Source: Thecamonas trahens ATCC 50062 | Taxonomy: Eukaryota; Protista; Apusomonadida | Reading direction: 5' to 3' | DNA: 64,000 nt | NCBI RefSeq assembly: GCF_000142905.1 | Contig: NW_013657614.1 | Span: forward strand, 84,727-148,726 | The notes under the pieces: generated by a model | Told to the model about the DNA's origin: nothing | The model's database searches: none | The model's input: only the letters and a program-made list of their open reading frames with translations | Part shown: in pieces, positions 1 through 64,000 of the stretch | How the letters are laid out: every line of letters starts with the position of its first letter | Position numbering within the stretch: position 1 is the first letter of the stretch | Program-made: the position numbers and the translations under genes

Positions 1-1233
1 CGTACGGGTCGCGGACACAGGCCGGACGCGCGGCGGCGCGCGCAGCGTTCACCACGGCGCGGAACTGAGCGTCTTCGGCATCTTCGCGCTTCTTGCGCTC
101 AGCGGCGCGGACGGCGCGCGCTTCCTCTTCGTCCCTCCGCAGCAGCGGCAGCGGCTGCGCGTGCGCGCGCTCCCATGTCAGCGGCAGCGCATCGCCATCG
201 TGGTCGCTCNNNNNNNNNNNNNNNNNNNNNNNNNNNNNNNNNNNNNNNNNNNNNNNNNNNNNNNNNNNNNNNNNNNNNNNNNNNNNNNNNNNNNNNNNNN
301 NNNNNNNNNCTCGCCGTCGTCGTCACCGTCGTCGTCGTCGTCGGAGAAGCCCATCATCTCAGACTTGATGACGGTCTTGCGCTCAAGGGCGAGGCCGTCG
401 TAGGCGTAGCGCAGCGGCGGGTTGACGGCACCCTCGCCGTACTGCACCCACCGGCCCATCTCCTGGTGTTTCTCCTGCATCCTGCGCTCGACAGCAAGGA
501 CGGTGATGGGCTCATGCGGGACGAGCCGCGTCGGCCCGGGCAGCTCGATAGGCAAGTCGGCGGCGAGTTCGACCGAGGCCTCGTTGGGGAAGCGGATGGT
601 GTCGCTGGGCGCCGGCTCGCCGCCGACCGGAGTCGAGGTACCCGAGCCGAGGCCCTCGAGTAGATGCGACATGTCCTTGGACGACGCGTTGCGGTCGAGC
701 AGGCCGCGCTTGAGCAAGCGCTTCGACCGCTCTGCAGCCTTGGCCGTGTCGCGGGCAGCGCGCTGGTAGGCGTCGACAAGGGCAGCAAAGCCCGGAGCAT
801 CAGCCGCCGCACGCTGCTTCTTAACCGAGTCGAGGATGAGAACATCCGGCTTGGGATGTGCCAGACCGAGATCAAGCGAGGACCATGCGCAGAAGGGGCA
901 GACAAGGGCGTGGATGCCATCGGCGAGTTGATCTGCATCAAGGGCGAGATGTGCGAGCGGAGCATGATGGAGATCATTGGGCGGAATGTGGAGAGTGGTG
1001 AGGGCAGCGGAGCATGCAGGGCACTCGAAGCACTTTGAGCATCTGTTGGCAAAGAGAGCAGCATCACCAGCAGCCATCGAGTCGAGACAGTTGGGACAGT
1101 AGAAGGACTCGACCGAGGTGGTGGTGCAGAGCGAGCAGACCGTGGCTGTGCAGGTGGCGCAAAAGTAGGCCTCGTCCACCTCTGCATGCGCCCCACACCC
1201 ACATTCTACCCGTGTCCCTGCGTATACATCCAT
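1..1233 (-). CDS. DCTN4: Dynactin p62 subunit (3'-partial; spans gap 210-309)
   Basis: ATG at 1233 (MDVYAG). Cys-rich N-terminus FCxxC..CxxC..FYCPNC..NRCxxCFECPxC..CPFCxWSS is typical of p62. Below the gap the reading continues as ...TWERAHAQP...LCPRP to the window edge. Confidence 0.85.
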
Positions 1234-2338
1234 GGGTGGTGGAGGGGAGGGGGGGGGTGGGGGGGTGGGGGGGGCTAGACGACGACGACGTAACGGAGGG
1301 TAGACGGNNNNNNNNNNNNNNNNNNNNNNNNNNNNNNNNNNNNNNNNNNNNNNNNNNNNNNNNNNNNNNNNNNNNNNNNNNNNNNNNNNNNNNNNNNNNN
1401 NNNNNNNNNNNNNNNNNNNNNNNNNNNNNNNNNNNNNNNNNNNNNNNNNNNNNNNNNNNNNNNNNNNNNNNNNNNNNNNNNNNNNNNNNNNNNNNNNNNN
1501 NNNNNNNNNNNNNNNNNNNNNNNNNNNNNNNNNNNNNNNNNNNNNNNNNNNNNNNNNNNNNNNNNNNNNNNNNNNNNNNNNNNNNNNNNNNNNNNNNNNN
1601 NNNNNNNNNNNNNNNNNNNNNNNNNNNNNNNNNNNNNNNNNNNNNNNNNNNNNNNNNNNNNNNNNNNNNNNNNNNNNNNNNNNNNNNNNNNNNNNNNNNN
1701 NNNNNNNNNNNNNNNNNNNNNNNNNNNNNNNNNNNNNNNNNNNNNNNNNNNNNNNNNNNNNNNNNNNNNNNNNNNNNNNNNNNNNNNNNNNNNNNNNNNN
1801 NNNNNNNNNNNNNNNNNNNNNNNNNNNNNNNNNNNNNNNNNNNNNNNNNNNNNNNNNNNNNNNNNNNNNNNNNNNNNNNNNNNNNNNNNNNNNNNNNNNN
1901 NNNNNNNNNNNNNNNNNNNNNNNNNNNNNNNNNNNNNNNNNNNNNNNNNNNNNNNNNNNNNNNNNNNNNNNNNNNNNNNNNNNNNNNNNNNNNNNNNNNN
2001 NNNNNNNNNNNNNNNNNNNNNNNNNNNNNNNNNNNNNNNNNNNNNNNNNNNNNNNNNNNNNNNNNNNNNNNNNNNNNNGGGGGGAGGTGATCATGGGCAG
2101 GAGTTTGAGCATGGATGGGCACAACCATCCAACAGCGCAGTGATCGGTGTGGTAGCTGAGGTCTACGTGGTACTGAGAATGGTCGTGAGCAGTGAAAACA
2201 TGCTCTCCTTCCCCGCTCCCCCCCCCCCTCTATCCCTCCCGCCCCCCCTCCCTCCGTCCTCCTCCGCTTCATCACCACCTCACTCCCTCCTTGGTCCGAA
2301 AGGCAGATACCCCCTCCCCCTCCCCTACGCGTGCTATC

Positions 2339-3796
2339 ATGGGAAGCAAGAAGGGCAACATGTTCGCCAACGCTGCAAGGATGCGTGGCAGCAAGAGCAA
2401 AAAGTCGGCCGGAGCTGCCAGTGCCGGTGCCGGTGCCGGTGGCGGCAAGGGCAAGGGCAAGGGCAAGGGCAAGGGCAAGGGCAAGGGTGGACGGGCGTCG
2501 ACCGACTCGGACGAGTACGAGTATGCCTACGAGTCGGACGAGTCGGATGAGTACGAGGCCGAGTCGCACGAGTACGAGTCGGACGTGTACGAGGCCGAGT
2601 CGGACGACGAGCTGTCGAGCGCGGGCTCGTCCGAGGGCAAGAAGCCGGCCAGCAAGTCGGGCAAGCGCGGCCGGAAGGGCTTTGGTGCCGGCAACAAGAG
2701 CGGAAGCAAGGCCGGGAGCAAGGCCGGCTCCGGTCGCAAGCGGAGTAGCTCGGGCGGATCGAATCCGTGGATCAAGTCGGGCGGCGGGATCAGGACGCTG
2801 AACAGGGAGGGCTACTCGGACGGGTCGGACATGACCGACTCGGAGTCGATGGGTGTGGCCAAGAACCCGTCTTTCACCGGCCTATATCTCTGTGCGGTGC
2901 TGTTCCTCAACCTGATGGGCATTGCCGCCGTCGCCGCCGCCATTTACTACATGGAACCGCTGCCGTATGTTGTCGGCCTCGGCATCGTCCTCGTCATCAC
3001 CATGTTTGTCATGCTGCGGAGCAAGACCGTTCGCTCGTTTGGCACCAAGATGACAACCACCGAGGGCGAGGCCCGTCTCGAGGCCTGCACCGCCATGCCC
3101 GCATACCTGGTTGTCATCGCTGAGGCCTACCACTACGTCACCGTCCAGGTCAAGACCTCGAAGGGGACCAAGACCAAGCGCAAGAAGGTGACGACGTGGC
3201 GCGGTCGTGAGGAGATCATTCCCGACGACGTCATCGACTGCAGCCAGCAAGTCTCGCTCCAGCGCTACGTCCGCGCCGCCGTCGAGATCGAGTTCAACTA
3301 CGCCATGGCCAACTCCAAGTCGGACGAGCTGTGGGAGGAGTGGCTCGGCGATTACATCGACACCCACGACAACGACGACCACTTCAACATCTCCGTCACC
3401 CTCACTGTGCCCGGCATCGGCTCCTCGGTTAGGCACCGCAAGCACAATTTGATGCTCGTCCCGTGCGACTTTGTCGTCTCCTCTTCGGGCTCCTCCTGCT
3501 GCCTCTCCTATCCGTGGGCCATCATCTCCACCCTCCTCCTCTTCTCTTTCCCCTACCTCGCCTGGGTCGAGCGGAGCACGCCGCGCGAGACCTTCTTCCT
3601 CCGCAAAAAGCTCAAGTTTGTCGACAACGTCATCATCGCCCGCGGCCGCGACGTGCGGGACGTCAACGCCGAGGCTGTCGAGCACATCAACGAGACCCTT
3701 GTCGACCTTGCCCACGCCTCCACCGTAGCCGGCCCGGACGACGAGGACACCGACTCGGATGCCGACTACGACGACTACGGCGAGGTTATCGTCTGA
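2339..3796 (+). CDS. TMEM151-family membrane protein with low-complexity GK/acidic N-terminus
   Basis: First ATG at 2339 (MGSKKG). Two TM helices, then the P-x6-AYHY...RKKVTTW...D-x-S pattern and C-terminal W..STLLLFSFPY, resembling TMEM151. Confidence 0.65.
   Translation: MGSKKGNMFANAARMRGSKSKKSAGAASAGAGAGGGKGKGKGKGKGKGKGGRASTDSDEYEYAYESDESDEYEAESHEYESDVYEAESDDELSSAGSSEGKKPASKSGKRGRKGFGAGNKSGSKAGSKAGSGRKRSSSGGSNPWIKSGGGIRTLNREGYSDGSDMTDSESMGVAKNPSFTGLYLCAVLFLNLMGIAAVAAAIYYMEPLPYVVGLGIVLVITMFVMLRSKTVRSFGTKMTTTEGEARLEACTAMPAYLVVIAEAYHYVTVQVKTSKGTKTKRKKVTTWRGREEIIPDDVIDCSQQVSLQRYVRAAVEIEFNYAMANSKSDELWEEWLGDYIDTHDNDDHFNISVTLTVPGIGSSVRHRKHNLMLVPCDFVVSSSGSSCCLSYPWAIISTLLLFSFPYLAWVERSTPRETFFLRKKLKFVDNVIIARGRDVRDVNAEAVEHINETLVDLAHASTVAGPDDEDTDSDADYDDYGEVIV
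2443..2487 (+). repeat. (GGCAAG)n coding microsatellite (Gly-Lys repeat)
   Basis: About 7 tandem ggcaag units encoding GKGKGK. Confidence 0.9.
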
Positions 3797-4491
3797 GCTC
3801 AGCCGTACACCGCGCACACTCATCCGCGTGACAAACACACACCCCAGTCTTTGTACCCACGCACAATGCCGGCCCATCCACCCGATGCCGATGCCGACAC
3901 ATTCCACATCGCCCAAGCCCAAGAGGTGATCCGTAGGTTCCTCCCCTCCCCCCGCCGGCCTCATCGCCCATCGAACCTTCTCCCCTTCCAGCCATCCACT
4001 CGGACAGCATTGCCAGCATCCCACCCCAGCCCCCAGCCCCACACGCTCTTCACCCATGTCCGCTTCCGCCTTGGACGCGCTTGCCCCAACCCGTCATCGC
4101 CGCGGTTGTCAGCCGCCACCAACGTCGCCGGCTCCAGCCACTGATCATACCGCGAGCACCCGCACGCCGCCGTCAGCACCATCGCACACTCACCGCTCCC
4201 TGTCGTTGTCTCTTCCAGCAGCGCAAGTATGTGCGTTGCACCTGTCTCTGTTGCCCGCCTGCCCTCGGCGCGTCAATGTCAGAAAAAGCCGCGCGCAAAA
4301 AACCGACCTTCGAATTTCTTCGCAATGGAACCTTACTTCCTTCGCGCGTCGCAACCTCAAAAAGAGCCGCTGCTGTGGTGCGGCCTGCGACCGCATCGAT
4401 ACCCATCCATCGCCCCCCGCACACACGCACACATCCCCATATCCATACTCATACCCGGCCTACTAGCCGTGAATCTGTTGGGTCCAGTACC

Positions 4492-6393
4492 ATGTCTAAC
4501 ATTTTGTTTGCTCCGTCGACCGATGTGCTCGCCACGGCCTCGGCCGCGGCCTCGCACCTCTCGACCCACGACGCCATGCTTGTCGAGCTGATGGCAGCTG
4601 CTGCAGTGGTTGCCGCCCGACGCAGTGGCGCTTCACCTCCGCCGCCGCCTCCGCCGCCATCGCCACCAACCAAGGCCGATTTGGCTGCTGCGCCGTGCTC
4701 GATCTGTATGGTGGAGCTGGATGACGATGCGGCCGGATGTTCAGAATCGTCTTTGGCCGACGGCTCTGATGCCACCGCTACCGTCGGGGCGCTCGTCTGC
4801 AAGAAATGCAGCGCGCCGATGTGCTCGAGCTGCGTCCCCTACACCGTTGAGGCTGCGGTGCGCGAGGGTGAGCTTCCGTACTGCGGGGCGTGCAGCCATC
4901 CGCTGGATCTCCGCGCGGTGGCTGTGTGCGCGTCTGTGCCGCCGTCCGCTCGGGCGGCGGTGCTCTCCATCGACGCTGAGCTGCAGTGCACGGTCGACGG
5001 CAAGCATCGGATCAAGTGCTTTGGGTGCAACCGGACGACGTCGATTGCTGATGCCGTCTCGCGCGGTCTGATGCGGACAAATTGCGTCCACTGCTCGATG
5101 CGGCTGTGCGTGGTGTGCGAGAGAGTCTTTCCGGCCACCCACGCCCTCGACGAGACCATGCATCGCGAGTGCAGGGCGCGATTTGCGCAGCTCCGCCTGT
5201 TCCGCCAGTTTGAGGAGATGATGATGGAGTGGACAACGCGGGTCTGTCCTGGGCGTTGCGCTGCGGGCAAGCGCGGGGTCAAGGACTCGGCGTGCACTCA
5301 CATGTCGTGCACATGCGCGACGTCGCGGTGGTGCTTCGTGTGCGGCAAGGCGGCATCGGCGGTCGGCTCGCTCTCTGATCACTCGGCGTACCGCGGGCCG
5401 TGGCAGACCTCGCCAAGCCACTGTCCGATGTACCTGTACCTACTGGCACACGTCGACGCGCGCATCGCAGCACTAGGTTGCGGACGCGCCGACTGCCGTC
5501 CCGACGGCTCGTGCCCGTGCGACTCTCGCTGCCGCGCCACCCGCGATTGGGCCGGGCAGACGTTGCTTGCCACCATCCGCGTCCGGGCCCACATCCTCGA
5601 GTTCATGGCAACCCACGGCCCGCGGGCGGTCATCGACGCCCTCGATGCCTTTGACTTTCGTGATGCCGTCGATGCAAACTACTTCAATGGCGAGTTTCCG
5701 TGGGAAGCAGTCGCCGCCGACGGCGTCGCCGCCCTGCCGCACTACGCCGCCTTTGAACCGGATGAGATGCGCGGTTTTTACGCCGCGCGCCATGCTTGGT
5801 TCAACGTTGCTCCGCCCGTGCCGCCGCTTGTGCCGGCCGCGCCCGTTGGACTCATCCCGCAGCCGCCGCTCCTGCCGCCACCCGGCTGGCGGCGTGGCGA
5901 TCCGATTCCACGGCGGGCTGTCCCTCCGCCACCGCCGCCACCCATGGCTGCTGGTCCGCCTCCACCGCCACCGCCGATGGCTGCTGGTCCGCCTCCACCG
6001 CCACCGCCGATGGCTGCTGGCCCGCCGCCGCCGCCACCGCCGATGGCTGCTGGCCCGCCGCCGCCGCCACCGCCGATGGCTGCTGGTCCGCCGCCGCCGC
6101 CGCCGGCGATGCCGCCCAGGCACCAGCGCCAGGAACCGCTCCAGGTGCCGCGAACCCGCAGTCGCTCGCTAGTGCAGCGTCTAATCGGCATTGTCCGCCC
6201 GAACCGGCGACAGTCAAGCGATCCCCACGCCCCGCCTGCGCCGCCGCCGCCTTCGCCGCCACCTCCTCCACCCAGCACTGCCCCGCCGCCGCCGCCGCCC
6301 TCATTGGCCACTCCCCAACAACACTCTCCTCGGCGACGGCGGCGACACAGATCTCGTGCAGGCACAGCTCAACGCCTGCCATCGCTGTCGTAA
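4492..6393 (+). CDS. RBR-type (RING1-IBR-RING2) E3 ubiquitin ligase with polyproline C-terminus
   Basis: Probable ATG at 4492 (MSNILF). RING1 CSIC...CKKC...CSSC...CGAC; IBR-like CFGC...CVHC...CVVC..H; RING2 CPGRC...ACTHMSCTC...WCFVC with the catalytic-type CxH. Confidence 0.75.
   Translation: MSNILFAPSTDVLATASAAASHLSTHDAMLVELMAAAAVVAARRSGASPPPPPPPPSPPTKADLAAAPCSICMVELDDDAAGCSESSLADGSDATATVGALVCKKCSAPMCSSCVPYTVEAAVREGELPYCGACSHPLDLRAVAVCASVPPSARAAVLSIDAELQCTVDGKHRIKCFGCNRTTSIADAVSRGLMRTNCVHCSMRLCVVCERVFPATHALDETMHRECRARFAQLRLFRQFEEMMMEWTTRVCPGRCAAGKRGVKDSACTHMSCTCATSRWCFVCGKAASAVGSLSDHSAYRGPWQTSPSHCPMYLYLLAHVDARIAALGCGRADCRPDGSCPCDSRCRATRDWAGQTLLATIRVRAHILEFMATHGPRAVIDALDAFDFRDAVDANYFNGEFPWEAVAADGVAALPHYAAFEPDEMRGFYAARHAWFNVAPPVPPLVPAAPVGLIPQPPLLPPPGWRRGDPIPRRAVPPPPPPPMAAGPPPPPPPMAAGPPPPPPPMAAGPPPPPPPMAAGPPPPPPPMAAGPPPPPPAMPPRHQRQEPLQVPRTRSRSLVQRLIGIVRPNRRQSSDPHAPPAPPPPSPPPPPPSTAPPPPPPSLATPQQHSPRRRRRHRSRAGTAQRLPSLS
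5923..6110 (+). repeat. 33-bp coding tandem repeat (MAAGPPPPPPP x ~5)
   Basis: Repeated atggctgctgg[t/c]ccgcc...ccg units. Confidence 0.9.
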
Positions 6394-6631
6394 ACATTCC
6401 ATCCCCATCCCCTATGATCCGCATCCCCTATGATCCGCATCCCCTATGACCCCCCCCCCCTCCGCCCCCCTCTCCCCCCTCTCCCCCCTCTCCCCGTTCC
6501 CAGCATTCCATTCATTCCGCCCACCACCCGCACATGCCCCACACCCCACACACCCCACACACCCCACACACACCCCACACACCCCACCCACACATCCATA
6601 CACCCACCCACCCATACACACACACTCGCAC

Positions 6632-7717
6632 ATGTACACCTTCCCCACCCTCAAGACCCAACAGTTCCGCCTCGACGCGGCCCTCCGCACCTCCTCGGAG
6701 GAGGGCGGCGAGTGGGTGGCCCGGTGCCAGGCCGAGCGCGACGCCATGTACACCGTCCTGGCCACCAAGGGGGTCCAGCCTGCCGACGTGGAGGACGCGC
6801 TCATGGGATACCTGCCTTACGCACACTCGCTCGTTGCCACCTTTGAGGAGCATCCCGAGATGCGGACGGACAAGATCATCAGCTACGCATGGACATCGCT
6901 GCTCTATCGCAAGTCAAAGGTGCTCAAGATCGCTAACAAGTACTACGACGTGACCATGATCACCAACGGCGTCGCCGCTGCAAAGGCCAACGCTGCCACA
7001 AAGCTCCTGGCTGACGTCGTCTCGGAGGATGGCTTCCATGACGTCGTCGGTCGTGCCGCTCAGCTCTACCGTGAGGCTGCCGGTATCTGGGAGTTTGCCG
7101 TCGATCGCTACCTCCCGCGCTGGGTCAACTGGCCGTCGGTCCGCCCGCCCGAAGTCATGATCCCGGTCATGCAGGCCTGCGCGTTGGTTGCCCTTGCCAG
7201 CGCCCAGCAGTTGACCGTCAAGAAGGGCGCCCTGACTGGCGTCTCGCCCTCGCTCCTCACCCGCCTCCTCCTCGACGTCAAGGACAAGTACGAGCTCGCC
7301 CTTTCTCTCATCAAGGGCTCGTCCGAGTACGATGACATCGAAAAGGACTTTCGCAAGTTCCTCTCCGTCAACGCACAGTTCCACAAGGCCATTGCCTTCA
7401 AGTTTATGGCCCTCTCCAAGTACTCGCCCGACTCGGGCGAGACCATCGGCGAGGCCGTCACCCTCATCAACGTTGCCAAGGACGCCCTCGACAAGACCGG
7501 CTACCGCTCGCTCGACTCGAGCCTCGCCGAGCTCAAGGCCGCCATCACCGCCGAAGCCGACGAAATCGACGACCTGCATCGCCTCTACAACCGCGAAGCC
7601 GACCAAGTCTACTTTGCTGCTCCCGTAGACCTCGCCCTCATGGAGCTGCCCTCGGCTCGCGCCGTCGCCAAACCAATCGCCTTTGACGAGCCCGAGCTGC
7701 TGTTCAACGAGCTGTGA
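6632..7717 (+). CDS. BRO1-domain-only protein (BROX-like, ESCRT-III interactor)
   Basis: ATG at 6632 (MYTFPT). Motifs Y.WTS, YREAAGIWEF, LASAQQLTVKK, IGEAV, YNREADQVYF match the Bro1 fold. Confidence 0.8.
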   Translation: MYTFPTLKTQQFRLDAALRTSSEEGGEWVARCQAERDAMYTVLATKGVQPADVEDALMGYLPYAHSLVATFEEHPEMRTDKIISYAWTSLLYRKSKVLKIANKYYDVTMITNGVAAAKANAATKLLADVVSEDGFHDVVGRAAQLYREAAGIWEFAVDRYLPRWVNWPSVRPPEVMIPVMQACALVALASAQQLTVKKGALTGVSPSLLTRLLLDVKDKYELALSLIKGSSEYDDIEKDFRKFLSVNAQFHKAIAFKFMALSKYSPDSGETIGEAVTLINVAKDALDKTGYRSLDSSLAELKAAITAEADEIDDLHRLYNREADQVYFAAPVDLALMELPSARAVAKPIAFDEPELLFNEL

Positions 7718-7778
7718 GACACTCACACGCATACGCATACACACCAACAAACTTCATAAACTCTGCGCTCTTGCCCCT

Positions 7779-9500
7779 TTACTCGGTCGCGTCTGGAGCT
7801 GTTGGCGTCGCGCTGGTCATCGGGTCGTGGTCGACGATGGTTTCGAGGTTGTAGCGGGCGCGGATGTCGGCGGCAAACTCGGGGTCGACCCTCTCGATGC
7901 CGACGCAGATCTCCTCCAACAGCGGAGCATCGGCGCAGAGCGAGTAGAAGAGGTCGACGTCAAAGCCGCGCTCGTCGTCCGACTTGCGCAGCTCCTCAAG
8001 CTCGGCGGCAGGTGTCTCCATCGACGAGTCAGTCGACTCCTTGGCGCCGGTGACCCGGAGCGCCATGACGTCGATGGCCATGACAGCCATGACCGACTGC
8101 ACGAAGCCGGCAATGAGGTCGTCAAGCCCGATGCCAAGCTGCGCAAACTGCCGCCGGTCGCAAAGGATGAGGCGCGACGAGTCGGTCGAAGAGAGCGAGG
8201 TAGAGAGGTTCGTCCCGAGGCACGCCCAGGAGTCGAGCCCGTCGTCGATGGCACGCGGCAGCGGCTCGCGCGCACGCCGCGCGTACATGGCCAGCGGCGC
8301 AAGCCCACGGCCGGGCACGTTGCCCACCATGAACCGCAGGTCCGCCACAAACGTCTTGCCCTTCTTCGTCGGCATCATGCCCACGTGGTACAGCCGCCCG
8401 GCGCCCGGTGTGTGCGACGACCAGTTAGCCCCGCCCACCAGGCCCTGCACAATGAACACGTCGTACGGAAGGCTCTTGGCATCCTCCATAAACTCCGCGA
8501 GCTCGCGCGGCGAAGTGATGCACCACACCCCGGCTCCGGCGTTGCCATACGGCGACTTGACCACCGCCACTCCGCCGAGCGATGCCACGTACAGCGGGAC
8601 CGACGCAAGCTGCACATCGTTGACCGTGTACGGCGCCAGAATCCGGAGACCAGAGTCCGAAAGCTGCGCAGAGAGGAGCTTGTACGCCTTGGACGCCACA
8701 AGCTTGTTGCGCCCTCCTGCGAGGCACGCCGCCACAGAGTTCATGATCACCGTCTTGATCGGAGTCACCGGCAGCGCGCACCATGGCTTCTGAGTCACGT
8801 ACCGCATGCACGCCCGGATTGCCACCCACTCGCCCTCGGGCGAGAGCACATACATGACCGAGTCCTCAAACTTGACCGCGGGCTCGTCGTCGTTGTAGTG
8901 GTACTCGACAAGGAAGACCTCCTCGTCAAAGACGTCGGCCATCGTCTTGGCATAGCCCGACGCCTCCATGTAGTTCTTGTCAAACAGGACCGCCAGCCGG
9001 CCGCCGGGCACCCGCTCGGACGACCCGGCTTCGGCCGTTTTGAACGCCGTCTGCATGTGCGTCGCGTACGCCCCGTGCTCGATCGAGTCGTTGAGCGGCG
9101 GCATCGACTTTTGCCCCGACGGGCTCGAGTTGGTCTCCACCACGCACATCCGCCGAACACCCTCGGCGTTGGTCACGTTGAACAGATCCGTCCCCGCCCA
9201 CGGCAGGAGCTGCGGCTCGTAGTTGAGCACCTGCTTGAGCGCATCCTCATCAACCTCGGGATGGAGGTGCGAGTAGCGAGCAGCAATCTGCTCCTTTGTC
9301 ATGTTGAAAAAGTACGAGACCAGCGGATGTGGGACGGCATTGAGCGTCCGCTCGTAGAAATGATCCGAAGGCACAAAGGTTCCAGGAGAAACAACCACCG
9401 TCGAACCCTCCACTCCCTTGAGCAGCCGCTGCCGCTTGCCGCTTGCGTCCGTGTCGGCCTTTGAAAAGTACTTGGCCTTGCCAGCTGCTTCCGCGCTCAT
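7779..9500 (-). CDS. Circularly permuted ATP-grasp ligase-like protein
   Basis: GTDLF...VVETNSSPSG (D...ExN..PSG) lies N-terminal to NK, VVKSPYGNAGAG, IVQ and ADLR, the permuted order of CP ATP-grasp families. Confidence 0.7.
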   Translation of the reverse strand: MSAEAAGKAKYFSKADTDASGKRQRLLKGVEGSTVVVSPGTFVPSDHFYERTLNAVPHPLVSYFFNMTKEQIAARYSHLHPEVDEDALKQVLNYEPQLLPWAGTDLFNVTNAEGVRRMCVVETNSSPSGQKSMPPLNDSIEHGAYATHMQTAFKTAEAGSSERVPGGRLAVLFDKNYMEASGYAKTMADVFDEEVFLVEYHYNDDEPAVKFEDSVMYVLSPEGEWVAIRACMRYVTQKPWCALPVTPIKTVIMNSVAACLAGGRNKLVASKAYKLLSAQLSDSGLRILAPYTVNDVQLASVPLYVASLGGVAVVKSPYGNAGAGVWCITSPRELAEFMEDAKSLPYDVFIVQGLVGGANWSSHTPGAGRLYHVGMMPTKKGKTFVADLRFMVGNVPGRGLAPLAMYARRAREPLPRAIDDGLDSWACLGTNLSTSLSSTDSSRLILCDRRQFAQLGIGLDDLIAGFVQSVMAVMAIDVMALRVTGAKESTDSSMETPAAELEELRKSDDERGFDVDLFYSLCADAPLLEEICVGIERVDPEFAADIRARYNLETIVDHDPMTSATPTAPDATE

Positions 9501-9504
9501 GATT

Positions 9505-9505
<1 letters not shown>

Positions 9506-9537
<32 letters not shown>
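9506..9537 (+). repeat. (GA)n microsatellite immediately upstream of the ATP-grasp ATG
   Basis: About 15 GA units. Confidence 0.9.
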
Positions 9538-9540
<3 letters not shown>

Positions 9541-9690
9541 GTGCTGCGCGCTTGTGGGTGAGTGTTCCCGATCGGTCGGCTTGTGGCACCTGTATGTGTT
9601 TTGGGAAGAAGTCGTCATGCCACGCTCTCGTCACATAGTGCTGCCTTTTTGTCAGGAATTCCACTCGTGGCCAAAAAAAGCTCTCAAATG

Positions 9691-9810
9691 GCCGCTTTGT
9701 CCGCTTTGTCCGCTTTGTCCGCTTTGTCCGCTTTGTCCACCTCGTCCGCCTCGTCCGCCATTCTCGCCAAGCACTGGTTTGTCCACCATTCTTACCAAGC
9801 ACTGGTTTGA
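9691..9810 (+). repeat. Intergenic 9-bp tandem repeat plus a 14-bp direct repeat
   Basis: (ccgctttgt) x5, then ccaagcactggttt occurs twice. Confidence 0.85.
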
Positions 9811-9993
9811 CCACAGCTACTGCCGTTAATGCATCCCGCCCTCCTCCTCCTCGCCACCGCCGTGCGCAGGATCGTCGACCAAGGCTCAAGTCGGCCGGTC
9901 AAGCCGAGCTCCGGCTCCAGCCCTTGCATCATGCCCTCCTCTCCCATCAGGCTCATCATAACTTGAAAGACTTCATTTTCTCCACCTGCACAA

Positions 9994-12279
9994 CTACACA
10001 ACCCAGCCCTCGTGGTCCGAGACCCGCTGAACGATGTAGGTCCAGAGGGCGTGCATGCCGCGGGCGACGACCGGCTCGCCCGAGACCTCCTCCATCGGGG
10101 CGAGGCCGCCAACGTTGGACGCGTTGAGCTCCGAGAGCACTCGCTTGCCGTCGTCGCCGACGAGGGTGTCGATACCGTAAAACGTGATGTTGTGCTTGCG
10201 GAGGACCGGGTCAAGCTTGCGGATGAGCTCGACCTCGTCGTCGTCGGCGGCGGCGACATGCGATGTCCCGCCCATCGACGCGTTGCACACCCAGTTGCCC
10301 TGCTGCGGGAGGCGGATGGAGGAGGCGATGATGCGGCCGTCGATGACCACGGTCCGCTTGTCGCCCTCGCGCACGCCCTCCAGGAACTTCATGCACACCA
10401 CGCCGTGAAAGAGGTCGTAGTCCGGGTCAGATCCGTCCGACCGCGGCGTCGGCATTGCGTTGTCGAGCACACCCCGCAAGTGGCTCTCGACGTACTCCTC
10501 CCACGCCACACCGACCTTGTCGTGCTCGACAAAGACCCGTCCGTCGGCCGCCACCCGGGTGATGCCCTTACCGCCGCCGTCTTGCACAGGCTTGATCACA
10601 ATCGCCGGGTACTCGGCCCGGAACGCCTCGACCTCGGCCACCGTCTTGCAGTACGCCAGCGGCGCGCAGAGCTCGGCCACCTCGGGCAGCCAGCCTTTGG
10701 AGCACACCCGCAGAAAGTCGGTCGTCCCGTTGATGATCCGCCACTCGTCCACCATCCGCGCCATGCCGTCGAGGAACGCCCGCGTCACCGGCCGCGAGAG
10801 GCGCGGAAAGACAACGTCAAAGTCTGCAAGCGACATCTGCCGCGCCGTCGCAAAGTTGACCTCGGTCAGCGGCTTCCACCCAAACTTGGGCCCGACCTTG
10901 TGGACCCACACAGACTCGGCGTCGTGCGGCGGGTAGAAGAACGATGTGTTCGCCGGGTTGAACCGCGACGCCACAAACACGCCCTCAGCCGCAGGGTGGT
11001 CCGCCAGCGCCCGCGCCATCGACCACAGCGAGTTGGCCTTCTTCGACGTCGCGTGGTCCATCACAATGAGCATCCGCAGCTGCCGCCGTGTTGCCGCCTT
11101 TTGCCGCAGCGCATGCGCCGTCGCCGCAGACGCCTCGCGCCGCGCGAGAATCGCGTCGAGAATAAACGGCGCCGCGTTGCGCGCCGTGCCCTCGGACGGG
11201 AACGCGTGCATCCGCAAGCCCGGCGAGGTGTTCGCCTCCAGAATGCAGCACCCAGCCGACGCCAGCGGCGCCTCCATATCCGCCACAATCACGTCGATGC
11301 CCACAAGATCCAGCATCAGCGCCTCGGCAACCTCCACGCACATCTGCTTAATCTCTGGGTGCAGCCGGTCCGTCACGTCGACCGCGTTGCCGCCGGCGGA
11401 CAGGTTGGAAATGCCCAGCAGCTGCACCTTTTCACCGGCCGCAGGCACTCGCGCCAGCGCGCCCATTCCCAGATAGGCAGACACCGCCGCTGCGTCGATG
11501 ACCGACCGCGGGTGTGTGTGCCCGGGCCCGCGCGTCGGGTCCGTGTTGAGCGCGTCCACAAGGTCGGCCACGCTCGACTCCCCGTCGCCCACAGCCACCG
11601 GCGCCGTCCGCATCGACGCCGCAAACACTCCGCCGGCAATGACCAGAATCCGCAGCTCGGTCCCGACTGCCTGCCGCTGGGCCAGAAACGGAATAGGCTT
11701 GCGCGCGTTGGTGCCGAGCATCGACATCGACGTCGCCACCCGCGCCGCCGCCGTCAGATCCGCAACCTCGGCGTCGGTCAGCCCCTCGGGCTCGTCGGCA
11801 GACCCAGCATTAGCCCGCGGAGGCGCAATGTCGAGTACCACGCCCTCGCCGTGCGCCCCGTCCGTCGGCTTGATCACCGTCGCGCACCCGGCCTGCTGGT
11901 TCGCCCGCACAAACTGCGTCAGCCGCTCGAGATCAGACTCGGGAATGTCGCCAAACCGGAGCACGCACCGCAGCGACTTGGCCGTAGGCAGCGAGCGCCG
12001 CTCCAGGAGCACCGCGCACGCAGCCTTGTTCTCCGCAAGCCGGTGGCCAATGGCCGACCCGAGCTCCGTCCGCGCCCGCTGGAACACAATCGGCGTCGAG
12101 TCCGGCGGCCACACCGCAGCCATGTTCGATGCTCCCTCCAGCACCTCACACTTCCACCCACGCCGATGCGCCTCGGCCAGCAGCAGCTGATTCGAAATAG
12201 AGAGCTCAGCCCACTCGCTCTCGGCAAGCTCCACCCCTGTGCTTCCTGCGCCACCCGAGGTGCCCGCGACGTTGCTCAT
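9994..12279 (-). CDS. Double ATP-grasp fusion: cyanophycin-synthetase-like G domain + prokaryotic glutathione synthetase (GshB)-like domain
   Basis: ATG at 12279 (MSNVAG). N-half: VIKPTDGAHGEGV, ELRILV, VGDG, NTDPTRGPGHTHP, NLSAGG..DVTD..HP, GIDV, LEANTSPGLRMH (CphA-like). C-half: IVMDH, FDVVFPR, IN, VIKPVQDGGGKGI, KFLEGVREGDKR, CNASMGG, GID, SELN (GshB-like). Confidence 0.85.
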   Translation of the reverse strand: MSNVAGTSGGAGSTGVELAESEWAELSISNQLLLAEAHRRGWKCEVLEGASNMAAVWPPDSTPIVFQRARTELGSAIGHRLAENKAACAVLLERRSLPTAKSLRCVLRFGDIPESDLERLTQFVRANQQAGCATVIKPTDGAHGEGVVLDIAPPRANAGSADEPEGLTDAEVADLTAAARVATSMSMLGTNARKPIPFLAQRQAVGTELRILVIAGGVFAASMRTAPVAVGDGESSVADLVDALNTDPTRGPGHTHPRSVIDAAAVSAYLGMGALARVPAAGEKVQLLGISNLSAGGNAVDVTDRLHPEIKQMCVEVAEALMLDLVGIDVIVADMEAPLASAGCCILEANTSPGLRMHAFPSEGTARNAAPFILDAILARREASAATAHALRQKAATRRQLRMLIVMDHATSKKANSLWSMARALADHPAAEGVFVASRFNPANTSFFYPPHDAESVWVHKVGPKFGWKPLTEVNFATARQMSLADFDVVFPRLSRPVTRAFLDGMARMVDEWRIINGTTDFLRVCSKGWLPEVAELCAPLAYCKTVAEVEAFRAEYPAIVIKPVQDGGGKGITRVAADGRVFVEHDKVGVAWEEYVESHLRGVLDNAMPTPRSDGSDPDYDLFHGVVCMKFLEGVREGDKRTVVIDGRIIASSIRLPQQGNWVCNASMGGTSHVAAADDDEVELIRKLDPVLRKHNITFYGIDTLVGDDGKRVLSELNASNVGGLAPMEEVSGEPVVARGMHALWTYIVQRVSDHEGWVV

Positions 12280-12668
12280 GGTGTCGTCAAAGTCGTTGGT
12301 CTTGGTGAGGAACGGAGGCTCCAACAAATCGCTACACCACCGTGTTGCTGACGTTGCCTGTTGCTTGCGTGACAAGCGGTTGCCTTTTGCTTGCGTGACA
12401 AGCGGAGGTTGCGTCACGCACCCGCAACTCGTCACTCTGCTTTTTAACTCGGACTTGTTCCCCGGTCAAAAATGGTCGTGGTTCGGGCACGGCCATTCCC
12501 TCCTCGACTTCGGCCCGGACACGGCACCTCTTTGACCTGCATCTGGCCACCACAAAACTCCACCACAAAGCGAGGTCAGAGACTCGGACGTTTGTTCCTC
12601 CTCTCACCCGCAACCTGCAACCGCAATCCGCATCCCGCACCCCGCAACCCCGACACACGGCATCAAGC
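12280..12668. promoter_or_regulatory. Putative bidirectional promoter (double ATP-grasp / M49 peptidase)
   Basis: About 390 bp between divergent ATGs; contains a duplicated ttgcttgcgtgacaagcgg. Function inferred from geometry only. Confidence 0.4.
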
Positions 12669-15050
12669 ATGCTCCTGGCCACGCTCATCGTCGCGCCGTG
12701 GGTCCTTGTCGCTGGCCTCACGGCGCTGGTGGTGGTCCTCGCGGCTCGGCTCTCGCCGGCCAAATCGGCGGCCTCTGAGCTTGTGGTCGGCGCATCGGTG
12801 GATGGACCAGGCCATTGGCGGTATGCTTGTGCCGAGGGAGGGCCTGTCTTCCCCTCACCCAAGGCCTCGGCCCTCCCGCCGGGCGGGCCATCATCCAAGC
12901 GGGTCGCCCGCCTCGCCTCGCGCATCTCGCTCTACCATCGGGTCGAGCTCGGGAGCCGCAAGATCGCCCGCCTCGCGCCGACCACCGCCGCCGCCCTCCT
13001 CTCGGTCATGGACGCCATGGATGCCATCGATGAGGTCTATCTGGTCCAGGCGTGGCGGAAGAACCCAAAGCTCCGCGAGTATCTCGTCGCCCGCCTCTGG
13101 AGCTCGCCGCCGGCCTGGCGCCGGTACCTCTCAGACGAGCTCGAGTTCTTTGACTTTAACAAGGGCCCGTTTGACAAGCTCGAGGATAGGGTGTTTGTCA
13201 AGCCGCTGCGCGGCGTGGTCCTCCCGCCGTCGGCCCCGCCGGGATCCGGCCTCTACCCGCCGTTCATGATGACCCGCATGGACGTCGGCGAGTGGCTGAT
13301 GGCGTGGGAGGAACATGTGGCGTCGCTGGGCGAGGACGCGAGCCCGCCCGCCGATCCGACATCGCCTGTCGTTGCCCTCGTTGCCTCGTCGGCGCCCGAC
13401 GCTGTCGCCGGTGTCGCCGTCCGCCCGTACTCTCGCCTGTACGCGCGGACGCTCTCGCGCGCCGCCGCCGCCATGCGCGCCGCCGCCCGCCACGTCCGCA
13501 CTCCCGAGCTCGTCACCTTTCTGCACTCGCGCGCCGCTGCGTTCATGACTAACAACTACGCCGCATCCGAGGCCGACTGGCTCGCCGTTCCCTTTGCCAA
13601 CGCCGAGTTTGTCCTTGTCATCGGCCCGTACTCCAAGTACGGCGATCAGCTGGCGTCGACTAAGCGGGCATTCAAGGCCGTCGTCGCCATTCCGCAGCGC
13701 GAGCTCTCGACGGNNNNNNNNNNNNNNNNNNNNNNNNNNNNNNNNNNNNNNNNNNNNNNNNNNNNNNNNNNNNNNNNNNNNNNNNNNNNNNNNNNNNNNN
13801 NNNNNNNNNNNNNNNNNNNNNNNNNNNNNNNNNNNNNNNNNNNNNNNNNNNNNNNNNNNNNNNNNNNNNNNNNNNNNNNNNNNNNNNNNNNNNNNNNNNN
13901 NNNNNNNNNNNNNNNNNNNNNNNNNNNNNNNNNNNNNNNNNNNNNNNNNNNNNNNNNNNNNNNNNNNNNNNNNNNNNNNNTCGCCGACGCGCTGCGGCTG
14001 GCCGGCTCGGCCGGCGCCGGCCCGCAGCCGACGGCCTCGAACCTCCCGTCGCCCGGCATCCTCAAGGGCAAGCACGGCTCGATCCGCCTCATCCTCGCCA
14101 ATGTGCTCAAGGCCAAGTATGTTCACATCCTCAAGCCCGGCGCCAAGCTTGTGTACGATCGCAACGACGCGGCCAAGCTCTCGTTTGAAAGCTTTATGCT
14201 CTGCGTCGTCTACCACGAGCTCTACCACGGGCTCGGTCCCAAGCGAGTCTCGCTCGAGAGCTCGCCGCACTACGGCAAGCTCATCAACGCGGCCATGGGC
14301 CCGATCCACTCGCCGCTCGAGGAGGCCAAGGCCAACATCGGCGGCTTCTGGGGCCTGCTGCGCATGCTCCGCCGCGATCCAGCCACCCTCCCCTTCCCCG
14401 ACGGCATCGAGGACGTCCTCGCGGACGTCAGCATCGGCTCGGTCTGCCATACCTTTGTCGCCTCGCTCTTCCGCTCCATGCGCTTTGGCCTCCACGAGGC
14501 CCACGGCCGGGCCGCCATGCTCCAGTTCCACTTTCTCCTCGCCCGCGGCGCCATCACCACCGCCATCTCGCGCTCGGTCTCGCTCGACTCGATCGCTGGC
14601 GTCGCCGACGCCGAGTACGACTCGGACGACTCGGGCCTGTCCGAGGACTGGAAGCCGACCTACGCCCGCACCTCCTTCAAGGTTCATCCCGACAAGCTCT
14701 ACAACTCGGCCTACGCCCTTCTCGGTGAGATCATCGCCGTCCAGGCTGCTGGCGACACCGCCGCTGGCGCCGCCCTCCTCGACGAGTACGCCTCATCAGT
14801 CGCTGTCGACGCCGCCATGGCCCTCGAGGCCATGGCCCGTATCCCCACAGACATCCGCCCAGACTACTCCAACCTCCGCTCGCTCCTCCGCAGCAACATC
14901 GCCTCGGCTGGCTTCCGCGACTCTATCCTCTCCGACGACGATTCGGACACTGACCATGACTCGGACTCGGACTCGGACGACGGCGAGGACCACGATGAGC
15001 TCTCCGACAACTCCGGCGACGACGATGACGACGAGGCCTTTGTCAGATAG
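12669..15050 (+). CDS. Dipeptidyl peptidase III (peptidase M49, HExxH type) with N-terminal hydrophobic anchor; spans gap 13714-13980
   Basis: NKGPFD, GLYP, RAAAFMTNNY..SE..W, IGPY, A.NLP, HELYHGLGP zinc motif, LEEAKAN, FRSMRFG..EAHG, IPTDI; acidic tail. Confidence 0.85.
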   Translation: MLLATLIVAPWVLVAGLTALVVVLAARLSPAKSAASELVVGASVDGPGHWRYACAEGGPVFPSPKASALPPGGPSSKRVARLASRISLYHRVELGSRKIARLAPTTAAALLSVMDAMDAIDEVYLVQAWRKNPKLREYLVARLWSSPPAWRRYLSDELEFFDFNKGPFDKLEDRVFVKPLRGVVLPPSAPPGSGLYPPFMMTRMDVGEWLMAWEEHVASLGEDASPPADPTSPVVALVASSAPDAVAGVAVRPYSRLYARTLSRAAAAMRAAARHVRTPELVTFLHSRAAAFMTNNYAASEADWLAVPFANAEFVLVIGPYSKYGDQLASTKRAFKAVVAIPQRELSTXXXXXXXXXXXXXXXXXXXXXXXXXXXXXXXXXXXXXXXXXXXXXXXXXXXXXXXXXXXXXXXXXXXXXXXXXXXXXXXXXXXXXXXXXXADALRLAGSAGAGPQPTASNLPSPGILKGKHGSIRLILANVLKAKYVHILKPGAKLVYDRNDAAKLSFESFMLCVVYHELYHGLGPKRVSLESSPHYGKLINAAMGPIHSPLEEAKANIGGFWGLLRMLRRDPATLPFPDGIEDVLADVSIGSVCHTFVASLFRSMRFGLHEAHGRAAMLQFHFLLARGAITTAISRSVSLDSIAGVADAEYDSDDSGLSEDWKPTYARTSFKVHPDKLYNSAYALLGEIIAVQAAGDTAAGAALLDEYASSVAVDAAMALEAMARIPTDIRPDYSNLRSLLRSNIASAGFRDSILSDDDSDTDHDSDSDSDDGEDHDELSDNSGDDDDDEAFVR

Positions 15051-15254
15051 CAACCAGTGTGTACCATGCGCCCGTCCCCATCACCATGACACGTTTAACA
15101 CCGATCCAGCCGGCGGCTGCCAACGACAGCTGGAACCTGCCGACTCTTGCCGACGCTTACCCCGCCTACTTACGCCTGCCCACACCTACTCACACCGGGC
15201 TGCGTCTGCTCCCCGCCTGCGGCAGCCTGATCAACATCTACGGCACTGCAGCCA

Positions 15255-15568
15255 TCAGCTCCGATGCTTGCTTTTCTTTTCCTTGCTCTTGCTCTTGCTC
15301 TTGCCCTTGCCCTTGCCCTTGCCCTTGCCCTTGCCCTTGCCCTTGCCCTTACTCTTGACCTTGGCCTCTTCAATCACCTCGATGTCCACCCCGAGCGCCT
15401 GGATCAGCTGCGACTCGAGCGACGAGACCCGCTCGGTGAGGAGAGCCACCTGCGACTGCAGATCGATCATGGTCTGGATAACAGTCTCCTTCAACTCGAG
15501 CGGATCATCCGAGTCCGAATCTGCATCCGCATCCCCATGGCCCCAACCTCAGCACCTCCATCAGTCAT
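15255..15568 (-). CDS. Small coiled-coil protein with Lys/Gly tail (apparent 1-nt frameshift near 15540)
   Basis: ATG 15568 reads MTDGGAEVG. The DADADSDSDDPLELKET...LQSQVALLTERVSSLESQL...KGKGK frame joins if one G is added in gttggggcc. Confidence 0.45.
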
Positions 15569-15910
15569 GTCCTCTCAGTCACGCCCTTGCTCCCTCCTCC
15601 GCTGCTCCTCCCGTTCCCCAACCCACCAACCCTCGCCAACCCACTTCCACCTCCACCCTAACCCGCTTCATCTCCCAGTACTATCCCCCCCCTTCCCCTT
15701 CCCTCCCCCCCCTCCCCCTTCCCCCCCTTCCACTCCCCTCACTCCCTCTCCATACCATGGTACTTTGTGCGAGGCATGGCGGGCGACAACGGACAGACGA
15801 GTGGTCATCCGCCACAGACCACAGGCCACACGCCCAACTCCCCCCCGCCCTCCCCTCACCTGCATCCGATGATCATCACCCAAAACGTGGCACATTTTAC
15901 ACGACAGCAA

Positions 15911-16705
15911 TCAGTCGACGATGGCAATCGAGAGCAGGCCTTGCGGCTTGTAAGGGTACGGAAGCTTGCCAAAGGTGTTGTTGTGGACGACGACGCCGAG
16001 GTCGTTGACCAGAATCTGCCACACCTGCTTGATGTCTGCCGGCCACGAGTGGACACAGCCGTGCGAGTTGGGCAGCGGGAGCGAGGGGTCAAAGTCACCA
16101 GTATGCATAAGGATGCCGTCGCGGATGTCCGAAATGAGGAAGGCGGCGTTGCCGGCGAGACCCTGGACCGCCCGGTTGACCGGGTACGGTCCAAAGTCCT
16201 TGACGTCCTCCTCGGGCGTGTTGAGATCAAAGGTCATGAGCCCAGTCGGCGTCGAGCCGTCCCCAGCAAGCATGTTGAGCGCCGTGCCGTCCGCCGCATT
16301 CTGCCCGTGAGTCTTGACCGGAAACGAGAACCGCAGGTTGTTGTCGGCATCGTACAGCGAGGCCGAGACCTCGACCGACCGGTTCTTGAACACCGGGATG
16401 TACACCTTGTACTTGAAGCCAGGAAGGACCGTGCCCGAGTCCTTGTATCCGTCGTACATGTGGAGGTCGAGCAAGAGGTTGGTCGTCTCGGCGCCAGCGA
16501 TCCCGTCGTCGCTCAGCTTGTTGCCACTCTGGAACGCCTCCACCGCGTTCTTGGTCGCCTCGCCGTACTCGCCCGACGCCACAAGGCCTGACACGTGCGG
16601 CGACCGTAGCAGCAGCGACTGGAGAATCGTCACATCCGAGCCCTTCATCAGCTGCGGCGGCGTGTACGACAGATCGCGCGAGAACGGCGCCGTAAACTGG
16701 GCGCC
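15911..16705 (-). CDS. Peptidoglycan-binding domain + YkuD-type L,D-transpeptidase (last exon; 5' exon probably in gap 16761-16860)
   Basis: G.DV..LQ..L...G.YG..T..AV..FQ....L..DG.AG..T (PG_binding_1 pattern); TPTG; ILMHTG-x10-SHGC catalytic motif. A CAG acceptor lies at 16706-16708. Confidence 0.8.
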   Translation of the reverse strand, partial: GAQFTAPFSRDLSYTPPQLMKGSDVTILQSLLLRSPHVSGLVASGEYGEATKNAVEAFQSGNKLSDDGIAGAETTNLLLDLHMYDGYKDSGTVLPGFKYKVYIPVFKNRSVEVSASLYDADNNLRFSFPVKTHGQNAADGTALNMLAGDGSTPTGLMTFDLNTPEEDVKDFGPYPVNRAVQGLAGNAAFLISDIRDGILMHTGDFDPSLPLPNSHGCVHSWPADIKQVWQILVNDLGVVVHNNTFGKLPYPYKPQGLLSIAIVD

Positions 16706-16989
16706 CTGTCGCCCTCCACAACCGACAACACGCATGCAAGCACGCACACAAGCACACCAANNNNNNNNNNNNNNNNNNNNNNNNNNNNNNNNNNNNNNNN
16801 NNNNNNNNNNNNNNNNNNNNNNNNNNNNNNNNNNNNNNNNNNNNNNNNNNNNNNNNNNNNTCCCCACTCCCCAATCCCCTCCGCCTAAGCCCAAGCACCC
16901 CCCCCCTTCCCTCCAAACTGATCGGACGAGAACAAGTCACGCGCTGCGAGCTCACCACAACCCACCACCTCACCACTACACCTCCAACA

Positions 16990-19900
16990 ATGGCCACCAC
17001 CATTGTCATCAAGTGTGTCAGCTGCGGGGCCATGCTCGGCGTGCCCCCTCCGTCCGAGCAGCCGTCTCCGCTTGGCCAGTGCCCGTGCGGAGCCGTCATT
17101 CCGCTCAACGCTGTCAACTCGGCCGCCGCCGCGTCGTCGTCGCCGCCGGCTCCGGCTGCCCCCTCGCCCACCCCGGCCTCGCTCCCGGACGGCTGGGAGG
17201 CCCAAGTCGATGCTGCGTCCGGCCGAACGTACTACATTGACCACAACACCCGAACGACGTCGTGGAGCCACCCAGAGGCGAAGCCGTCGCCCGCCGCAGT
17301 CACCGATGTCGCCGCTGTCGCCGCCACGGCCTCGATCTCGTTCACCCTCAACGGCAAGCCGGTCACCATCGACTCGCCGGATCCTGCGATGTCGCTGCAG
17401 ACCTGGCTCCGTGAGGTCGCGCTCCACACCGACGTCAAGCGGATGTGCACCCAGGGCGGGTGCGGCGCGTGCCTCGTCGTCCTCTCGGGGACAAACGCCG
17501 GGACCGGGCGGGTCGAGCACCTGGCCGTCAACTCGTGTCTCCACCCGCTGATGGCGGTCAATGGCTGGGCCGTGACCACGCCTATCGGCATCGGCTCGCA
17601 GACCTCGGGCTTTCACCCTGTCCAGCTTCGTCTTGCCGACAACAACGGCTCGCAGTGTGGCGCGTGCTCGCCTGGCCAGGTCATGGCCGCCTACGCGCTG
17701 TTCAAGGCCAACCCCAACGCGACCGAGCTTGACGTCGAGATGAACACCGACGGCAACATCTGCCGCTGCACCGGCTACTTTCCCATCCTACAGGCCTTCA
17801 AGTCGCTCGTCGCCTCGTCGGCCAAGGGCGAGCTCACTCGCGAGCACCTCACCCTCCCGCACGAAGCCGCCGCCGCTTCCTCTGCGGCCGCCCCTGTCGC
17901 CGTCAAAATGCCGGCCACCCTCGCCCGAGTCGCCGCTCCGACGGCTGCTCCGTGGTTTGCCCCGTCAACCATGGCCGAGCTCTTTGCCACCATGGCCACC
18001 AACCCCGGCGCCCGCCTTGTTGCCGGAAACACGTCGACAGGCGTGTACCCGTACCCGCCGGCCACCTTTCCGCAGGCCATTGTCGAACTCAACGGAGTCT
18101 CAGCCCTCCATCAGCTCTCGCTCTCGCCGACCGAGCTTACCGTCGGCGCCGGCGTCTCGCTCGCCCGCCTCCTGGCGTTCCTTCAGGAGCATGTGGCGGC
18201 GTCGGCCACGTTCCCGGCCCTTGTTGAACACCTGAACAAGGTTGCCAACACCCCCGTCCGCAACGTGGCGTCGTGGATCGGCAACCTGGTCATGACCCAC
18301 GACCACGCCGACTTTCCCTCGGACGTCTTTACCATTTTTGATGCCGCCAACGCCCGGCTCACGCTCGCCACGCCGGCCAACCAGGCCGGCTCGGTCGTCG
18401 ACTTTGGCACCTTCCTCACCACGTCGCTCGACGGAGTGCTGGTGACCAAAATGACGGTCCCGCTCTATGGCGCCGACGTCCAGTTCAAGACCTTCAAGGT
18501 CATGCAGCGCCACGTCAACTGCCACGCCTACGTCAACGCCGGCTTCCTCGTCTCGCTCGGCACGAGCTCGGTCATCAACTCGGCCCGCATCGTCTACGGC
18601 GGTGTCGCGCCGCGTGCTGTCCGCGCCCAAACACCGAGGCCTTCCTCGCTGGAAAGTCCGTCACTGACGCCGCCACCCTCTCGGGCGCGCTTGCCACCCT
18701 TGTCGCCGAGCTCAAGCCTAACGCCGAGCCCGGGTACCTCGCCTACCGCACCGCGCTCATCCCGGCCCTCTTCTACTCGTACTACTGCACACTGCTCCCG
18801 GCCGGCTCGGTCCCGGCAAGCCTCGAGAGCCTCGTCACGCAGTTTGAGCGCGGCGTCTCGTCGCACGCCGTCACATTCAAGACCGATCCGTCCGAGGACC
18901 CGGTCTCGGCCCCGATCTCCAAGCTCTCGGCCAAGCTGCAGGCCTCTGGCGAGGCCGTGTACACCGACGACCTCCCGCCGGCTGCGAACCAGCTCTTTGG
19001 TGCCTTTGTCCTCTCCACTGTTGCCTCGGGCAAACTGCTGAGCATCGACGCCTCGGCTGCGCTCGCCCTCGACGGCGTCGTCGCTCTCCTCACCGCTGAT
19101 GACTTTCCAGCCAACGGCGCCAACGCCTGGTGGGCCGACCTGCCGGTCTTTACCCCAGTCGGCGCCGACATCGGCTTTCACGGGCAGGCCATCGGATTCA
19201 TTGTTGCTGAGAGCCATGAGCTCGCCCTCGCCGCCGCCGCGCTTGTCACGGGCAACTATGGGCCTGGAGCGCCGCCGGTCTTCACCATCGACGACGCCGT
19301 TGCCGCCGGCCGCTTTGTGCCCGGCAACGAGGTGCCGATCACCCAGGGCGATGTCGCCTCGGGCTTTTCCTCGGCCCAGCACGTGGTCGAGGGCGTGTTG
19401 GAGATGCCGTCGCAGGCGCACATGACGATGCAAACCCAGGTCGCGTCGGCGGCCATCGTCGACGGCGACCTTGTTCAGCTCGACGTCGCCACGCAGTGGC
19501 CGGCCATGACCCAGACGACGGTCGCCACCGCCCTTGGCCTTGAGCACAACAATATTGACGTTGTGGTCCGCCGCATTGGCGGCGCCTACGGCTCGCGCAT
19601 CTCGTGCGCCAACCAGCCTGCCGTCGCCGCCGCCCTCGGCGCGTACCTGCTGCAGCGCCCGGTGCGGACCCAGATGGACATTGAGACCAACATGAGGCTG
19701 GTCGGCAAGCGCTTTGCGCACCAGGCCAAGTACAAGGTCGGCTTCAACAACGACGGCAAGATTGTTGCCGTCCAGGTCGAGATCATCTCCGACTGCGGGT
19801 ATGCCAACTCGGGCATGGGCTCGGCAACCTCGATGTACGTCGACAACACGTACAACGTGCCCAACTGGTCTATCACCGGCAAGTTTGTTACCACCAACAA

Positions 19901-21128
19901 GCCGCCGAACACCGCGTGCCGTGCTCCGGGTGCGCTCCCCGGCATCGCCTTTATGGAGCGTATCGTCGACCGTGTCGCCATCGAGCTCGGCGCCGACCCG
20001 GCCACCGTCCGCACCGCCAACTTTTACGTCGCCAACGACGTGACGCCCACCGGCGCCCCGCTCAAGTACTGCTCGATCGGCTCGCTTTGGGCCAAGCTCG
20101 CGTCGTCGGCCGACGTGTCTGCGCGGCTCGCGGCCGTCACCTCGTTCAACGCCTCGTCGCGGTGGATCAAGCGCGGCCTCGCCATGACTCCGGTCCGTTA
20201 CGGCATTGGCTGGGCAGGCAACAACATGGCGACCCAGATCATGGTCAACGCAACTGACGGCTCGGTCTGGGTTCGCTCCTCGGGCATCGAGTCAGGCCAG
20301 GGCCTCAACGTCAAGGTTGCCGCAGTCGTTGCTTTGGAGCTCGGCATCCCCATGGACCTCATCAAGGTTCTCCCGGCCTCGACGTCGGGCACGCCCAACA
20401 CTGGCGTGACGGGTGGCTCGATCGGCTCGGGCGAGTGCTGCGCCGCGGCGCTTATCGCCGCAAAGGAGCTCAACGCCGCGCTCGCGCCGGTCAAGGCCAT
20501 GCTCACTAGCGCCGCCGCGGGCGCGCCGCCGGCCTGGATGGCGCTCGTCTCCAAGGCCAACGCCGCAGGCGTCAACCTCTCGGCCTACGGCTGGCTTGCC
20601 CCAAAGCCGCCGGCCGCCGGCCCGTTCCGCTACTCGTCGTACGGCGCGGCCGTCGCCGAGGTCGAGGTCAACGCGCTCACCGGCGAGACCCAGATCCTCC
20701 GCTACGACGTGCTCTTCGACTGCGGCATCTCGCTCAACCCGGCCATCGACGTCGGCCAGGTCGAGGGCGCCACCGTCATGGGCATCGGCAACTTTGTGTG
20801 CGAGGAGCTCGTGTACGACGCCACTACCGGCGCCCTCGTCACAGACTCGACCTGGACCTACAAGCCGCCGTCGTCGCGCGACATCCCCATCGACATGCGC
20901 GTCGAGCTCCTTCCCGACGCGCCCAACCCGACTGGTGTGCTCTCGTCCAAGGCCTCGGGCGAGCCGCCGCTCACCCTCACCGTCTCGGTCTTCCTCGCCC
21001 TCAAGAACGCCATCGCCGCCGCTCGCGCCGACGCCGGCACCACCGGCTTCTTCGCCATCGACCCGCCGCTCACCCCCGCCGCCATCCAGCAGGCCTGCCT
21101 CGTCTCGCTCAAAGATCTCACCTTTTAA
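16990..21128 (+). CDS. Aldehyde oxidase/xanthine dehydrogenase-family molybdo-flavoenzyme with N-terminal Zn-knuckle and WW domain (1-nt frameshift ~18626)
   Basis: 2Fe-2S motifs CTQGGCGAC and GSQCGAC..GNICRCTGY; FAD domain VAGNT, VRNVAS; Moco domain LQASGEAVY, GIESGQG, GQVEGA, SKASGEPP. ORF 16990 joins ORF 18957 via the frame NTEAFLAGK. Confidence 0.85.
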
Positions 21129-21294
21129 CCACATGCCACCCAGCATGCTTGTTGACGAGCTTCAACAAGAGATTAAGACAAACAACATCGCACAGGTATT
21201 CTGCTGCGTGTTGGTGGCTCTGTCCGAGCCTGGCACTCGGCGAGTCAGCCAGTCGGCCCGAGCGACACCCGTCTCTTCCCCCCCACCACCCAGC

Positions 21295-24200
21295 ATGAAG
21301 AAGCGGTCGCGCGAGTCACCGCCTCCGTTTGCTGTGGACGACGCGTACCTAGAGGATGTGGAGATGGACCCGGAGCTTGAGCGAAAGCGGCCAAAGAAGT
21401 TTGGCGAGCGGACAGGCTCGTCTGCCTCGACTGCATCCTCGCTTACCCAGGGCTCGTTTACGGTGCCCATGGAGGTGCCCGGTGCCTCGTTGTCGGCCGC
21501 TGGCGACGGCGTCGACTTTACCTCCCAGGACACCATTCTCAAGTACAAGCGCAAGTGGCGCCGCGCTCCTACCGAGCAGCCGGACCCTTCCAATGACACC
21601 TTTGGTATGTGGGTGGGCGGATGGCGGGGATGGAGAGGGGGTGGGTGGAGGGGGGGGAGGGGGGGGAGGAAGGTGGCGATGGGGACATCGTGCTTGATTC
21701 TACGGTGGGCCTATCCACGACCTTTTTCGGGCGATTAGGGAGCACTCACACGCATTGAGCTGTTGGTGGGGGGGGGGGGCCCTNNNNNNNNNNNNNNNNN
21801 NNNNNNNNNNNNNNNNNNNNNNNNNNNNNNNNNNNNNNNNNNNNNNNNNNNNNNNNNNNNNNNNNNNNNNNNNNNNNNNNNNNGTGGGGGGGGGGGGGGG
21901 GGGGGGGAGTGGGGCGACCGATGGGGCTGTTGCTGGTGGGGCTGGACAGTGTTCCAGCAAATGGAGTGTGACTCGTACATGGGAAAGCCTGTGGCAGGCA
22001 TGCCTGGAGCGCCCGAGGGGCCGGTGCCTGTGATGCGGTTGTACGGACTGACCGAGTCCGGAGCGTCTGTGGTGGCCCATGTCCACGGCTTTCATCCGTA
22101 TCTGTTCATTCCGGCGCCGCCTGGCTTCTCACCCGACGATTGCGCCACGTTCCGTGTGGCGCTCAACTCCAAGGTCCAGTCGCAGATTCGCGGGCAGTCG
22201 CAGATTGCGCCTGTGTACGTGCTCGAGGTGGAGATTGTGCAGCGCGAGTCGATCTACGGGTACCACGGCGGGCGCAAGGCACCTTTTCTCCTCATCCGGG
22301 TCGCACACCACTCGCACATCGGCATTGCGCGGCGCGTGCTGGAGAACGGGTTCGACTACGGGGTGGGGGGTGAGCGGGCATACTCGACGTACGAGTCGAA
22401 CATCTCGTACGAGCTGCGGTTCATGATCGACACGTCGATTGTGGGATGCAACTGGATTGAGCTGCCTGCAGGCATGTACAGCGTGCGCGAGGCGTCGGAG
22501 AAGACTTCGCTGTGCCAGATCGAGGTCGACGTGGCGTGGGACCTGCTGACAAGCCATGCGCCCGAGGACGACTGGCTCAAGGTGGCGCCGTTCCGGGTCC
22601 TCTCGTTTGACATTGAGTGCATGGGGCGGAAGGGCGTGTTCCCGGAACCGGAGCACGACGCTGTAATCCAGATTGCGTCTGTCATTTCTGTCAACGGGCG
22701 CGAGAAGCCGCTCATCCGCAACGTGATGACGCTCGACACGTGCGCGCCGATTGCCGGGGCGCAGGTGATGTCGTTCCGGACGGAGCGCGAGCTGCTCGAG
22801 GCGTGGCGTGAGTTTGTGGTCGAGACGGACCCGGACATTCTCACCGGGTACAACATTGTCAACTTTGACCTCCCGTATTTGCTGGAGCGCGCGGCAGCGC
22901 TGGGGCTGGAATCGTTCCCGTGGCTGGGCCGGGTGCGTGGTGAGCGGACGACGATGAAGACGACAACGTTTTCGTCCAAGGCGTATGGGACGCGCGAGAA
23001 CAAGGACATCCGGATCCACGGGCGGGTCCAGTTTGACATGCTTGTGTGCATCCGGCGCGACTACAACTTGCGGTCTTACTCGCTCAACGCAGTCTCGTCG
23101 CACTTTCTGGGCGAGCAGAAGGAGGACGTGCACTACTCGGCGATTTCGGAGCTGCAGCGCGGGTCTGCCGAGAACCGGCACCGGCTGGCGGTGTACTGCC
23201 TCAAGGACGCGATTCTGCCGTACCGGCTCCTGCTCAAACTCCTCTCGTTGGTCAACTACATCGAGATGGCGCGTGTGACGGGCGTGCCGCTCTCGTGGCT
23301 CCTCACGCGCGGTCAGCAGATCAAGGTTGTCTCGCAGCTCTACCGCAAGGCGCTCACCATGGACTACCTCATTCCGGCGATGCGGGTGGACCCGTCTGCG
23401 GAGATGTACGAGGGCGCGACAGTGCTCGACCCGATCCGCGGCTTTTACAACGAGCCCATCACGACGCTCGACTTTTCGTCACTGTACCCGTCAATTATGA
23501 TGGCCCACAACCTGTGCTACTCGACGCTGCTCTCCAAGTCGAACGCAGCCAAGCTCTCGCCGGACGAGTACATCAAGACGCCGACCGACGCGCTGTTTGT
23601 CAAGGCTTCGGTCCGCAAGGGCGTGCTCCCGATCATTCTCCGCGAGCTGCTCGACGCGCGTAAGCGGGCCAAGAAGGCGATGAAGGCTGAGACCGACCCG
23701 TTCCGCAAGGGCGTGCTCAACGGGCGCCAGCTGGCGCTCAAGGTCTCGGCCAACTCGGTCTACGGCTTTACCGGCGCCACGGTGGGCAAGCTGCCGTGCC
23801 TCGAGATCTCCAGCTCGGTGACGGCCTTTGGCCGGCGGATGATCGACGAGACGAAGAGCCTGGTGGAGGCCAAGTACAACAAGGCCAACGGATATGCCAG
23901 TGACGCGGTGGTGGTGTACGGTGATACCGACTCGGTCATGGTCAAGTTTGGCCTGCCCGGCATTGCCGAGTCGATCGAGCTTGGCGAGGAGGCTGCGGCG
24001 TACGTGACCGAGCACTTTGTGAGCCCGATCGCGCTCGAGTTTGAGTACGTGGGCGACCCGTTTTTGCTCCTTGCGAAGAAGCGGTACGCAGCGGTGAAGC
24101 ACACGTCGGCGGACGGCGAGGGCAAGATGTACGCGCGTGGTATCGAGACGGTCCGGCGTGACTCGGCGCGGATTGTGGGTGACGTCGTCGGCGTTGTCCT

Positions 24201-24969
24201 CAAGCGCATCCTCCTCGAACGAAACGTCGATGGGGCAGTCAAGTACGTGCAGGACAAGATCGGGCGGCTGCTGCGGAACGAGATCGACATCTCGCAGCTT
24301 GTCATTTCCAAGTCGCTCTCCAAGTCGGAAGATGAGTACGACAACAAGATGCCGCACGTCGAGCTGGTGAAGCGCATGCGCAAGCGCGACGCCGGCTCGG
24401 CGCCGGTCATGGGCGACCGTGTCCCGTACGTCATCGTCAAGGGCGCGACAAACGCCAAGACGTACGAAAAGGCCGAGGACCCGCTGTACGTGCTTGAGCA
24501 TTCGATCCCCATCGACACCGAGTACTACATCGAGAACCAGCTCAAGAAGCCGCTGCTCCGCGTCATGGGGCCCATCCTCCCCTCGACCGACATCCTCTTC
24601 CACGGTGAGCACACCCGGACCATCAAGGTCTCGGCGCCGTCAACCGGTGGCCTCATGGCCTTTACCGTCCGCTCGGAGCGTTGCATCGAGTGCAAGGCAG
24701 CGCTTCCGGCGTCGACCACCCGTCCGGTCTGCGCCCACTGCGCCGCCAACACCGCCGCCATCTACGGCGCTCAGCTCGCCCGCATGCGTGAGCTCGAGCT
24801 CCACTTTTCGCGCCTCTGGTCGCAGTGCCAGTCGTGCATGGGCTCGCTCCACGATGAGGTCATCTGCTCCAACTCGGACTGTGCGCAGTACTACATGCGC
24901 GCCAAGGCCAAGAAGGATCTTGCCGCCGCCGCCAAGGTCGTTGACAAACTTAAGGCGTACGATTGGTAG
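21295..24969 (+). CDS. POLD1: DNA polymerase delta catalytic subunit (exons 21295-21604 and 21950-24969)
   Basis: LSFDIEC, GYNIVNFD, DFSSLYPS, KVSANSVYG, YGDTDS and C-terminal CysA/CysB. GTATGT...ACAG splicing gives in-frame DTF-VFQQME. Confidence 0.95.
21605..21949 (+). other. G-rich spliceosomal intron of POLD1
   Basis: GTATGT donor, GGACAG acceptor, poly-G tracts and an internal gap; splicing restores the frame. Confidence 0.85.
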
Positions 24970-25756
24970 CAGAGCAGAGGGGAGCAGGTGATTAAAGTAG
25001 GCCACGATCGATGTGTGTTGTGAGGGGGGGGGGGGNNNNNNNNNNNNNNNNNNNNNNNNNNNNNNNNNNNNNNNNNNNNNNNNNNNNNNNNNNNNNNNNN
25101 NNNNNNNNNNNNNNNNNNNNNNNNNNNNNNNNNNNNNNNNNNNNNNNNNNNNNNNNNNNNNNNNNNNNNNNNNNNNNNNNNNNNNNNNNNNNTTCAGAGT
25201 TATTTCTTCACACTCTATCACTATAATGTTTTTGTATCGGGGGGATACTCCCAATGGGGAGGGCTCGGAGACCGAAGGGGGGCGAGGGTCTCGGCAAATT
25301 TTCTAGCCCCAGTTTTTTTGTCCTTCCTCAAACACACCCCCCGCCGGGGGGGGTGGGGGAGGGGGAGGGTGGCGGAGGGGGCTGAGTGTATGGACTCACT
25401 ATGATACGGGCATGGGCATGGAAATGGGCATGGGCATTGGTATGGGTGCTGGTATGGGCGTGGATGCTGGTGCGGTGTCTGTATGTATGTATGTCTGGCT
25501 GTCTGGCTGTCTGTATGTTTGTCTGTGTGGGTATGGTCATGGTCGTGGCAATGGCCATGCTACTGGCGCTACTCCCCCGCTGCTGCTTGGTCATCGTGTT
25601 GCTGCGGCGTCTCCTGTGTCCTCCGTCATGGCCGCTACTCTTCCGCAATCGACCACCGATACCGGGTTCGACTGGTGCTGATGCATGCATGCTGTGGGCT
25701 GTCGGCTGTCGGCTGGGGATGCGCTGGGGGTGTGCGCGGGGAGGCGAGGACCGCAG

Positions 25757-26119
25757 ATGAACGAGGCAGAGTTTGCAGACATCGTCAACACGATCAACAT
25801 GTACTTTGCTCAGGCTGAAGAGCTGTCGCTGGCCCTCGTTGCTGAGGGCTGCTGCTCCTTCCTCACCCTCTTCACCCTCAACTGTTGTATGCCCACAAGG
25901 TATGAACGCCGCATGAACGAGCTTCAGGAGTACCTCGACGACATCAACGGCAACCAGTTCCGCTCCAGAGGCATCTTCTGGTCGCATCCGCGCTCCGCCG
26001 CCTACCGCCACGTTGTCGTCACTGTCGACTCGCTGCGGGACGCCCCGTCGTCGACACGCACCTCGCGCCGCAGAGCCGGAGACGACGAAGGCCTCTCGTC
26101 GGACGAGACCCGCGCTTGA
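25757..26119 (+). CDS. GOLGA7: Golgin A7/Erf4-family palmitoyltransferase cofactor (probably the last exon)
   Basis: EF..IVNTIN.YF..AE...EGC....TL...C..T.YE...L......N.....G....P pattern. Preceded by a CCGCAG acceptor; the upstream exon is unresolved. Confidence 0.7.
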   Translation: MNEAEFADIVNTINMYFAQAEELSLALVAEGCCSFLTLFTLNCCMPTRYERRMNELQEYLDDINGNQFRSRGIFWSHPRSAAYRHVVVTVDSLRDAPSSTRTSRRRAGDDEGLSSDETRA

Positions 26120-26204
26120 GCGCACACAGTAACACTCTAGTCACCATCTGCCGTGCGCAGGCACGTAGCGGCGGCCGCTTTACCGCGTCCACAGCGGCGT
26201 GGCA

Positions 26205-26984
26205 TCATGTATCCGAGCCGTGAGAGGAGAGCGAGAACGAGCGTGCGGCCTCAAGCCCGACATAGGCGGCGAGCTCGGACGGTGTGACGGCAGTGGCATC
26301 ATCGTACAGCGGCTCACCGCGGTTGATCGACTGGGCGTGGCGGTGCGCATTGACGCAGCAGAAGGAGATGACCTTGGGGTGGGCCCCGTAGACTGGGTGC
26401 AGGATGACGTACTTGAGGTAGGCCTCGAGGGCGGCTTGGCGCTCGCGGACGAGGCTCGGCGCCATCTTGCCAAACATCTTGGACGGCGGAAAGGCGTTGA
26501 GGAACGGGTTAGTGGCCGTCTTGTTGTATGCTGCTGTCAGCGCGGTGTTGAGCGCCTTGAACTCGGAGAACCGGCGGCGGACGCCGTAGGCAATCGCGCC
26601 CGGTCCGTTCAGCCGCACCACCACGTTGTACAGGGTGTGGTTGCTGGCGTCGACAGTCGTCGGGATGGAGACGACCGCAATCGGCGGATCGCAGTCCGGC
26701 ACGTCGAAGAAGGAAAGCACCTCGTCCGTCGCCGCTAGCCCAGGCGCCGCCATCATCAGCTGCACATACCGTGCCAGCGCCCGTGCCCGCACGCCGACCT
26801 TGGGCGACAGCGCCTTGGGTGGAAGCATTTGCAGCAAGTCACCCGTCCCGCCCTCACTGTCGAGGCCGCCGACAGTCACCGCGCCGTACTTGGCCTTGAG
26901 CTCCTCATTAAGCGCGTAGAACGCCGAGTACCTCCGCTCGCAGATCCACACCTCGGTCCCGAAACGGACGCGAATGAGGTAGAT
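26205..26984 (-). CDS. Tandem PX-domain protein (last exon; 5' exon likely in gap 27049-27454)
   Basis: Two PX signatures: RRYSAF..L...LPPK...R..AL..Y and RRFSEF..L...FPPSK...ER..LE.YL. CAG acceptor at 26985-26987. Confidence 0.8.
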   Translation of the reverse strand: MYLIRVRFGTEVWICERRYSAFYALNEELKAKYGAVTVGGLDSEGGTGDLLQMLPPKALSPKVGVRARALARYVQLMMAAPGLAATDEVLSFFDVPDCDPPIAVVSIPTTVDASNHTLYNVVVRLNGPGAIAYGVRRRFSEFKALNTALTAAYNKTATNPFLNAFPPSKMFGKMAPSLVRERQAALEAYLKYVILHPVYGAHPKVISFCCVNAHRHAQSINRGEPLYDDATAVTPSELAAYVGLEAARSFSLSSHGSDT

Positions 26985-27572
26985 CTGTCGCCGTGTCCGT
27001 GCCGATGCCGATGCCCCGTGTCCCCGTCCAGCCCATCGCCCCCCCCCCNNNNNNNNNNNNNNNNNNNNNNNNNNNNNNNNNNNNNNNNNNNNNNNNNNNN
27101 NNNNNNNNNNNNNNNNNNNNNNNNNNNNNNNNNNNNNNNNNNNNNNNNNNNNNNNNNNNNNNNNNNNNNNNNNNNNNNNNNNNNNNNNNNNNNNNNNNNN
27201 NNNNNNNNNNNNNNNNNNNNNNNNNNNNNNNNNNNNNNNNNNNNNNNNNNNNNNNNNNNNNNNNNNNNNNNNNNNNNNNNNNNNNNNNNNNNNNNNNNNN
27301 NNNNNNNNNNNNNNNNNNNNNNNNNNNNNNNNNNNNNNNNNNNNNNNNNNNNNNNNNNNNNNNNNNNNNNNNNNNNNNNNNNNNNNNNNNNNNNNNNNNN
27401 NNNNNNNNNNNNNNNNNNNNNNNNNNNNNNNNNNNNNNNNNNNNNNNNNNNNNNTAAAACGGGGGGAGGGGGGAGGGGGACGATTGTTGTCTGTCGGTGT
27501 GTATGTGGTTTGTGTTACACTCACAGTGTCGTGTATGTATATGCGGTCGTGGTCGGGGGGCGATGCTTGTAG

Positions 27573-30500
27573 GTGCGCGTGTCATCTCCGGCGCCGGAGA
27601 CTACTCTGCTGGATCACTTGCGGGACATTGAGGGCCTGACCGGGACCAAAGCGTCGTGTCGCGAGGGCGGGTGCGGAGCGTGCGCGGTGCAAGTTGTCCG
27701 TGCTGGCGGCGGGCCTGGGACCGGCTCGATCAACGCCTGCCTCTGCCCGCTGGCCTCGCTCGAGGGCGCCAGCGTGACGACGGTCGAGGGCGTGGGTTCG
27801 TCCAAGACTGGACTCCATCCGATCCAAGAGCGGTTGGCGGCCGCCAACGGCTCGCAGTGCGGCTTCTGCACGCCCGGCATGGTCATGGCTGCGTACTCGC
27901 TCGTCCAGTCGCTCGACGGGCCGCCGACGCACGCCGATATCGAGCACGCACTCGACGGCAACCTCTGCCGGTGCACCGGCTACCGCGCCATTCTCTCGGC
28001 CTTTGGCACGCTTGCCGACGGCAACGAGCCGGTTGACCGCGTCGATCAGCTCGCGCCGAGTGATGGCGACACTGCCGGCCCGCAGCACTTTGTGGCGCCT
28101 GCCGGGAGCTCGTGGTACGCACCGACACTGCTGAGCGAGCTGACGGCGGTCGTCGCCGGCCTGCCCTCGCTCGACGGCGTGCGGTTTGTGGGCGGCAACA
28201 CGTCGCGCGGCGTGTACCACGACATCGACGATGCCTCGGTGGTCTACATCTATCTTCGCCGCATCGCCGACCTGAGCGCGGTGGGCGGGAGCGACGCCGG
28301 CCTCGAGCTCGGAGGCGGCACGACGATTGCCCAGCTCATCTCGGCGCTCGACGCGGCGTCGACGCGGTCGCCAACCTCGTTCCCCGCCGCGGTCGAGCAT
28401 CTCCGCAACATCGCGTCGACCCACGTCCGCAACGCCGCAGGCTGGGCCGGAAACCTGGTTATGGTCCGCGACCGCGGCTTTGCCTCGGACGCTGCTACCG
28501 TGCTTGCCGGCCTCGGCGCCGAGCTCGAGCTGTACAACGCTGCGACCGGGGCGACGTCGAAGAGCTCGGTCCTGGACTTTGTTTCGGCTCCGCCGCCAGC
28601 CGGCGAGCTTGTCCTTGTCACCAAGCTCATCATCCCGTTTGCGTCCAAGTCCGAGTCGTTCCACTCGTACCGGACCGCCATCCGGCCGGTCAACTCGCAC
28701 GCCCTCGCCAACGCCGCCTTTTACGCCAAGACTAGCGCCGACGGCACTGTGGAGGCGGCGCGGTTGGTCTTTGGCGCCGTCGGCCCAGCACCGGCTGCAC
28801 CGGCTGCCGCGGTCGATGCGCTTGTCGGCCACCGATTTGACCAAGGCACACTCGCCGCGGTGATGGCGGCGGTTGAGGCCACGATCGAGGTCGAGCCTGA
28901 GCATGCGTACGTGACCGTCGACCAGCCCGACGGCAAGGTCGCGTACCGCAAGGCGCTCCTCGGATCGTTTGTGTACAAGTGGTTTGTCGCCAAGGCAACC
29001 GGCGTCGAGCAGCCGCCGCTCCACCGGATCCGCCCGGCGCCGTCGGGCACGCCCGACTACGAGACAGACGGTGCCCACTTGGCGTGTACAAAGCTCTCGG
29101 CGCCGCTGCAGGCAACCGGCGAGGCCGTGTATACCGGCGATCTGCCAGCAGGCAAGCGCGACCTCTACGGCGCCTTTGTCATTTCAACCCGCGGCGCGGT
29201 CATGCTCGAGGCCGTCGACGTGGAAGCCGGGCTCAAACTGCCCGGCGTCGTCGATGTCATTGTTGCCGCAGACATTCCGGGTGTCAACGACATCGGAACG
29301 GTGCCTGGCGAGGACTTGGTGCTCTACGGCGAGCAAGTTCCGTTTGTGGGCGCGCCGGTAGCGTTTGTGGTGGCTGAGACGCAGGCTGCCGCCGACGCCG
29401 CCGCGCGCAGGATCCCGGTCTCGTACGGTAGCGCGTATGAGCCGACATGCCTCACGGTCGAGGCCGCCATGGAGGCTGGTCGGTTCTTGCCGGGGACTGA
29501 CGGTGAGATCTCGCGCGGCGATGCGGCGAGCGCGCTCGAGTCTGCGCCACGCAAGCTCTCCGGCCGGCTTTACGCCGGCTCGCAGATACACTTTTACATG
29601 GAGAAGCAGACAGCAGCGGCACTGGTCGATGAGGGCGACCGGATCAAGCTCGTTGCGTCGACGCAGGGCATCGACTACTTGCGGACGCGGGTGGCCGGCG
29701 TCCTTGGTGTCTCGCCGGAACAGATCGAAGCGACGTGCCGGCGGTGCGGTGGCGCGTTTGGCGGCAAGGCCACGCGGCCGATTGGGGTCACGTCAGCGGT
29801 GGCGGTGGCCGCGACCAAGCTCGGGCGCAACGTCCGGTGCACGCTGCCCATTACGACGGACCAGGCCATGGTCGGCGGACGGTCGCGGTACGTGGCTGAC
29901 TACACGGTCGGGTTTGATGACGATGGCACCATTGTCGGGCTCACTATCGACGGCGTCGGAGACTCGGGCTGCGCCTACGACTTTATCACCTTTATGACGC
30001 ACGAGTACGTCGAAGCCCTCGATGACGTGTATTTTATTCCGCACGCCAAGTTTACGGTCAAGGCCGTGAACACGCACACGGCTGCGACAACGCCTGTCCG
30101 TGGGCCGGCGCATCCGCAGGCAACCTTTGCCATCGAGTCTGTGCTTGACATTGTGGCGGCGGAGACCGGACTCTCGCCGGACGTCGTTCGCATGCGCAAC
30201 ATGTACACCGCGCAGAACGCCATTGCCATGAACGGCATGTTCATGCGCGGCATGAACGTGGACGAGATGGTGGCCAAGGTCAAGGCTGACGCTGGGTACG
30301 ACGCGCTCGTGGCCGAGGTGGAGGCGTACAACGCACAGTCCAAGTGGCGCAAGCGCGGCATCTCGGTCCAGGGCACGAAGTACGGGGTGGCGCAGATGGC
30401 GGCATCGGGCGCGTCGGCGCTGGTCAACGTCTCGGGCACTGCGACGGTGACGGTCTACCACGCCGGCGCCGAGATCGGGCAGGGTATCAACACCAAGGTG

Positions 30501-31343
30501 GCGCAGGTGGTGGCCAAGACGCTCGGCTGCCCGCTGGCAGTGATCAAGGTCTGTGACTCGTCGACCGACGCGCTGCCCAACATGATTGTCACCGGCGGCT
30601 CGGTGGCGTCGGAGGCGTGTTGCGAGGCGGCCCGACAGGCGTGCCTCGACATCATCGAGCGGACTGCCCATATCAAGGCCGAGTTGTGGCGCAAGGCCGA
30701 GGACGGGGCCGAACCAGGCTTTGCCGACATCATTCCCGTGGCCAAGGCCCAGCACGTCTTGCTCTCGGCGTCGGCCAACTTTGTGCCACGCGGGCGACGC
30801 GACCGCGGCCCGCGGGGGCGTCCGTGGAATACCGACGGGGTGCAGTACTTTGCCTTTGGCGCCGCGCTCTCGCTCGTTGAGGTCGACATCCTCACCGGCG
30901 AGGTCACCATTCTCCGCTCCGATGTGGCCTACGACTGCGGTAACTCCCTCAACCCGCTCATCGACATCGGCCAGGCTGAAGGCGCGTTTGTCATGGGCCT
31001 CGGCTCGTACTTTACCGAGGACCGGCTGGTGACGCCGTCGGGCGGCAACGCAGCCGACGGCACCTGGGAGTACAAAGTCCCATCGGTCATGGACGCGCCG
31101 GCCCAGTTCAACGTTTCGATCCTCAAGGGCTCTGACTTTGCCTACAACGACGCCGGTGGTGTCAAGGCCGTCGGCGAGCCGCCCATCTCGCTCGCCATGA
31201 CGGCCCTCTCGGCCGCCCGCTACGCCGTCGAAGCCTCGCGCGTCGAGCGCGGTCTCCCGCGCGGCTTTGACCTCGCCATGCCGTTCACCGTCGACCGCGT
31301 CCGCACCGCTGCCGCCGTCACTAACAATGATCTCCAGCTGTGA
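27573..31343 (+). CDS. Second aldehyde oxidase/xanthine dehydrogenase-family enzyme (5' exon missing)
   Basis: TKASCREGGCGAC, GSQCGFCTPG, GNLCRCTGY, VGGNT, LQATGEAVY, HFYMEKQ, GGAFGGK, EIGQG, GQAEGAF, KAVGEPP. The ORF begins right after a TTGTAG acceptor. Confidence 0.9.
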   Translation: MRVSSPAPETTLLDHLRDIEGLTGTKASCREGGCGACAVQVVRAGGGPGTGSINACLCPLASLEGASVTTVEGVGSSKTGLHPIQERLAAANGSQCGFCTPGMVMAAYSLVQSLDGPPTHADIEHALDGNLCRCTGYRAILSAFGTLADGNEPVDRVDQLAPSDGDTAGPQHFVAPAGSSWYAPTLLSELTAVVAGLPSLDGVRFVGGNTSRGVYHDIDDASVVYIYLRRIADLSAVGGSDAGLELGGGTTIAQLISALDAASTRSPTSFPAAVEHLRNIASTHVRNAAGWAGNLVMVRDRGFASDAATVLAGLGAELELYNAATGATSKSSVLDFVSAPPPAGELVLVTKLIIPFASKSESFHSYRTAIRPVNSHALANAAFYAKTSADGTVEAARLVFGAVGPAPAAPAAAVDALVGHRFDQGTLAAVMAAVEATIEVEPEHAYVTVDQPDGKVAYRKALLGSFVYKWFVAKATGVEQPPLHRIRPAPSGTPDYETDGAHLACTKLSAPLQATGEAVYTGDLPAGKRDLYGAFVISTRGAVMLEAVDVEAGLKLPGVVDVIVAADIPGVNDIGTVPGEDLVLYGEQVPFVGAPVAFVVAETQAAADAAARRIPVSYGSAYEPTCLTVEAAMEAGRFLPGTDGEISRGDAASALESAPRKLSGRLYAGSQIHFYMEKQTAAALVDEGDRIKLVASTQGIDYLRTRVAGVLGVSPEQIEATCRRCGGAFGGKATRPIGVTSAVAVAATKLGRNVRCTLPITTDQAMVGGRSRYVADYTVGFDDDGTIVGLTIDGVGDSGCAYDFITFMTHEYVEALDDVYFIPHAKFTVKAVNTHTAATTPVRGPAHPQATFAIESVLDIVAAETGLSPDVVRMRNMYTAQNAIAMNGMFMRGMNVDEMVAKVKADAGYDALVAEVEAYNAQSKWRKRGISVQGTKYGVAQMAASGASALVNVSGTATVTVYHAGAEIGQGINTKVAQVVAKTLGCPLAVIKVCDSSTDALPNMIVTGGSVASEACCEAARQACLDIIERTAHIKAELWRKAEDGAEPGFADIIPVAKAQHVLLSASANFVPRGRRDRGPRGRPWNTDGVQYFAFGAALSLVEVDILTGEVTILRSDVAYDCGNSLNPLIDIGQAEGAFVMGLGSYFTEDRLVTPSGGNAADGTWEYKVPSVMDAPAQFNVSILKGSDFAYNDAGGVKAVGEPPISLAMTALSAARYAVEASRVERGLPRGFDLAMPFTVDRVRTAAAVTNNDLQL

Positions 31344-31481
31344 TCAGATCTTGTTTTGCATAACAACATTCGCATGTCCAGCAGGAGAGGGAGGGGGGGG
31401 AGAGGGTTGGACGGCGGGCGGCAGGCGGCGGTGGTCGGCGGCACTCAACGCGGACAACACAGAGACGGCGACTCGAGGCGG

Positions 31482-32453
31482 ATGATTGCAGCGAGGCTGG
31501 GCGGAGCATTGCAGGGAGCAGCATGGTGCTGCGCGAGCGGACGGAGCATGGCCACGGTGGCCATGAAGTACAGCAGGACGAACCCACCGGGTGGTGGCGG
31601 AGCGGGTGAAGCGGCGGCGGAGGGATCAGCAGCAGCGGCGGCGGCGACGGAGGGGTCGGTGGCGGCGCCGCTTGTGATCATGCATGGACTGCTGGGATCG
31701 TCGCAAAACTGGCGGGCGCTGACCAAGGCACTGGCCAAGAGTGCGCAGCGGACGGTGTATGCGGTGGATGCGCGAAACCATGGCGGGTCGGAGTGGGTTG
31801 GGGAGATGGACTACGTCCGTATGGCTGGCGACGTGGAGGCCTTTGTGGCTGAGGTGGTGGCGGCCGAAGCCGGTCAGGACGTGGCGCCCGTCCTCATCGG
31901 ACACTCGATGGGCGGCAAGGTGATGATGGAAGCTGCGCTAGGGATGGGCAAGGAAAAGGTTGCCGGGCTGGTGAGCGTGGACATGGCGCCAGTGGCCTTT
32001 GATCTGGAGGCCAGGTCCGAGGTCGGCTCGCTGGTCCGTGGCCTGGCGGCCATCGAGCTGAGCGAGTTTGCCACGCGGTCCAAGGTGGATGCCCATGTGG
32101 CAACCTTTGCGCACGATCCGGCGGTCCGGGCCTTCCTCATGACGAACATTACCGGCTCTGGCTCCAAGGCTAAGCCGCTCAAGTGGGTTTGCAACATCCA
32201 GGACATTGCGGCGTCGCTGGACAAGCTCGGCGCATTTGATGCAGCTGACACACGGAGGTACGATGGGCCTATGCTCTCCATCTTCGGCACCAAGTCAGAC
32301 TATGTCCGTGCCGAGGCAGCAAAGGACGCGACCCGCAAGTTCTTCCCCAGCGCGCAGTTTGTCGGCCTCGACGCCGGCCACTGGGTCCACGCCGAGCAGC
32401 CGAACGCCTTTGTCCGCGCCGTCTGCGGCTGGCTGGACGAGCACAGCTTGTAA
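31482..32453 (+). CDS. ABHD11: ABHD11/YbfF-type alpha/beta hydrolase, probably mitochondrial
   Basis: HGLLGS..NW, DARNHG, GHSMGGK, VDMAP, AGHWVHAEQP; Arg/Ala-rich presequence from ATG 31482. Confidence 0.85.
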   Translation: MIAARLGGALQGAAWCCASGRSMATVAMKYSRTNPPGGGGAGEAAAEGSAAAAAATEGSVAAPLVIMHGLLGSSQNWRALTKALAKSAQRTVYAVDARNHGGSEWVGEMDYVRMAGDVEAFVAEVVAAEAGQDVAPVLIGHSMGGKVMMEAALGMGKEKVAGLVSVDMAPVAFDLEARSEVGSLVRGLAAIELSEFATRSKVDAHVATFAHDPAVRAFLMTNITGSGSKAKPLKWVCNIQDIAASLDKLGAFDAADTRRYDGPMLSIFGTKSDYVRAEAAKDATRKFFPSAQFVGLDAGHWVHAEQPNAFVRAVCGWLDEHSL

Positions 32454-32462
32454 AAGAGCACT

Positions 32463-35400
32463 TTAGTTGGCGTAGATGTTCTCGAGATCGTCTGGATCTG
32501 AATCGTCCTCCATGCCGATGACAGATATCTCGCGCGGCGGGGGCGACGTGGTCGGCGATGACGCCAGTGAGCGAGGCGATAGCGGCGGCGACGGCGGATC
32601 GGATCTTGGCGGCGTCGAGTTGAAGCCGTAATGTGCCGACATCGAGCCCGGAGAGCCCGAGGCTGACAGCGACTGCAACGGCCTGGGTGGCGTCGACGCC
32701 GACTCGCCCGAGGCAAAGCCGAAGCCAGGGAGCGCAGGTGTCGTGGTTGGTGTGCCATCGGAAGCGGGCGCAACACCAGTGTTGAAGCCGGCAAGCTTGG
32801 TGGAGGAGGAGCCAAAACCAGAGGTCTGCGACGCGGGTGCGGCAGCCGCATCGCCCTCGGTCTTCTTGCCGAACCCGAACGAAGACTTGGGCGCGGCCGC
32901 ATCGCCCTCGGTCTTCTTGCCGAACCCGAACGAAGACTTGGGCGCGGCCGCATCGCCCTCGGTCTTCTTGCCGAACCCGAACGAAGACTTGGGTGCGGCC
33001 GCATCGCCCTCGGTCTTCTTGCCGAACCCGAACGAAGACTTGGGTGCAGCTGCATCACCCTCGGCCTTCTTGCCGAACCCGAACGAAGTCTTGGGCGCGG
33101 CCGCATCACCCTCGGCCTTCTTGCCGAACCCGAACGAAGTCTTGGGTGCAGCTGCATTGCCCTCGGTCTTCTTGCCAAAGCCCGTGCCAAAGCTAGCTGC
33201 AGGCTTGGTGGAAGAGCCAAAACCAGAGGTCTGTGGCGCGGGTGAGGCGGCCGCATCGCCCTCGGCCTTCTTGCCAAAGCCCGTGCCAAAGCTAGCTGCA
33301 GGCTTGGTGGAGGAGCCAAAACCAGAGGTCTGTGGCGCGGGTGAGGCGGCCGCATCGCCCTCGGTCTTCTTGCCAAAGCCCGTACCAAAGCTAGCTGTAG
33401 GCTTGGCGGAGGAGCCAAAACCAGAGGTCTGCGACGCGGGTGCGGCAGCCGCATCGCCCTCGCTCTTCTTGCCGAACCCGAACGAAGTCTTGGGCGCGGC
33501 CGCATCACCCTCGGCCTTCTTGCCGAGCCCGAACGAAGTCTTGGGCGTAGCCGCATCGCCCTCGGTCTTCTTGCCAAAGCCCGTACCAAAGCTAGCTGCA
33601 GGCTTGGTGGAGGAGCCAAAACCAGAGGTCTGTGGCGCGGGTGAGGCGGCCGCATCGCCCTCGGTCTTCTTGCCAAAGCCCGTACCAAAGCTAGCTGAAG
33701 GCTTGGCGGAGGAGCCAAAACCAGAGGTCTGCGACGCGGGTGCGGCAGCCGCATCGCCCTCGCTCTTCTTGCCGAACCCGAACGAAGTCTTGGGCGCGGC
33801 CGCATCACCCTCGGCCTTCTTGCCGAGCCCGAACGAAGTCTTGGGCGTAGCCGCATCGCCCTCGGTCTTCTTGCCAAAGCCCGTGCCAAAGCTAGCTGAA
33901 GGCTTGGTGGAGGAGCCAAAACCAGAGGTCTGTGGCGCGGGTGAGGCGGCCGCATCACCCTCGGCCTTCTTGCCGAGCCCGAACGAAGTCTTGGGCGCGG
34001 CCGCATCGCCCTCGGTCTTCTTGCCAAAGCCCGTACCAAAGCTAGCTGTAGGCTTGGCGGAGGAGCCAAAACCAGAGGTCTGCGACGCGGGTGCGGCAGC
34101 CGCATCGCCCTCGGTCTTCTTGCCGAACCCGAACGAAGTCTTGGGCGCGGCCGCATCGCCCTCGGCCTTCTTGCCAAAGCCCGTGCCAAAGCTAGCTGCA
34201 GGCTTGGTGGAAGAGCCAAAACCAGAGGTCTGTGGCGCGGGTGAGGCGGCCGCATCACCCTCGGCCTTCTTGCCGAGCCCGAACGAAGTCTTGGGCGCGG
34301 CCGCATCGCCCTCGGTCTTCTTGCCAAAGCCCGTACCAAAGCTAGCTGTAGGCTTGGCGGAGGAGCCAAAACCAGAGGTCTGCGACGCGGGTGCAGCAGC
34401 CGCATCGCCCTCGCTCTTCTTGCCGAACCCGAACGAAGTCTTGGGCGCGGCCGCATCGCCCTCGGTCTTCTTGCCGAACCCGAACGAAGACTTGGGTGCA
34501 GCTGCATCACCCTCGGTCTTCTTGCCAAAGCCCGTGCCAAAGCTAGCTGCAGGCTTGGTGGAGGAGCCAAAACCAGAGGTCTGTGGCGCGGGTGAGGCGG
34601 CCGCATCGCCCTCGGTCTTCTTGCCGAACCCGAACGAAGTCTTGGGTGCAGCTGCATTGCCCTCGGTCTTCTTGCCAAAGCCCGTGCCAAAGCTAGCTGC
34701 AGGCTTGGTGGAGGAGCCAAAACCAGAGGTCTGTGGCGCGGGTGAGGCGGCCGCATCGCCCTCGGTCTTCTTGCCGAACCCGAACGAAGTCTTGGGTGCA
34801 GCTGCATTGCCCTCGGTCTTCTTGCCAAAGCCCGTGCCAAAGCTAGCTGCAGGCTTGGTGGAAGAGCCAAAACCAGAGGTCTGCGACGCGGGCATGTCCT
34901 CCGCATCGTTGGACCCGCCATCACTGGAGGTTGAATCCCCCTCGACTTCACCCGACTCAACACCGTCCTTGCCGTCATCATCAGACTCGGGGGCAGAGAC
35001 TGATGGAGAACCAGTTTCAGCAGGCGCCTCGAAGGCGGTCGCGACTGGCTGGGCCGAGCGCAAGGTCGAAAGATGCGTGCACAGCACCTCGTCGTTGTCC
35101 GAATCCGATGCATCATGTACGGCGCCGTCCACTGATGACGCGGCCGAATCCGCCACCACCGGCGCAGCAGGCGCAGCGCCACCTTCTTTGCTGGCCTTCT
35201 TGCCCCAGGCCGGCTTACCCAGCGTTGAACCACTTCCAAACACAACACCACCAGACCGGTTGCTAAAACCGCCAAAGGTCCCAGACACACCGGAAGCAAT
35301 GGTCTTGTTTCCGTCACCATCTAGCGGGGGCACGAGTGAATGCAGCTCGCGCTTCTTGCCAAAGCCCGACGTCGTCGAAAGCTTGACGGGCCCCTTCATC

Positions 35401-38400
35401 ACTCCATCTGGCTTGGCACCAGCGGACTTGCCGCTGCGCTGAAAAGAGAACGACGACGACTTGAACGCAAAGCCCGACCCAGGTTTCTCGGCTGCAGGCG
35501 GCGGCGCAGCCGAGACAACACCAAACCGGCCGAGCGGTTTCTCGTTTGCCTTCGAGGCGCTCCCGAACATGACTGTACCATCGTCACTGTCATCGTCGCC
35601 GCTAGAAACTGAGCCAATAGACCCATCCTCCACTTGGCCATCTACCCCAGCCGCCAGCGTCCGAGTCGGTGCCACTGCTTCAGGTGTTGCAGCCGAGGAT
35701 GTGGATTTGTCGGTATCCAACTTGTCAGCATCTGAGCCAACAGTCGCCTCGGCCGCGGGTGCCGTCTCTGCAGGCTTACCCCACGACGCAAATGACTTCT
35801 TCTTCTTGGCTGGGTTCGGTGTCGTGCATGTCGTGCACGCCGCGATGCCTTCGGCGTTGTCCATCGTGCACGCCTGGCACTTCCACATTCCATCCGCTGC
35901 CTTGGACTCGGCCTCGGCCTTCTTGCCGGCCGCGGCCTTGGCAATCGAAAACGCAGGTGGGCCGCTCGGCTTGGGCGCCGTCGCTGCCTCGGACTTGTTG
36001 TCGGCAGGCGCCGCAGCAGGCTTACCCCACGACGCAAATGACTTCTTCTTCTTGGATGGGTTTGGTGTCGTGCATGTCGTGCACGCCGCGATGCCTTCGG
36101 CGTTGTCCATCGTGCACGCCTGGCACTTCCACATTCCACCCGCTGCCTTGGACTCGGCCTCGGCCTTCTTGCCGGCCGCGGCCTTGGCAATCGAAAACGC
36201 AGGTGGGCCGCTCGGCTTGGGCGCCGTCGCTGCCTCGGACTTGTTGTCGGCAGGCGCCGCAGCAGGCTTACCCCACGACGCAATGACTTCTTCTTCTTGG
36301 ATGGGTTTGGTGTCGTGCATGTCGTGCACGCCGCGATGCCTTCGGCGTTGTCCATCGTGCACGCCTGACACTTCCACATTCCATCCGCTGCCTTGGACTC
36401 GGCCTCGGCCTTCTTGCCGGCCGCGGCCTTGGCAATCGAAAACGCAGGCGGGCCGCCCGGCTTGGGCGCCGAGTCCCCCGTCTTCTTGAAGCCCGAGAGT
36501 GAGAACGGCTTGGCACCACTCGTCTTGGAGCCAGCGTTCCCCGTTTTCTTGAAGCCGGAGAGCGAGAACGACTTGGCACTGCTCGGCGTGGCACCAGAGT
36601 CGCCCGTCTTCTTAAAACCCGCGAGAGAGAACGGCTTCGGCGAGCTTGACACCGGTGCTCCGAAGGACAAGCTCGATGTCGATGCCGGCTTGGACTCCTC
36701 CGCGACATGCTCACCATCAGCGGCGACATCAGCCAGAGAAAGGCTGTCCACAGCAACCACACAGTCATCGTCGTCACTGCCCTCTGGCGTAGCACACGAG
36801 TAGACGCTGTCGAGCTCTTCCTCGACAACTTCGGCGATGGCATTGAGCGACTCAGAAAATTGCTCCTCGTTCACAAGACAATCGGACGCCACGCCGCTAT
36901 CGGAACCGTCATCATCCGAGTCGGTTTGCTCCTCTCCTGGAAGCGGCTCATCACCAGCCTCGTGCGCTGCGTCAACAGTTGACGACTTGCCGAACGAGGA
37001 TGCGTTCCAGCCCGACGATCCACTCGCAGCCACAATGGGAAGCTTCGGCACCTTGCCTCCCAGGGTGAACTTACTTCCGCTGGGGCTCTTCTTCTGCAGC
37101 GGACCAGATGCAGCCGACTTGGGCTTGCTGCCAAATTGGAACGTGGGACTCCCAGCGGTCTTGTCGCCGCCGAGCTTGGCCTTGAAACCGCCAGCCTTGA
37201 AGCCGCCAGCCTTGAAGCTGCCAGCCGTGAAGCCACCGACAGCAGGAGCGGGGGCAGGCGATGCTGCGCCATCGGCAGCCTTGTCGCCGCCGATCTTGGC
37301 CTTGAAACCGCCAGCCTTGAAGCCACCGACAGCAGGAGCGGGGGCAGGCGATGCTGCGCCATCGGCAGCCTTGTCGCCACCGAGCTTGGCCTTGAAACCG
37401 CCAGCCTTGAAGCCGCCAGCCTTGAAGCCTCCAGCCTTGAAGCCACCGACAGCAGGAGCGGGGGCAGGCGATGCTGCGCCATCGGCAGCCTTGTCGCCGC
37501 CGAGCTTGGCCTTGAAACCGCCAGCCTTGAAGCCACCTGCAGCAGGAGCGGGCGCAGGCGATGCTGCGCCATCGGCAGCCTTGTCGCCACCGAGCTTGGC
37601 CTTGAAACCGCCAGCCTTGAAGCCTCCAGCCTTGAAGCCACCTGCAGCAGGAGCGGGGGCAGGCGATGCTGCGCCATCAGCAGCCTTGTCGCCGCCGAGC
37701 TTGGCCTTGAAACCGCCAGCCTTGAAGCCGCCAGCCTTGAAGCCTCCAGCCTTGAAGCCACCTGCAACAGGAGCGGGGACAGGCGATGCTGCGCCATCGG
37801 CAGCCTTGTCGCCACCGAGCTTGGCCTTGAAACCGCCAGCCTTGTCGCTACCTGCAGCAGGAGCGGGGGCAGGCGATGCTGCGCCATCAGCAGCCTTGTC
37901 GCCACCGAGCTTGGCCTTGAAACCGCCAGCCTTGAAGCCTCCAGCCTTGAAGCCACCTGCAGCAGGAGCGGGGGCAGGCGATGCTGCGCCATCAGCAGCC
38001 TTGTCGCCGCCGAGCTTGGCCTTGAAACCGCCAGCCTTGAAACCGCCAGCCTTGTCGCCACCTGCAGCAGGAGCGGGGGCAGGCGATGCTGCGCCATCAG
38101 CAGCCTTGTCGCCACCGAGTTTGGCCTTGAAACCGCCAGCCTTGAAGCCGCCAGCCTTGAACCCTCCCACAGCAGGAGCGGGGGCAGGCGATGCTGCGCC
38201 ATCAGCAGCCTTGTCGCCACCGAGCTTGGCCTTGAAACCGCCAGCCTTGAAGCCACCGACAGCAGGAGCGGGGGCAGGCGATGCTGCGCCATCGGCAGCC
38301 TTGTCGCCACCGAGCTTGGCCTTGAAACCGCCAGCCTTGAAGCCGCCAGCCTTGAAGCCTCCCACAGCAGGAGCGGGGGCAGGCGATGCTGCGCCATCAG

Positions 38401-40831
38401 CAGCCTTGTCGCCACCGAGCTTGGCCTTGAAACCGCCAGCCTTGAAGCCACCGACAGCAGGAGCGGGGGCAGGCGATGCTGCGCCATCGGCAGCCTTGTC
38501 GCCACCGAGCTTGGCCTTGAAACCACCAGCCTTGAAGCCGCCAGCCTTGAAGCCACCCGCAGCAGGAGCGGGCGCAGGCGATGCTGCGCCATCGGCAGCC
38601 TTGTCGCCACCGAGCTTGGCCTTGAAACCACCAGCCTTGAAGCCACCCACAGCAGGAGCGGGCGCAGGCGATGCTGCGCCATCGGCAGCCTTGTCGCCGT
38701 CGAGCTTGGCCTTGAACCCACCAGCAACAGGGGCGACTGCGGCAGCAGCAGACACGCCCTGTCCATCTACACTCTCGCCAAACGCTGCCGCGTTCTGCTG
38801 GAGCGCATGCAGCTCGCGCATCCGCTTTTCCATTCGCAGCTGGTACGACGTCGCGGATGCACCGGCGGCCTTTGGCACAGACACAGGCTGCACAGCTTTG
38901 CTCGGTGTGCCCTTGGGTGGACTCGCCGCCGCCGCCACTGCCCGCGATGTGCCCTGGTTCCGCGGACGAAGCGGCGAGAATGCCTGCCGTGCGTCCGTGA
39001 ACAGCGCTCTCGGCGCCTTGGACGCACTCATGGGCACAATGGCATCGGGCGTTGCAGGCGCGCCGCCCAGCTGCCCGAGCTCTTCCTCGACAACCGCTCG
39101 CCCGACATGATCTGCTGGCATCTTGCCTAGCGCAACCCGGAGCCAGTGCCGCGCCCGCCCGCGCAGCATGTCCGCCACCTCCCCGGTCTCGTCCTCGACG
39201 TCGTCGAGGCACTCGAGCGCAAACATGCCCATGAACTTCTCCACCCCACCGTCCGACGTCGGCGCCCCGGCCCGCGCCTCTTCGGCCGCATGCGCAATCT
39301 GCGACGAGCCGAGAATCGGGTGCGCCGCCAGCGCCGCCTCATCGTAATGCTGCTCTAGCGATGCATGCCGCAGATGCAGAATCGTCACCCATGTCGCCAG
39401 CTGCTTGTGCGTCACAGGAATGTGCGGGACCACCGTCGATGCAAGCACTTGCCGGTGAGAGAACACAAGCATCAGCACAAAGGTCTCGATGTCAGCAACG
39501 CACCCAAAGGCTCCAGCTCCGCCTGCCAGCGGCAGTCGGTCAAACATGTCCTGGAACCATCCGAGACAGATGTACATGTCGTTGACAACGTACCACGCCA
39601 CTCGCGTCACCAGCGCACGCAAGTCGGCCGGCCCCATCGCCACCACCCGCCAGTCTAGATCTGCAAGGAGGTCTGCGACACGCTCGCTCGCCTCGTCCTC
39701 ATCCGCCATCTCAAACTCTTCCGTCGCCAACGCCACCGCAAGCTTTCCGATGCTCCACCGCTCGTCGCCACCGGAAACGTCGTCGTGGACCCGAAGCAGA
39801 TCCAACGCACACCGCCCGGCCGTTGACCGTCGCTCGAAATGCGCCACAGCCATCTCCAGCGCGACCACTTTGGTCGGCTCTACCACGTCCAACTCGCATC
39901 CAACCGCCACGCCACGCCAGAAGCACTGCAGCGCCTTGCGGAGCGCACCCACCCGCTCCGCATCGTTGACCCGCCCCGCCTCCTCGGCCTCGATCGCCTC
40001 CACCGCAAGCAAATCTGCGTAGAGCAGGTGTACCTTGCCAAACACCACATAAGCCTGCAGCCGGTGTTCGTCCTGGAACTCGGCGCCCTCGCCTGCCTCT
40101 ACCGCCGCCCGATACGCCCGGCATGCCGCTTGGCACTCGTCCAGCGACGCGTCCTCATCAGCAAGCGCCTCGCTGGCCAGCCGCAGAAGGATCCACAGAT
40201 GCACATCCACAAGCTTGGCGCCTCCGGCAGCAGCAAGCCGCACTTCGCACGCAGCATCGTCTCCAGTAGCCGCAGCCGCAGCCGCAGCCATGGCACGCGC
40301 CGACCAGCCGGCGACCCATCGCCACCAGGTCAGGCTGTGAGCAAACTTGGTCCGCGCGGGGATGACTCTCGCCCAGACCTCGCCTGTGGCATCGGCCGAC
40401 TCGAGGTAGGCCAGCAGCTTGACCTCGAGCTCGGCGTCATGCGGGTTGTCGTGGACGGCGGTGCGGAGGATGGAGACGACCTGGTCTGCCGCCGGCGGGC
40501 CCTGGGCGAGCAACAGGTCGAGTCGAGCGAGTTGGAGCGTCTTCCTGGGCACGCCAAGCTCACAAGCCTTGTCCATCCACGCCTCGGCCTCTTTGACAAA
40601 CAGCATGGACTTTTCAGCATTAGCCGGGCGGACCTGGCCGGTGGTCACGGCCACCAGAGCAAGGGCGGCTTGTTGGGCCATCTCAGCCTTGCCCGACACC
40701 AGGGCTCTTTGGAGGAACTGCTTGGCGTTAAAGTACTCGCCACGCTCCGCGTACGCATGCCCGGCTTGGAGACATGCTGCTGCGTCGTACGGAGACACAG
40801 ACAGTTGCCGCAGAATCGTAGAAAGCTCCAT
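32463..40831 (-). CDS. Large Nup358/RanBP2-like FG nucleoporin (~2,790 aa; 1-nt frameshift at ~36282)
   Basis: TPR/helical N-domain, GGFKA repeats, FSLSGFKK repeats, three RanBP2-type zinc fingers (WKCQACTMDN-x6-CTTC) and SFGFGKK/SGFG repeats. The two ORFs join if the A missing from one 246-bp repeat copy is restored. Confidence 0.75.
32800..34890 (-). repeat. Coding FG-repeat array (54-bp and ~96-bp modules)
   Basis: Mosaic of KKTEGDAAAPKTSFGFG and QTSGFGSSTKPAASFGTGFG units. Confidence 0.95.
35770..36460 (-). repeat. Three ~246-bp tandem units, each encoding a RanBP2 zinc finger
   Basis: cttaccccacgacgca anchors at 35775, 36021 and 36267. Confidence 0.9.
37157..38730 (-). repeat. Coding array of GDKAADGAASPAPAPA-(GGFKA)n-KL units
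   Basis: Many near-identical units with a variable number of 15-bp GGFKA subunits. Confidence 0.95.
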
Positions 40832-41154
40832 CCTGCTCCTCTCCAAGCCTCAAGTCTGTGCCCCTCTACCGCTCTCGTCGCACCGTCCGGGATCGCCCGC
40901 CCTCGACCCCTCCGCTCTTCTCCTTCTTCGAGTCGCACTGCGAATTTCGCGCCATTTTCGCTCTCACTCGCGCCAAAGCCCAAACTCCGCCATGCCCCCG
41001 CCGCCTCATCTACACCACCACCACCACCACCACCACCACTACCCGCTTGATCTGCGCATGGGTACCCGCGTCACACTCGACAATATTTTATCTCCCGTTG
41101 CCCGATCCTGATCTGGTGATTCGCGACGGTGGCGCGACCGACGGGCTTGCGCCA

Positions 41155-42297
41155 CTACTGCCCGTCGTGGCTGTGGTATGCGCCGTGGCCAGAGCAGAAC
41201 CGTGAGGTCGACGACGAGCACCACACAATGAGGTTGTACCGCTCGCCCCACTCGATCGGCCGCGCCGCATGCCGGTGCCGCCCGAGATGTAGCAAGCCGA
41301 CGCCCGGGGTGTGCGCAACGACCGTCTCCTCGCCATGGGTCGACTCGTCCCAGAGCCAACCACGGAACTCGAGATCGCCACCGCCGAACGAAGCGCCGAG
41401 GCAAATGTTAAGCGTCACATCGGCGTTATCGTAGTGGAAGGAGAGATCGCGGTCCTCAGACATGCGGTACTGAACGATGAACGAGTACTGCGAGTCGAGC
41501 TCGCCACCGGAAAACTCCGGGTACAGCACACTTGCCAGCGGTGAAATGGCGCAGCTGAGCAGGTCGTCGAGCATAGTGTCGAGCCCGAGCTCGCCGAGGA
41601 CTAGCCCGAACGCGTTCATCGAGTTGGGCCGCACGCATGGGAGGCCCGTCGCCTCGAAGTTCTCCAGCTCCTCTAGCAAGAGCATGCAAAACGCCGACGA
41701 GCACATCGGCATAGAATACAGTCGCGTCTTGTCCGTCAGCACCTTCATAGCCTCGTCGACCGCCGCCTTCTTGGCCTCAGCCTCTTCGGCGCTTTCGATC
41801 GCCGCCAGCAACGCCCGCAGCAGCGGCGACAGCATCCACTCGGGATCAAACGTCCACAGGCCTTCGGTGAGCCGGGTGTACTCACTAGCGATGACTTCCA
41901 CTCGGACGTCGCGCATGGCCTTGGCCAGCGCCAGCGCCTGGGCCACCTTCTCCTCCTCGCTCGGCTCGGCCGTCTCCTCGCCAGCAGCTTCGGCCGCCTC
42001 CTGGGCATCAGCCTCATCTTCGTCCAGCACCAGGTACGTCACCTGCGGATCCAGCTCCTCAGCATTGTACTCTTCGCTCGCCGGATCGATCAGCCGCATG
42101 CCATCGTCGGCCAGAGGATCCGGGCCCAGCAGCAGCGGTCGGCCGGCGCAGAACAGCTTTGCCAGCCACTCTGCGGTGGCGTAGGCCACGCCGACATGGA
42201 CCACCGCCCCGAACCGGTTGGCCAGCCGAAGCCTCTGACACGGCCCGGCTACCACGTCCATCCCCACCACACCCATGTCCTCCATACTTGCTGTCAT
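41155..42297 (-). CDS. 2-oxoglutarate/Fe(II) dioxygenase, OGFOD2-like
   Basis: RPNSMN.FG, FIVQY, HYD (HxD), VTLNICLG..F.GG.L.F, H.GRHRH.A, GERYNLI.W. Confidence 0.85.
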   Translation of the reverse strand: MTASMEDMGVVGMDVVAGPCQRLRLANRFGAVVHVGVAYATAEWLAKLFCAGRPLLLGPDPLADDGMRLIDPASEEYNAEELDPQVTYLVLDEDEADAQEAAEAAGEETAEPSEEEKVAQALALAKAMRDVRVEVIASEYTRLTEGLWTFDPEWMLSPLLRALLAAIESAEEAEAKKAAVDEAMKVLTDKTRLYSMPMCSSAFCMLLLEELENFEATGLPCVRPNSMNAFGLVLGELGLDTMLDDLLSCAISPLASVLYPEFSGGELDSQYSFIVQYRMSEDRDLSFHYDNADVTLNICLGASFGGGDLEFRGWLWDESTHGEETVVAHTPGVGLLHLGRHRHAARPIEWGERYNLIVWCSSSTSRFCSGHGAYHSHDGQ

Positions 42298-42468
42298 ACT
42301 GTACTTGGTTGGAGTCACGTGGTTGGGTGTGGATCTGGTGTCGGCTGCGCGTCCGTGCCCTTCCCTCCAACTCTTGCGACTTGCTTCCACCCCCCCCCTC
42401 CCCCCACTCGTCAGCCCTGGCCTTTCAATCCAGCTGTGCACATATGTTCATTCTCTTACCCCCCACCA

Positions 42469-45400
42469 TCACTTGCTCTCCGTCCAGCCGACTTGCAACC
42501 CTGCACCCGGCTCGTGCCAAGTCTTCTTGACAAAGACCCGGTAGGCAGGGATGCCGATGGCGACGGCCACCACTACGATCGAGTACGCGCCGAGTGCCAT
42601 AAAGACGGTGACCACAAACGAGGCTTGCTCATCGGCGACAGCAAGGAGATCGGCAACCAGCGCCGTAACGTACGCCATCAACAACACCGCATGGGCAGTC
42701 ATGTCCATCCGCGTCACCAGCGGCGAGACGTACGGCGACATCTCATAGGCCGCAAAGATCGACGCCAGGAACGTGGTGACAAGCACCACATGCCGGTAGA
42801 TCTCGGTCGCAGAGCCAAAAGCCACCACTACAGCGTAGAGGAACCGCCGCAGGACAAAAATGACGGCAAAGTACCGCGCCCGTGCCTTGAAGGAGTCGAA
42901 CCAGAATGGGAACGAGGTCGAGATCCACGCCACGGGCTCGGCCGCCAGTTCGCCGTAGATCACCACCGCAACCATGACCAGCATCGGCAGGACTACGTAC
43001 ACCACCATCGGAACCACCTTTTCCGCCACCGTCAGCGTCGAGCACTCGAGGTGCGGGTAGTTCTTAAAGTACGAGATCTTCGACACCGGGTCCTCCTCGC
43101 AGTTGAACACGTCGAGGATGTAGGTGGCGAGCGGGAGGAAGAAAAAGTTGGCGACAAGCCCGATAGCCCACACCACATGACCCATGTACACCTCGCCGGT
43201 CCTCATCAGCCTCTGCTGCAGCCCATCGTTGGACTCGGCCTGCTCCGACTCGCACGACGAGTCGCCTTCGCTCGACCCGGACGCTCCCGTCGCCCACGTG
43301 TAGTCGGAGTCGTCGTCGTCACCTGCGTCCGACCCGCTGCTTGACGACGCAGACGGAAACTTGATCACAAACTTGACGGTGAAAACCAAAAGGAGGACCG
43401 TCATGATGATCGGCGGAAGACAGACCATGGCCCGGAATCGGGCCTCGAAGCTCTCAAACTCGGAGATGCACTCGAGCCCGATGCCCTCGGACGACGGTTG
43501 TGAGAACTGGAAGATCGCCAAGATAGGCAGGATTGACGAAGGCAGCAAGAGATCGGCAACAACAATGGTAAGCGTCTGGAAGAACGAAATCACAATCTGG
43601 AAGAGCTGCTGGACGTAGCGCAGGAAGGCCTTGCGCCGGAGCTTGGCCGGCGCGCTCTCGCCGTCGCTACAGTCGCTACCCGATGCGGACGACTGCGACA
43701 CCGTCGAAGTATCGGAGCTTGCGCTCAACTGCTCCTCGGTCTGGCGCGAAGAGCACCGCCCGCCCTGGAAGATCCGCTCCCACTTGCGGATCTCCTCGGG
43801 CACGACGTCGCGTAGGATCGAGGCGCCGCCGACTGCTGCGAGGACGATGACGACGAAAAAGATGAAAACCGACGGCCACACCCCAGTCGACTGCGAGCAC
43901 TTGACGCACTCGCCGTCCCGCAGAAAGAAATCGTCCTCGCAGTCGGCGCAGAGACGACCGCGATGGCCCTCCTTGCACTGGAACGAGGTCACAGTAGCGC
44001 CGCTGGCGTCGGTCGTCTGGACAACCTCACACGGGTTTGACGCACTCGTGGCCTTCATGGCTCCAAACTCGCATGCCACAAAGGCATTAGCCACCGTCGT
44101 GCTCAGCGTCGCGCTCGCGTTGAACTGAGTCAGCGACCGCATCGCCCGTGTCTGCGCTGGCGTCGGTGCCGGTGTCGGCTTGGTCACCGCTGCAAACGGG
44201 TTGTCAATCTCGAACCTGGCCAGCGAGGGAAAGTAGCCAGGATTGGGGATCATGACCGGAACCGCCGTCGACGGATAGCCGAGGCACCTGGCGTTGGCAA
44301 GACAGGCGGCACACGAGTCGAGCCCGCCGCGGGTGGTGTTGTAGAACTCGTCACGGCAGCGGCATGCCAGATACCGATGATACGAGGGGTCGACCTTGAG
44401 CTCGACGCCCGAGCTCCCGATCCACTGTGGACACGCGCCACCGGAGAGAGTAACCACGTCGGCGGCGCTAAAGTCGGGCGAGACAAACGTGGGCATGAAC
44501 GGGCCCGGCCCGCGCTTGGCCTCCATCCCCGGGTTGTTCCGCAAATCGAGCAGCTTGAGCGACGGCAGCTCGCCAACGAGCTGTGGCACGTCGCCGACAA
44601 GCGAGTTGTTGGAGAGGTCGAGCGTGACGAGCGAGCCCAGTTCAAACACGTCAGTTGCGGTGATGAGGAGCGGGCCACCGATGTTGTTGTCGCTCAGATC
44701 GACGCTCTTCACGCGGACAAACGCACCACTAATGCGCGAAAAGGCAAAGCCCGGGCCGAGCGCGGCACCGTTGTTGCTCAGATCGAGCTCGGTCAACTCT
44801 CCCGGCATGCGGTCGAGGACTGTTCCGAGGTCATCGAGGTTGTTCGATGAAATGTCAAGGACCTGGAGCGTAGTGGCCTTGTTCTTGAACCCAGGCTCGA
44901 CCGCGCTGTAGCTGTTGCCAGCGAGACGAAGAGTAAAAATTGCGGTGGCTCCAGTAAGCGGCAGCGTGAGCGTGCCGCTAAACGAGTTCCGCGACAGGTC
45001 GAGTGTGACAAGCTCGACAAAGGTATCCAGCGACGGTATGGCGGTGAGCGAGTTGTCGGCGGCGTACAGCTCCTTGATCTCAGACTTGATGACCGCCGGC
45101 GGCGGCGATGCCATGCCTGTAAAGGCGTTGCCGGAAATCACTAACTTGAGAAGCGTCGACGAGTAGAGGACCGACGCCGGGACAGTGCCCTCGAGCGCAT
45201 TGTTGGAGAGCTCGAGTAAGGAGATGTTGGTCATGGGCAAGAGAAAGTTAGGCGGAATGGTCCCGGTCAGGTTGGTTCCCGAAAGACTTAGCGTCTGGAG
45301 GCCGATGTACGCCGGATCTAAGGTCAGCATGCCCCCCAGCGGGTTGTCGTTGAGAATGAGCCGCAGGAGCTTGCCGGTCGATGGAAGTGGGATACTTTGC

Positions 45401-46440
45401 ACCGGGCCGTCAAAGGCATTGTACGAGAGGTCAAGGAAGACGAGTTCGTCGAGGACGTCCAGCGTTCCAGGTTCGATGCGGCCGCGCATGTAGTTGCGCT
45501 GCAGCTCGAGGCCGATAAGCGAGCGTCGCCAAGCGGCCGGAAACGAAGGAATCGAGCCGCCGATGCGACCATCCGCGAGATCAAGGTACGACGGCGCAGT
45601 GAGCGACGTGAGCGCCGCCGGAAGTTGCGCCGCCACCAGGTCGAGCGAGCTGAGCATGAGCATGTCGACGTAGCCATCGGCCGTGCAAACGACGCCGTAC
45701 CAGTTGTTGCGGCACGGATCCGAGGACGCGGTGTTGACTTGCCATGGGATGCCGTTCCGCGACGCCGCCGGCTGCCGCCACCCACTGCCACCAGTCCCGC
45801 GGTAGAGCGCAACAAGGGCATCACGCTCGGACGCTACCATTGGCGCCTGCCCGACCGTCACCGTCACTACGCCAGGGGCAGACTTGTAGGGATCAAGTTC
45901 CGACGTGAGCTGATCCGGGTTGCGCATAATATACGCAGCAAAGTCGCTCGGGAGCGAGTTGACAAAGGCGCTGGCGCCGGCGATCGACTTGCGATGCTTC
46001 GACGGGGCGTAGATGGCGGGAAAGCCGAGGATCTTTGGATTGACAAGCATGCCTTTGCCGCCCCACTTGGCCACGAGCGCAGCCAGTCGACCAGGATCAC
46101 ATGTGACCGAGACGATGCCGCCCGGCACAATGGCAATCTTGCCGTTAAAGTTGGACGGCGCATCGGGCATGAGACCACAAGGATCCTCAGTCAGCACAAA
46201 GCCCTCGATGTCGACCGCAGTGCTCGGCGGCGTCGAGAACTGAAAAGCAGTCACTTGCGACGCCACATGCCTCACACCAAGCGTTTTGTCCGGCGCCGAG
46301 CCGTCGGTGGTTGAGAGCTTCACAGTAATGCCGCGCGCCAGGGGGTCCTGTCCGGCCACAAGAGATGCAAGAGCAGCCAAGAGGGCAACCGTAGCCACTA
46401 CTAGCGAGAACCGTCTCTTCGCAAGTAGCATGGAATGCAT
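42469..46440 (-). CDS. Receptor-like protein: signal peptide, PA-like domain, LRR array, Cys-rich region, multi-pass TM domain
   Basis: DPC..GKIAIV..G..C; ERDALVALY..W...DPC..WYGV.C cap; many LxLxxNxLxGxxP repeats; C.EGH.G.LC..C; about 8-9 hydrophobic segments. Confidence 0.8.
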   Translation of the reverse strand: MHSMLLAKRRFSLVVATVALLAALASLVAGQDPLARGITVKLSTTDGSAPDKTLGVRHVASQVTAFQFSTPPSTAVDIEGFVLTEDPCGLMPDAPSNFNGKIAIVPGGIVSVTCDPGRLAALVAKWGGKGMLVNPKILGFPAIYAPSKHRKSIAGASAFVNSLPSDFAAYIMRNPDQLTSELDPYKSAPGVVTVTVGQAPMVASERDALVALYRGTGGSGWRQPAASRNGIPWQVNTASSDPCRNNWYGVVCTADGYVDMLMLSSLDLVAAQLPAALTSLTAPSYLDLADGRIGGSIPSFPAAWRRSLIGLELQRNYMRGRIEPGTLDVLDELVFLDLSYNAFDGPVQSIPLPSTGKLLRLILNDNPLGGMLTLDPAYIGLQTLSLSGTNLTGTIPPNFLLPMTNISLLELSNNALEGTVPASVLYSSTLLKLVISGNAFTGMASPPPAVIKSEIKELYAADNSLTAIPSLDTFVELVTLDLSRNSFSGTLTLPLTGATAIFTLRLAGNSYSAVEPGFKNKATTLQVLDISSNNLDDLGTVLDRMPGELTELDLSNNGAALGPGFAFSRISGAFVRVKSVDLSDNNIGGPLLITATDVFELGSLVTLDLSNNSLVGDVPQLVGELPSLKLLDLRNNPGMEAKRGPGPFMPTFVSPDFSAADVVTLSGGACPQWIGSSGVELKVDPSYHRYLACRCRDEFYNTTRGGLDSCAACLANARCLGYPSTAVPVMIPNPGYFPSLARFEIDNPFAAVTKPTPAPTPAQTRAMRSLTQFNASATLSTTVANAFVACEFGAMKATSASNPCEVVQTTDASGATVTSFQCKEGHRGRLCADCEDDFFLRDGECVKCSQSTGVWPSVFIFFVVIVLAAVGGASILRDVVPEEIRKWERIFQGGRCSSRQTEEQLSASSDTSTVSQSSASGSDCSDGESAPAKLRRKAFLRYVQQLFQIVISFFQTLTIVVADLLLPSSILPILAIFQFSQPSSEGIGLECISEFESFEARFRAMVCLPPIIMTVLLLVFTVKFVIKFPSASSSSGSDAGDDDDSDYTWATGASGSSEGDSSCESEQAESNDGLQQRLMRTGEVYMGHVVWAIGLVANFFFLPLATYILDVFNCEEDPVSKISYFKNYPHLECSTLTVAEKVVPMVVYVVLPMLVMVAVVIYGELAAEPVAWISTSFPFWFDSFKARARYFAVIFVLRRFLYAVVVAFGSATEIYRHVVLVTTFLASIFAAYEMSPYVSPLVTRMDMTAHAVLLMAYVTALVADLLAVADEQASFVVTVFMALGAYSIVVVAVAIGIPAYRVFVKKTWHEPGAGLQVGWTESK

Positions 46441-46949
46441 GTGAGACAGGTGTGTCTCGCCCTTGCCCTACCCCCCCACGCCCTGCCTGGCTGTGCTACC
46501 TGGACGGTTGCCAACAGGTGGAAGTCGCGCATGGATAGTGTTGGGAAAAATACTATTTTTTTCGCCCTCTCCTCGCCCGCCCGCCAACTGTTCTTCGTCC
46601 CCTTGCACCACGCCCGTGTCTGTTCAACAAGCACTCTTGCGGCACGTAGCGATTGTAACAGCTGCTATGTGTGCGCACGAGGAGGGGGGCAAGGGGACGA
46701 GACGGTGAGGTAGTGTACATGTTTAGCAAAATCAATTGTGGTCTCTTTGTTGTTTTGTTCCGTTGGTGAGTATGTGTGTCTTGTATGTGGTCAGCCTGAG
46801 AACACTTGGTCGCTGAGCGAGAGTTCTCCGAGTGCCCTTCCATGCGATGTGGTCCGTACCAAACCACCTGCCACCAACACAAGTCGGCGACCGCCAGCAG
46901 CAGCCCAGCCGACACCCGACCCACCCCCCCCCCCCCCCCTCTCTCTCTT

Positions 46950-47022
46950 CTATATATATATATATATATATATTTATCTATATATATATCTATATATTTT
47001 GGGGTGTATGTGTATATATATA
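46950..47022 (+). repeat. (TA)n-rich microsatellite next to a gap
   Basis: Direct TA runs. Confidence 0.9.
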
Positions 47023-47250
47023 AAAANNNNNNNNNNNNNNNNNNNNNNNNNNNNNNNNNNNNNNNNNNNNNNNNNNNNNNNNNNNNNNNNNNNNNNNNNN
47101 NNNNNNNNNNNNNNNNNNNNNNNNNNNNNNNNNNNNNNNNNNNNNNNNNNNNNNNNNNNNNNNNNNNNNNNNNNNNNNNNNNNNNNNNNNNNNNNNNNNN
47201 NNNNNNNNNNNNNNNNNNNNNNNNNNNNNNNNNNNNNNNNNNNNNNNNNN

Positions 47251-48438
47251 TACGACTCATCCATACACACAGCGGAGGACGGATGGTCATCATCGTCTGA
47301 TGATGGCGGAAGCAGGCGACGGAGGAAGAAGATCCAGGTCAAGATCAAGTCCAAGCAGCTGCTGTTTGCAGAGCCCGAGTCCACTCCGCCGGTGGTCAAG
47401 CTGGCGGCGCCTCCGCCCACGGCTGGCCTGCCGACCACGGCGAGGGCTTCGAGGGCGAGGGCGGCACGAAGGCAGCGGGTTCGCTCGGCGCCTAATGCAT
47501 CAGATACTGCTGAGTTGGCCATCGAGGCCCATGCCCAGTCGGCGTCAGGCTCCACAGCTGGGCCAGAGTCGTCGCCCGGCCGTGCTCCGGCCCAGACGTC
47601 GCTGCGTCCGCCGTCGGGCGCAAGCGCCCTGGTGCCCTCTGCCCCGGGTCTGATGAACGCCATGACTGCCAGCAAGGACGCCAGTACTGCTCCCTCTGAC
47701 GAACCGTCGCTACCACCGGCACCGGCGCTGCAGTCAGCGGAGGCGGCATCAGGCTTGCCGTCGCTGACTGTCGACTTGTTGTCGGCCGCTGCGTGCCCCC
47801 CGACGGTTGCAGCAAACTCGGCACCCCCGCCGAGCCTGGGCTCGGGTGGCCTGACGTCCAATGGCCTGGCTGACTTGTTCGCAGAGCCGAAAGACCTCGT
47901 CTACCTCAAGTGCTCGCTGTGCAACTCGATGATATCCGTCGATACCATTGACGCACACTCGGCCGAGTGTGCCGCGACCCTGGAACGGCAGACCCGCATT
48001 CGAGCACCGTCGACCACGTCCGAGTCCCCCGAGGAGCTGATCCAGGAGGGCCGGGGCAGGAGCAGGTCCGAGGCTGATGCTGCCGCGACTGTCGCGGCGC
48101 CAGACTCGGGTTCCGACTCGGGCGAGGGCGAACTGAACCTGGCACCGATCGGTGGCGCCTCGAGTGGGGTGCGAGCCAAGGGCGAGTCGACCAAGAAGGC
48201 GGCTAAAGCTGCGCGGAAAGCGGCCAAAGCGCGCGAGAAGGCCGCGGCTAGTGCGGCCAAGCGCGGAGACCGCTCGGATCCGGACCTCCGTGCAGTGCTT
48301 GCTGCCAAAGACCGCGAGATTGACGAGTTGAAAGAGGCGCTGGAGGAGAAGGACAACGAGGTGGCCCGGCTGAAGAAGCTGTTGCAGGCCGAGCGGATCA
48401 AGAGCACACAGCTCAAGGCGAGACTGGCGTCGGCGTAG
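47251..48438 (+). CDS. Disordered protein with UBZ-like zinc finger and C-terminal coiled coil (5' end in gap)
   Basis: KCSLC-x10-H-x3-C; heptad-rich AKDREIDELKEALEEKDNEVARLKKLL. Confidence 0.6.
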   Translation, partial: YDSSIHTAEDGWSSSSDDGGSRRRRKKIQVKIKSKQLLFAEPESTPPVVKLAAPPPTAGLPTTARASRARAARRQRVRSAPNASDTAELAIEAHAQSASGSTAGPESSPGRAPAQTSLRPPSGASALVPSAPGLMNAMTASKDASTAPSDEPSLPPAPALQSAEAASGLPSLTVDLLSAAACPPTVAANSAPPPSLGSGGLTSNGLADLFAEPKDLVYLKCSLCNSMISVDTIDAHSAECAATLERQTRIRAPSTTSESPEELIQEGRGRSRSEADAAATVAAPDSGSDSGEGELNLAPIGGASSGVRAKGESTKKAAKAARKAAKAREKAAASAAKRGDRSDPDLRAVLAAKDREIDELKEALEEKDNEVARLKKLLQAERIKSTQLKARLASA

Positions 48439-48499
48439 TTTTGGACTGGTTAACGTATGTTATTGCGCGGGCGGGTGCGCACTCGACTTCCCGGCCCCA

Positions 48500-51400
48500 T
48501 CACCAGACGTTGTATCGCTTTGGGCAGTTGTGGGCGTTCCGAAGCACTCCATGAACGAGTGGGCTCAGGCACGACGAGCACCTTGAGGCGAGCTGGACAC
48601 CGTGGACAACATGCAGGTGCGAGGCAAGCGAGACTTGGATGGCATGGTGTATGCCACAGATCGGGCACGGCCACAGCTCGTTGACATGAAAGCCGACCGA
48701 TGCCTGACCTATGACGATCGCAAGCAAGCGGTGACTGACACGCTCGCCAAGCTTGCAGGCGCTTGTGAGCATCTGCTCGAGCTCAAAGAACACCTCGGGT
48801 GAGAGTTGCGACCAGTGGCGAGCGACATAATGCGCGTCTGCGTCGGGCCAGTACCGCATTCGACGGGCAAGCTCGGGCGGAACGGGCGTGGCGGCATTGT
48901 CGCTGGGGAGCGGCTCGTCGTTGGCGAGCAAGACGGCCCACGGCGCCTCGAGCTCGAGCATGGTCTCGATGCCGAGCCAGGGTGGGAGGAGTAGAGCGGC
49001 GCGGAGGGTGTCGAGCCTGGCCTGCACAAGCTCTGTGCCTGCTTTGGCCACCACCAGCAAATGCTGCAGCACGCTATCAGCCATGGGCTCGGGCTCGGCC
49101 ACAAAGGCGTTGATGACAGTGGTAAGGCCTTCGGCAGAAGGCAGTGAGTCGACAAGGCCAGCATGGACCAGAAACCGTAGCGCACACCAGAGCTTGGCAA
49201 GGCGAAAGGCGACGCCAACTTCGGCCTCTACCTGCTCCAGCTCTGTCGCAGCATCCGGTGTCTCCAGCCAGGTTTCGATGTCCCTGAGCGGACGGCTGAC
49301 CAAGCTGGTGAGCGCGTCAGTGGTGCCGAGTGCACACTGCGCCATGGTCATGACCTCGCACACAAATGGAAGCTGGGCCATGGCCCACGTGCGCAAGCGC
49401 ACGATGTTGTCGCATGCCTCGGCCACCGATATTGTGCCACCACTTTGACACGCGGCCAGCCAATAGCAGCCGGCCGCTTGCACTCCTAGGGCCGGCTTGT
49501 TGGCCTGCATTGCCATCCGCCCGGTGTGGTACACCAGACCCGTAGCGGTGCCGAGAAGCGAGCCCGGGACCTGCTGTTTGGCTGCGAGGCCGGCCATCCT
49601 ACCTAGGGCGGTGGTGACTGTGTGGTACATGTGACGTGACCCGTCCATCCACTGCAACTGTTGCCCCCTGGGAATGAGGCGGTCATGGTCAGAGGCGAGG
49701 CCGGGCCAAGCCTTTGCGGCCGTTTTGGCAACTCGCTCCAGCCGCCGGAGCAAGGTCTTCAAGCCGACCCTATCGAGCGAGGCGACATCAGCGAGGACCG
49801 TCTGGACCGCAGCCTGGCCAACAGACAACCCAAAGTGCTCGACGACAGCTGCGCAGTGGGCAAAAGACTCGGGACTAAACTTGGACCGGTACCCACCAAA
49901 CCGCAGAAACTGTGTAATCTCCGGCTCGAGGAAGCGCAGGACTGGCGGCAAGTCAATCGAGTTCCCACGCGTCGAGAGCTTGGTCACCACCAGCGAGCCG
50001 ATCGCCTTTTCGCGAGCCAGCTGCGAGGCTCTCGCAGCACCGTAGAGGCCAACCGCAATGAGCGCCTCCATCCGGAGCCGCGGACCGGCGACAAGCGCCA
50101 GCAGCGACGCCGCCTCGTCCTCGACCCGCTTGAGCTTCTCGGCAAACGGCAGGTCCGATTTGTCGTTGATGTACCGGCCGAGCTGGGCCGCGTTGCGGAT
50201 GCCGACAATCTTGAGGTCGTGGCGGGCGTCGAGTGCGTGCTTGGCGACGTCGCGGAGCTTGGCCCGGTCGACAACCCGCGAGGTGATGAGTGTGGCGGCT
50301 TCTTCGGTGAGCTTGGCGAGGTTGATCATCGGCGACGACGCGATGCGGCCGACCGAGTTGGTGGAAAAGACGTGAACAAGCTTGCCCATGGTCGCCGCGC
50401 TCACCGCAGGCTCATCCTCAAAAATAGACTCGTACACAGCCTTGGTCATCCATGTCGGAATCGAGGTTCCCGCCACAATCGCTCGAAACGCCTTCTTCTC
50501 CTTGACGTCCACCACGGCGTACTTGGGCACATCTGGAAAGCTGAGCTGGAGCTCAAGTTCGGGGCCAAAGCCTTCCCGGAACGCTGCCTCGCGCTCGCTG
50601 TACCGCTTGGCAGCATCGGCCATGTCGCTGCAAAGGGCGACAAGCCGAGCGGTCTCGGCCTCGTTGTCCAGCTCACGGGCTTCCACGATGCCACGGCAGA
50701 CAGAGATCGCGTTGTGGAGGCCCGGCAAGAAAGAGTACGGAATGCAAGTAATCGTGCCCATCGCGTCGAGTCGCGCTTGCTGTATGACTAGATGACGAGC
50801 AAGCGTCTCCAGCTCGATAGGCGTCGGCTCGGCGCACGAAATGAAGAGAAAGTCGCGGACAAGCCACGGGCTGGACCTGGCCACCAGAGGCGCCACTGCG
50901 TCGACGGGCTGACCGATGTGGCGCTCCAGGTCTGTCAACCGCCGCGGGGCGGCCTCAATGCGCCGCGGCAGCTCAGTAAAGAGCGGCAGCAAGATGGAGG
51001 TCATGATGTTGGTCGTCGGGTCGCGCTCCAGCGCCATCCGCACTTGTGTGGTTACCATGTTGGTGAGGGCACGGACCGGATTCCGAATGCCAAACACGGA
51101 ATCGCATCTCTTGGACCATGTTGCCCTGCAGTGGGCGATGGCTGTCGTAAGCTTGTCGTCGTAGTTGAAAACCGAGCAATGCTGGGCGAGAAAGACTGCT
51201 ATCTGGATGAGCTTGAAGAGCGCGCGCGGCACTCCTGGGCGGGCACTCTTGACCTTCCGCACATCTGCGAGTGCGGTGTATGCAACAAACATGCCGCTGG
51301 TGTCGCTCTCGCCAAGTTCGGCCTCGATGGCGCTGGCAGCCGCGGGCTGCAGTTCAAGCGCCAGCAGTCGGCGCAGCAACAGCCGGTCGTGTGCGATGCG

Positions 51401-51835
51401 CCACATCTGCGAGCATGTCGTCGCGAGAGCACGATACGACGTCCGATCGAGAAAGCCCATAAGATATACAACAATCTCGTCCGGGAGAGTGGCGAGCGGC
51501 GAGGCGAGCGCGCTGCCGCCGCCGCCGACGCCGAGTCCCGCCACAAACTGGGCTGAGGTTCCCCACGAGCCCGCCGTGCTTGAAATGCCCAATGCCAGGT
51601 TGTACGTGTGCTCGTAGATGTCGGAAGCCATGGCGCTCGAGAGCGACTGCGGCATGCCGTGGATGATCGAGGAGCCGAGGCCGGTGACGAGCATCCACGC
51701 ATCAGCGAGGAGTGCGACATGTGCCTCGACGCCCTTGTACACCATACCATCTCTCTCACCAACCAGCCGCATCATGCTCCACGGCTGCGGAGCCAGGACT
51801 CCTCCTGCCAAGAACCGCTTGACCTGAGCATTCAT
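48500..51835 (-). CDS. Large F-box protein with C-terminal C2H2-type zinc finger(s)
   Basis: Probable ATG 51835. LATLPDEIVVYLMGFL...LATTCSQMWRIA F-box; CPIC-x12-H-x4-H, then CSSC...HNC. Confidence 0.7.
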   Translation of the reverse strand: MNAQVKRFLAGGVLAPQPWSMMRLVGERDGMVYKGVEAHVALLADAWMLVTGLGSSIIHGMPQSLSSAMASDIYEHTYNLALGISSTAGSWGTSAQFVAGLGVGGGGSALASPLATLPDEIVVYLMGFLDRTSYRALATTCSQMWRIAHDRLLLRRLLALELQPAAASAIEAELGESDTSGMFVAYTALADVRKVKSARPGVPRALFKLIQIAVFLAQHCSVFNYDDKLTTAIAHCRATWSKRCDSVFGIRNPVRALTNMVTTQVRMALERDPTTNIMTSILLPLFTELPRRIEAAPRRLTDLERHIGQPVDAVAPLVARSSPWLVRDFLFISCAEPTPIELETLARHLVIQQARLDAMGTITCIPYSFLPGLHNAISVCRGIVEARELDNEAETARLVALCSDMADAAKRYSEREAAFREGFGPELELQLSFPDVPKYAVVDVKEKKAFRAIVAGTSIPTWMTKAVYESIFEDEPAVSAATMGKLVHVFSTNSVGRIASSPMINLAKLTEEAATLITSRVVDRAKLRDVAKHALDARHDLKIVGIRNAAQLGRYINDKSDLPFAEKLKRVEDEAASLLALVAGPRLRMEALIAVGLYGAARASQLAREKAIGSLVVTKLSTRGNSIDLPPVLRFLEPEITQFLRFGGYRSKFSPESFAHCAAVVEHFGLSVGQAAVQTVLADVASLDRVGLKTLLRRLERVAKTAAKAWPGLASDHDRLIPRGQQLQWMDGSRHMYHTVTTALGRMAGLAAKQQVPGSLLGTATGLVYHTGRMAMQANKPALGVQAAGCYWLAACQSGGTISVAEACDNIVRLRTWAMAQLPFVCEVMTMAQCALGTTDALTSLVSRPLRDIETWLETPDAATELEQVEAEVGVAFRLAKLWCALRFLVHAGLVDSLPSAEGLTTVINAFVAEPEPMADSVLQHLLVVAKAGTELVQARLDTLRAALLLPPWLGIETMLELEAPWAVLLANDEPLPSDNAATPVPPELARRMRYWPDADAHYVARHWSQLSPEVFFELEQMLTSACKLGERVSHRLLAIVIGQASVGFHVNELWPCPICGIHHAIQVSLASHLHVVHGVQLASRCSSCLSPLVHGVLRNAHNCPKRYNVW

Positions 51836-52242
51836 GGTGTGAGCGAGCGAGGCAGCGGGTAGGGGAGCGAGCGAGTGGCGGCAGGTGGGGTGGGTGGTGA
51901 CGGACTTGAGGCAGTATGCCCTTTGGCCGTCAAAGTGAGCAAAGGTGCGAGGGGAGGATGTGGGGAGGGAGACAGAATGAAGAAGACGATGGCGGACGTA
52001 TGCGTCTTGGGGAATGTAGAGACGGAAGGGGGGGGGGGGGGGGGGGGGGAGGGGGGGGAGGGGGGGGAGTGCGAGTGTGTGTGTTTGTGGTTGGCTTATG
52101 TGTGGTGGGAGTGAGGTGGTGAGCCGACGAACAATCACGACCTTTTCGGAAACATCAGGTGCGGGCCGGACTCTGGGAAGCCAGAGCTAGGGAACACACA
52201 GTGGGCGACGACGGCAGGGTGGTGGGTGCAAAGGCGGCGAGT

Positions 52243-54351
52243 TTACCGCTTGCGCGAGGCGTTGAGGGCGAGGTAGGAGAAGATGAGGAAGATCGCCATG
52301 TACACGCCGAGGATGCCCGAGTTGAAACCGATGTTTCCGTCCTCCTCGGCCTCGAACAGATCAAGGACGGCCTGCCCGTTGGGAACAGGGCAGGTGCCGT
52401 TGATGGCCTCGGAGGCGTCGCAGGTGAAGGTGAGGTCCTTGAGCTCGTTGATGAGCACGCCGTTAAAGGCGTACTTCATGAACGAAAAGTAGCGCAGCCA
52501 GCGGATGCCGACCCAGATCGACTCGGGCTTGACGAGGAACGAGGCAAAGAGGGTCGACGGGAGGACAACGCCCGGAGCGAGCGCGTTGGCAGCATCCGAA
52601 TCGCCGGTCGCCGCAGAGAGGAGGAGGCCGAGCCAAGTGCCAAAGAGCGAGAGCTGGTATGCAAAGCCGACAAAGATGAGGAACTTCTCGAGATCGGCCT
52701 GCAGGCCGACCATAAAGTAGACCTGGAAGACGTAGAGGACTAGGTAGAAGGCCTGGAACGGCAGATCGGCAATGACCTTGGCGGCAAGGTACGTGACCGT
52801 GCTGTAGAGGCCGTCCTGTGACTCGCGCATGAACACCGCCCGCTCCGGAATGAAGAGGGTGACAGCAGCCTGCATGCCAGAGAAGACAAGCATGATGGTG
52901 ACGAGGAAGATGAGGCCGGCGCGGTCGAGACCACCAGTCTGTCCGCGGTCGATCTGGTACCAGATGGCAGCAATGAGGAAGCCGAGGATGATCATCTGTC
53001 CGGCGCGGGCCCATGAGGCCTGCTTGTTGCGGACCTGGAGCATAATGTTGCGCTTGACGAGCTGCGCGAGCTTGACGATCGGCGACGGGCGGTGGCCATT
53101 GAACTCGTCGAGATGAAGCGATCCAGCCTGCGAGAGCGAGGCCGACGACGAGTCCGGGACGCCCATGCCGGCTGCGCGTGCGGCGGCAGTGATGGCCTGG
53201 ATGCGCGCGAGCGACGAGGAGGCCGAGGTAGACGCCGACGAGCCGCCGTGAGCCGCCTCGTCGTCGTTCAGCACCAGCGCTGAGCGCGAGAGGATCTCAA
53301 TGGTAAAGTCAGCCGGGTTGAGTCCGCGCGGGCATTCGTAGCCGATGTCCTCCAGGAAGGGGAGGAGGCCGGTGACCTTGCCCGAGTACGCGACCTGGCC
53401 GCCGGCGAGTGCCATGACGTTGTCGAAGACGTGCAACATCTCGTTGGAGGCCTGCGAGACCGAGGCCAGGATGGTCATGTTGTTCTTCTTGGCGAGCTTG
53501 CGGAGGTTGACGATGACGGCCTCGGCAGTGGCGGCGTCGAGGCCTGCGGTGGGATCGTCGACGTACAGGATCTGCGGAGCGGTGATGAGCGACTGGGCGA
53601 TGTTGGCCCGCTTCCGCTCGCCACCGGAGAGGCCGCGCTTGAGGCCAGGGACGCCGACGAGGGTGTCGCCGACCTTGGCGATGCCGAGGACGTTGAGGAC
53701 CGACTCGACACGCTCGTTCCGATCCTCGGCCGACATGGTCGATGGGAGCGAGAGACGGGCGAGGAACTGCAGGTTCTCGCGCGGCGTCGAGTCGGCGAGC
53801 ATGATGTCTTCCTGCTGAACGTAGCCCGAGATGGCCATAACGTCCGACGGATCAAGCTCCATGCCGTTGTACAGCACCGAGCCGGACGACTCGAGCGCCG
53901 ACGGAAGACGACCGGCGAGGACGTCGAGGAGGACCGACTTGCCCGACGACGACGGGCCGAGGAGCATGGTGAGCTCGCCCGGAACAAGCTTCAGCGAGAC
54001 ATTGTCGAGGAGGACGATCTCATCCGTGCCGGGCCGGCCGCGGCACTTGTCAAGCAGCGACTTCTTGGCCGGGACCTTGACGGTGATGTTGGAGGCCTCA
54101 ATGATGACACCGGCGGCACCGCCTGACTCGGCGTCGTAGCCGTAGCCAGCGGAGTCGGCTGATGAGGCCGAGCTCGATGAGGCCGACGAGGCCGACGAGG
54201 CCGACGAAGCCGACGAGGCCGACGAGGCCGACGAGGCCGACGACGCGCTGTCAAGCGGAATGGCTCCGCCGGTGGAGCTCGACGTCGACGTCGACGACTC
54301 TTGCTGCTCCATGACTGCAGAGGCCGCGGAAGGGGCAACACGCAGCGGCAT
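52243..54351 (-). CDS. ABCG half-transporter A (canonical signature; degenerate Walker B and H-loop)
   Basis: NBD-TMD order; GPSSSGKS, YVQQED, LSGGERKR, YVDDPTAG, SVSQAS; ER.VF.RE and six TMs. Alternative start at 54312. Confidence 0.9.
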   Translation of the reverse strand: MPLRVAPSAASAVMEQQESSTSTSSSTGGAIPLDSASSASSASSASSASSASSASSASSSSASSADSAGYGYDAESGGAAGVIIEASNITVKVPAKKSLLDKCRGRPGTDEIVLLDNVSLKLVPGELTMLLGPSSSGKSVLLDVLAGRLPSALESSGSVLYNGMELDPSDVMAISGYVQQEDIMLADSTPRENLQFLARLSLPSTMSAEDRNERVESVLNVLGIAKVGDTLVGVPGLKRGLSGGERKRANIAQSLITAPQILYVDDPTAGLDAATAEAVIVNLRKLAKKNNMTILASVSQASNEMLHVFDNVMALAGGQVAYSGKVTGLLPFLEDIGYECPRGLNPADFTIEILSRSALVLNDDEAAHGGSSASTSASSSLARIQAITAAARAAGMGVPDSSSASLSQAGSLHLDEFNGHRPSPIVKLAQLVKRNIMLQVRNKQASWARAGQMIILGFLIAAIWYQIDRGQTGGLDRAGLIFLVTIMLVFSGMQAAVTLFIPERAVFMRESQDGLYSTVTYLAAKVIADLPFQAFYLVLYVFQVYFMVGLQADLEKFLIFVGFAYQLSLFGTWLGLLLSAATGDSDAANALAPGVVLPSTLFASFLVKPESIWVGIRWLRYFSFMKYAFNGVLINELKDLTFTCDASEAINGTCPVPNGQAVLDLFEAEEDGNIGFNSGILGVYMAIFLIFSYLALNASRKR

Positions 54352-54847
54352 GAGAAGATAGAGAGAATGTGCGATGTGACGTGGCGAAGGTGGCGGAGGG
54401 TGCGGATAACGGGGGTGAGTTTTGTGCTGCGCTCGCGTCATTGGCAGCCAACCCTCCGCCGGTTTGCCGATTCGCCGCCTTGTCCCGCAAGTCCACTCAT
54501 AAGCACTGTCCAGGCAAGATAGGCGACAGCTAGGATGATGTAACACTGGAACTAGATAGACCCAAGGTTGCGCTTTCTAGCAGTCTCACTATCAGTATAT
54601 TCCTAGGCTGCATGGCTATGGTAGGGGCTGTGACAAGTTTCGCCGCCTTCTCCCGCAAGCGTGCTCAAATGGCCAATTTGTCGCGTTGCGGCAAGCGACC
54701 GATTGCGGTACAAAAGGTGAGGAATTGCGGGTCGCGGCGGGTGTGGCGGGAAAGGCACAGACCATTTCCCTCGAGCAGCAACCAGGTTGTGTGCGCTTGT
54801 AGTGACAAAGGCTTTCTGAGACTCTCTTGACATCGACGTTACTTCCC
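54352..54847. promoter_or_regulatory. Putative bidirectional promoter of the ABCG pair
   Basis: About 500 bp of lower-GC DNA between divergent ATGs. Confidence 0.5.
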
Positions 54848-56806
54848 ATGTCATCTACTTCGTACACGAGCTCGTCGGCTGACTCTGCTGCAAGCGGTCC
54901 AGCGAGCGGCAGTGAGTCGGACTCGTACACGTTTGTGACAGCTGGCTCAAGCAATGAGAACGACGAGGAGATTGTGCTCGAGTTTAACAACATCAAGGTG
55001 TGGGTGGAGAACTTCAAGGCGACCAAGGCCGATGGCTCGACCGAGGTCATCAAGCGGCGCGACATTCTCCGCGGCGTGTCAGGCAAGGTCGAGTCGGGCC
55101 AGATGACGATGCTGATGGGGGCGAGTGGGGCGGGCAAGACCACGCTGTTCAACGTCCTTGCCGGGCGGGCGCACACGGTCGAGTCCTCGGGCTCGATCTT
55201 GGTCAATGGAAAGCACTTTGGCCTCGCCGAGTTCCAGGAGATCTCGGCGTACGTGACGCAGGACGCGACGTTCCTCAACTCGATGACACCGGACGACATT
55301 CTGGGCTTCCGCGCCAACATGCTCCTTCCGTACTCGATGTCTGCCGAGGAAAAGCAGGCGCGGGTTGACGACGTCATCGAGCTGCTCGGCCTGGAGGAGG
55401 TGCGCAACGTGCGGCTCGGCGAGCCGGGCGTCTCAGCGCGTGGCCTCAACTTTGTCCAGCGCAAGAAGCTCAACGTCGCGGCGGCGCTGCTGGTCAAGCC
55501 GCGGATCCTGTTTGTGGACGAGCCGACGACCGGCCTGGACGCCGCGATGGCCAAGTCGGTCATGCTCTCGCTGCAGCGGGTGGCCAACTCGCGGAAGCTC
55601 GTCGTCTTCTGCACCATTCATCAGCCGTCGGTCTTTGTGTACAACCTCTTTGACCAGGCGCTCATCATGGCGCTGGGACAGATTGCGTACTCGGGCTCGG
55701 TCGACAACATTGTGCCCCACCTCGACAAGCTCGGCTACGAGTGCGACGAGTTCAAGAACCCAGCGGACCACGTGATCCAGGTGCTCGACTCGCGTGACGG
55801 CGACGAGAAGCGGGTTCAGAAGCTTATCGATGCATACCACGCCGACGCCTCGTCGTCGTCGTCGTATGCCGGGCCCAGCGAAGTTGTTGCCGAGATCAAC
55901 GACGACGGTGCGCCGATGACGCGATCCGATCGCATTCCGTGGTACGGGCGGATGTATCAGCTGACGAAGCGTGCGCTCAAGGTGACGCTGTACAACGACA
56001 AGGCGCTCAAGGCGTCTGTGGGCCAGGCCATTGTCTTTGGCATCCTCATCGGCATCATCTACTCGCTCGACAACTCACAGGCCGGCGCGACTGATCGCGT
56101 CGGGCTGCTCTTCCTCACCACGACCAACGCAATCTTCCTCTCGCTGCAGGGCTCGGTCTTTGTGCTCATCGCCGAGCGTGCGGTCTTCCTCCGCGAGGTG
56201 GCTGACGGCATCTACTCGATGCCTGCCTACCTGGTGAGCAAGGTGGCGTCGGATCTTCCGTTCCAGGTCCTGTACCAGCTCCTCTTCTCGGTCATCGTCT
56301 ACTTTACCACCGGCCTGCAGCAGTCGCTCGGTCGGTTCCTCATCTTTGTTCTTGTCCAGTCGCTCGTGGCACTCGTCGGCTCGAACCTCGGCCTCGTCCT
56401 CTCGGCCTTTACCGGCGACGCGGCGACGTCGACCGCGCTCGCGCCGGTCATCATCGCTCCGTCGATGATGACGGCCGGTGTGCTCATCTCGACTGAGGCC
56501 ATCCCGGTCTTCCTCCGCTGGCTCAAGCACGTCTCGATCCTCCGCTACGCCTTTACCGCCCTCCTCCTCAACGAGGCCGAGGACGCGCTCGTCTTCCATT
56601 GCACGCCCGAGCTGCAGCTGCCCAACGGCCTCTGCCCCATCAACACTGGCAACGAGCTCATCGCCCAGCGCAATGCCAACCAGGAGCCGACCGGCATCTG
56701 GTCGCGGGTCTTTATCCTTGTCGGCTTCTACGTCTTTACCGTCTTTGTTGCCTACCTCGGCCTCCTCTTCTCTGTCCGCAACCAGCGGAAGACCAAGCGG
56801 TCGTGA
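54848..56806 (+). CDS. ABCG half-transporter B (canonical Walker A/B and H-loop; degenerate signature)
   Basis: GASGAGKTT, YVTQD, GLNFVQRKK in place of LSGGE, FVDEPTTG, TIHQPS; ER.VF.RE and six TMs. Confidence 0.9.
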   Translation: MSSTSYTSSSADSAASGPASGSESDSYTFVTAGSSNENDEEIVLEFNNIKVWVENFKATKADGSTEVIKRRDILRGVSGKVESGQMTMLMGASGAGKTTLFNVLAGRAHTVESSGSILVNGKHFGLAEFQEISAYVTQDATFLNSMTPDDILGFRANMLLPYSMSAEEKQARVDDVIELLGLEEVRNVRLGEPGVSARGLNFVQRKKLNVAAALLVKPRILFVDEPTTGLDAAMAKSVMLSLQRVANSRKLVVFCTIHQPSVFVYNLFDQALIMALGQIAYSGSVDNIVPHLDKLGYECDEFKNPADHVIQVLDSRDGDEKRVQKLIDAYHADASSSSSYAGPSEVVAEINDDGAPMTRSDRIPWYGRMYQLTKRALKVTLYNDKALKASVGQAIVFGILIGIIYSLDNSQAGATDRVGLLFLTTTNAIFLSLQGSVFVLIAERAVFLREVADGIYSMPAYLVSKVASDLPFQVLYQLLFSVIVYFTTGLQQSLGRFLIFVLVQSLVALVGSNLGLVLSAFTGDAATSTALAPVIIAPSMMTAGVLISTEAIPVFLRWLKHVSILRYAFTALLLNEAEDALVFHCTPELQLPNGLCPINTGNELIAQRNANQEPTGIWSRVFILVGFYVFTVFVAYLGLLFSVRNQRKTKRS

Positions 56807-57091
56807 TTAACACATATCACAATGTGGCGATGTATTATCCCTTTGTGTCACCGGTTGCAGCTTGCTGCGATTGCAGATGAAATGGTGTTCATCGGTGCCG
56901 CATGGCTTGCTGCCGTGCCTTTTCCCCCCCTCGAGTCTGATTGGGTACCCGTCCAGCCGCCGGCGCCGCCGGTGCCACCGATGCTGGCAGGCAGGAAGCC
57001 AAGCCAGCCAGCCTGCCTGCCTGCCTGCCAGCCGGCTTCGTCCACCGCACCACTCACCACTCTGTCAGCCACCTATCTCCAGACACCTATC

Positions 57092-58249
57092 ATGCTCCGG
57101 GTGTGCGTGCGGCAGGTACGGGCCATGGGCGGGACAATGTCTGTCTCGGGCCTTTCATCCCTCACCGCCTTTGAACAGGCGGTTGGCCAGACGCCGCTGC
57201 TCCGGCTGCGCGGCGCGTCTGAGGCTGCCGGCTGCAACGTGTACGCCAAGGCCGAGTACGCCAATCCAGGTGGTTCGGTCAAGGACCGCCCGGCCCTGTC
57301 GATGATCTTGGGTGCAGAGCGTGACGGGCATCTGGTGCGTGGCGAGGAGGGTGTTATCGTCGAAGGCACTGCCGGTAACACAGGCATCGGCCTCGCCCTG
57401 GCCGGCCGGGCTCTCGGCTACAAGGTTCTCATCTGCATCGCGTCGAGCCAGTCACAGGAGAAGAAGGACATGCTGCGTTGGGCTGGTGCCGAGCTCGTCG
57501 AGGTTCCGCCGGTCCCCTACGCAGATCCGAACAACTACGTCCACGTTGCTGCACGCCTCGCCGACGCCATCGCCAACAAGCTCCCGGTCAACTCGTTCTA
57601 CGCCAACCAGTGGGACAACCTCGACAATCGCGCCGCCCACGCGTCCACCACTGGGCCCGAAATCATGCGCCAGATTGCCGACGCCGAGCGGTCGCGTGAC
57701 GGCGAGCCCGGTGTTGTCACCGCCTTCTCTGCTGCTATGGGCACCGGCGGCACGCTCACGGGCGTCGCCGAAGCCCTGCGCGCCGCCAACCCGCACGTCC
57801 ACATTGCCCTCACTGACCCACACGGCGCAGGTCTCTACCGCTACTACACAGAGGGCGAACTCAAGGCGGTCGGCTCGTCCATCTCCGAGGGCATCGGCCA
57901 GAACCGCATCACAGGTAACATGGTCGGCTTTGAGCCGGACGCCGCCCACGAGATCTCCGACGCAGACATGATGCTCGCGCTTGAGATTTTGCAGAGCTGC
58001 GACGGCCTTGCCATGGGCACCTCGTCCGGCATTAACGTCGCCGGCGCCATCCAAGTCGGCCGCGAGCTCGGTCCGGATGCCAACGTCGTCACCATCCTCT
58101 GCGACGTCGGCGCTCGCTACGCTGGCAAGCTCTACTCGCCCAACTTTCTTCGCTCGGTCTCGCTCACTCCGCCCCCCTGGATTGATGAGGACGACGCAGG
58201 CCTTGGCCCGCCGTGGTCGGATCTCCTTGCCGACGTCCTTGCCCAGTAG
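57092..58249 (+). CDS. cysK: Cysteine synthase (O-acetylserine thiol-lyase family, PLP-dependent)
   Basis: KAEYANPGGSVKDR (PLP Lys), EGTAGNTG, NQWDN..N, GTGGT, EGIG, SSG.N, VTILCD; possible mitochondrial presequence MLRVCVRQVR. Confidence 0.9.
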   Translation: MLRVCVRQVRAMGGTMSVSGLSSLTAFEQAVGQTPLLRLRGASEAAGCNVYAKAEYANPGGSVKDRPALSMILGAERDGHLVRGEEGVIVEGTAGNTGIGLALAGRALGYKVLICIASSQSQEKKDMLRWAGAELVEVPPVPYADPNNYVHVAARLADAIANKLPVNSFYANQWDNLDNRAAHASTTGPEIMRQIADAERSRDGEPGVVTAFSAAMGTGGTLTGVAEALRAANPHVHIALTDPHGAGLYRYYTEGELKAVGSSISEGIGQNRITGNMVGFEPDAAHEISDADMMLALEILQSCDGLAMGTSSGINVAGAIQVGRELGPDANVVTILCDVGARYAGKLYSPNFLRSVSLTPPPWIDEDDAGLGPPWSDLLADVLAQ

Positions 58250-58345
58250 CGGGTGTGGAGCAGTAAACGCGTTGTCAGTCAAGAACACCGCTCTCCAGCA
58301 CATTGTCCTAGGTGAAGACGTGACTGTTGCCCGCCCAGGCAAGCA

Positions 58346-59182
58346 ATGCGGGCGTCCCAGACCAAGATCGGATTCATGCTGCGATCAGCGGCGCGCGATG
58401 GCGACTGCGAGGCCTTCCTCTTCCTCTGGCAGCAAGCCGGCGCGGCGGCGCAAACACTGCGATATCCGCGCGACGAGGGCCCGCTGTTTCCGGCGCTTGC
58501 CTCACGACACGATGCGATGATTGACATGCTCCTTGCGCCGCCGATCTGCGCCTCGGCGACCAACGCGTCGGCAACCTCGGGCTCGACCCCGCTGCACTGG
58601 GCGGCGGCGGCGGGCTATCTGTACGGCGTGCGGCAGCTGCTCGCCGCGGGCGCCGACGTTTACGCGGCCAATGCCGCCGGCGACACGCCGTACGACGTCC
58701 TCGGCTCGTTTGCGGCCGACGAGGGCTATGACGCCGACGGACACCTTTCGCTGGAGGCTGCAGGTGTGGCTATGCTCATCCACACCGCCGCCGCAGCCCG
58801 TGCTCGCGGCTGGTCGCCCGCCCGCCACCGGCACTTTCCGGCTGCCACCCGTGCCGCCATCTGGACCGCACTCGTCATCGCCAAGGCAAGCACTCTCGGG
58901 ACAAATCCTGCCCAGGGCACACCCGGCGAGCGGCGTCCGAGCTATGCTGCCCACTGCTGTCTCTACAAGCTCCCGAACGAGCTGCTGCATCTCATCTTTC
59001 GCTTTGTCGCCGCCGCCCCCATGGACGCCGACCCGTCCCGGTTCCCCGCCCCGGACATGTACCCGCCGCAAATGCTGGCCATGATGCTGGACCCTGTGGA
59101 AGCCGCTGATGATGACGCTGTCGATCGCGCCCAGATTCTGGCCATGATTGAGGCCTCGGACAGCTCTACAGAGGACAGCTGA
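58346..59182 (+). CDS. Ankyrin-repeat protein with C-terminal F-box-like motif
   Basis: TPLHWAAAAG...LLAAGADV...GDTP; WSPARH..FP...R; LYKLPNELLHLIFRFV. Confidence 0.7.
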   Translation: MRASQTKIGFMLRSAARDGDCEAFLFLWQQAGAAAQTLRYPRDEGPLFPALASRHDAMIDMLLAPPICASATNASATSGSTPLHWAAAAGYLYGVRQLLAAGADVYAANAAGDTPYDVLGSFAADEGYDADGHLSLEAAGVAMLIHTAAAARARGWSPARHRHFPAATRAAIWTALVIAKASTLGTNPAQGTPGERRPSYAAHCCLYKLPNELLHLIFRFVAAAPMDADPSRFPAPDMYPPQMLAMMLDPVEAADDDAVDRAQILAMIEASDSSTEDS

Positions 59183-59335
59183 CCGGAATCCGGATGTGGG
59201 CGATGATGACGATAGTGGGCGATGGCGACAACTGCAGCCGTTGGCTTGAGATCCCGGCTCATCAAGCCGGCCAATTGGGGTATCTATCCGATCGAGTGGT
59301 CCACTTCCAACAGGTTGGTCAGGGAGGTTGATCCA

Positions 59336-59742
59336 GTGGTGGCACCCGAGTAGTGGCACCCCATCGCGTCGTGGTACCCCATCGAGTCATGGCACCCCAT
59401 CGAGTCGTGGCACCCGAGTGGTGGCACCACCCGATCGAGTCGTGGCACCCTATCGAGTCGTGGCACCCCAACGAGTCGTGGCACCCGAGTAGTGGCACCC
59501 CAACGAGTCGTGGCACCCTATCGAGTCGTGGCACCCCATCGAGTCGTGGCACCCGAGTAGTGGCACCACCCGATCGAGTCGTGGCACCCTATCGAGTCGT
59601 GGCACCCCATCAAGTCGTGGCACCCGAGTAGTGGCACCACCCGATCGAGTCGTGGCACCACTCCATCGTGTCGTGGCTCTCGATCCAGTCATGACATCAC
59701 CCCATCGTGTAGTGGCTCCCGATCTAGTCGTGGCACCACGAG
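59336..59742. repeat. Minisatellite with GTGGCACC core (14/18/21-bp units, about 19 intact copies plus a degenerate tail)
   Basis: The core is separated by cgagt[a/g], c[c/t]a[t/a]cgagtc or acccgatcgagtc. Confidence 0.9.
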
Positions 59743-60060
59743 TGCGACGGCCAACCGAGTGGATCGAGGCCATCGACAGGCAAGTGGCATGAGGGCAACG
59801 GGGCGAGACGGAACGGGACGGAGGGAGGGAAGGGGGGGTAGAGAGGCACACCGCACGCGCACCGAGAGGACGGACGTGGCGAGGAACAAGTAGGACACAA
59901 AGTGGGAGTGCGTAGAGGGCGTAGAGGAGGCACGTCCGGGCACCGACGAGGTCGGGCAGCAGCAGGACCAGCACCAGGACCAGCACCAGGTGGTGGTGGT
60001 GGTGGTGCGGCAGGAGAACGTATCGCTGGAGGTGTGCGGACGGAAAGAGACAGCAGACGG

Positions 60061-61233
60061 ATGCGGACAAACAACCGAAAAGGTGGAGCTGGTGGAGGTG
60101 GCAGTGGCGGCGCTGTCGGTGGTAGTGGTGGCGCTGTCGGTGGTCGCGGCTGGCTGGAGGAGAGCGGCTGGTGGGCAAGGGTGCTTGCCAATCCGGCAAA
60201 GTATGGCGCCCTGGTTGTTCTCATCTTTCAGAACTCGGCGTTGGTTCTACTGATGCGATCATCGCGGACTGCGAGTGTGGCCAACGGCGAGCGGCGGTAC
60301 CTGACGACGACCGCTGTAGTGTGCATGGAGTTTCTCAAGCTTGTGGCATCGCTGGCCATTCTCTGGATCCAGGAGGGCTCACTGGAGCGGGTCGGCAAGC
60401 TCTTGCACACGGAAATCGTCATCAACTACACGTCGACGCTGGTCATGGCAATTCCGTCGCTGCTGTACGTGCTGCAAAACAACTTGCTGTACATAGCCGT
60501 TGCCAATCTGGAGCCGGGCACGTACCAGGTGACGTATCAACTCAAGATCCTAACGACGGTCATCTTCTCGGTCGCCATGTTTGGCACGCGCATCTCGATG
60601 ATCAAGGCGGCGTCGCTAGCGTTGCTGATAGTGGGTGTGGCTCTTGTGCAGACTGCAGCGCTGCCCGCAGCGCCCGAAGCAACGCCGGCGCCTGATGCGC
60701 CGACGACGGCACCGCAGGCGCGACTCCTCGGCTTGTTCACTGTCATCTGCGCGTGCTTCACCTCGGGCTTTGCTGGCGTCTACTTTGAGAAGATCCTCAA
60801 GGGCCGCGGCAAGCAGACGACCGCGCCGTGGTCGATCTGGATCAAGAACATCCAGTTTGCCATGTTTGGTATTGTGCTCGGCCTCGCGGCGGTGGTCACC
60901 CGCGACGGCGACCTTGTGGCCCAGCACGGGTTCTTCCAGGGCTACAACTCAACGGTGGCGGCGGTTATTTTCTTCCAGGGTCTTGGCGGCCTCACTGTGG
61001 CACTTGTTGTGAAGTACGCCGACTCGATTGTCAAGGGCTACGCGGCGTCGGTCTCCATTGTGGTCTCGTCGTCGCTCTCGATCTGGCTCTTTGGCAATGT
61101 GCCATCGGGCCAGTTTGTGCTGGGCGCGGCCTTTGTCATTGCCGCTGTGTATTTGTACTCGCTGCCAGCCGCCGACGAGCGGCCGAGCTCACCGCCGGCG
61201 CCGCGCTCGCCGCCGCGCAACCTCGAGGTGTAG
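60061..61233 (+). CDS. SLC35A-family nucleotide-sugar transporter (UDP-Gal/UDP-GlcNAc/CMP-Sia type)
   Basis: KYGALVVLIFQN, Y...TAV...E..K, PS.LY..QNNL.Y, YQV.YQLKILTT, SGFAGVYFEKILK, VVKYAD.I.K. Confidence 0.9.
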   Translation: MRTNNRKGGAGGGGSGGAVGGSGGAVGGRGWLEESGWWARVLANPAKYGALVVLIFQNSALVLLMRSSRTASVANGERRYLTTTAVVCMEFLKLVASLAILWIQEGSLERVGKLLHTEIVINYTSTLVMAIPSLLYVLQNNLLYIAVANLEPGTYQVTYQLKILTTVIFSVAMFGTRISMIKAASLALLIVGVALVQTAALPAAPEATPAPDAPTTAPQARLLGLFTVICACFTSGFAGVYFEKILKGRGKQTTAPWSIWIKNIQFAMFGIVLGLAAVVTRDGDLVAQHGFFQGYNSTVAAVIFFQGLGGLTVALVVKYADSIVKGYAASVSIVVSSSLSIWLFGNVPSGQFVLGAAFVIAAVYLYSLPAADERPSSPPAPRSPPRNLEV

Positions 61234-61315
61234 CGCCAGGCGTGGCTTTGCCTCTGCCGCGTAAGCAGTAGCAGAAACAAAAAGAAATGCGGAAACAGTG
61301 CCCGGTAGTCATGTT

Positions 61316-61389
61316 GCCGTTGTGGCCCAGCTGGTTAGGGCATCTCCTTCCTAAGGAGAGGATCGGGGGTTCGAATCCCTCCAACGGTT
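61316..61389 (+). tRNA. tRNA-Arg(CCT)
   Basis: Acceptor GCCGTTG/CAACGGT; D-loop AGCTGGTTA; anticodon arm TCTCC-TTCCTAA-GGAGA; GGTTCGAATCC T-arm. Confidence 0.95.
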
Positions 61390-61396
61390 GACAGTC

Positions 61397-61404
61397 TTTT
61401 TTTT
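61397..61404 (+). terminator. RNA Pol III T-tract terminator
   Basis: T8 run 7 nt after the tRNA. Confidence 0.85.
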
Positions 61405-61506
61405 GCCCAGCTGTTGTCCCTCCCTGCTCCCCACCACACCCATACACCCCCATGCATGTACATACATGCATACATACATACATGTACGCCAACTACACAT
61501 TTACAA

Positions 61507-62771
61507 TCATACCGGTACGTCTTCGATGCGATACACAAGTGGAAAGGCAGCGGGCGGGCTTCGAGAGTCGCCATCAGCTTCGTCGTCGCCGCTCTCGCTG
61601 CCGCCGTCATCGCCGCGGCGGGCAGCCTCGAGCTCGGCCTCCCACGCCTTGCGGGCGGCGAGGGCGGTGAGATACGCCGAGGCAAAGGCAAAGCCAGAGG
61701 TAGTTAGCTGAGTAAAGGCAAGGTCGGTGAGTGGATCGAGGACGGCTGGCGCGGCAAAGTTGGTGCAGACGGCTGAGAGTAGCGCGGCCATGAGCCCGCG
61801 GCGGCGGTGGGAGGGCGAGGTCCACATGCGCGAGATGCCAGCAACAACCCGACGCGGAGCAGCAAGGTCGTAGTGGGAAGCGTCAGTGGCGCGGTAGCCG
61901 GTGGCGATCCGCTCGACAAGAGCGAGCGCGACCGCGCGTGGCTTGGACTCGTCGGTGACGAGGAAGAGCTGGTAGTGGTCGACCGGGCGCGGCGAGGCGC
62001 GGACGGCTTGAAGCTGGGCGTCGACAAAGGCCATGGCTTTGGCGGCCCAGGCAGGGGCCTTGCCGCGGCGGAGGCGAGCACAGCGGACACCGGCCGGGCT
62101 CGAGGGTGGCAGCAGCTCCAGGGCGGCCGCCGGTGGGAGCGGGAGGCCGTCAAGCTTGGCCTCGGCCACGCGTTTGGCATGGCGGCGGGCGTGCAGCGCA
62201 TCCTCCTCGGGCATGCCGGGCGTGTACATCATGGCGCAGACCTCACACCAAGTGGCAGAGAAGTCGTCCTGGCCCAGATCAAGATACGACTGGCGAGCCT
62301 TGGGCGGCGGGCGCTGGCGCGAGGGAGTCGTCTCGCCTTCGCGCTTGCGCTTGCGGCGGCGGGCGAGCGGGACAAGATGAGCAGCGATGGAGCCGGGCGT
62401 CGGATCCGACGCCGTCCGTCCCAGCGACGGTGACCGACCTCCGCTCCGTCCACCACCGGCCGGCGACGCCGGGAGCGAGACCTGGCGCGGGAGCGGGCGC
62501 GGGAGCGAGAGCGAGAGCGTCAGCGGCGAAGACGTGTCCGACTTGCGCCGCGAGTACGTCGCACGCTTGCCGCCCGTGGGCGACCGCGTTCGCCACGCCT
62601 TGACCTTGGCAGCAGCCGCGGCGGTGGGAGACCGAGTCGAAGCGGACGGTAGCGGCGGCGAGTCTACGACCTTTTCCGGAGGACAGGGCGCTCGAGGCGG
62701 AGACGGAGGCGGGGACTCTGGCACACGCAAAGGGGTGAAAAAGAGGCAATGCCCTTGCTACTCACTGCCAT
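61507..62771 (-). CDS. ESCO: Eco1/ESCO cohesin acetyltransferase
   Basis: PIP-like QSYLDLGQ, CEVCAMMY...D..LH...H finger, GISRMW..SHRRRG, LAFTQLTTSG. The likely ATG at 62771 (gccgccATGG) is followed by GTGAGT, implying a short first intron. Confidence 0.85.
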
Positions 62772-63334
62772 GGCGGCAAAGACAGGAGCGTGTGCGTCGA
62801 GAGAAGAGTTGGGATGGTGTGGTTGTGGAGGGGAGGACGGCGGGAGTGCGTCGTGCAGAGTGCTTGATTCTACAATGAGACATTGTCGATGCTGCCGAGC
62901 GCCGGCTGGCCGCCGCCGTTGCTGCTGGCAGATGCCGCGTCGCTTTGTTCGGCTGCTGGTCGGCGCTTCACGAAGGCGAGGCGGGGCGACGGAGGAGCTC
63001 GGGGGAATGTGGGGAAAGAAGCCGTTTCCAGACCTGGATCAGTAGGAGAAGGTGGGAGTGTGCAGTTGGTGGATGCAGTGGGCATGGTGGGGCTGGGGAA
63101 GGATGGCAGCAGGCTGGGGAGGGACTTGGAGTAGGTGTGGGGGCGGGGCTCGGCGTGGGTTTGGGGCCAAGCGACCGTTTTCGACGAGGGGAGGCCAGGG
63201 CAGGGCAGGGGGGGGCAGCAAGGGAAAGGAGACAGAGGGCGTGTGTGTAGGGGGGGGAGGCCCGTCAAGCCCTGCCCGAACCGTCAGCCGCCTATGCAGC
63301 CGCAGTGTCGGGCAGGACTAGCCGTGGATCCCAT

Positions 63335-63826
63335 TTAGTAGCCAGAGCCGGGGGCCGGGCCGTAGCCGGGGAAGCCAAAGCCGGGCTGCGGGCCGTAGCC
63401 GCCAAAGCCGGGCTGCGGGATGGTGTACGTGCCGACGTCGGTCCACTGCGGCTGCTCGAACTGCTGCTGCGGGAAGCCGCCGAACTGCTGCGGGAAGCCG
63501 CCGAACTGCTGCTGCGGGAAGCCGCCGAACTGCTGCTGCGGGAAGCCGCCAAACTGCTGCTGCTGCGGGAAGCCGCCAAAGGCGAACTGCGGCTGCTGGG
63601 CCTCGTAGCCCGAGCCGGCCTGCTGCGGGTAGCCGCCAAACTGGGGGTAACCGCCAAACTGCTGCTGCGGGAAGCCGAACTGCTGGCCGTAGCCGTAGCC
63701 GGGGTAGCCGAAGCCAGGGTAGGCCGGGGCAGCCGGGGTCGACGACTTGGACGCCTTGGACGACTTCTTGGTCTTCTTGGACGACTTGGACGACTTGCCA
63801 GACTTCTTGGACGACTTCTTGGACAT
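63335..63826 (-). CDS. Small low-complexity protein: K/S-rich head + QQFGGFP/YPG prion-like repeats
   Basis: ATG 63826; 163 aa; ~21-bp QQQFGGFP repeats with GC3-biased codons. Confidence 0.7.
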   Translation of the reverse strand: MSKKSSKKSGKSSKSSKKTKKSSKASKSSTPAAPAYPGFGYPGYGYGQQFGFPQQQFGGYPQFGGYPQQAGSGYEAQQPQFAFGGFPQQQQFGGFPQQQFGGFPQQQFGGFPQQFGGFPQQQFEQPQWTDVGTYTIPQPGFGGYGPQPGFGFPGYGPAPGSGY

Positions 63827-64000
63827 GGTGAAAAAAAAGAGAGAGGGGGTGGCGGGGAAAATCGTTGCTAGAAAAAGGCCTTCACGAACGGAAGCCAATC
63901 CGAGCGAAACGAGCGAACAAACGGGAAAGCAGGGGAGGGCTGGGCTGGGCTGTGTCAACGGGTGCAAAACGAAAACGGTGTTCATTGGGCGTGGGAGGTT

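What the first reader, a model, noticed from the sequence alone, without database searches (positions are those of the whole stretch)
32463..40831. Nup358/RanBP2-like nucleoporin outside animals, lacking Ran-binding, E3 and cyclophilin domains
N-terminal segments AEAWMDKACEL, NPHDAELEVKLL, FAHSLTW, CVADIETFVLMLVFSH and THKQLATW line up in order with human RanBP2 N-terminal-domain segments as I recall them (AKYWLERAAKL, RPDDVHVNIRLV, LRSSLEW, CILDLEVFLLGVVYTSH, TERQKSWW; from memory, unverified). A short coiled coil (YQLRMEKRMRELHALQQ) follows, where Nup358 has its oligomerisation element, then FG repeats and three RanBP2 zinc fingers. Nup358 is generally described as metazoan-specific, so this could be an ancestral minimal form.
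Basis: partly seen in the sequence, partly recalled or inferred. Interest (0 to 1): 0.78.

Follow-up and report, generated by a model that had tools for sequence, protein, structure and literature searches.

The report
Probable stripped-down Nup358 outside animals
A non-animal eukaryote found in sea and estuary samples has a gene, broken by a likely assembly error, for a giant repeat-rich protein that is probably a relative of the animal nuclear-pore filament Nup358, with a predicted pore anchor, FG repeats and zinc fingers but no RanBP1-type, SUMO-ligase or cyclophilin domains; a non-animal Nup358 is already reported in the amoeba Dictyostelium.

Summary
Order: 590-residue helical domain starting with TPRs, short amphipathic helix, 39 GGFK repeats, three RanBP2-type zinc fingers, 700-residue FG array. 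No RanBD, IR or cyclophilin domain. A DNA polymerase delta tree puts the host outside animals (AU p 0.0008). Nup358 homology is likely (0.68) but not proven. No sequence search linked the N-domain to Nup358. A low-confidence model ranked Xenopus Nup358 first in Foldseek (E 3.7e-4), with human and Dictyostelium Nup358 in the top 45, but unrelated TPR solenoids are interleaved. Both ends align in register at Z-scores tied with generic TPRs. The premise 'metazoan-specific' is out of date: Dictyostelium Nup358 is modelled in its pore (PDB 9HCJ), Monosiga has a 2010 candidate, and this scan noted a chytrid homologue earlier on other DNA (e1-7220403). What is added is one more deep lineage with an RanBD-free layout and two SUMO-interaction-like motifs.

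The parts
32463..40831 (-). Whole gene, about 2,787 residues when read through the break with X; no intron evident, no N inside
   Evidence: convergent abhydrolase gene ends 9 bp from the stop, OGFOD2-like gene ends 323 bp upstream
39062..40831 (-). All-helical N-terminal domain, aa 1-590 (26 predicted helices); candidate Nup358 NTD; acidic (54 K+R, 87 D+E)
   Evidence: AlphaFold2 single sequence, pLDDT 49.5; Foldseek; VIA; charge
40382..40831 (-). TPR part, aa 1-150
   Evidence: phmmer to consensus TPRs at aa 8-45; VIA Z 9-10.8 to many TPR domains
38795..38845 (-). Short amphipathic segment, aa 663-679, about 70 residues after the helical domain; sits where Nup358 has its oligomerisation element
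   Evidence: sequence; position compared
37181..38722 (-). GGFK repeat array, aa 704-1217 (39 GGFK, no FG), 15-bp units within 90-210-bp units
36749..36760 (-). SIM-like hydrophobic core after an acidic run, aa 1358-1361
   Evidence: 2 such motifs against 0.23 expected, P 0.015, looked for after seeing them
36302..36376 (-). RanBP2-type C4 zinc finger 1
36282..36283 (.). 1-base frameshift: two A where the two sister repeat copies have three
36057..36131 (-). RanBP2-type zinc finger 2
35811..35885 (-). RanBP2-type zinc finger 3
32796..34895 (-). FG array, 700 residues, 67 FG (SGFG, FGTGFG, FGFG types), 51-, 99- and 150-bp units
32517..32528 (-). C-terminal SIM-like core followed by an acidic run, about aa 2767-2770

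Best explanation
The gene, read through a likely assembly frameshift, encodes a giant protein with a predicted helical N-domain, three zinc fingers and FG repeats that is probably a divergent Nup358/RanBP2-family cytoplasmic-filament nucleoporin lacking the RanBD, SUMO-E3 and cyclophilin modules. Shown: domain order, absence of those modules, non-animal host. Inferred from human Nup358: the TPR/HEAT solenoid clamps the Y-complex stalks of the cytoplasmic ring; the helix at 663-679 bundles several copies; the roughly 2,100 disordered residues project into the cytoplasm; the FG and probably the GGFK repeats dock transport receptors; the fingers bind Ran or ubiquitin. The protein would be a docking platform and scaffold. 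It has no built-in RanBP1 activity, so that function would come from free RanBP1.
For: Layout: TPR-start solenoid, then about 70 residues, short helix, repeats, RanBP2 fingers in the middle, FG. This follows human NTD 1-752, about 50-residue linker, OE 802-832, and Dictyostelium chain 9hcj_00 (3,566 aa, NTD 1-780, six fingers at 1647-2323). From my own knowledge, Nup358 is the only described FG-nucleoporin that begins with a TPR solenoid. Foldseek against 350,542 chains: rank 1 is 7vop_X (E 3.7e-4), and 11 of the 47 rows shown are Nup358 chains of human, Xenopus and Dictyostelium (4 named in their titles, 2 named, 5 assigned by entry and length). Register at both ends: aa 1-354 on Xenopus 6-308 (Z 10.3, rmsd 13.0, 280 aligned), and aa 517-591 on human 647/650-752, the very end of the NTD (Z 7.7-7.9, rmsd 3.3-3.7, 72-74 aligned). 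Host outside Metazoa and outside the sampled Holozoa.
Against: No sequence-level link. PDB phmmer, HMMER over 1.84 billion representatives (1 hit, a TPR), a word-index search, Pfam and the ESM Atlas (none of the listed clusters is RanBP2) all missed it. Both models are low-confidence (pLDDT 49.5 and 50.9). Ctr9, Ski3 and OGT chains are interleaved at similar E-values with equal or higher TM-scores (0.20-0.22 for Ctr9 against 0.13-0.21), and the VIA Z-scores for Nup358 are below or tied with LGN, Acl4 and IFIT. The N-domain is shorter (590 against 752) and acidic (pI 5.0), whereas human NTD has a strongly positive concave face. The fingers carry T-M where ubiquitin-binding NZFs carry T-F/Y and human Nup358 fingers mostly L-V. 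Their nearest upstream Phe is 22 residues away, not within the roughly 10-residue extension used for Ran binding.
Confidence: 0.68

Rival explanations
1. A lineage-specific FG-nucleoporin that reached a Nup358-like layout independently, by joining an unrelated TPR solenoid to FG repeats and RanBP2 fingers. It works like Nup358 but is not its orthologue.
For: No sequence link to Nup358; generic TPR proteins tie in fold searches. Peripheral nucleoporins are often lineage-specific, for example trypanosome NUP140 and NUP149. The scan's notes describe finger-plus-FG modules fused to RanGAP and RCC1 in other protists (unchecked), so the module moves.
Against: Three mutually distant Nup358 orthologues all fall in Foldseek's top 45; register at both ends; helix placed like the OE.
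Confidence: 0.2
2. Not a pore protein: a cytoplasmic TPR adaptor with ubiquitin-binding NZF-like fingers and low-complexity repeats that only resemble FG domains.
For: The best single-finger hit is the HOIP NZF (24 bits, E 3.9e-4), tied with Nup153 fingers; T-M resembles the TF motif; the first array is GGFK rather than FG; spacers are rich in K and A.
Against: A 700-residue array of SGFG, FGTGFG and FGFG motifs with charged spacers, plus RanBP2 fingers, is the usual nucleoporin signature; Nup358 is the top Foldseek hit.
Confidence: 0.07
3. The frameshift is real in this strain. The gene is then truncated (N-domain, GGFK, one finger, junk basic tail, 1,729 aa), or the locus is a decaying allele.
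For: One contig of run X5 (organism A) carries the two-A, 245-bp unit without a gap.
Against: X5 may be the window's own source, so it is not independent. Contigs of X1 and X4, and another X5 contig, have three A, though they cannot be assigned to this copy. The peptide repeat continues perfectly in the new frame. A second homopolymer frameshift interrupts a xanthine dehydrogenase gene in the same scaffold, which also has N gaps, so the assembly probably has indel errors.
Confidence: 0.05

Closest known systems
Human and Xenopus Nup358/RanBP2 (PDB 7MNL, 7MNN, 7MNO, 7VOP, 7R5K; bioRxiv 10.1101/2021.10.26.465790)
   Same: TPR-start helical N-domain, short helix after a linker, central RanBP2 fingers, FG repeats, giant size; top Foldseek hit and in-register ends.
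   Different: No RanBD, IR/E3 or cyclophilin; 3 fingers against 8; finger residues differ; N-domain shorter and acidic; no detectable sequence similarity (11-13% in structural alignments).
Dictyostelium discoideum Nup358 (PDB 9HCJ chain 00; bioRxiv 10.1101/2024.01.17.575985)
   Same: Non-animal; N-domain (1-780) followed by a very long region with central RanBP2 fingers (six, 1647-2323); rank 45 in Foldseek.
   Different: 3,566 aa; already placed in a cryo-ET map (two copies per spoke). Whether it lacks RanBDs was not tested here; its PDB name mentions only the zinc finger.
Nup153
   Same: RanBP2 fingers plus an FG array; its fingers are among the best single-finger hits.
   Different: Nuclear-side nucleoporin without an N-terminal TPR solenoid (own knowledge).
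Trypanosome NUP149 and NUP140 (PMC11825100)
   Same: Cytoplasmic-face, largely disordered nucleoporins with zinc fingers or FG repeats in a non-animal.
   Different: No structured N-domain; their fingers are reported as unlike those of Nup358.

Membership tests
Nup358/RanBP2 | N-terminal TPR repeats (about the first 145 residues) | tested here: met
   not specific to Nup358
Nup358/RanBP2 | S-shaped NTD (N-solenoid, wedge, C-solenoid) homologous to residues 145-752 | tested here: inconclusive
   Foldseek rank 1 and in-register ends, but low-confidence models and ties with generic TPR proteins
Nup358/RanBP2 | Profile-level sequence homology of the NTD | not testable with these tools
   No tool returned a Nup358 protein for a profile; single-sequence searches found no link
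Nup358/RanBP2 | Oligomerisation element about 50 residues after the NTD | tested here: inconclusive
   Amphipathic 17-residue segment about 70 residues after the domain; shorter than human 802-832
Nup358/RanBP2 | Central RanBP2-type C4 zinc fingers | tested here: met
   three copies
Nup358/RanBP2 | Fingers bind Ran (hydrophobic pair plus Phe/Leu extension) | tested here: inconclusive
   T-M pair, Phe 22 residues upstream; Dictyostelium fingers also lack L-V
Nup358/RanBP2 | FG repeats | tested here: met
Animal-type Nup358 (full architecture) | RanBDs, IR1-M-IR2 SUMO E3, C-terminal cyclophilin | tested here: not met
   no Pfam hit; no ordered segment of domain size after aa 690; no room for further 3' exons. 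Not filed as animal-type.
Nup358/RanBP2 | Location on the cytoplasmic ring | not testable with these tools
   needs microscopy or cryo-ET
NZF ubiquitin-binding fingers | Thr-Phe/Tyr motif plus a hydrophobic residue in the second CxxC | tested here: not met
   T-M, and Thr in the second CxxC

The most novel reading that the evidence does not exclude
Nup358 began in the common ancestor of animals, fungi and amoebae, or earlier, as a pure scaffold: pore anchor, oligomerisation helix, zinc fingers and FG repeats. RanBDs, the SUMO E3 and the cyclophilin were added on the animal line. This gene keeps the old layout, and its two acidic SIM-like motifs may be a simple SUMO-docking device that preceded the animal SUMO-RanGAP1 tether.
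Probability: 0.35. Interest if true: 0.65.

Novelty: new variant of a known kind. Interest (0 to 1): 0.42.

Why it matters
Papers from 2021 to 2025 still call Nup358 metazoan- or vertebrate-specific. A homologue in a lineage outside Holozoa, added to Dictyostelium and the scan's unchecked chytrid note, would mean that yeasts lost it rather than animals inventing it. It would also give a natural RanBD-free version for asking what the anchor, fingers and FG array do alone. The surprise is moderate, because a non-animal Nup358 is already in print and in the PDB.

Tried and rejected
No relatives of the N-domain: longer-protein word search (0 of 7,983 candidates); HMMER over representatives (1 TPR hit); metagenome contigs (0 of 97 stretches); viral contigs (0 of 6); scan look-alikes. 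A synteny attempt with the upstream OGFOD2-like gene found 0 of 201. A search with one finger, meant to pull long RanBP2 proteins for a profile, gave 2 candidates and no hit, so no Nup358 profile could be built. Exact look-up of 6 window proteins found none. PDB phmmer with four sub-regions (aa 60-200, 200-430, 395-575, 425-500) gave only chance hits; aa 1-1515 gave TPRs and single fingers. The model of aa 330-592 had no Foldseek match at E 0.001 and no Nup358 among the rows shown. Nup358 was also not listed in either wide VIA search; with low-confidence models that excludes nothing. ESM Atlas gave TTC21-type and unnamed helical clusters with a low recognition value. A four-copy prediction of aa 652-690 returned no answer (score 0.01), which is neither for nor against oligomerisation. 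A GTAAG donor-like motif lies just after the break but recurs in all three copies as ordinary codons; a frame-restoring intron was not pursued. A 683-base joint in one X1 contig has only 21 letters on one side and was ignored. The first tree run did not finish. No genome is held for this window, so RanBP1, RanGAP and other Nup358 candidates in this organism could not be sought. Literature searches: Nup358 with Thecamonas, 0 papers; RanBP2 with Capsaspora and nucleoporin, 0; none of the 20 papers listed mentions Nup358.
Full report
What is there. The minus strand from 40831 to 32463 holds two long overlapping frames, ORF1 (to 35642) and ORF2 (from 36611). They are one coding sequence offset by a missing A at 36282-36283, inside the first of three 246-bp repeats; the two sister copies keep three A. 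Read through with X, the protein has 2,787 residues: a globular region of about 590 residues, a linker, a short amphipathic segment (663-679), 39 GGFK repeats (704-1217), an acidic island, three C4 fingers, and a 700-residue array with 67 FG. A convergent abhydrolase gene ends 9 bp from the stop and an OGFOD2-like gene ends 323 bp upstream, so no further exons are likely. Pfam finds only sub-threshold finger hits and chance hits, and no Ran_BP1, IR1-M or cyclophilin domain. Near-identical DNA occurs in estuary and marine metagenomes and in runs of one coded organism. One X1 contig skips a 150-bp unit, so repeat numbers may vary or be mis-assembled.

The frameshift. Contigs of X1 and X4, and one X5 contig, carry three A but are collapsed repeat units or carry copy-3 letters, so they cannot be assigned to this copy; another X5 contig carries the two-A unit. 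X5 may be the window's source. The scaffold has N gaps and a second homopolymer frameshift in a xanthine dehydrogenase gene. An assembly or sequencing indel is the likeliest reading; a strain mutation is not excluded.

The host. The DNA polymerase delta gene at 21961-24969 has two unnamed close relatives (76% and 65%) and is at most 58% identical to any named protein among the 120 hits listed. In a FastTree tree of 48 rows (the window protein and 47 of those 120 hits) the three form a clade (support 100) outside Metazoa (31 rows, 100) and outside a 40-row clade that adds rows I read as choanoflagellate, Pigoraptor and Ichthyophonus (labels interpreted from recall). In a 19-row IQ-TREE run, holding the trio with the 8 animals is rejected (AU p 0.00084). 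This is one gene, and no named fungus was among the hits, so the exact lineage is open. An apusomonad-like flagellate would fit from recall, but no call tested it.

Is the N-domain Nup358's? By sequence there is no link, although the PDB file holds full-length human, Xenopus and Dictyostelium Nup358. With no relatives, AlphaFold2 ran on single sequences and gave low confidence: all-helical, with a fairly confident TPR start. Foldseek ranked a Xenopus Nup358 chain first (E 3.7e-4; 5 matches at E 0.001, 2 of them Nup358), and 11 of the 47 rows shown are Nup358 chains from three species, including Dictyostelium at rank 45. Ctr9, Ski3, OGT and spliceosomal solenoids are interleaved, and TM-scores are all under 0.25. 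VIA placed aa 1-354 on Xenopus 6-308 (Z 10.3, rank 7) and aa 517-591 on human 647/650-752 (Z 7.7-7.9, ranks 10 and 12). Both ends are in register, but the scores lie in the range the tool calls common for helical repeats. The fold evidence is therefore suggestive only. It gains weight from the architecture: from my own knowledge no other described FG-nucleoporin starts with a TPR solenoid, and the helix follows the domain as the oligomerisation element does in human (NTD 1-752, OE 802-832). Against it: the domain is shorter and acidic, while the human one has a basic concave face that binds RNA and NUP88.

Fingers and motifs. One finger as query retrieves the full-length Nup358 chains first (Dictyostelium E 3.1e-13, human 2.1e-11), but these are sums over 6-8 copies; the best single fingers are HOIP NZF and Nup153. 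The T-M pair fits neither the ubiquitin-binding T-F/Y motif nor the L-V of most human fingers, and the Phe extension used for Ran is 22 residues away. The ligand is open. Two hydrophobic cores beside acidic runs (aa 1358, aa 2767) fit the SIM pattern as I recall it: 2 observed, 0.23 expected, P 0.015, post hoc.

Mechanism (confidence 0.68). The N-domain would anchor on the cytoplasmic Y-complex ring, the helix would bundle copies, and the long tail would dock transport receptors through FG and perhaps GGFK repeats, with the fingers catching Ran or ubiquitin. Export-complex disassembly would rely on free RanBP1 and RanGAP. Only the anatomy is shown; each functional step is inferred from human Nup358. 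Rivals: a convergent lineage-specific FG-nucleoporin (0.20), a non-pore adaptor (0.07), a truly truncated gene (0.05).

What is known. bioRxiv 10.1101/2021.10.26.465790 (passages and sections 7-8), PMC8421043 (passages) and PMC11825100 (passages) call Nup358 metazoan- or vertebrate-specific. But bioRxiv 10.1101/2024.01.17.575985 (passages) models Dictyostelium Nup358 aa 1-780 and fits two copies per cytoplasmic-ring spoke; its supplementary tables, which I did not see, may list the protein's domains. PMC2951903 Table 2, as rendered, marks Nup358 in its first 13 columns, the 13th being Monosiga brevicollis (passages). Also seen as passages: PMC13242641, PMC11372445, 10.1101/2025.07.21.665908 and PMC10034585 (not relevant). 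Searches (listings only) showed no survey of RanBD-free Nup358 in protists; most subscription papers are not covered. The scan's note e1-7220403 reports a chytrid NTD homologue without RanBD or E3 (unchecked here).

Verdict. This is a real giant FG-and-zinc-finger protein in a non-animal, probably a divergent Nup358 with an RanBD-free layout. It is not filed as animal-type Nup358, and family membership awaits a profile test. New variant of a known kind; interest 0.42.

Noticed in passing
window 16696-21128 (+): Xanthine dehydrogenase/aldehyde oxidase gene with an N-terminal WW domain, interrupted by a 1-base homopolymer frameshift near 18627-18632; a second paralogue (35-38% identical) lies at 27573-31343, with an apparent intron acceptor near 27570 beside an N gap.
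   Followed up: partly
window 9994-12279 (-): 761-aa protein with a prokaryotic-type glutathione synthetase ATP-grasp match (E 1.9e-25) and further ATP-grasp matches at two places; possibly a tandem ATP-grasp ligase or a transferred gene.
   Followed up: no
window 42469-46440 (-): 1,323-aa LRR protein with a signal-like start and a multi-pass hydrophobic C-terminal region, resembling an LRR receptor.
   Followed up: no
window 52243-56806: Two ABCG-type half-transporter genes arranged head to head.
   Followed up: no
window about 210 onward, about 25035-25190, and up to 27453: Runs of N (scaffold gaps), at least one beside a G-run; they explain the low-GC bins of the composition profile.
   Followed up: partly
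window 36749-36760 and 32517-32528 (-): Two SIM-like motifs in the disordered tail of the gene studied.
   Followed up: partly

What the first reader, a model, noticed from the sequence alone, without database searches (positions are those of the whole stretch)
52243..56806. Head-to-head ABCG pair with reciprocal ATPase-site degeneracy (ABCG5/ABCG8 logic in a protist)
Seen: gene A has LSGGE but Walker B VDD (catalytic E to D) and H-loop SVSQ (H to S). Gene B has intact GASGAGKT, DEP and TIHQ but signature LNFVQ. Established: each ABC site pairs one subunit's Walker/H-loop with the other's signature, so an A/B heterodimer has one fully consensus site and one doubly dead site, while either homodimer is crippled. 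Vertebrate ABCG5/G8 are likewise head-to-head, obligate heterodimers with one active site. Inference: a co-regulated obligate heterodimer (lipid/sterol exporter?) that is either deeply homologous to G5/G8 or convergent; the degenerate residues differ from those of G8.
Basis: partly seen in the sequence, partly recalled or inferred. Interest (0 to 1): 0.8.

Follow-up and report, generated by a model that had tools for sequence, protein, structure and literature searches.

The report
Divergent ABCG gene pair, one active site
Two neighbouring, oppositely oriented membrane-pump genes of the protist Thecamonas trahens have complementary defects, so only a pump built from one of each has a working ATP site. 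The same paired design recurs in related marine protists and appears to have arisen independently of the animal cholesterol pump ABCG5/ABCG8.

Summary
Gene A (52243-54351, minus strand) and gene B (54848-56806, plus strand) are intact, intronless ABCG half-transporters, 36% identical and 496 bp apart, head to head.

- **Gene A:** keeps the signature LSGGE but has Walker B VDD, H-loop SVSQ and Walker A GPSSSGKS.
- **Gene B:** keeps GASGAGKT, DEP and TIHQPS but has the signature LNFVQ.
- **Not an error:** all 8 A-type and all 10 B-type homologues show the same reciprocal pattern, while 7 nearest canonical relatives show none.
- **Linkage:** six linked pairs each hold one A and one B, head to head, 0.48-0.68 kb apart. 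Three are in T. trahens (this locus, a dispersed copy on C11, an old paralogue on C31) and three are on marine metagenome contigs.
- **Origin:** A and B are sister clades (100/99) nested among canonical protist half-transporters, and their sub-trees mirror each other.
- **Relation to PDR:** the degeneracy resembles fungal Pdr5, but an AU test rejects kinship with PDR halves (p 1.5e-6).
- **Relation to G5/G8:** profile scores show no special affinity.

Best reading: an obligate heterodimer with one catalytic site, convergent with G5/G8 and PDR.

The parts
52243..54351 (-). Gene A: A-type ABCG half-transporter (NBD then TMD). 702 aa from the ATG at 54351, or 689 aa from the ATG at 54312; intronless. 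It has a Ser-rich low-complexity N-terminus.
   Evidence: ORF. Pfam ABC_tran plus ABC2_membrane. ABCG2 match at 6.7e-80. The upstream ATG is conserved in the C11 copy.
53935..53958 (-). Gene A Walker A, GPSSSGKS. Lys and Ser are kept; the fourth-position Gly is replaced by Ser.
   Evidence: The Gly-to-Ser change occurs only in the two T. trahens pair-1 copies.
53608..53631 (-). Gene A consensus signature, LSGGERKR. It would complete the active site together with gene B's Walker motifs.
   Evidence: LSGGER is kept in 8 of 8 A-type sequences.
53536..53571 (-). Gene A Walker B and D-loop, ILYVDDPTAGLD. The catalytic Glu is replaced by Asp (D253).
   Evidence: The A-type family has D, N, S or G at this position.
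53446..53463 (-). Gene A H-loop, SVSQAS. The His is replaced by Ser (S286).
   Evidence: It is S or A in 8 of 8 A-type sequences.
54352..54847 (.). Shared 496-bp divergent intergenic region, the presumed bidirectional promoter. GC drops to about 0.53-0.57 against about 0.63 in the flanks.
   Evidence: The other five pairs have spacers of comparable length (477-676 bp). A transcript-like JGI contig starts at 54770, 78 nt upstream of gene B's ATG.
54471..54488 (+). First copy of a repeated element, TTCGCCGCCTTGTCCCGC(AAG), in the spacer.
   Evidence: The pattern was derived after seeing the sequences, so this is only a candidate cis-element.
54639..54656 (+). Second copy of the repeated element, TTCGCCGCCTTCTCCCGC(AAG), 168 bp from the first.
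   Evidence: One strict copy also lies in the C11 spacer.
54848..56806 (+). Gene B: B-type ABCG half-transporter, 652 aa, intronless.
   Evidence: ORF. Pfam. ABCG1 match at 2.3e-79.
55118..55141 (+). Gene B consensus Walker A, GASGAGKT.
55445..55468 (+). Gene B degenerate signature, LNFVQRKK, in place of LSGGERKR.
   Evidence: It is degenerate and variable in 10 of 10 B-type sequences. Compare Pdr5 NBD2 LNVEQ (PMC8421411).
55505..55540 (+). Gene B consensus Walker B and D-loop, ILFVDEPTTGLD (catalytic E225).
55613..55630 (+). Gene B consensus H-loop, TIHQPS (H258).
   Evidence: TIHQPS is kept in 10 of 10 B-type sequences.

Best explanation
Genes A and B encode the two halves of an obligate heterodimeric ABCG (type II) exporter with built-in catalytic asymmetry.

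In an ABC dimer each ATP site is made of Walker A, Walker B, Q-loop and H-loop from one subunit and the signature from the other.
- In A/B, the consensus site is B's Walker A (GASGAGKT), Walker B Glu (E225) and H-loop His (H258) together with A's LSGGE. This site should hydrolyse ATP.
- The second site collects every defect: A's GPSSSGKS, VDD and SVSQ together with B's LNFVQ. It keeps the Walker A Lys, the Walker B Asp and the Q-loop Gln. It therefore probably still binds ATP but hydrolyses it poorly or not at all, acting as a structural or regulatory hinge as in Pdr5, TAP1/2 or ABCG5/G8.
- An A/A or B/B dimer would have no consensus site.

The two genes share a roughly 0.5-kb divergent spacer, which should give balanced co-expression.

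The pair arose by duplication of a canonical protist ABCG half-transporter, followed by reciprocal degeneration. It has since been inherited and duplicated as a two-gene unit. It is thus a third, independent origin of one-site asymmetry within ABCG, besides animal G5/G8 and the fused PDR pumps.

Shown here: the motifs, their conservation, the linkage and the phylogeny. Inferred: physical pairing, ATP binding without hydrolysis at the degenerate site, co-regulation, and the substrate (unknown; probably a lipid or a xenobiotic, as is usual for ABCG).
For: 1. Motifs are as described.
2. The reciprocal pattern holds in 8 of 8 A-type and 10 of 10 B-type sequences at 36-58% identity to the window genes. 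It is absent from all 7 nearest canonical relatives and from every other complete T. trahens ABCG half examined.
3. The residues of the predicted active site are strictly kept (A: LSGGER; B: the Walker A Gly/Lys core, DE, the H-loop His). The residues of the dead site drift (Glu to D, N, S or G; signature NFVQ, TFAQ, SLAQ, NTAA, NVAT, STTQ). This is the pattern expected for one constrained and one relaxed site.
4. There are six linked pairs, each one A plus one B, head to head with 477-676 bp spacers. They are window C66, C11 and C31 of the same genome and metagenome contigs L001, L028 and L030/L031/L032.
5. The C11 copy resembles the window only across the two coding regions, so the pair moved as a unit. 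dN/dS is 0.23 for A/A' and 0.29 for B/B'.
6. In the careful IQ-TREE run (LG+C20), clade A has 100/100 support, clade B 100/100 and A+B 100/99. Their sister is the canonical pair P0195 plus T. trahens L006 (95/88). The sub-clades mirror each other: (A2, P0145) against (B2, L028_B), and (winA, P0002, P0003) against (winB, L001_B, P0021).
7. The same logic is established for G5/G8 (PMC7756502) and Pdr5 (PMC8421411).
Against:
- There are no expression data. The only hint is one transcript-like JGI contig for gene B, from a sample of unverified type.
- No clearly conserved promoter element is shared by the spacers.
- A Walker B Asp can support residual hydrolysis in some ABC proteins (from established knowledge), so 'dead' may be too strong.
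- Each half could in principle also pair with a canonical ABCG half or with the paralogous pair.
- Two family members on Logan contigs (P0004, P0026) show no head-to-head partner within the short contig called, and no DNA was available.
Confidence: 0.78

Rival explanations
1. Deep homology. The A/B pair is the apusomonad orthologue of animal ABCG8/ABCG5, inherited head to head from the common ancestor of apusomonads and opisthokonts. The degenerate residues would have been replaced since then.
For: - The gene arrangement and the reciprocal logic are the same as in G5/G8.
- Apusomonads are generally placed as close relatives of opisthokonts (from established knowledge; one search gives only the taxonomy).
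- The G5/G8 head-to-head arrangement is conserved across animals (PMC3724490).
- With single sequences, A scores slightly better on G8 than on G5 and B slightly better on G5 than on G8.
Against: - A and B are each other's closest relatives (100/99), nested among canonical protist halves that include T. trahens L006 and an Ancyromonas protein.
- With family profiles, both A and B score G2 > G1 > G5 > G8. A scores G5 322 and G8 309 bits; B scores 319 and 301. A canonical control profile gives the same order with higher scores (368 and 355).
- The A profile scores B-type proteins at about 500 bits but G8 at only 309.
- The degenerate residues differ: G8 has Walker A Lys to Arg and G5 has ISTGE, against Walker B and H-loop changes here.
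- Caveat: G5 and G8 are the lowest-scoring ABCG structures for every ABCG query tried, and they could not be put in a tree.
Confidence: 0.06
2. Split or ancestral PDR. A and B correspond to the N- and C-halves of full-size PDR pumps, either as an unfused progenitor or as a secondarily split gene.
For: - The degeneracy pattern matches Pdr5. Pdr5 NBD1 keeps VSGGE but has Walker B Asn and a deviant H-loop, and NBD2 has the signature LNVEQ. Compare B's LNFVQ and LNVAT, and A2's VDN.
- For full-size ABCGs, the N-half leans about 37 bits further toward the A profile than the C-half does.
Against: - PDR N-halves and C-halves (Cavenderia, Capsaspora, a Stygamoeba-like protein and others) form their own clade, far from A+B.
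- Forcing A together with PDR N-halves costs 127.8 lnL units, AU p = 1.5e-6.
- The score lean is explained by the motif states themselves.
Confidence: 0.02
3. Promiscuous partners. A and B do not pair exclusively with each other. Each combines with canonical ABCG halves or cross-pairs between paralogous pairs (A1-B2, A2-B1), as Drosophila White does with Scarlet or Brown.
For: - A paired with a canonical half, or B paired with a canonical half, would still have one consensus site.
- T. trahens has three pairs and several canonical halves.
Against: - Strict one-A-plus-one-B linkage in six loci, co-duplication and mirrored trees point to co-evolving partners.
- Concentrating all defects in a single site is explained only if A meets B.
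Confidence: 0.1
4. Artefact or decay. The substitutions are sequencing errors, or gene A is a decaying pseudogene and B works alone.
For: - The C11 copy of A has a 1-nt deletion.
Against: - The window copy is an intact 2.1-kb ORF.
- The same substitutions recur in independent assemblies at 40-55% identity.
- dN/dS is 0.23.
- A's signature is strictly kept, which makes sense only if it serves a partner's Walker site.
- A B/B homodimer would have two signature-less sites.
Confidence: 0.02

Closest known systems
Animal ABCG5/ABCG8 (sterolins)
   Same: - Two ABCG half-transporter genes lie head to head on a short shared spacer.
- Degeneracy is reciprocal, so the heterodimer has one consensus and one non-catalytic ATP site.
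- The subunit with the defective Walker side (G8, like A) keeps the signature, and the other (G5, like B) loses it (PMC7756502; PMC3724490).
   Different: - Different residues are hit. G8 has Walker A GSSGCGRAS (Lys to Arg) and G5 has ISTGE. Here the Walker B Glu and the H-loop His are lost in A, the SGG is lost in B, and the Walker A Lys is kept.
- No phylogenetic or profile affinity was found.
- The substrate is unknown.
Fungal, plant and amoebozoan full-size PDR pumps (Pdr5, Cdr1)
   Same: The degeneracy pattern is the same. The first NBD has a consensus signature but has lost the Walker B Glu (Asn in Pdr5, as in paralogue A2) and the H-loop His. The second NBD has consensus Walker motifs and H-loop but the signature LNVEQ (PMC8421411; PMC7756269).
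   Different: - PDRs are single polypeptides of about 1,500 aa, whereas here there are two genes on opposite strands.
- A separate origin is shown by the tree and the AU test.
- The Walker A Lys is kept here but is Cys in Pdr5.
Trichomonas vaginalis ABCA half-transporter gene pairs
   Same: This is a protist with linked inverted pairs of half-transporter genes. One member has consensus motifs and the other degenerate motifs, and the pairs duplicate as units (PMC3378599).
   Different: - It is a different subfamily (ABCA, TMD-NBD order).
- There the two groups track the N- and C-halves of full-length ABCAs, whereas here the A/B split is independent of any full-size relative.
Heterodimeric ABC exporters with one degenerate site (TAP1/TAP2, TM287/288, TmrAB)
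   Same: They follow the same functional principle: one catalytic and one non-catalytic site, with Walker B and H-loop changes in one subunit and a signature change in the other (PMC7756269).
   Different: They are type I (ABCB-like) exporters with TMD-NBD order, and they are unrelated at the TMD level.

Membership tests
ABCG (WBC-type) half-transporter | A single NBD lies N-terminal to a single ABC-2 type TMD of about 6 helices. | tested here: met
   Pfam ABC_tran then ABC2_membrane in both proteins. About 6 hydrophobic segments in the C-terminal half.
ABCG (WBC-type) half-transporter | Full-length sequence homology to solved ABCG structures. | tested here: met
   A matches ABCG2 at 6.7e-80 and B matches ABCG1 at 2.3e-79, over about 580 residues each.
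ABCG5/ABCG8 orthologues | Head-to-head gene pair with a short shared spacer. | tested here: met
   The spacer is 496 bp, and the arrangement is conserved in 6 pairs.
ABCG5/ABCG8 orthologues | G8-type Walker A (Lys to Arg, GSSGCGRAS) and G5-type signature (ISTGE). | tested here: not met
   A keeps the Walker A Lys and loses the Walker B Glu and the H-loop His instead. B has LNFVQ (motifs of G5/G8 from PMC7756502).
ABCG5/ABCG8 orthologues | Phylogenetic grouping of A with G8 and of B with G5. | tested here: inconclusive
   G5 and G8 sequences could not be obtained by reference, so there is no joint tree. Indirect tests argue against it. A and B are sisters. The profiles give G2 > G1 > G5 > G8 for both, as does a canonical control profile.
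ABCG5/ABCG8 orthologues | Sterol export as an obligate heterodimer. | not testable with these tools
PDR full-size ABCG | NBD-TMD-NBD-TMD in one polypeptide. | tested here: not met
   These are two separate ORFs on opposite strands.
PDR full-size ABCG | A degenerate NBS1: the first NBD has Walker B and H-loop changes, and the second NBD has an LNVEQ-type signature. | tested here: met
   The same pattern is distributed over A and B (Pdr5 motifs).
PDR full-size ABCG | Common descent with the PDR N- and C-halves. | tested here: not met
   They form separate clades. The AU test rejects A plus PDR-N (p 1.5e-6).
Asymmetric heterodimeric ABC exporter (functional class) | One consensus and one degenerate composite ATP site in the heterodimer, and none in either homodimer. 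| tested here: met
   This follows from the motif inventory of A and B and of 18 family members.
Asymmetric heterodimeric ABC exporter (functional class) | Physical heterodimer formation. | not testable with these tools

The most novel reading that the evidence does not exclude
The head-to-head asymmetric pair could be truly homologous to animal ABCG5/ABCG8. It would then date to the common ancestor of apusomonads and opisthokonts, with later turnover of which catalytic residues are broken. G5/G8-type sterol or lipid export by a one-site heterodimer would then be an ancient trait predating animals, not an animal invention. My evidence argues against this: A and B are sisters nested among canonical halves, and they show no profile affinity to G5/G8. 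It is not excluded, because G5 and G8 are long-branch proteins and could not be included in a tree.
Probability: 0.06. Interest if true: 0.8.

Novelty: new variant of a known kind. Interest (0 to 1): 0.45.

Why it matters
One-site asymmetry is a recurring but poorly understood feature of ABC exporters. Why a non-hydrolytic ATP site is kept, and what it does, is still debated for Pdr5, CFTR, TAP and G5/G8.

This family would be a third independent origin of that asymmetry inside the ABCG subfamily. It combines the gene organisation of G5/G8 with the residue pattern of PDR pumps. That argues that reciprocal degeneration into one live and one dead site is a favoured outcome whenever an ABCG half-transporter duplicates.

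Practically, it offers a natural 'split Pdr5-like' system. The two halves can be expressed, mutated and mixed separately, and T. trahens even supplies two diverged pairs for partner-swap tests. It also corrects the public gene model of the C11 copy.

The finding is solid but incremental. The principle is known in animals, in fungi and, for ABCA, in Trichomonas.

Tried and rejected
- **Complex prediction** (NBD of A plus NBD of B with 2 ATP and 2 Mg) was reported unavailable, so nothing was folded. No heterodimer-versus-homodimer modelling was possible.
- **G5/G8 in a tree.** The joint phylogeny was left out and replaced by profile-score comparisons with a control profile. Single-sequence PDB rankings are weak evidence, because G5 and G8 were the lowest-scoring ABCG structures for every ABCG query tried.
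- **Split-PDR hypothesis.** I raised it myself from the LNFVQ/LNVEQ resemblance. It was tested and rejected.
- **PF06422 (PDR_CDR) search of the genome** found nothing, and its controls rang nowhere either, so it is uninformative.
- **The sigma-70 promoter and terminator scan** does not apply to a eukaryote and found nothing.
- **Shared k-mers and local alignments of the four spacers** gave no robust conserved element. The repeated TTCGCCG...CCGC element was defined after the fact.
- **FastTree on all 406 half-units** timed out, so subsets were used.
- **Contigs of P0004 and P0026** had no DNA available.
- **Taxonomic placement of the metagenome contigs** through neighbouring genes failed. One gene had no hit in T. 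trahens and the other matched at only 28% identity.
- **Exact look-up of the window's gene B product** found no record.
- **Literature searches** for Thecamonas or apusomonad ABCG, or for protist ABCG heterodimers, found no prior description.

Full report
**Where and what.** The window is contig C66 of a 28.7-Mb, 131-contig assembly. Two NCBI proteins of Thecamonas trahens ATCC 50062 (P0001 and P0020) sit on a 571,036-bp contig, and P0023 sits on a 395,032-bp contig. These are exactly the lengths of C11 and C31 of this assembly. The genome is therefore T. trahens, an apusomonad, as earlier notes of the scan also said.

The region holds two long intronless ORFs on opposite strands.
- Gene A is 52243-54546 on the minus strand. 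Its probable start is the ATG at 54351, which is conserved in frame and preceded by a stop in the C11 copy. An alternative start lies at 54312.
- Gene B is 54848-56806 on the plus strand.

Both have Pfam ABC_tran followed by ABC2_membrane. Both match solved ABCG2 and ABCG1 structures at about 1e-80 over nearly their whole length. They are 36% identical to each other. The spacer between the two start codons is 496 bp and has lower GC than the flanks.

Gene A has Walker A GPSSSGKS, signature LSGGERKR, Walker B ILYVDDP and H-loop SVSQAS. Gene B has GASGAGKT, LNFVQRKK, ILFVDEP and TIHQPS.

**It is a conserved family feature, not an error.** Word-based and exhaustive searches recovered the relatives.
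- A-type relatives: P0002, P0003 and P0004 (45-55% identical to A), plus the more distant P0145 and P0161.
- B-type relatives: P0021 to P0026 (36-58% identical to B).

In one alignment of 25 half-transporters:
- All 8 A-type sequences keep LSGGER, lack the Walker B Glu (D in 5, and N, S and G once each) and lack the H-loop His (S or A).
- All 10 B-type sequences keep Walker A, DE and the H-loop His, but have a degenerate and variable signature (NFVQ, NFVD, TFAQ, SLAQ, NTAA, NVAT, STTQ).
- All 7 nearest canonical relatives keep the catalytic residues of every motif.

Thus the residues of the predicted live site are frozen and those of the predicted dead site drift. This is the signature of one constrained and one relaxed site.

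**Linkage.** The T. trahens genome holds three such pairs.
- C66 is the window.
- C11:462398-466909 is a recent copy and corresponds to the NCBI models P0001 and P0020.
- C31 is an old paralogous pair. A2 has Walker B VDN and H-loop ALSQGA, and B2 (P0023) has the signature LTFAQ.

The C11 copy resembles the window only across the two coding regions (92.7% and 98.4% nucleotide identity). The spacer and flanks are unalignable. It is therefore a dispersed duplicate of the two-gene unit, not a haplotig. Since that duplication dN/dS is 0.23 for A and 0.29 for B.

Three marine metagenome contigs carry the same arrangement.
- L001 has P0002 head to head with a 633-aa B-type protein, signature LNFVD.
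- L028 has P0145 with a 606-aa B-type protein, signature LSLAQ.
- L030, L031 and L032 have P0161 with a 619-aa B-type protein, signature LSTTQ.

The spacers are 477-676 bp throughout. All other complete T. trahens ABCG halves examined are canonical. That includes two adjacent genes on C10 whose coordinates suggest a tail-to-tail arrangement.

**Origin.** A careful IQ-TREE run (LG+C20+F+G4, 29 rows, 609 columns) gives these supports:
- clade A 100/100;
- clade B 100/100;
- A+B 100/99;
- sister group the canonical halves P0195 plus T. trahens L006, 95/88.

Next outward come P0269 and then a clade that holds P0251 and P0220, whose cluster includes an Ancyromonas sigmoides protein.

The internal topologies mirror each other. 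(A2, P0145) corresponds to (B2, L028_B), and (winA, P0002, P0003) corresponds to (winB, L001_B, P0021). The pair therefore arose once, by duplication of a canonical protist half-transporter, and has co-diversified since.

**Relation to PDR pumps.** The degeneracy pattern is that of Pdr5. Its NBD1 has VSGGE with Walker B Asn and a deviant H-loop, and its NBD2 has LNVEQ (PMC8421411; PMC7756269). I therefore tested whether A/B are a split or ancestral PDR.

The exhaustive profile search returned many full-size ABCGs. Their N-halves lean toward the A profile relative to their C-halves. In trees, however, PDR N- and C-halves form their own clade, far from A+B. These include Cavenderia, Capsaspora and a Stygamoeba-like protein. 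Forcing A together with PDR-N is rejected (delta lnL 127.8, AU p 1.5e-6). The resemblance is convergent.

**Relation to ABCG5/G8.** G5/G8 are head to head and share a promoter, and this arrangement holds across animals. Their degenerate site is made by G8's Walker A (Lys to Arg) and G5's ISTGE, which are different residues from those changed here.

I could not obtain G5/G8 sequences by reference, so the joint tree was left out. The indirect evidence is as follows.

| Profile | G2 | G1 | G5 | G8 |
|---|---|---|---|---|
| A family | 371 | 338 | 322 | 309 |
| B family | 403 | 389 | 319 | 301 |
| Canonical control | 437 | 456 | 368 | 355 |

All values are bit scores against the human proteins. G5 scores above G8 with all three profiles, and the control profile scores both higher than the A or B profile does. 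There is therefore no A-to-G8 or B-to-G5 reciprocity and no special affinity. The A profile scores B-type proteins at about 500 bits, far above G8. Together with the sister relationship of A and B, this favours convergence. I leave about 6% for deep homology, because G5 and G8 are the lowest-scoring ABCG structures for any ABCG query tried.

**Mechanism (inferred).** In the A/B dimer, B's Walker A, E225, H258 and Q-loop together with A's LSGGE form a consensus catalytic site. A's GPSSSGKS, D253 and S286 together with B's LNFVQ form a site that keeps the ATP-binding residues (Walker A Lys, Walker B Asp, Q-loop Gln). That site lacks the general base, the H-loop His and the signature Ser-Gly-Gly. 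It probably holds ATP without turnover, as described for Pdr5 and other asymmetric exporters. Neither homodimer has a consensus site. The shared spacer should ensure balanced expression.

The substrate cannot be inferred. The sterol guess rests only on the analogy with G5/G8.

**Limits.** One JGI contig (L034) starts 78 nt upstream of gene B's ATG and ends 112 nt after the stop, so it looks like a transcript. I could not verify the sample type.

**Novelty.** I found no description of this family in the searchable literature. A close conceptual precedent exists in Trichomonas. There, ABCA half-transporter genes are linked as inverted pairs with one consensus and one degenerate member (PMC3378599).

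I rate it a new variant of a known kind. It is an independently evolved, head-to-head, PDR-patterned ABCG heterodimer family, known so far from T. trahens and unidentified marine eukaryotes. The interest is moderate.

Noticed in passing
G000 C11:462398-466909 (L024; NCBI models P0001 and P0020): This is a second, dispersed copy of the whole pair. Its gene A has a 1-nt deletion at codon ~321 (CTGGAGGAC to CTGG-GGAC). The NCBI model bridges the deletion and skips 27 conserved residues (VTGLLPFLEDIGYECPRGLNPADFTIE). It is either an assembly error or an incipient pseudogene.
   Followed up: partly
window 52243-56806 against C11: The two duplicated genes differ very unequally. dS is 0.12-0.14 for A/A' but 0.02 for B/B', and the first ~25 codons of B are unrelated between the copies. 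This suggests recent gene conversion of B only.
   Followed up: partly
L034 (JGI 3300031121 contig, 2140 bp): This is a transcript-like contig of gene B. Its 5' 78 nt and coding region match the window copy (98.0%), but its 3' flank matches the C11 copy. It is either a third allele in an environmental strain or an assembly chimera of the two paralogues.
   Followed up: partly
window 54471-54488 and 54639-54656: Two direct copies of TTCGCCGCCTT(G/C)TCCCGCAAG lie 168 bp apart in the spacer, and one strict copy lies in the C11 spacer. The window holds 3 matches to the loose pattern against 0.07 expected, but the pattern was defined after seeing the sequences.
   Followed up: partly
window 54130-54270 (N-terminus of gene A): There is a Ser-Ala-Ser (SAS) coding microsatellite at the N-terminus of A. 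It differs by a 24-nt indel from the C11 copy. It also swamped the word-based protein search, which returned only 18 hits.
   Followed up: no
G000 loci L011 (C56), L018/L021 (C52), L020 (C10), L012 (C20): Several T. trahens ABCG genes encode a long Cys-rich, partly EGF-like N-terminal region and an extra hydrophobic helix ahead of the NBD-TMD unit. This is an unusual architecture with seven predicted membrane segments.
   Followed up: no
G000 C10:405812-412152 (L020, L017): Two canonical ABCG genes lie next to each other, apparently tail to tail by their coordinates. They show that ABCG adjacency without reciprocal degeneracy also occurs in this genome.
   Followed up: no
window 48500-52138 (-), 56822-58249 (+), 58346-59182 (+): The flanking genes are a 1,212-aa protein with a weak F-box-like match, a PLP-dependent (PALP) enzyme with an ~115-aa N-terminal extension, and a small ankyrin-repeat protein. 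None of them is shared with the other pair loci.
   Followed up: partly
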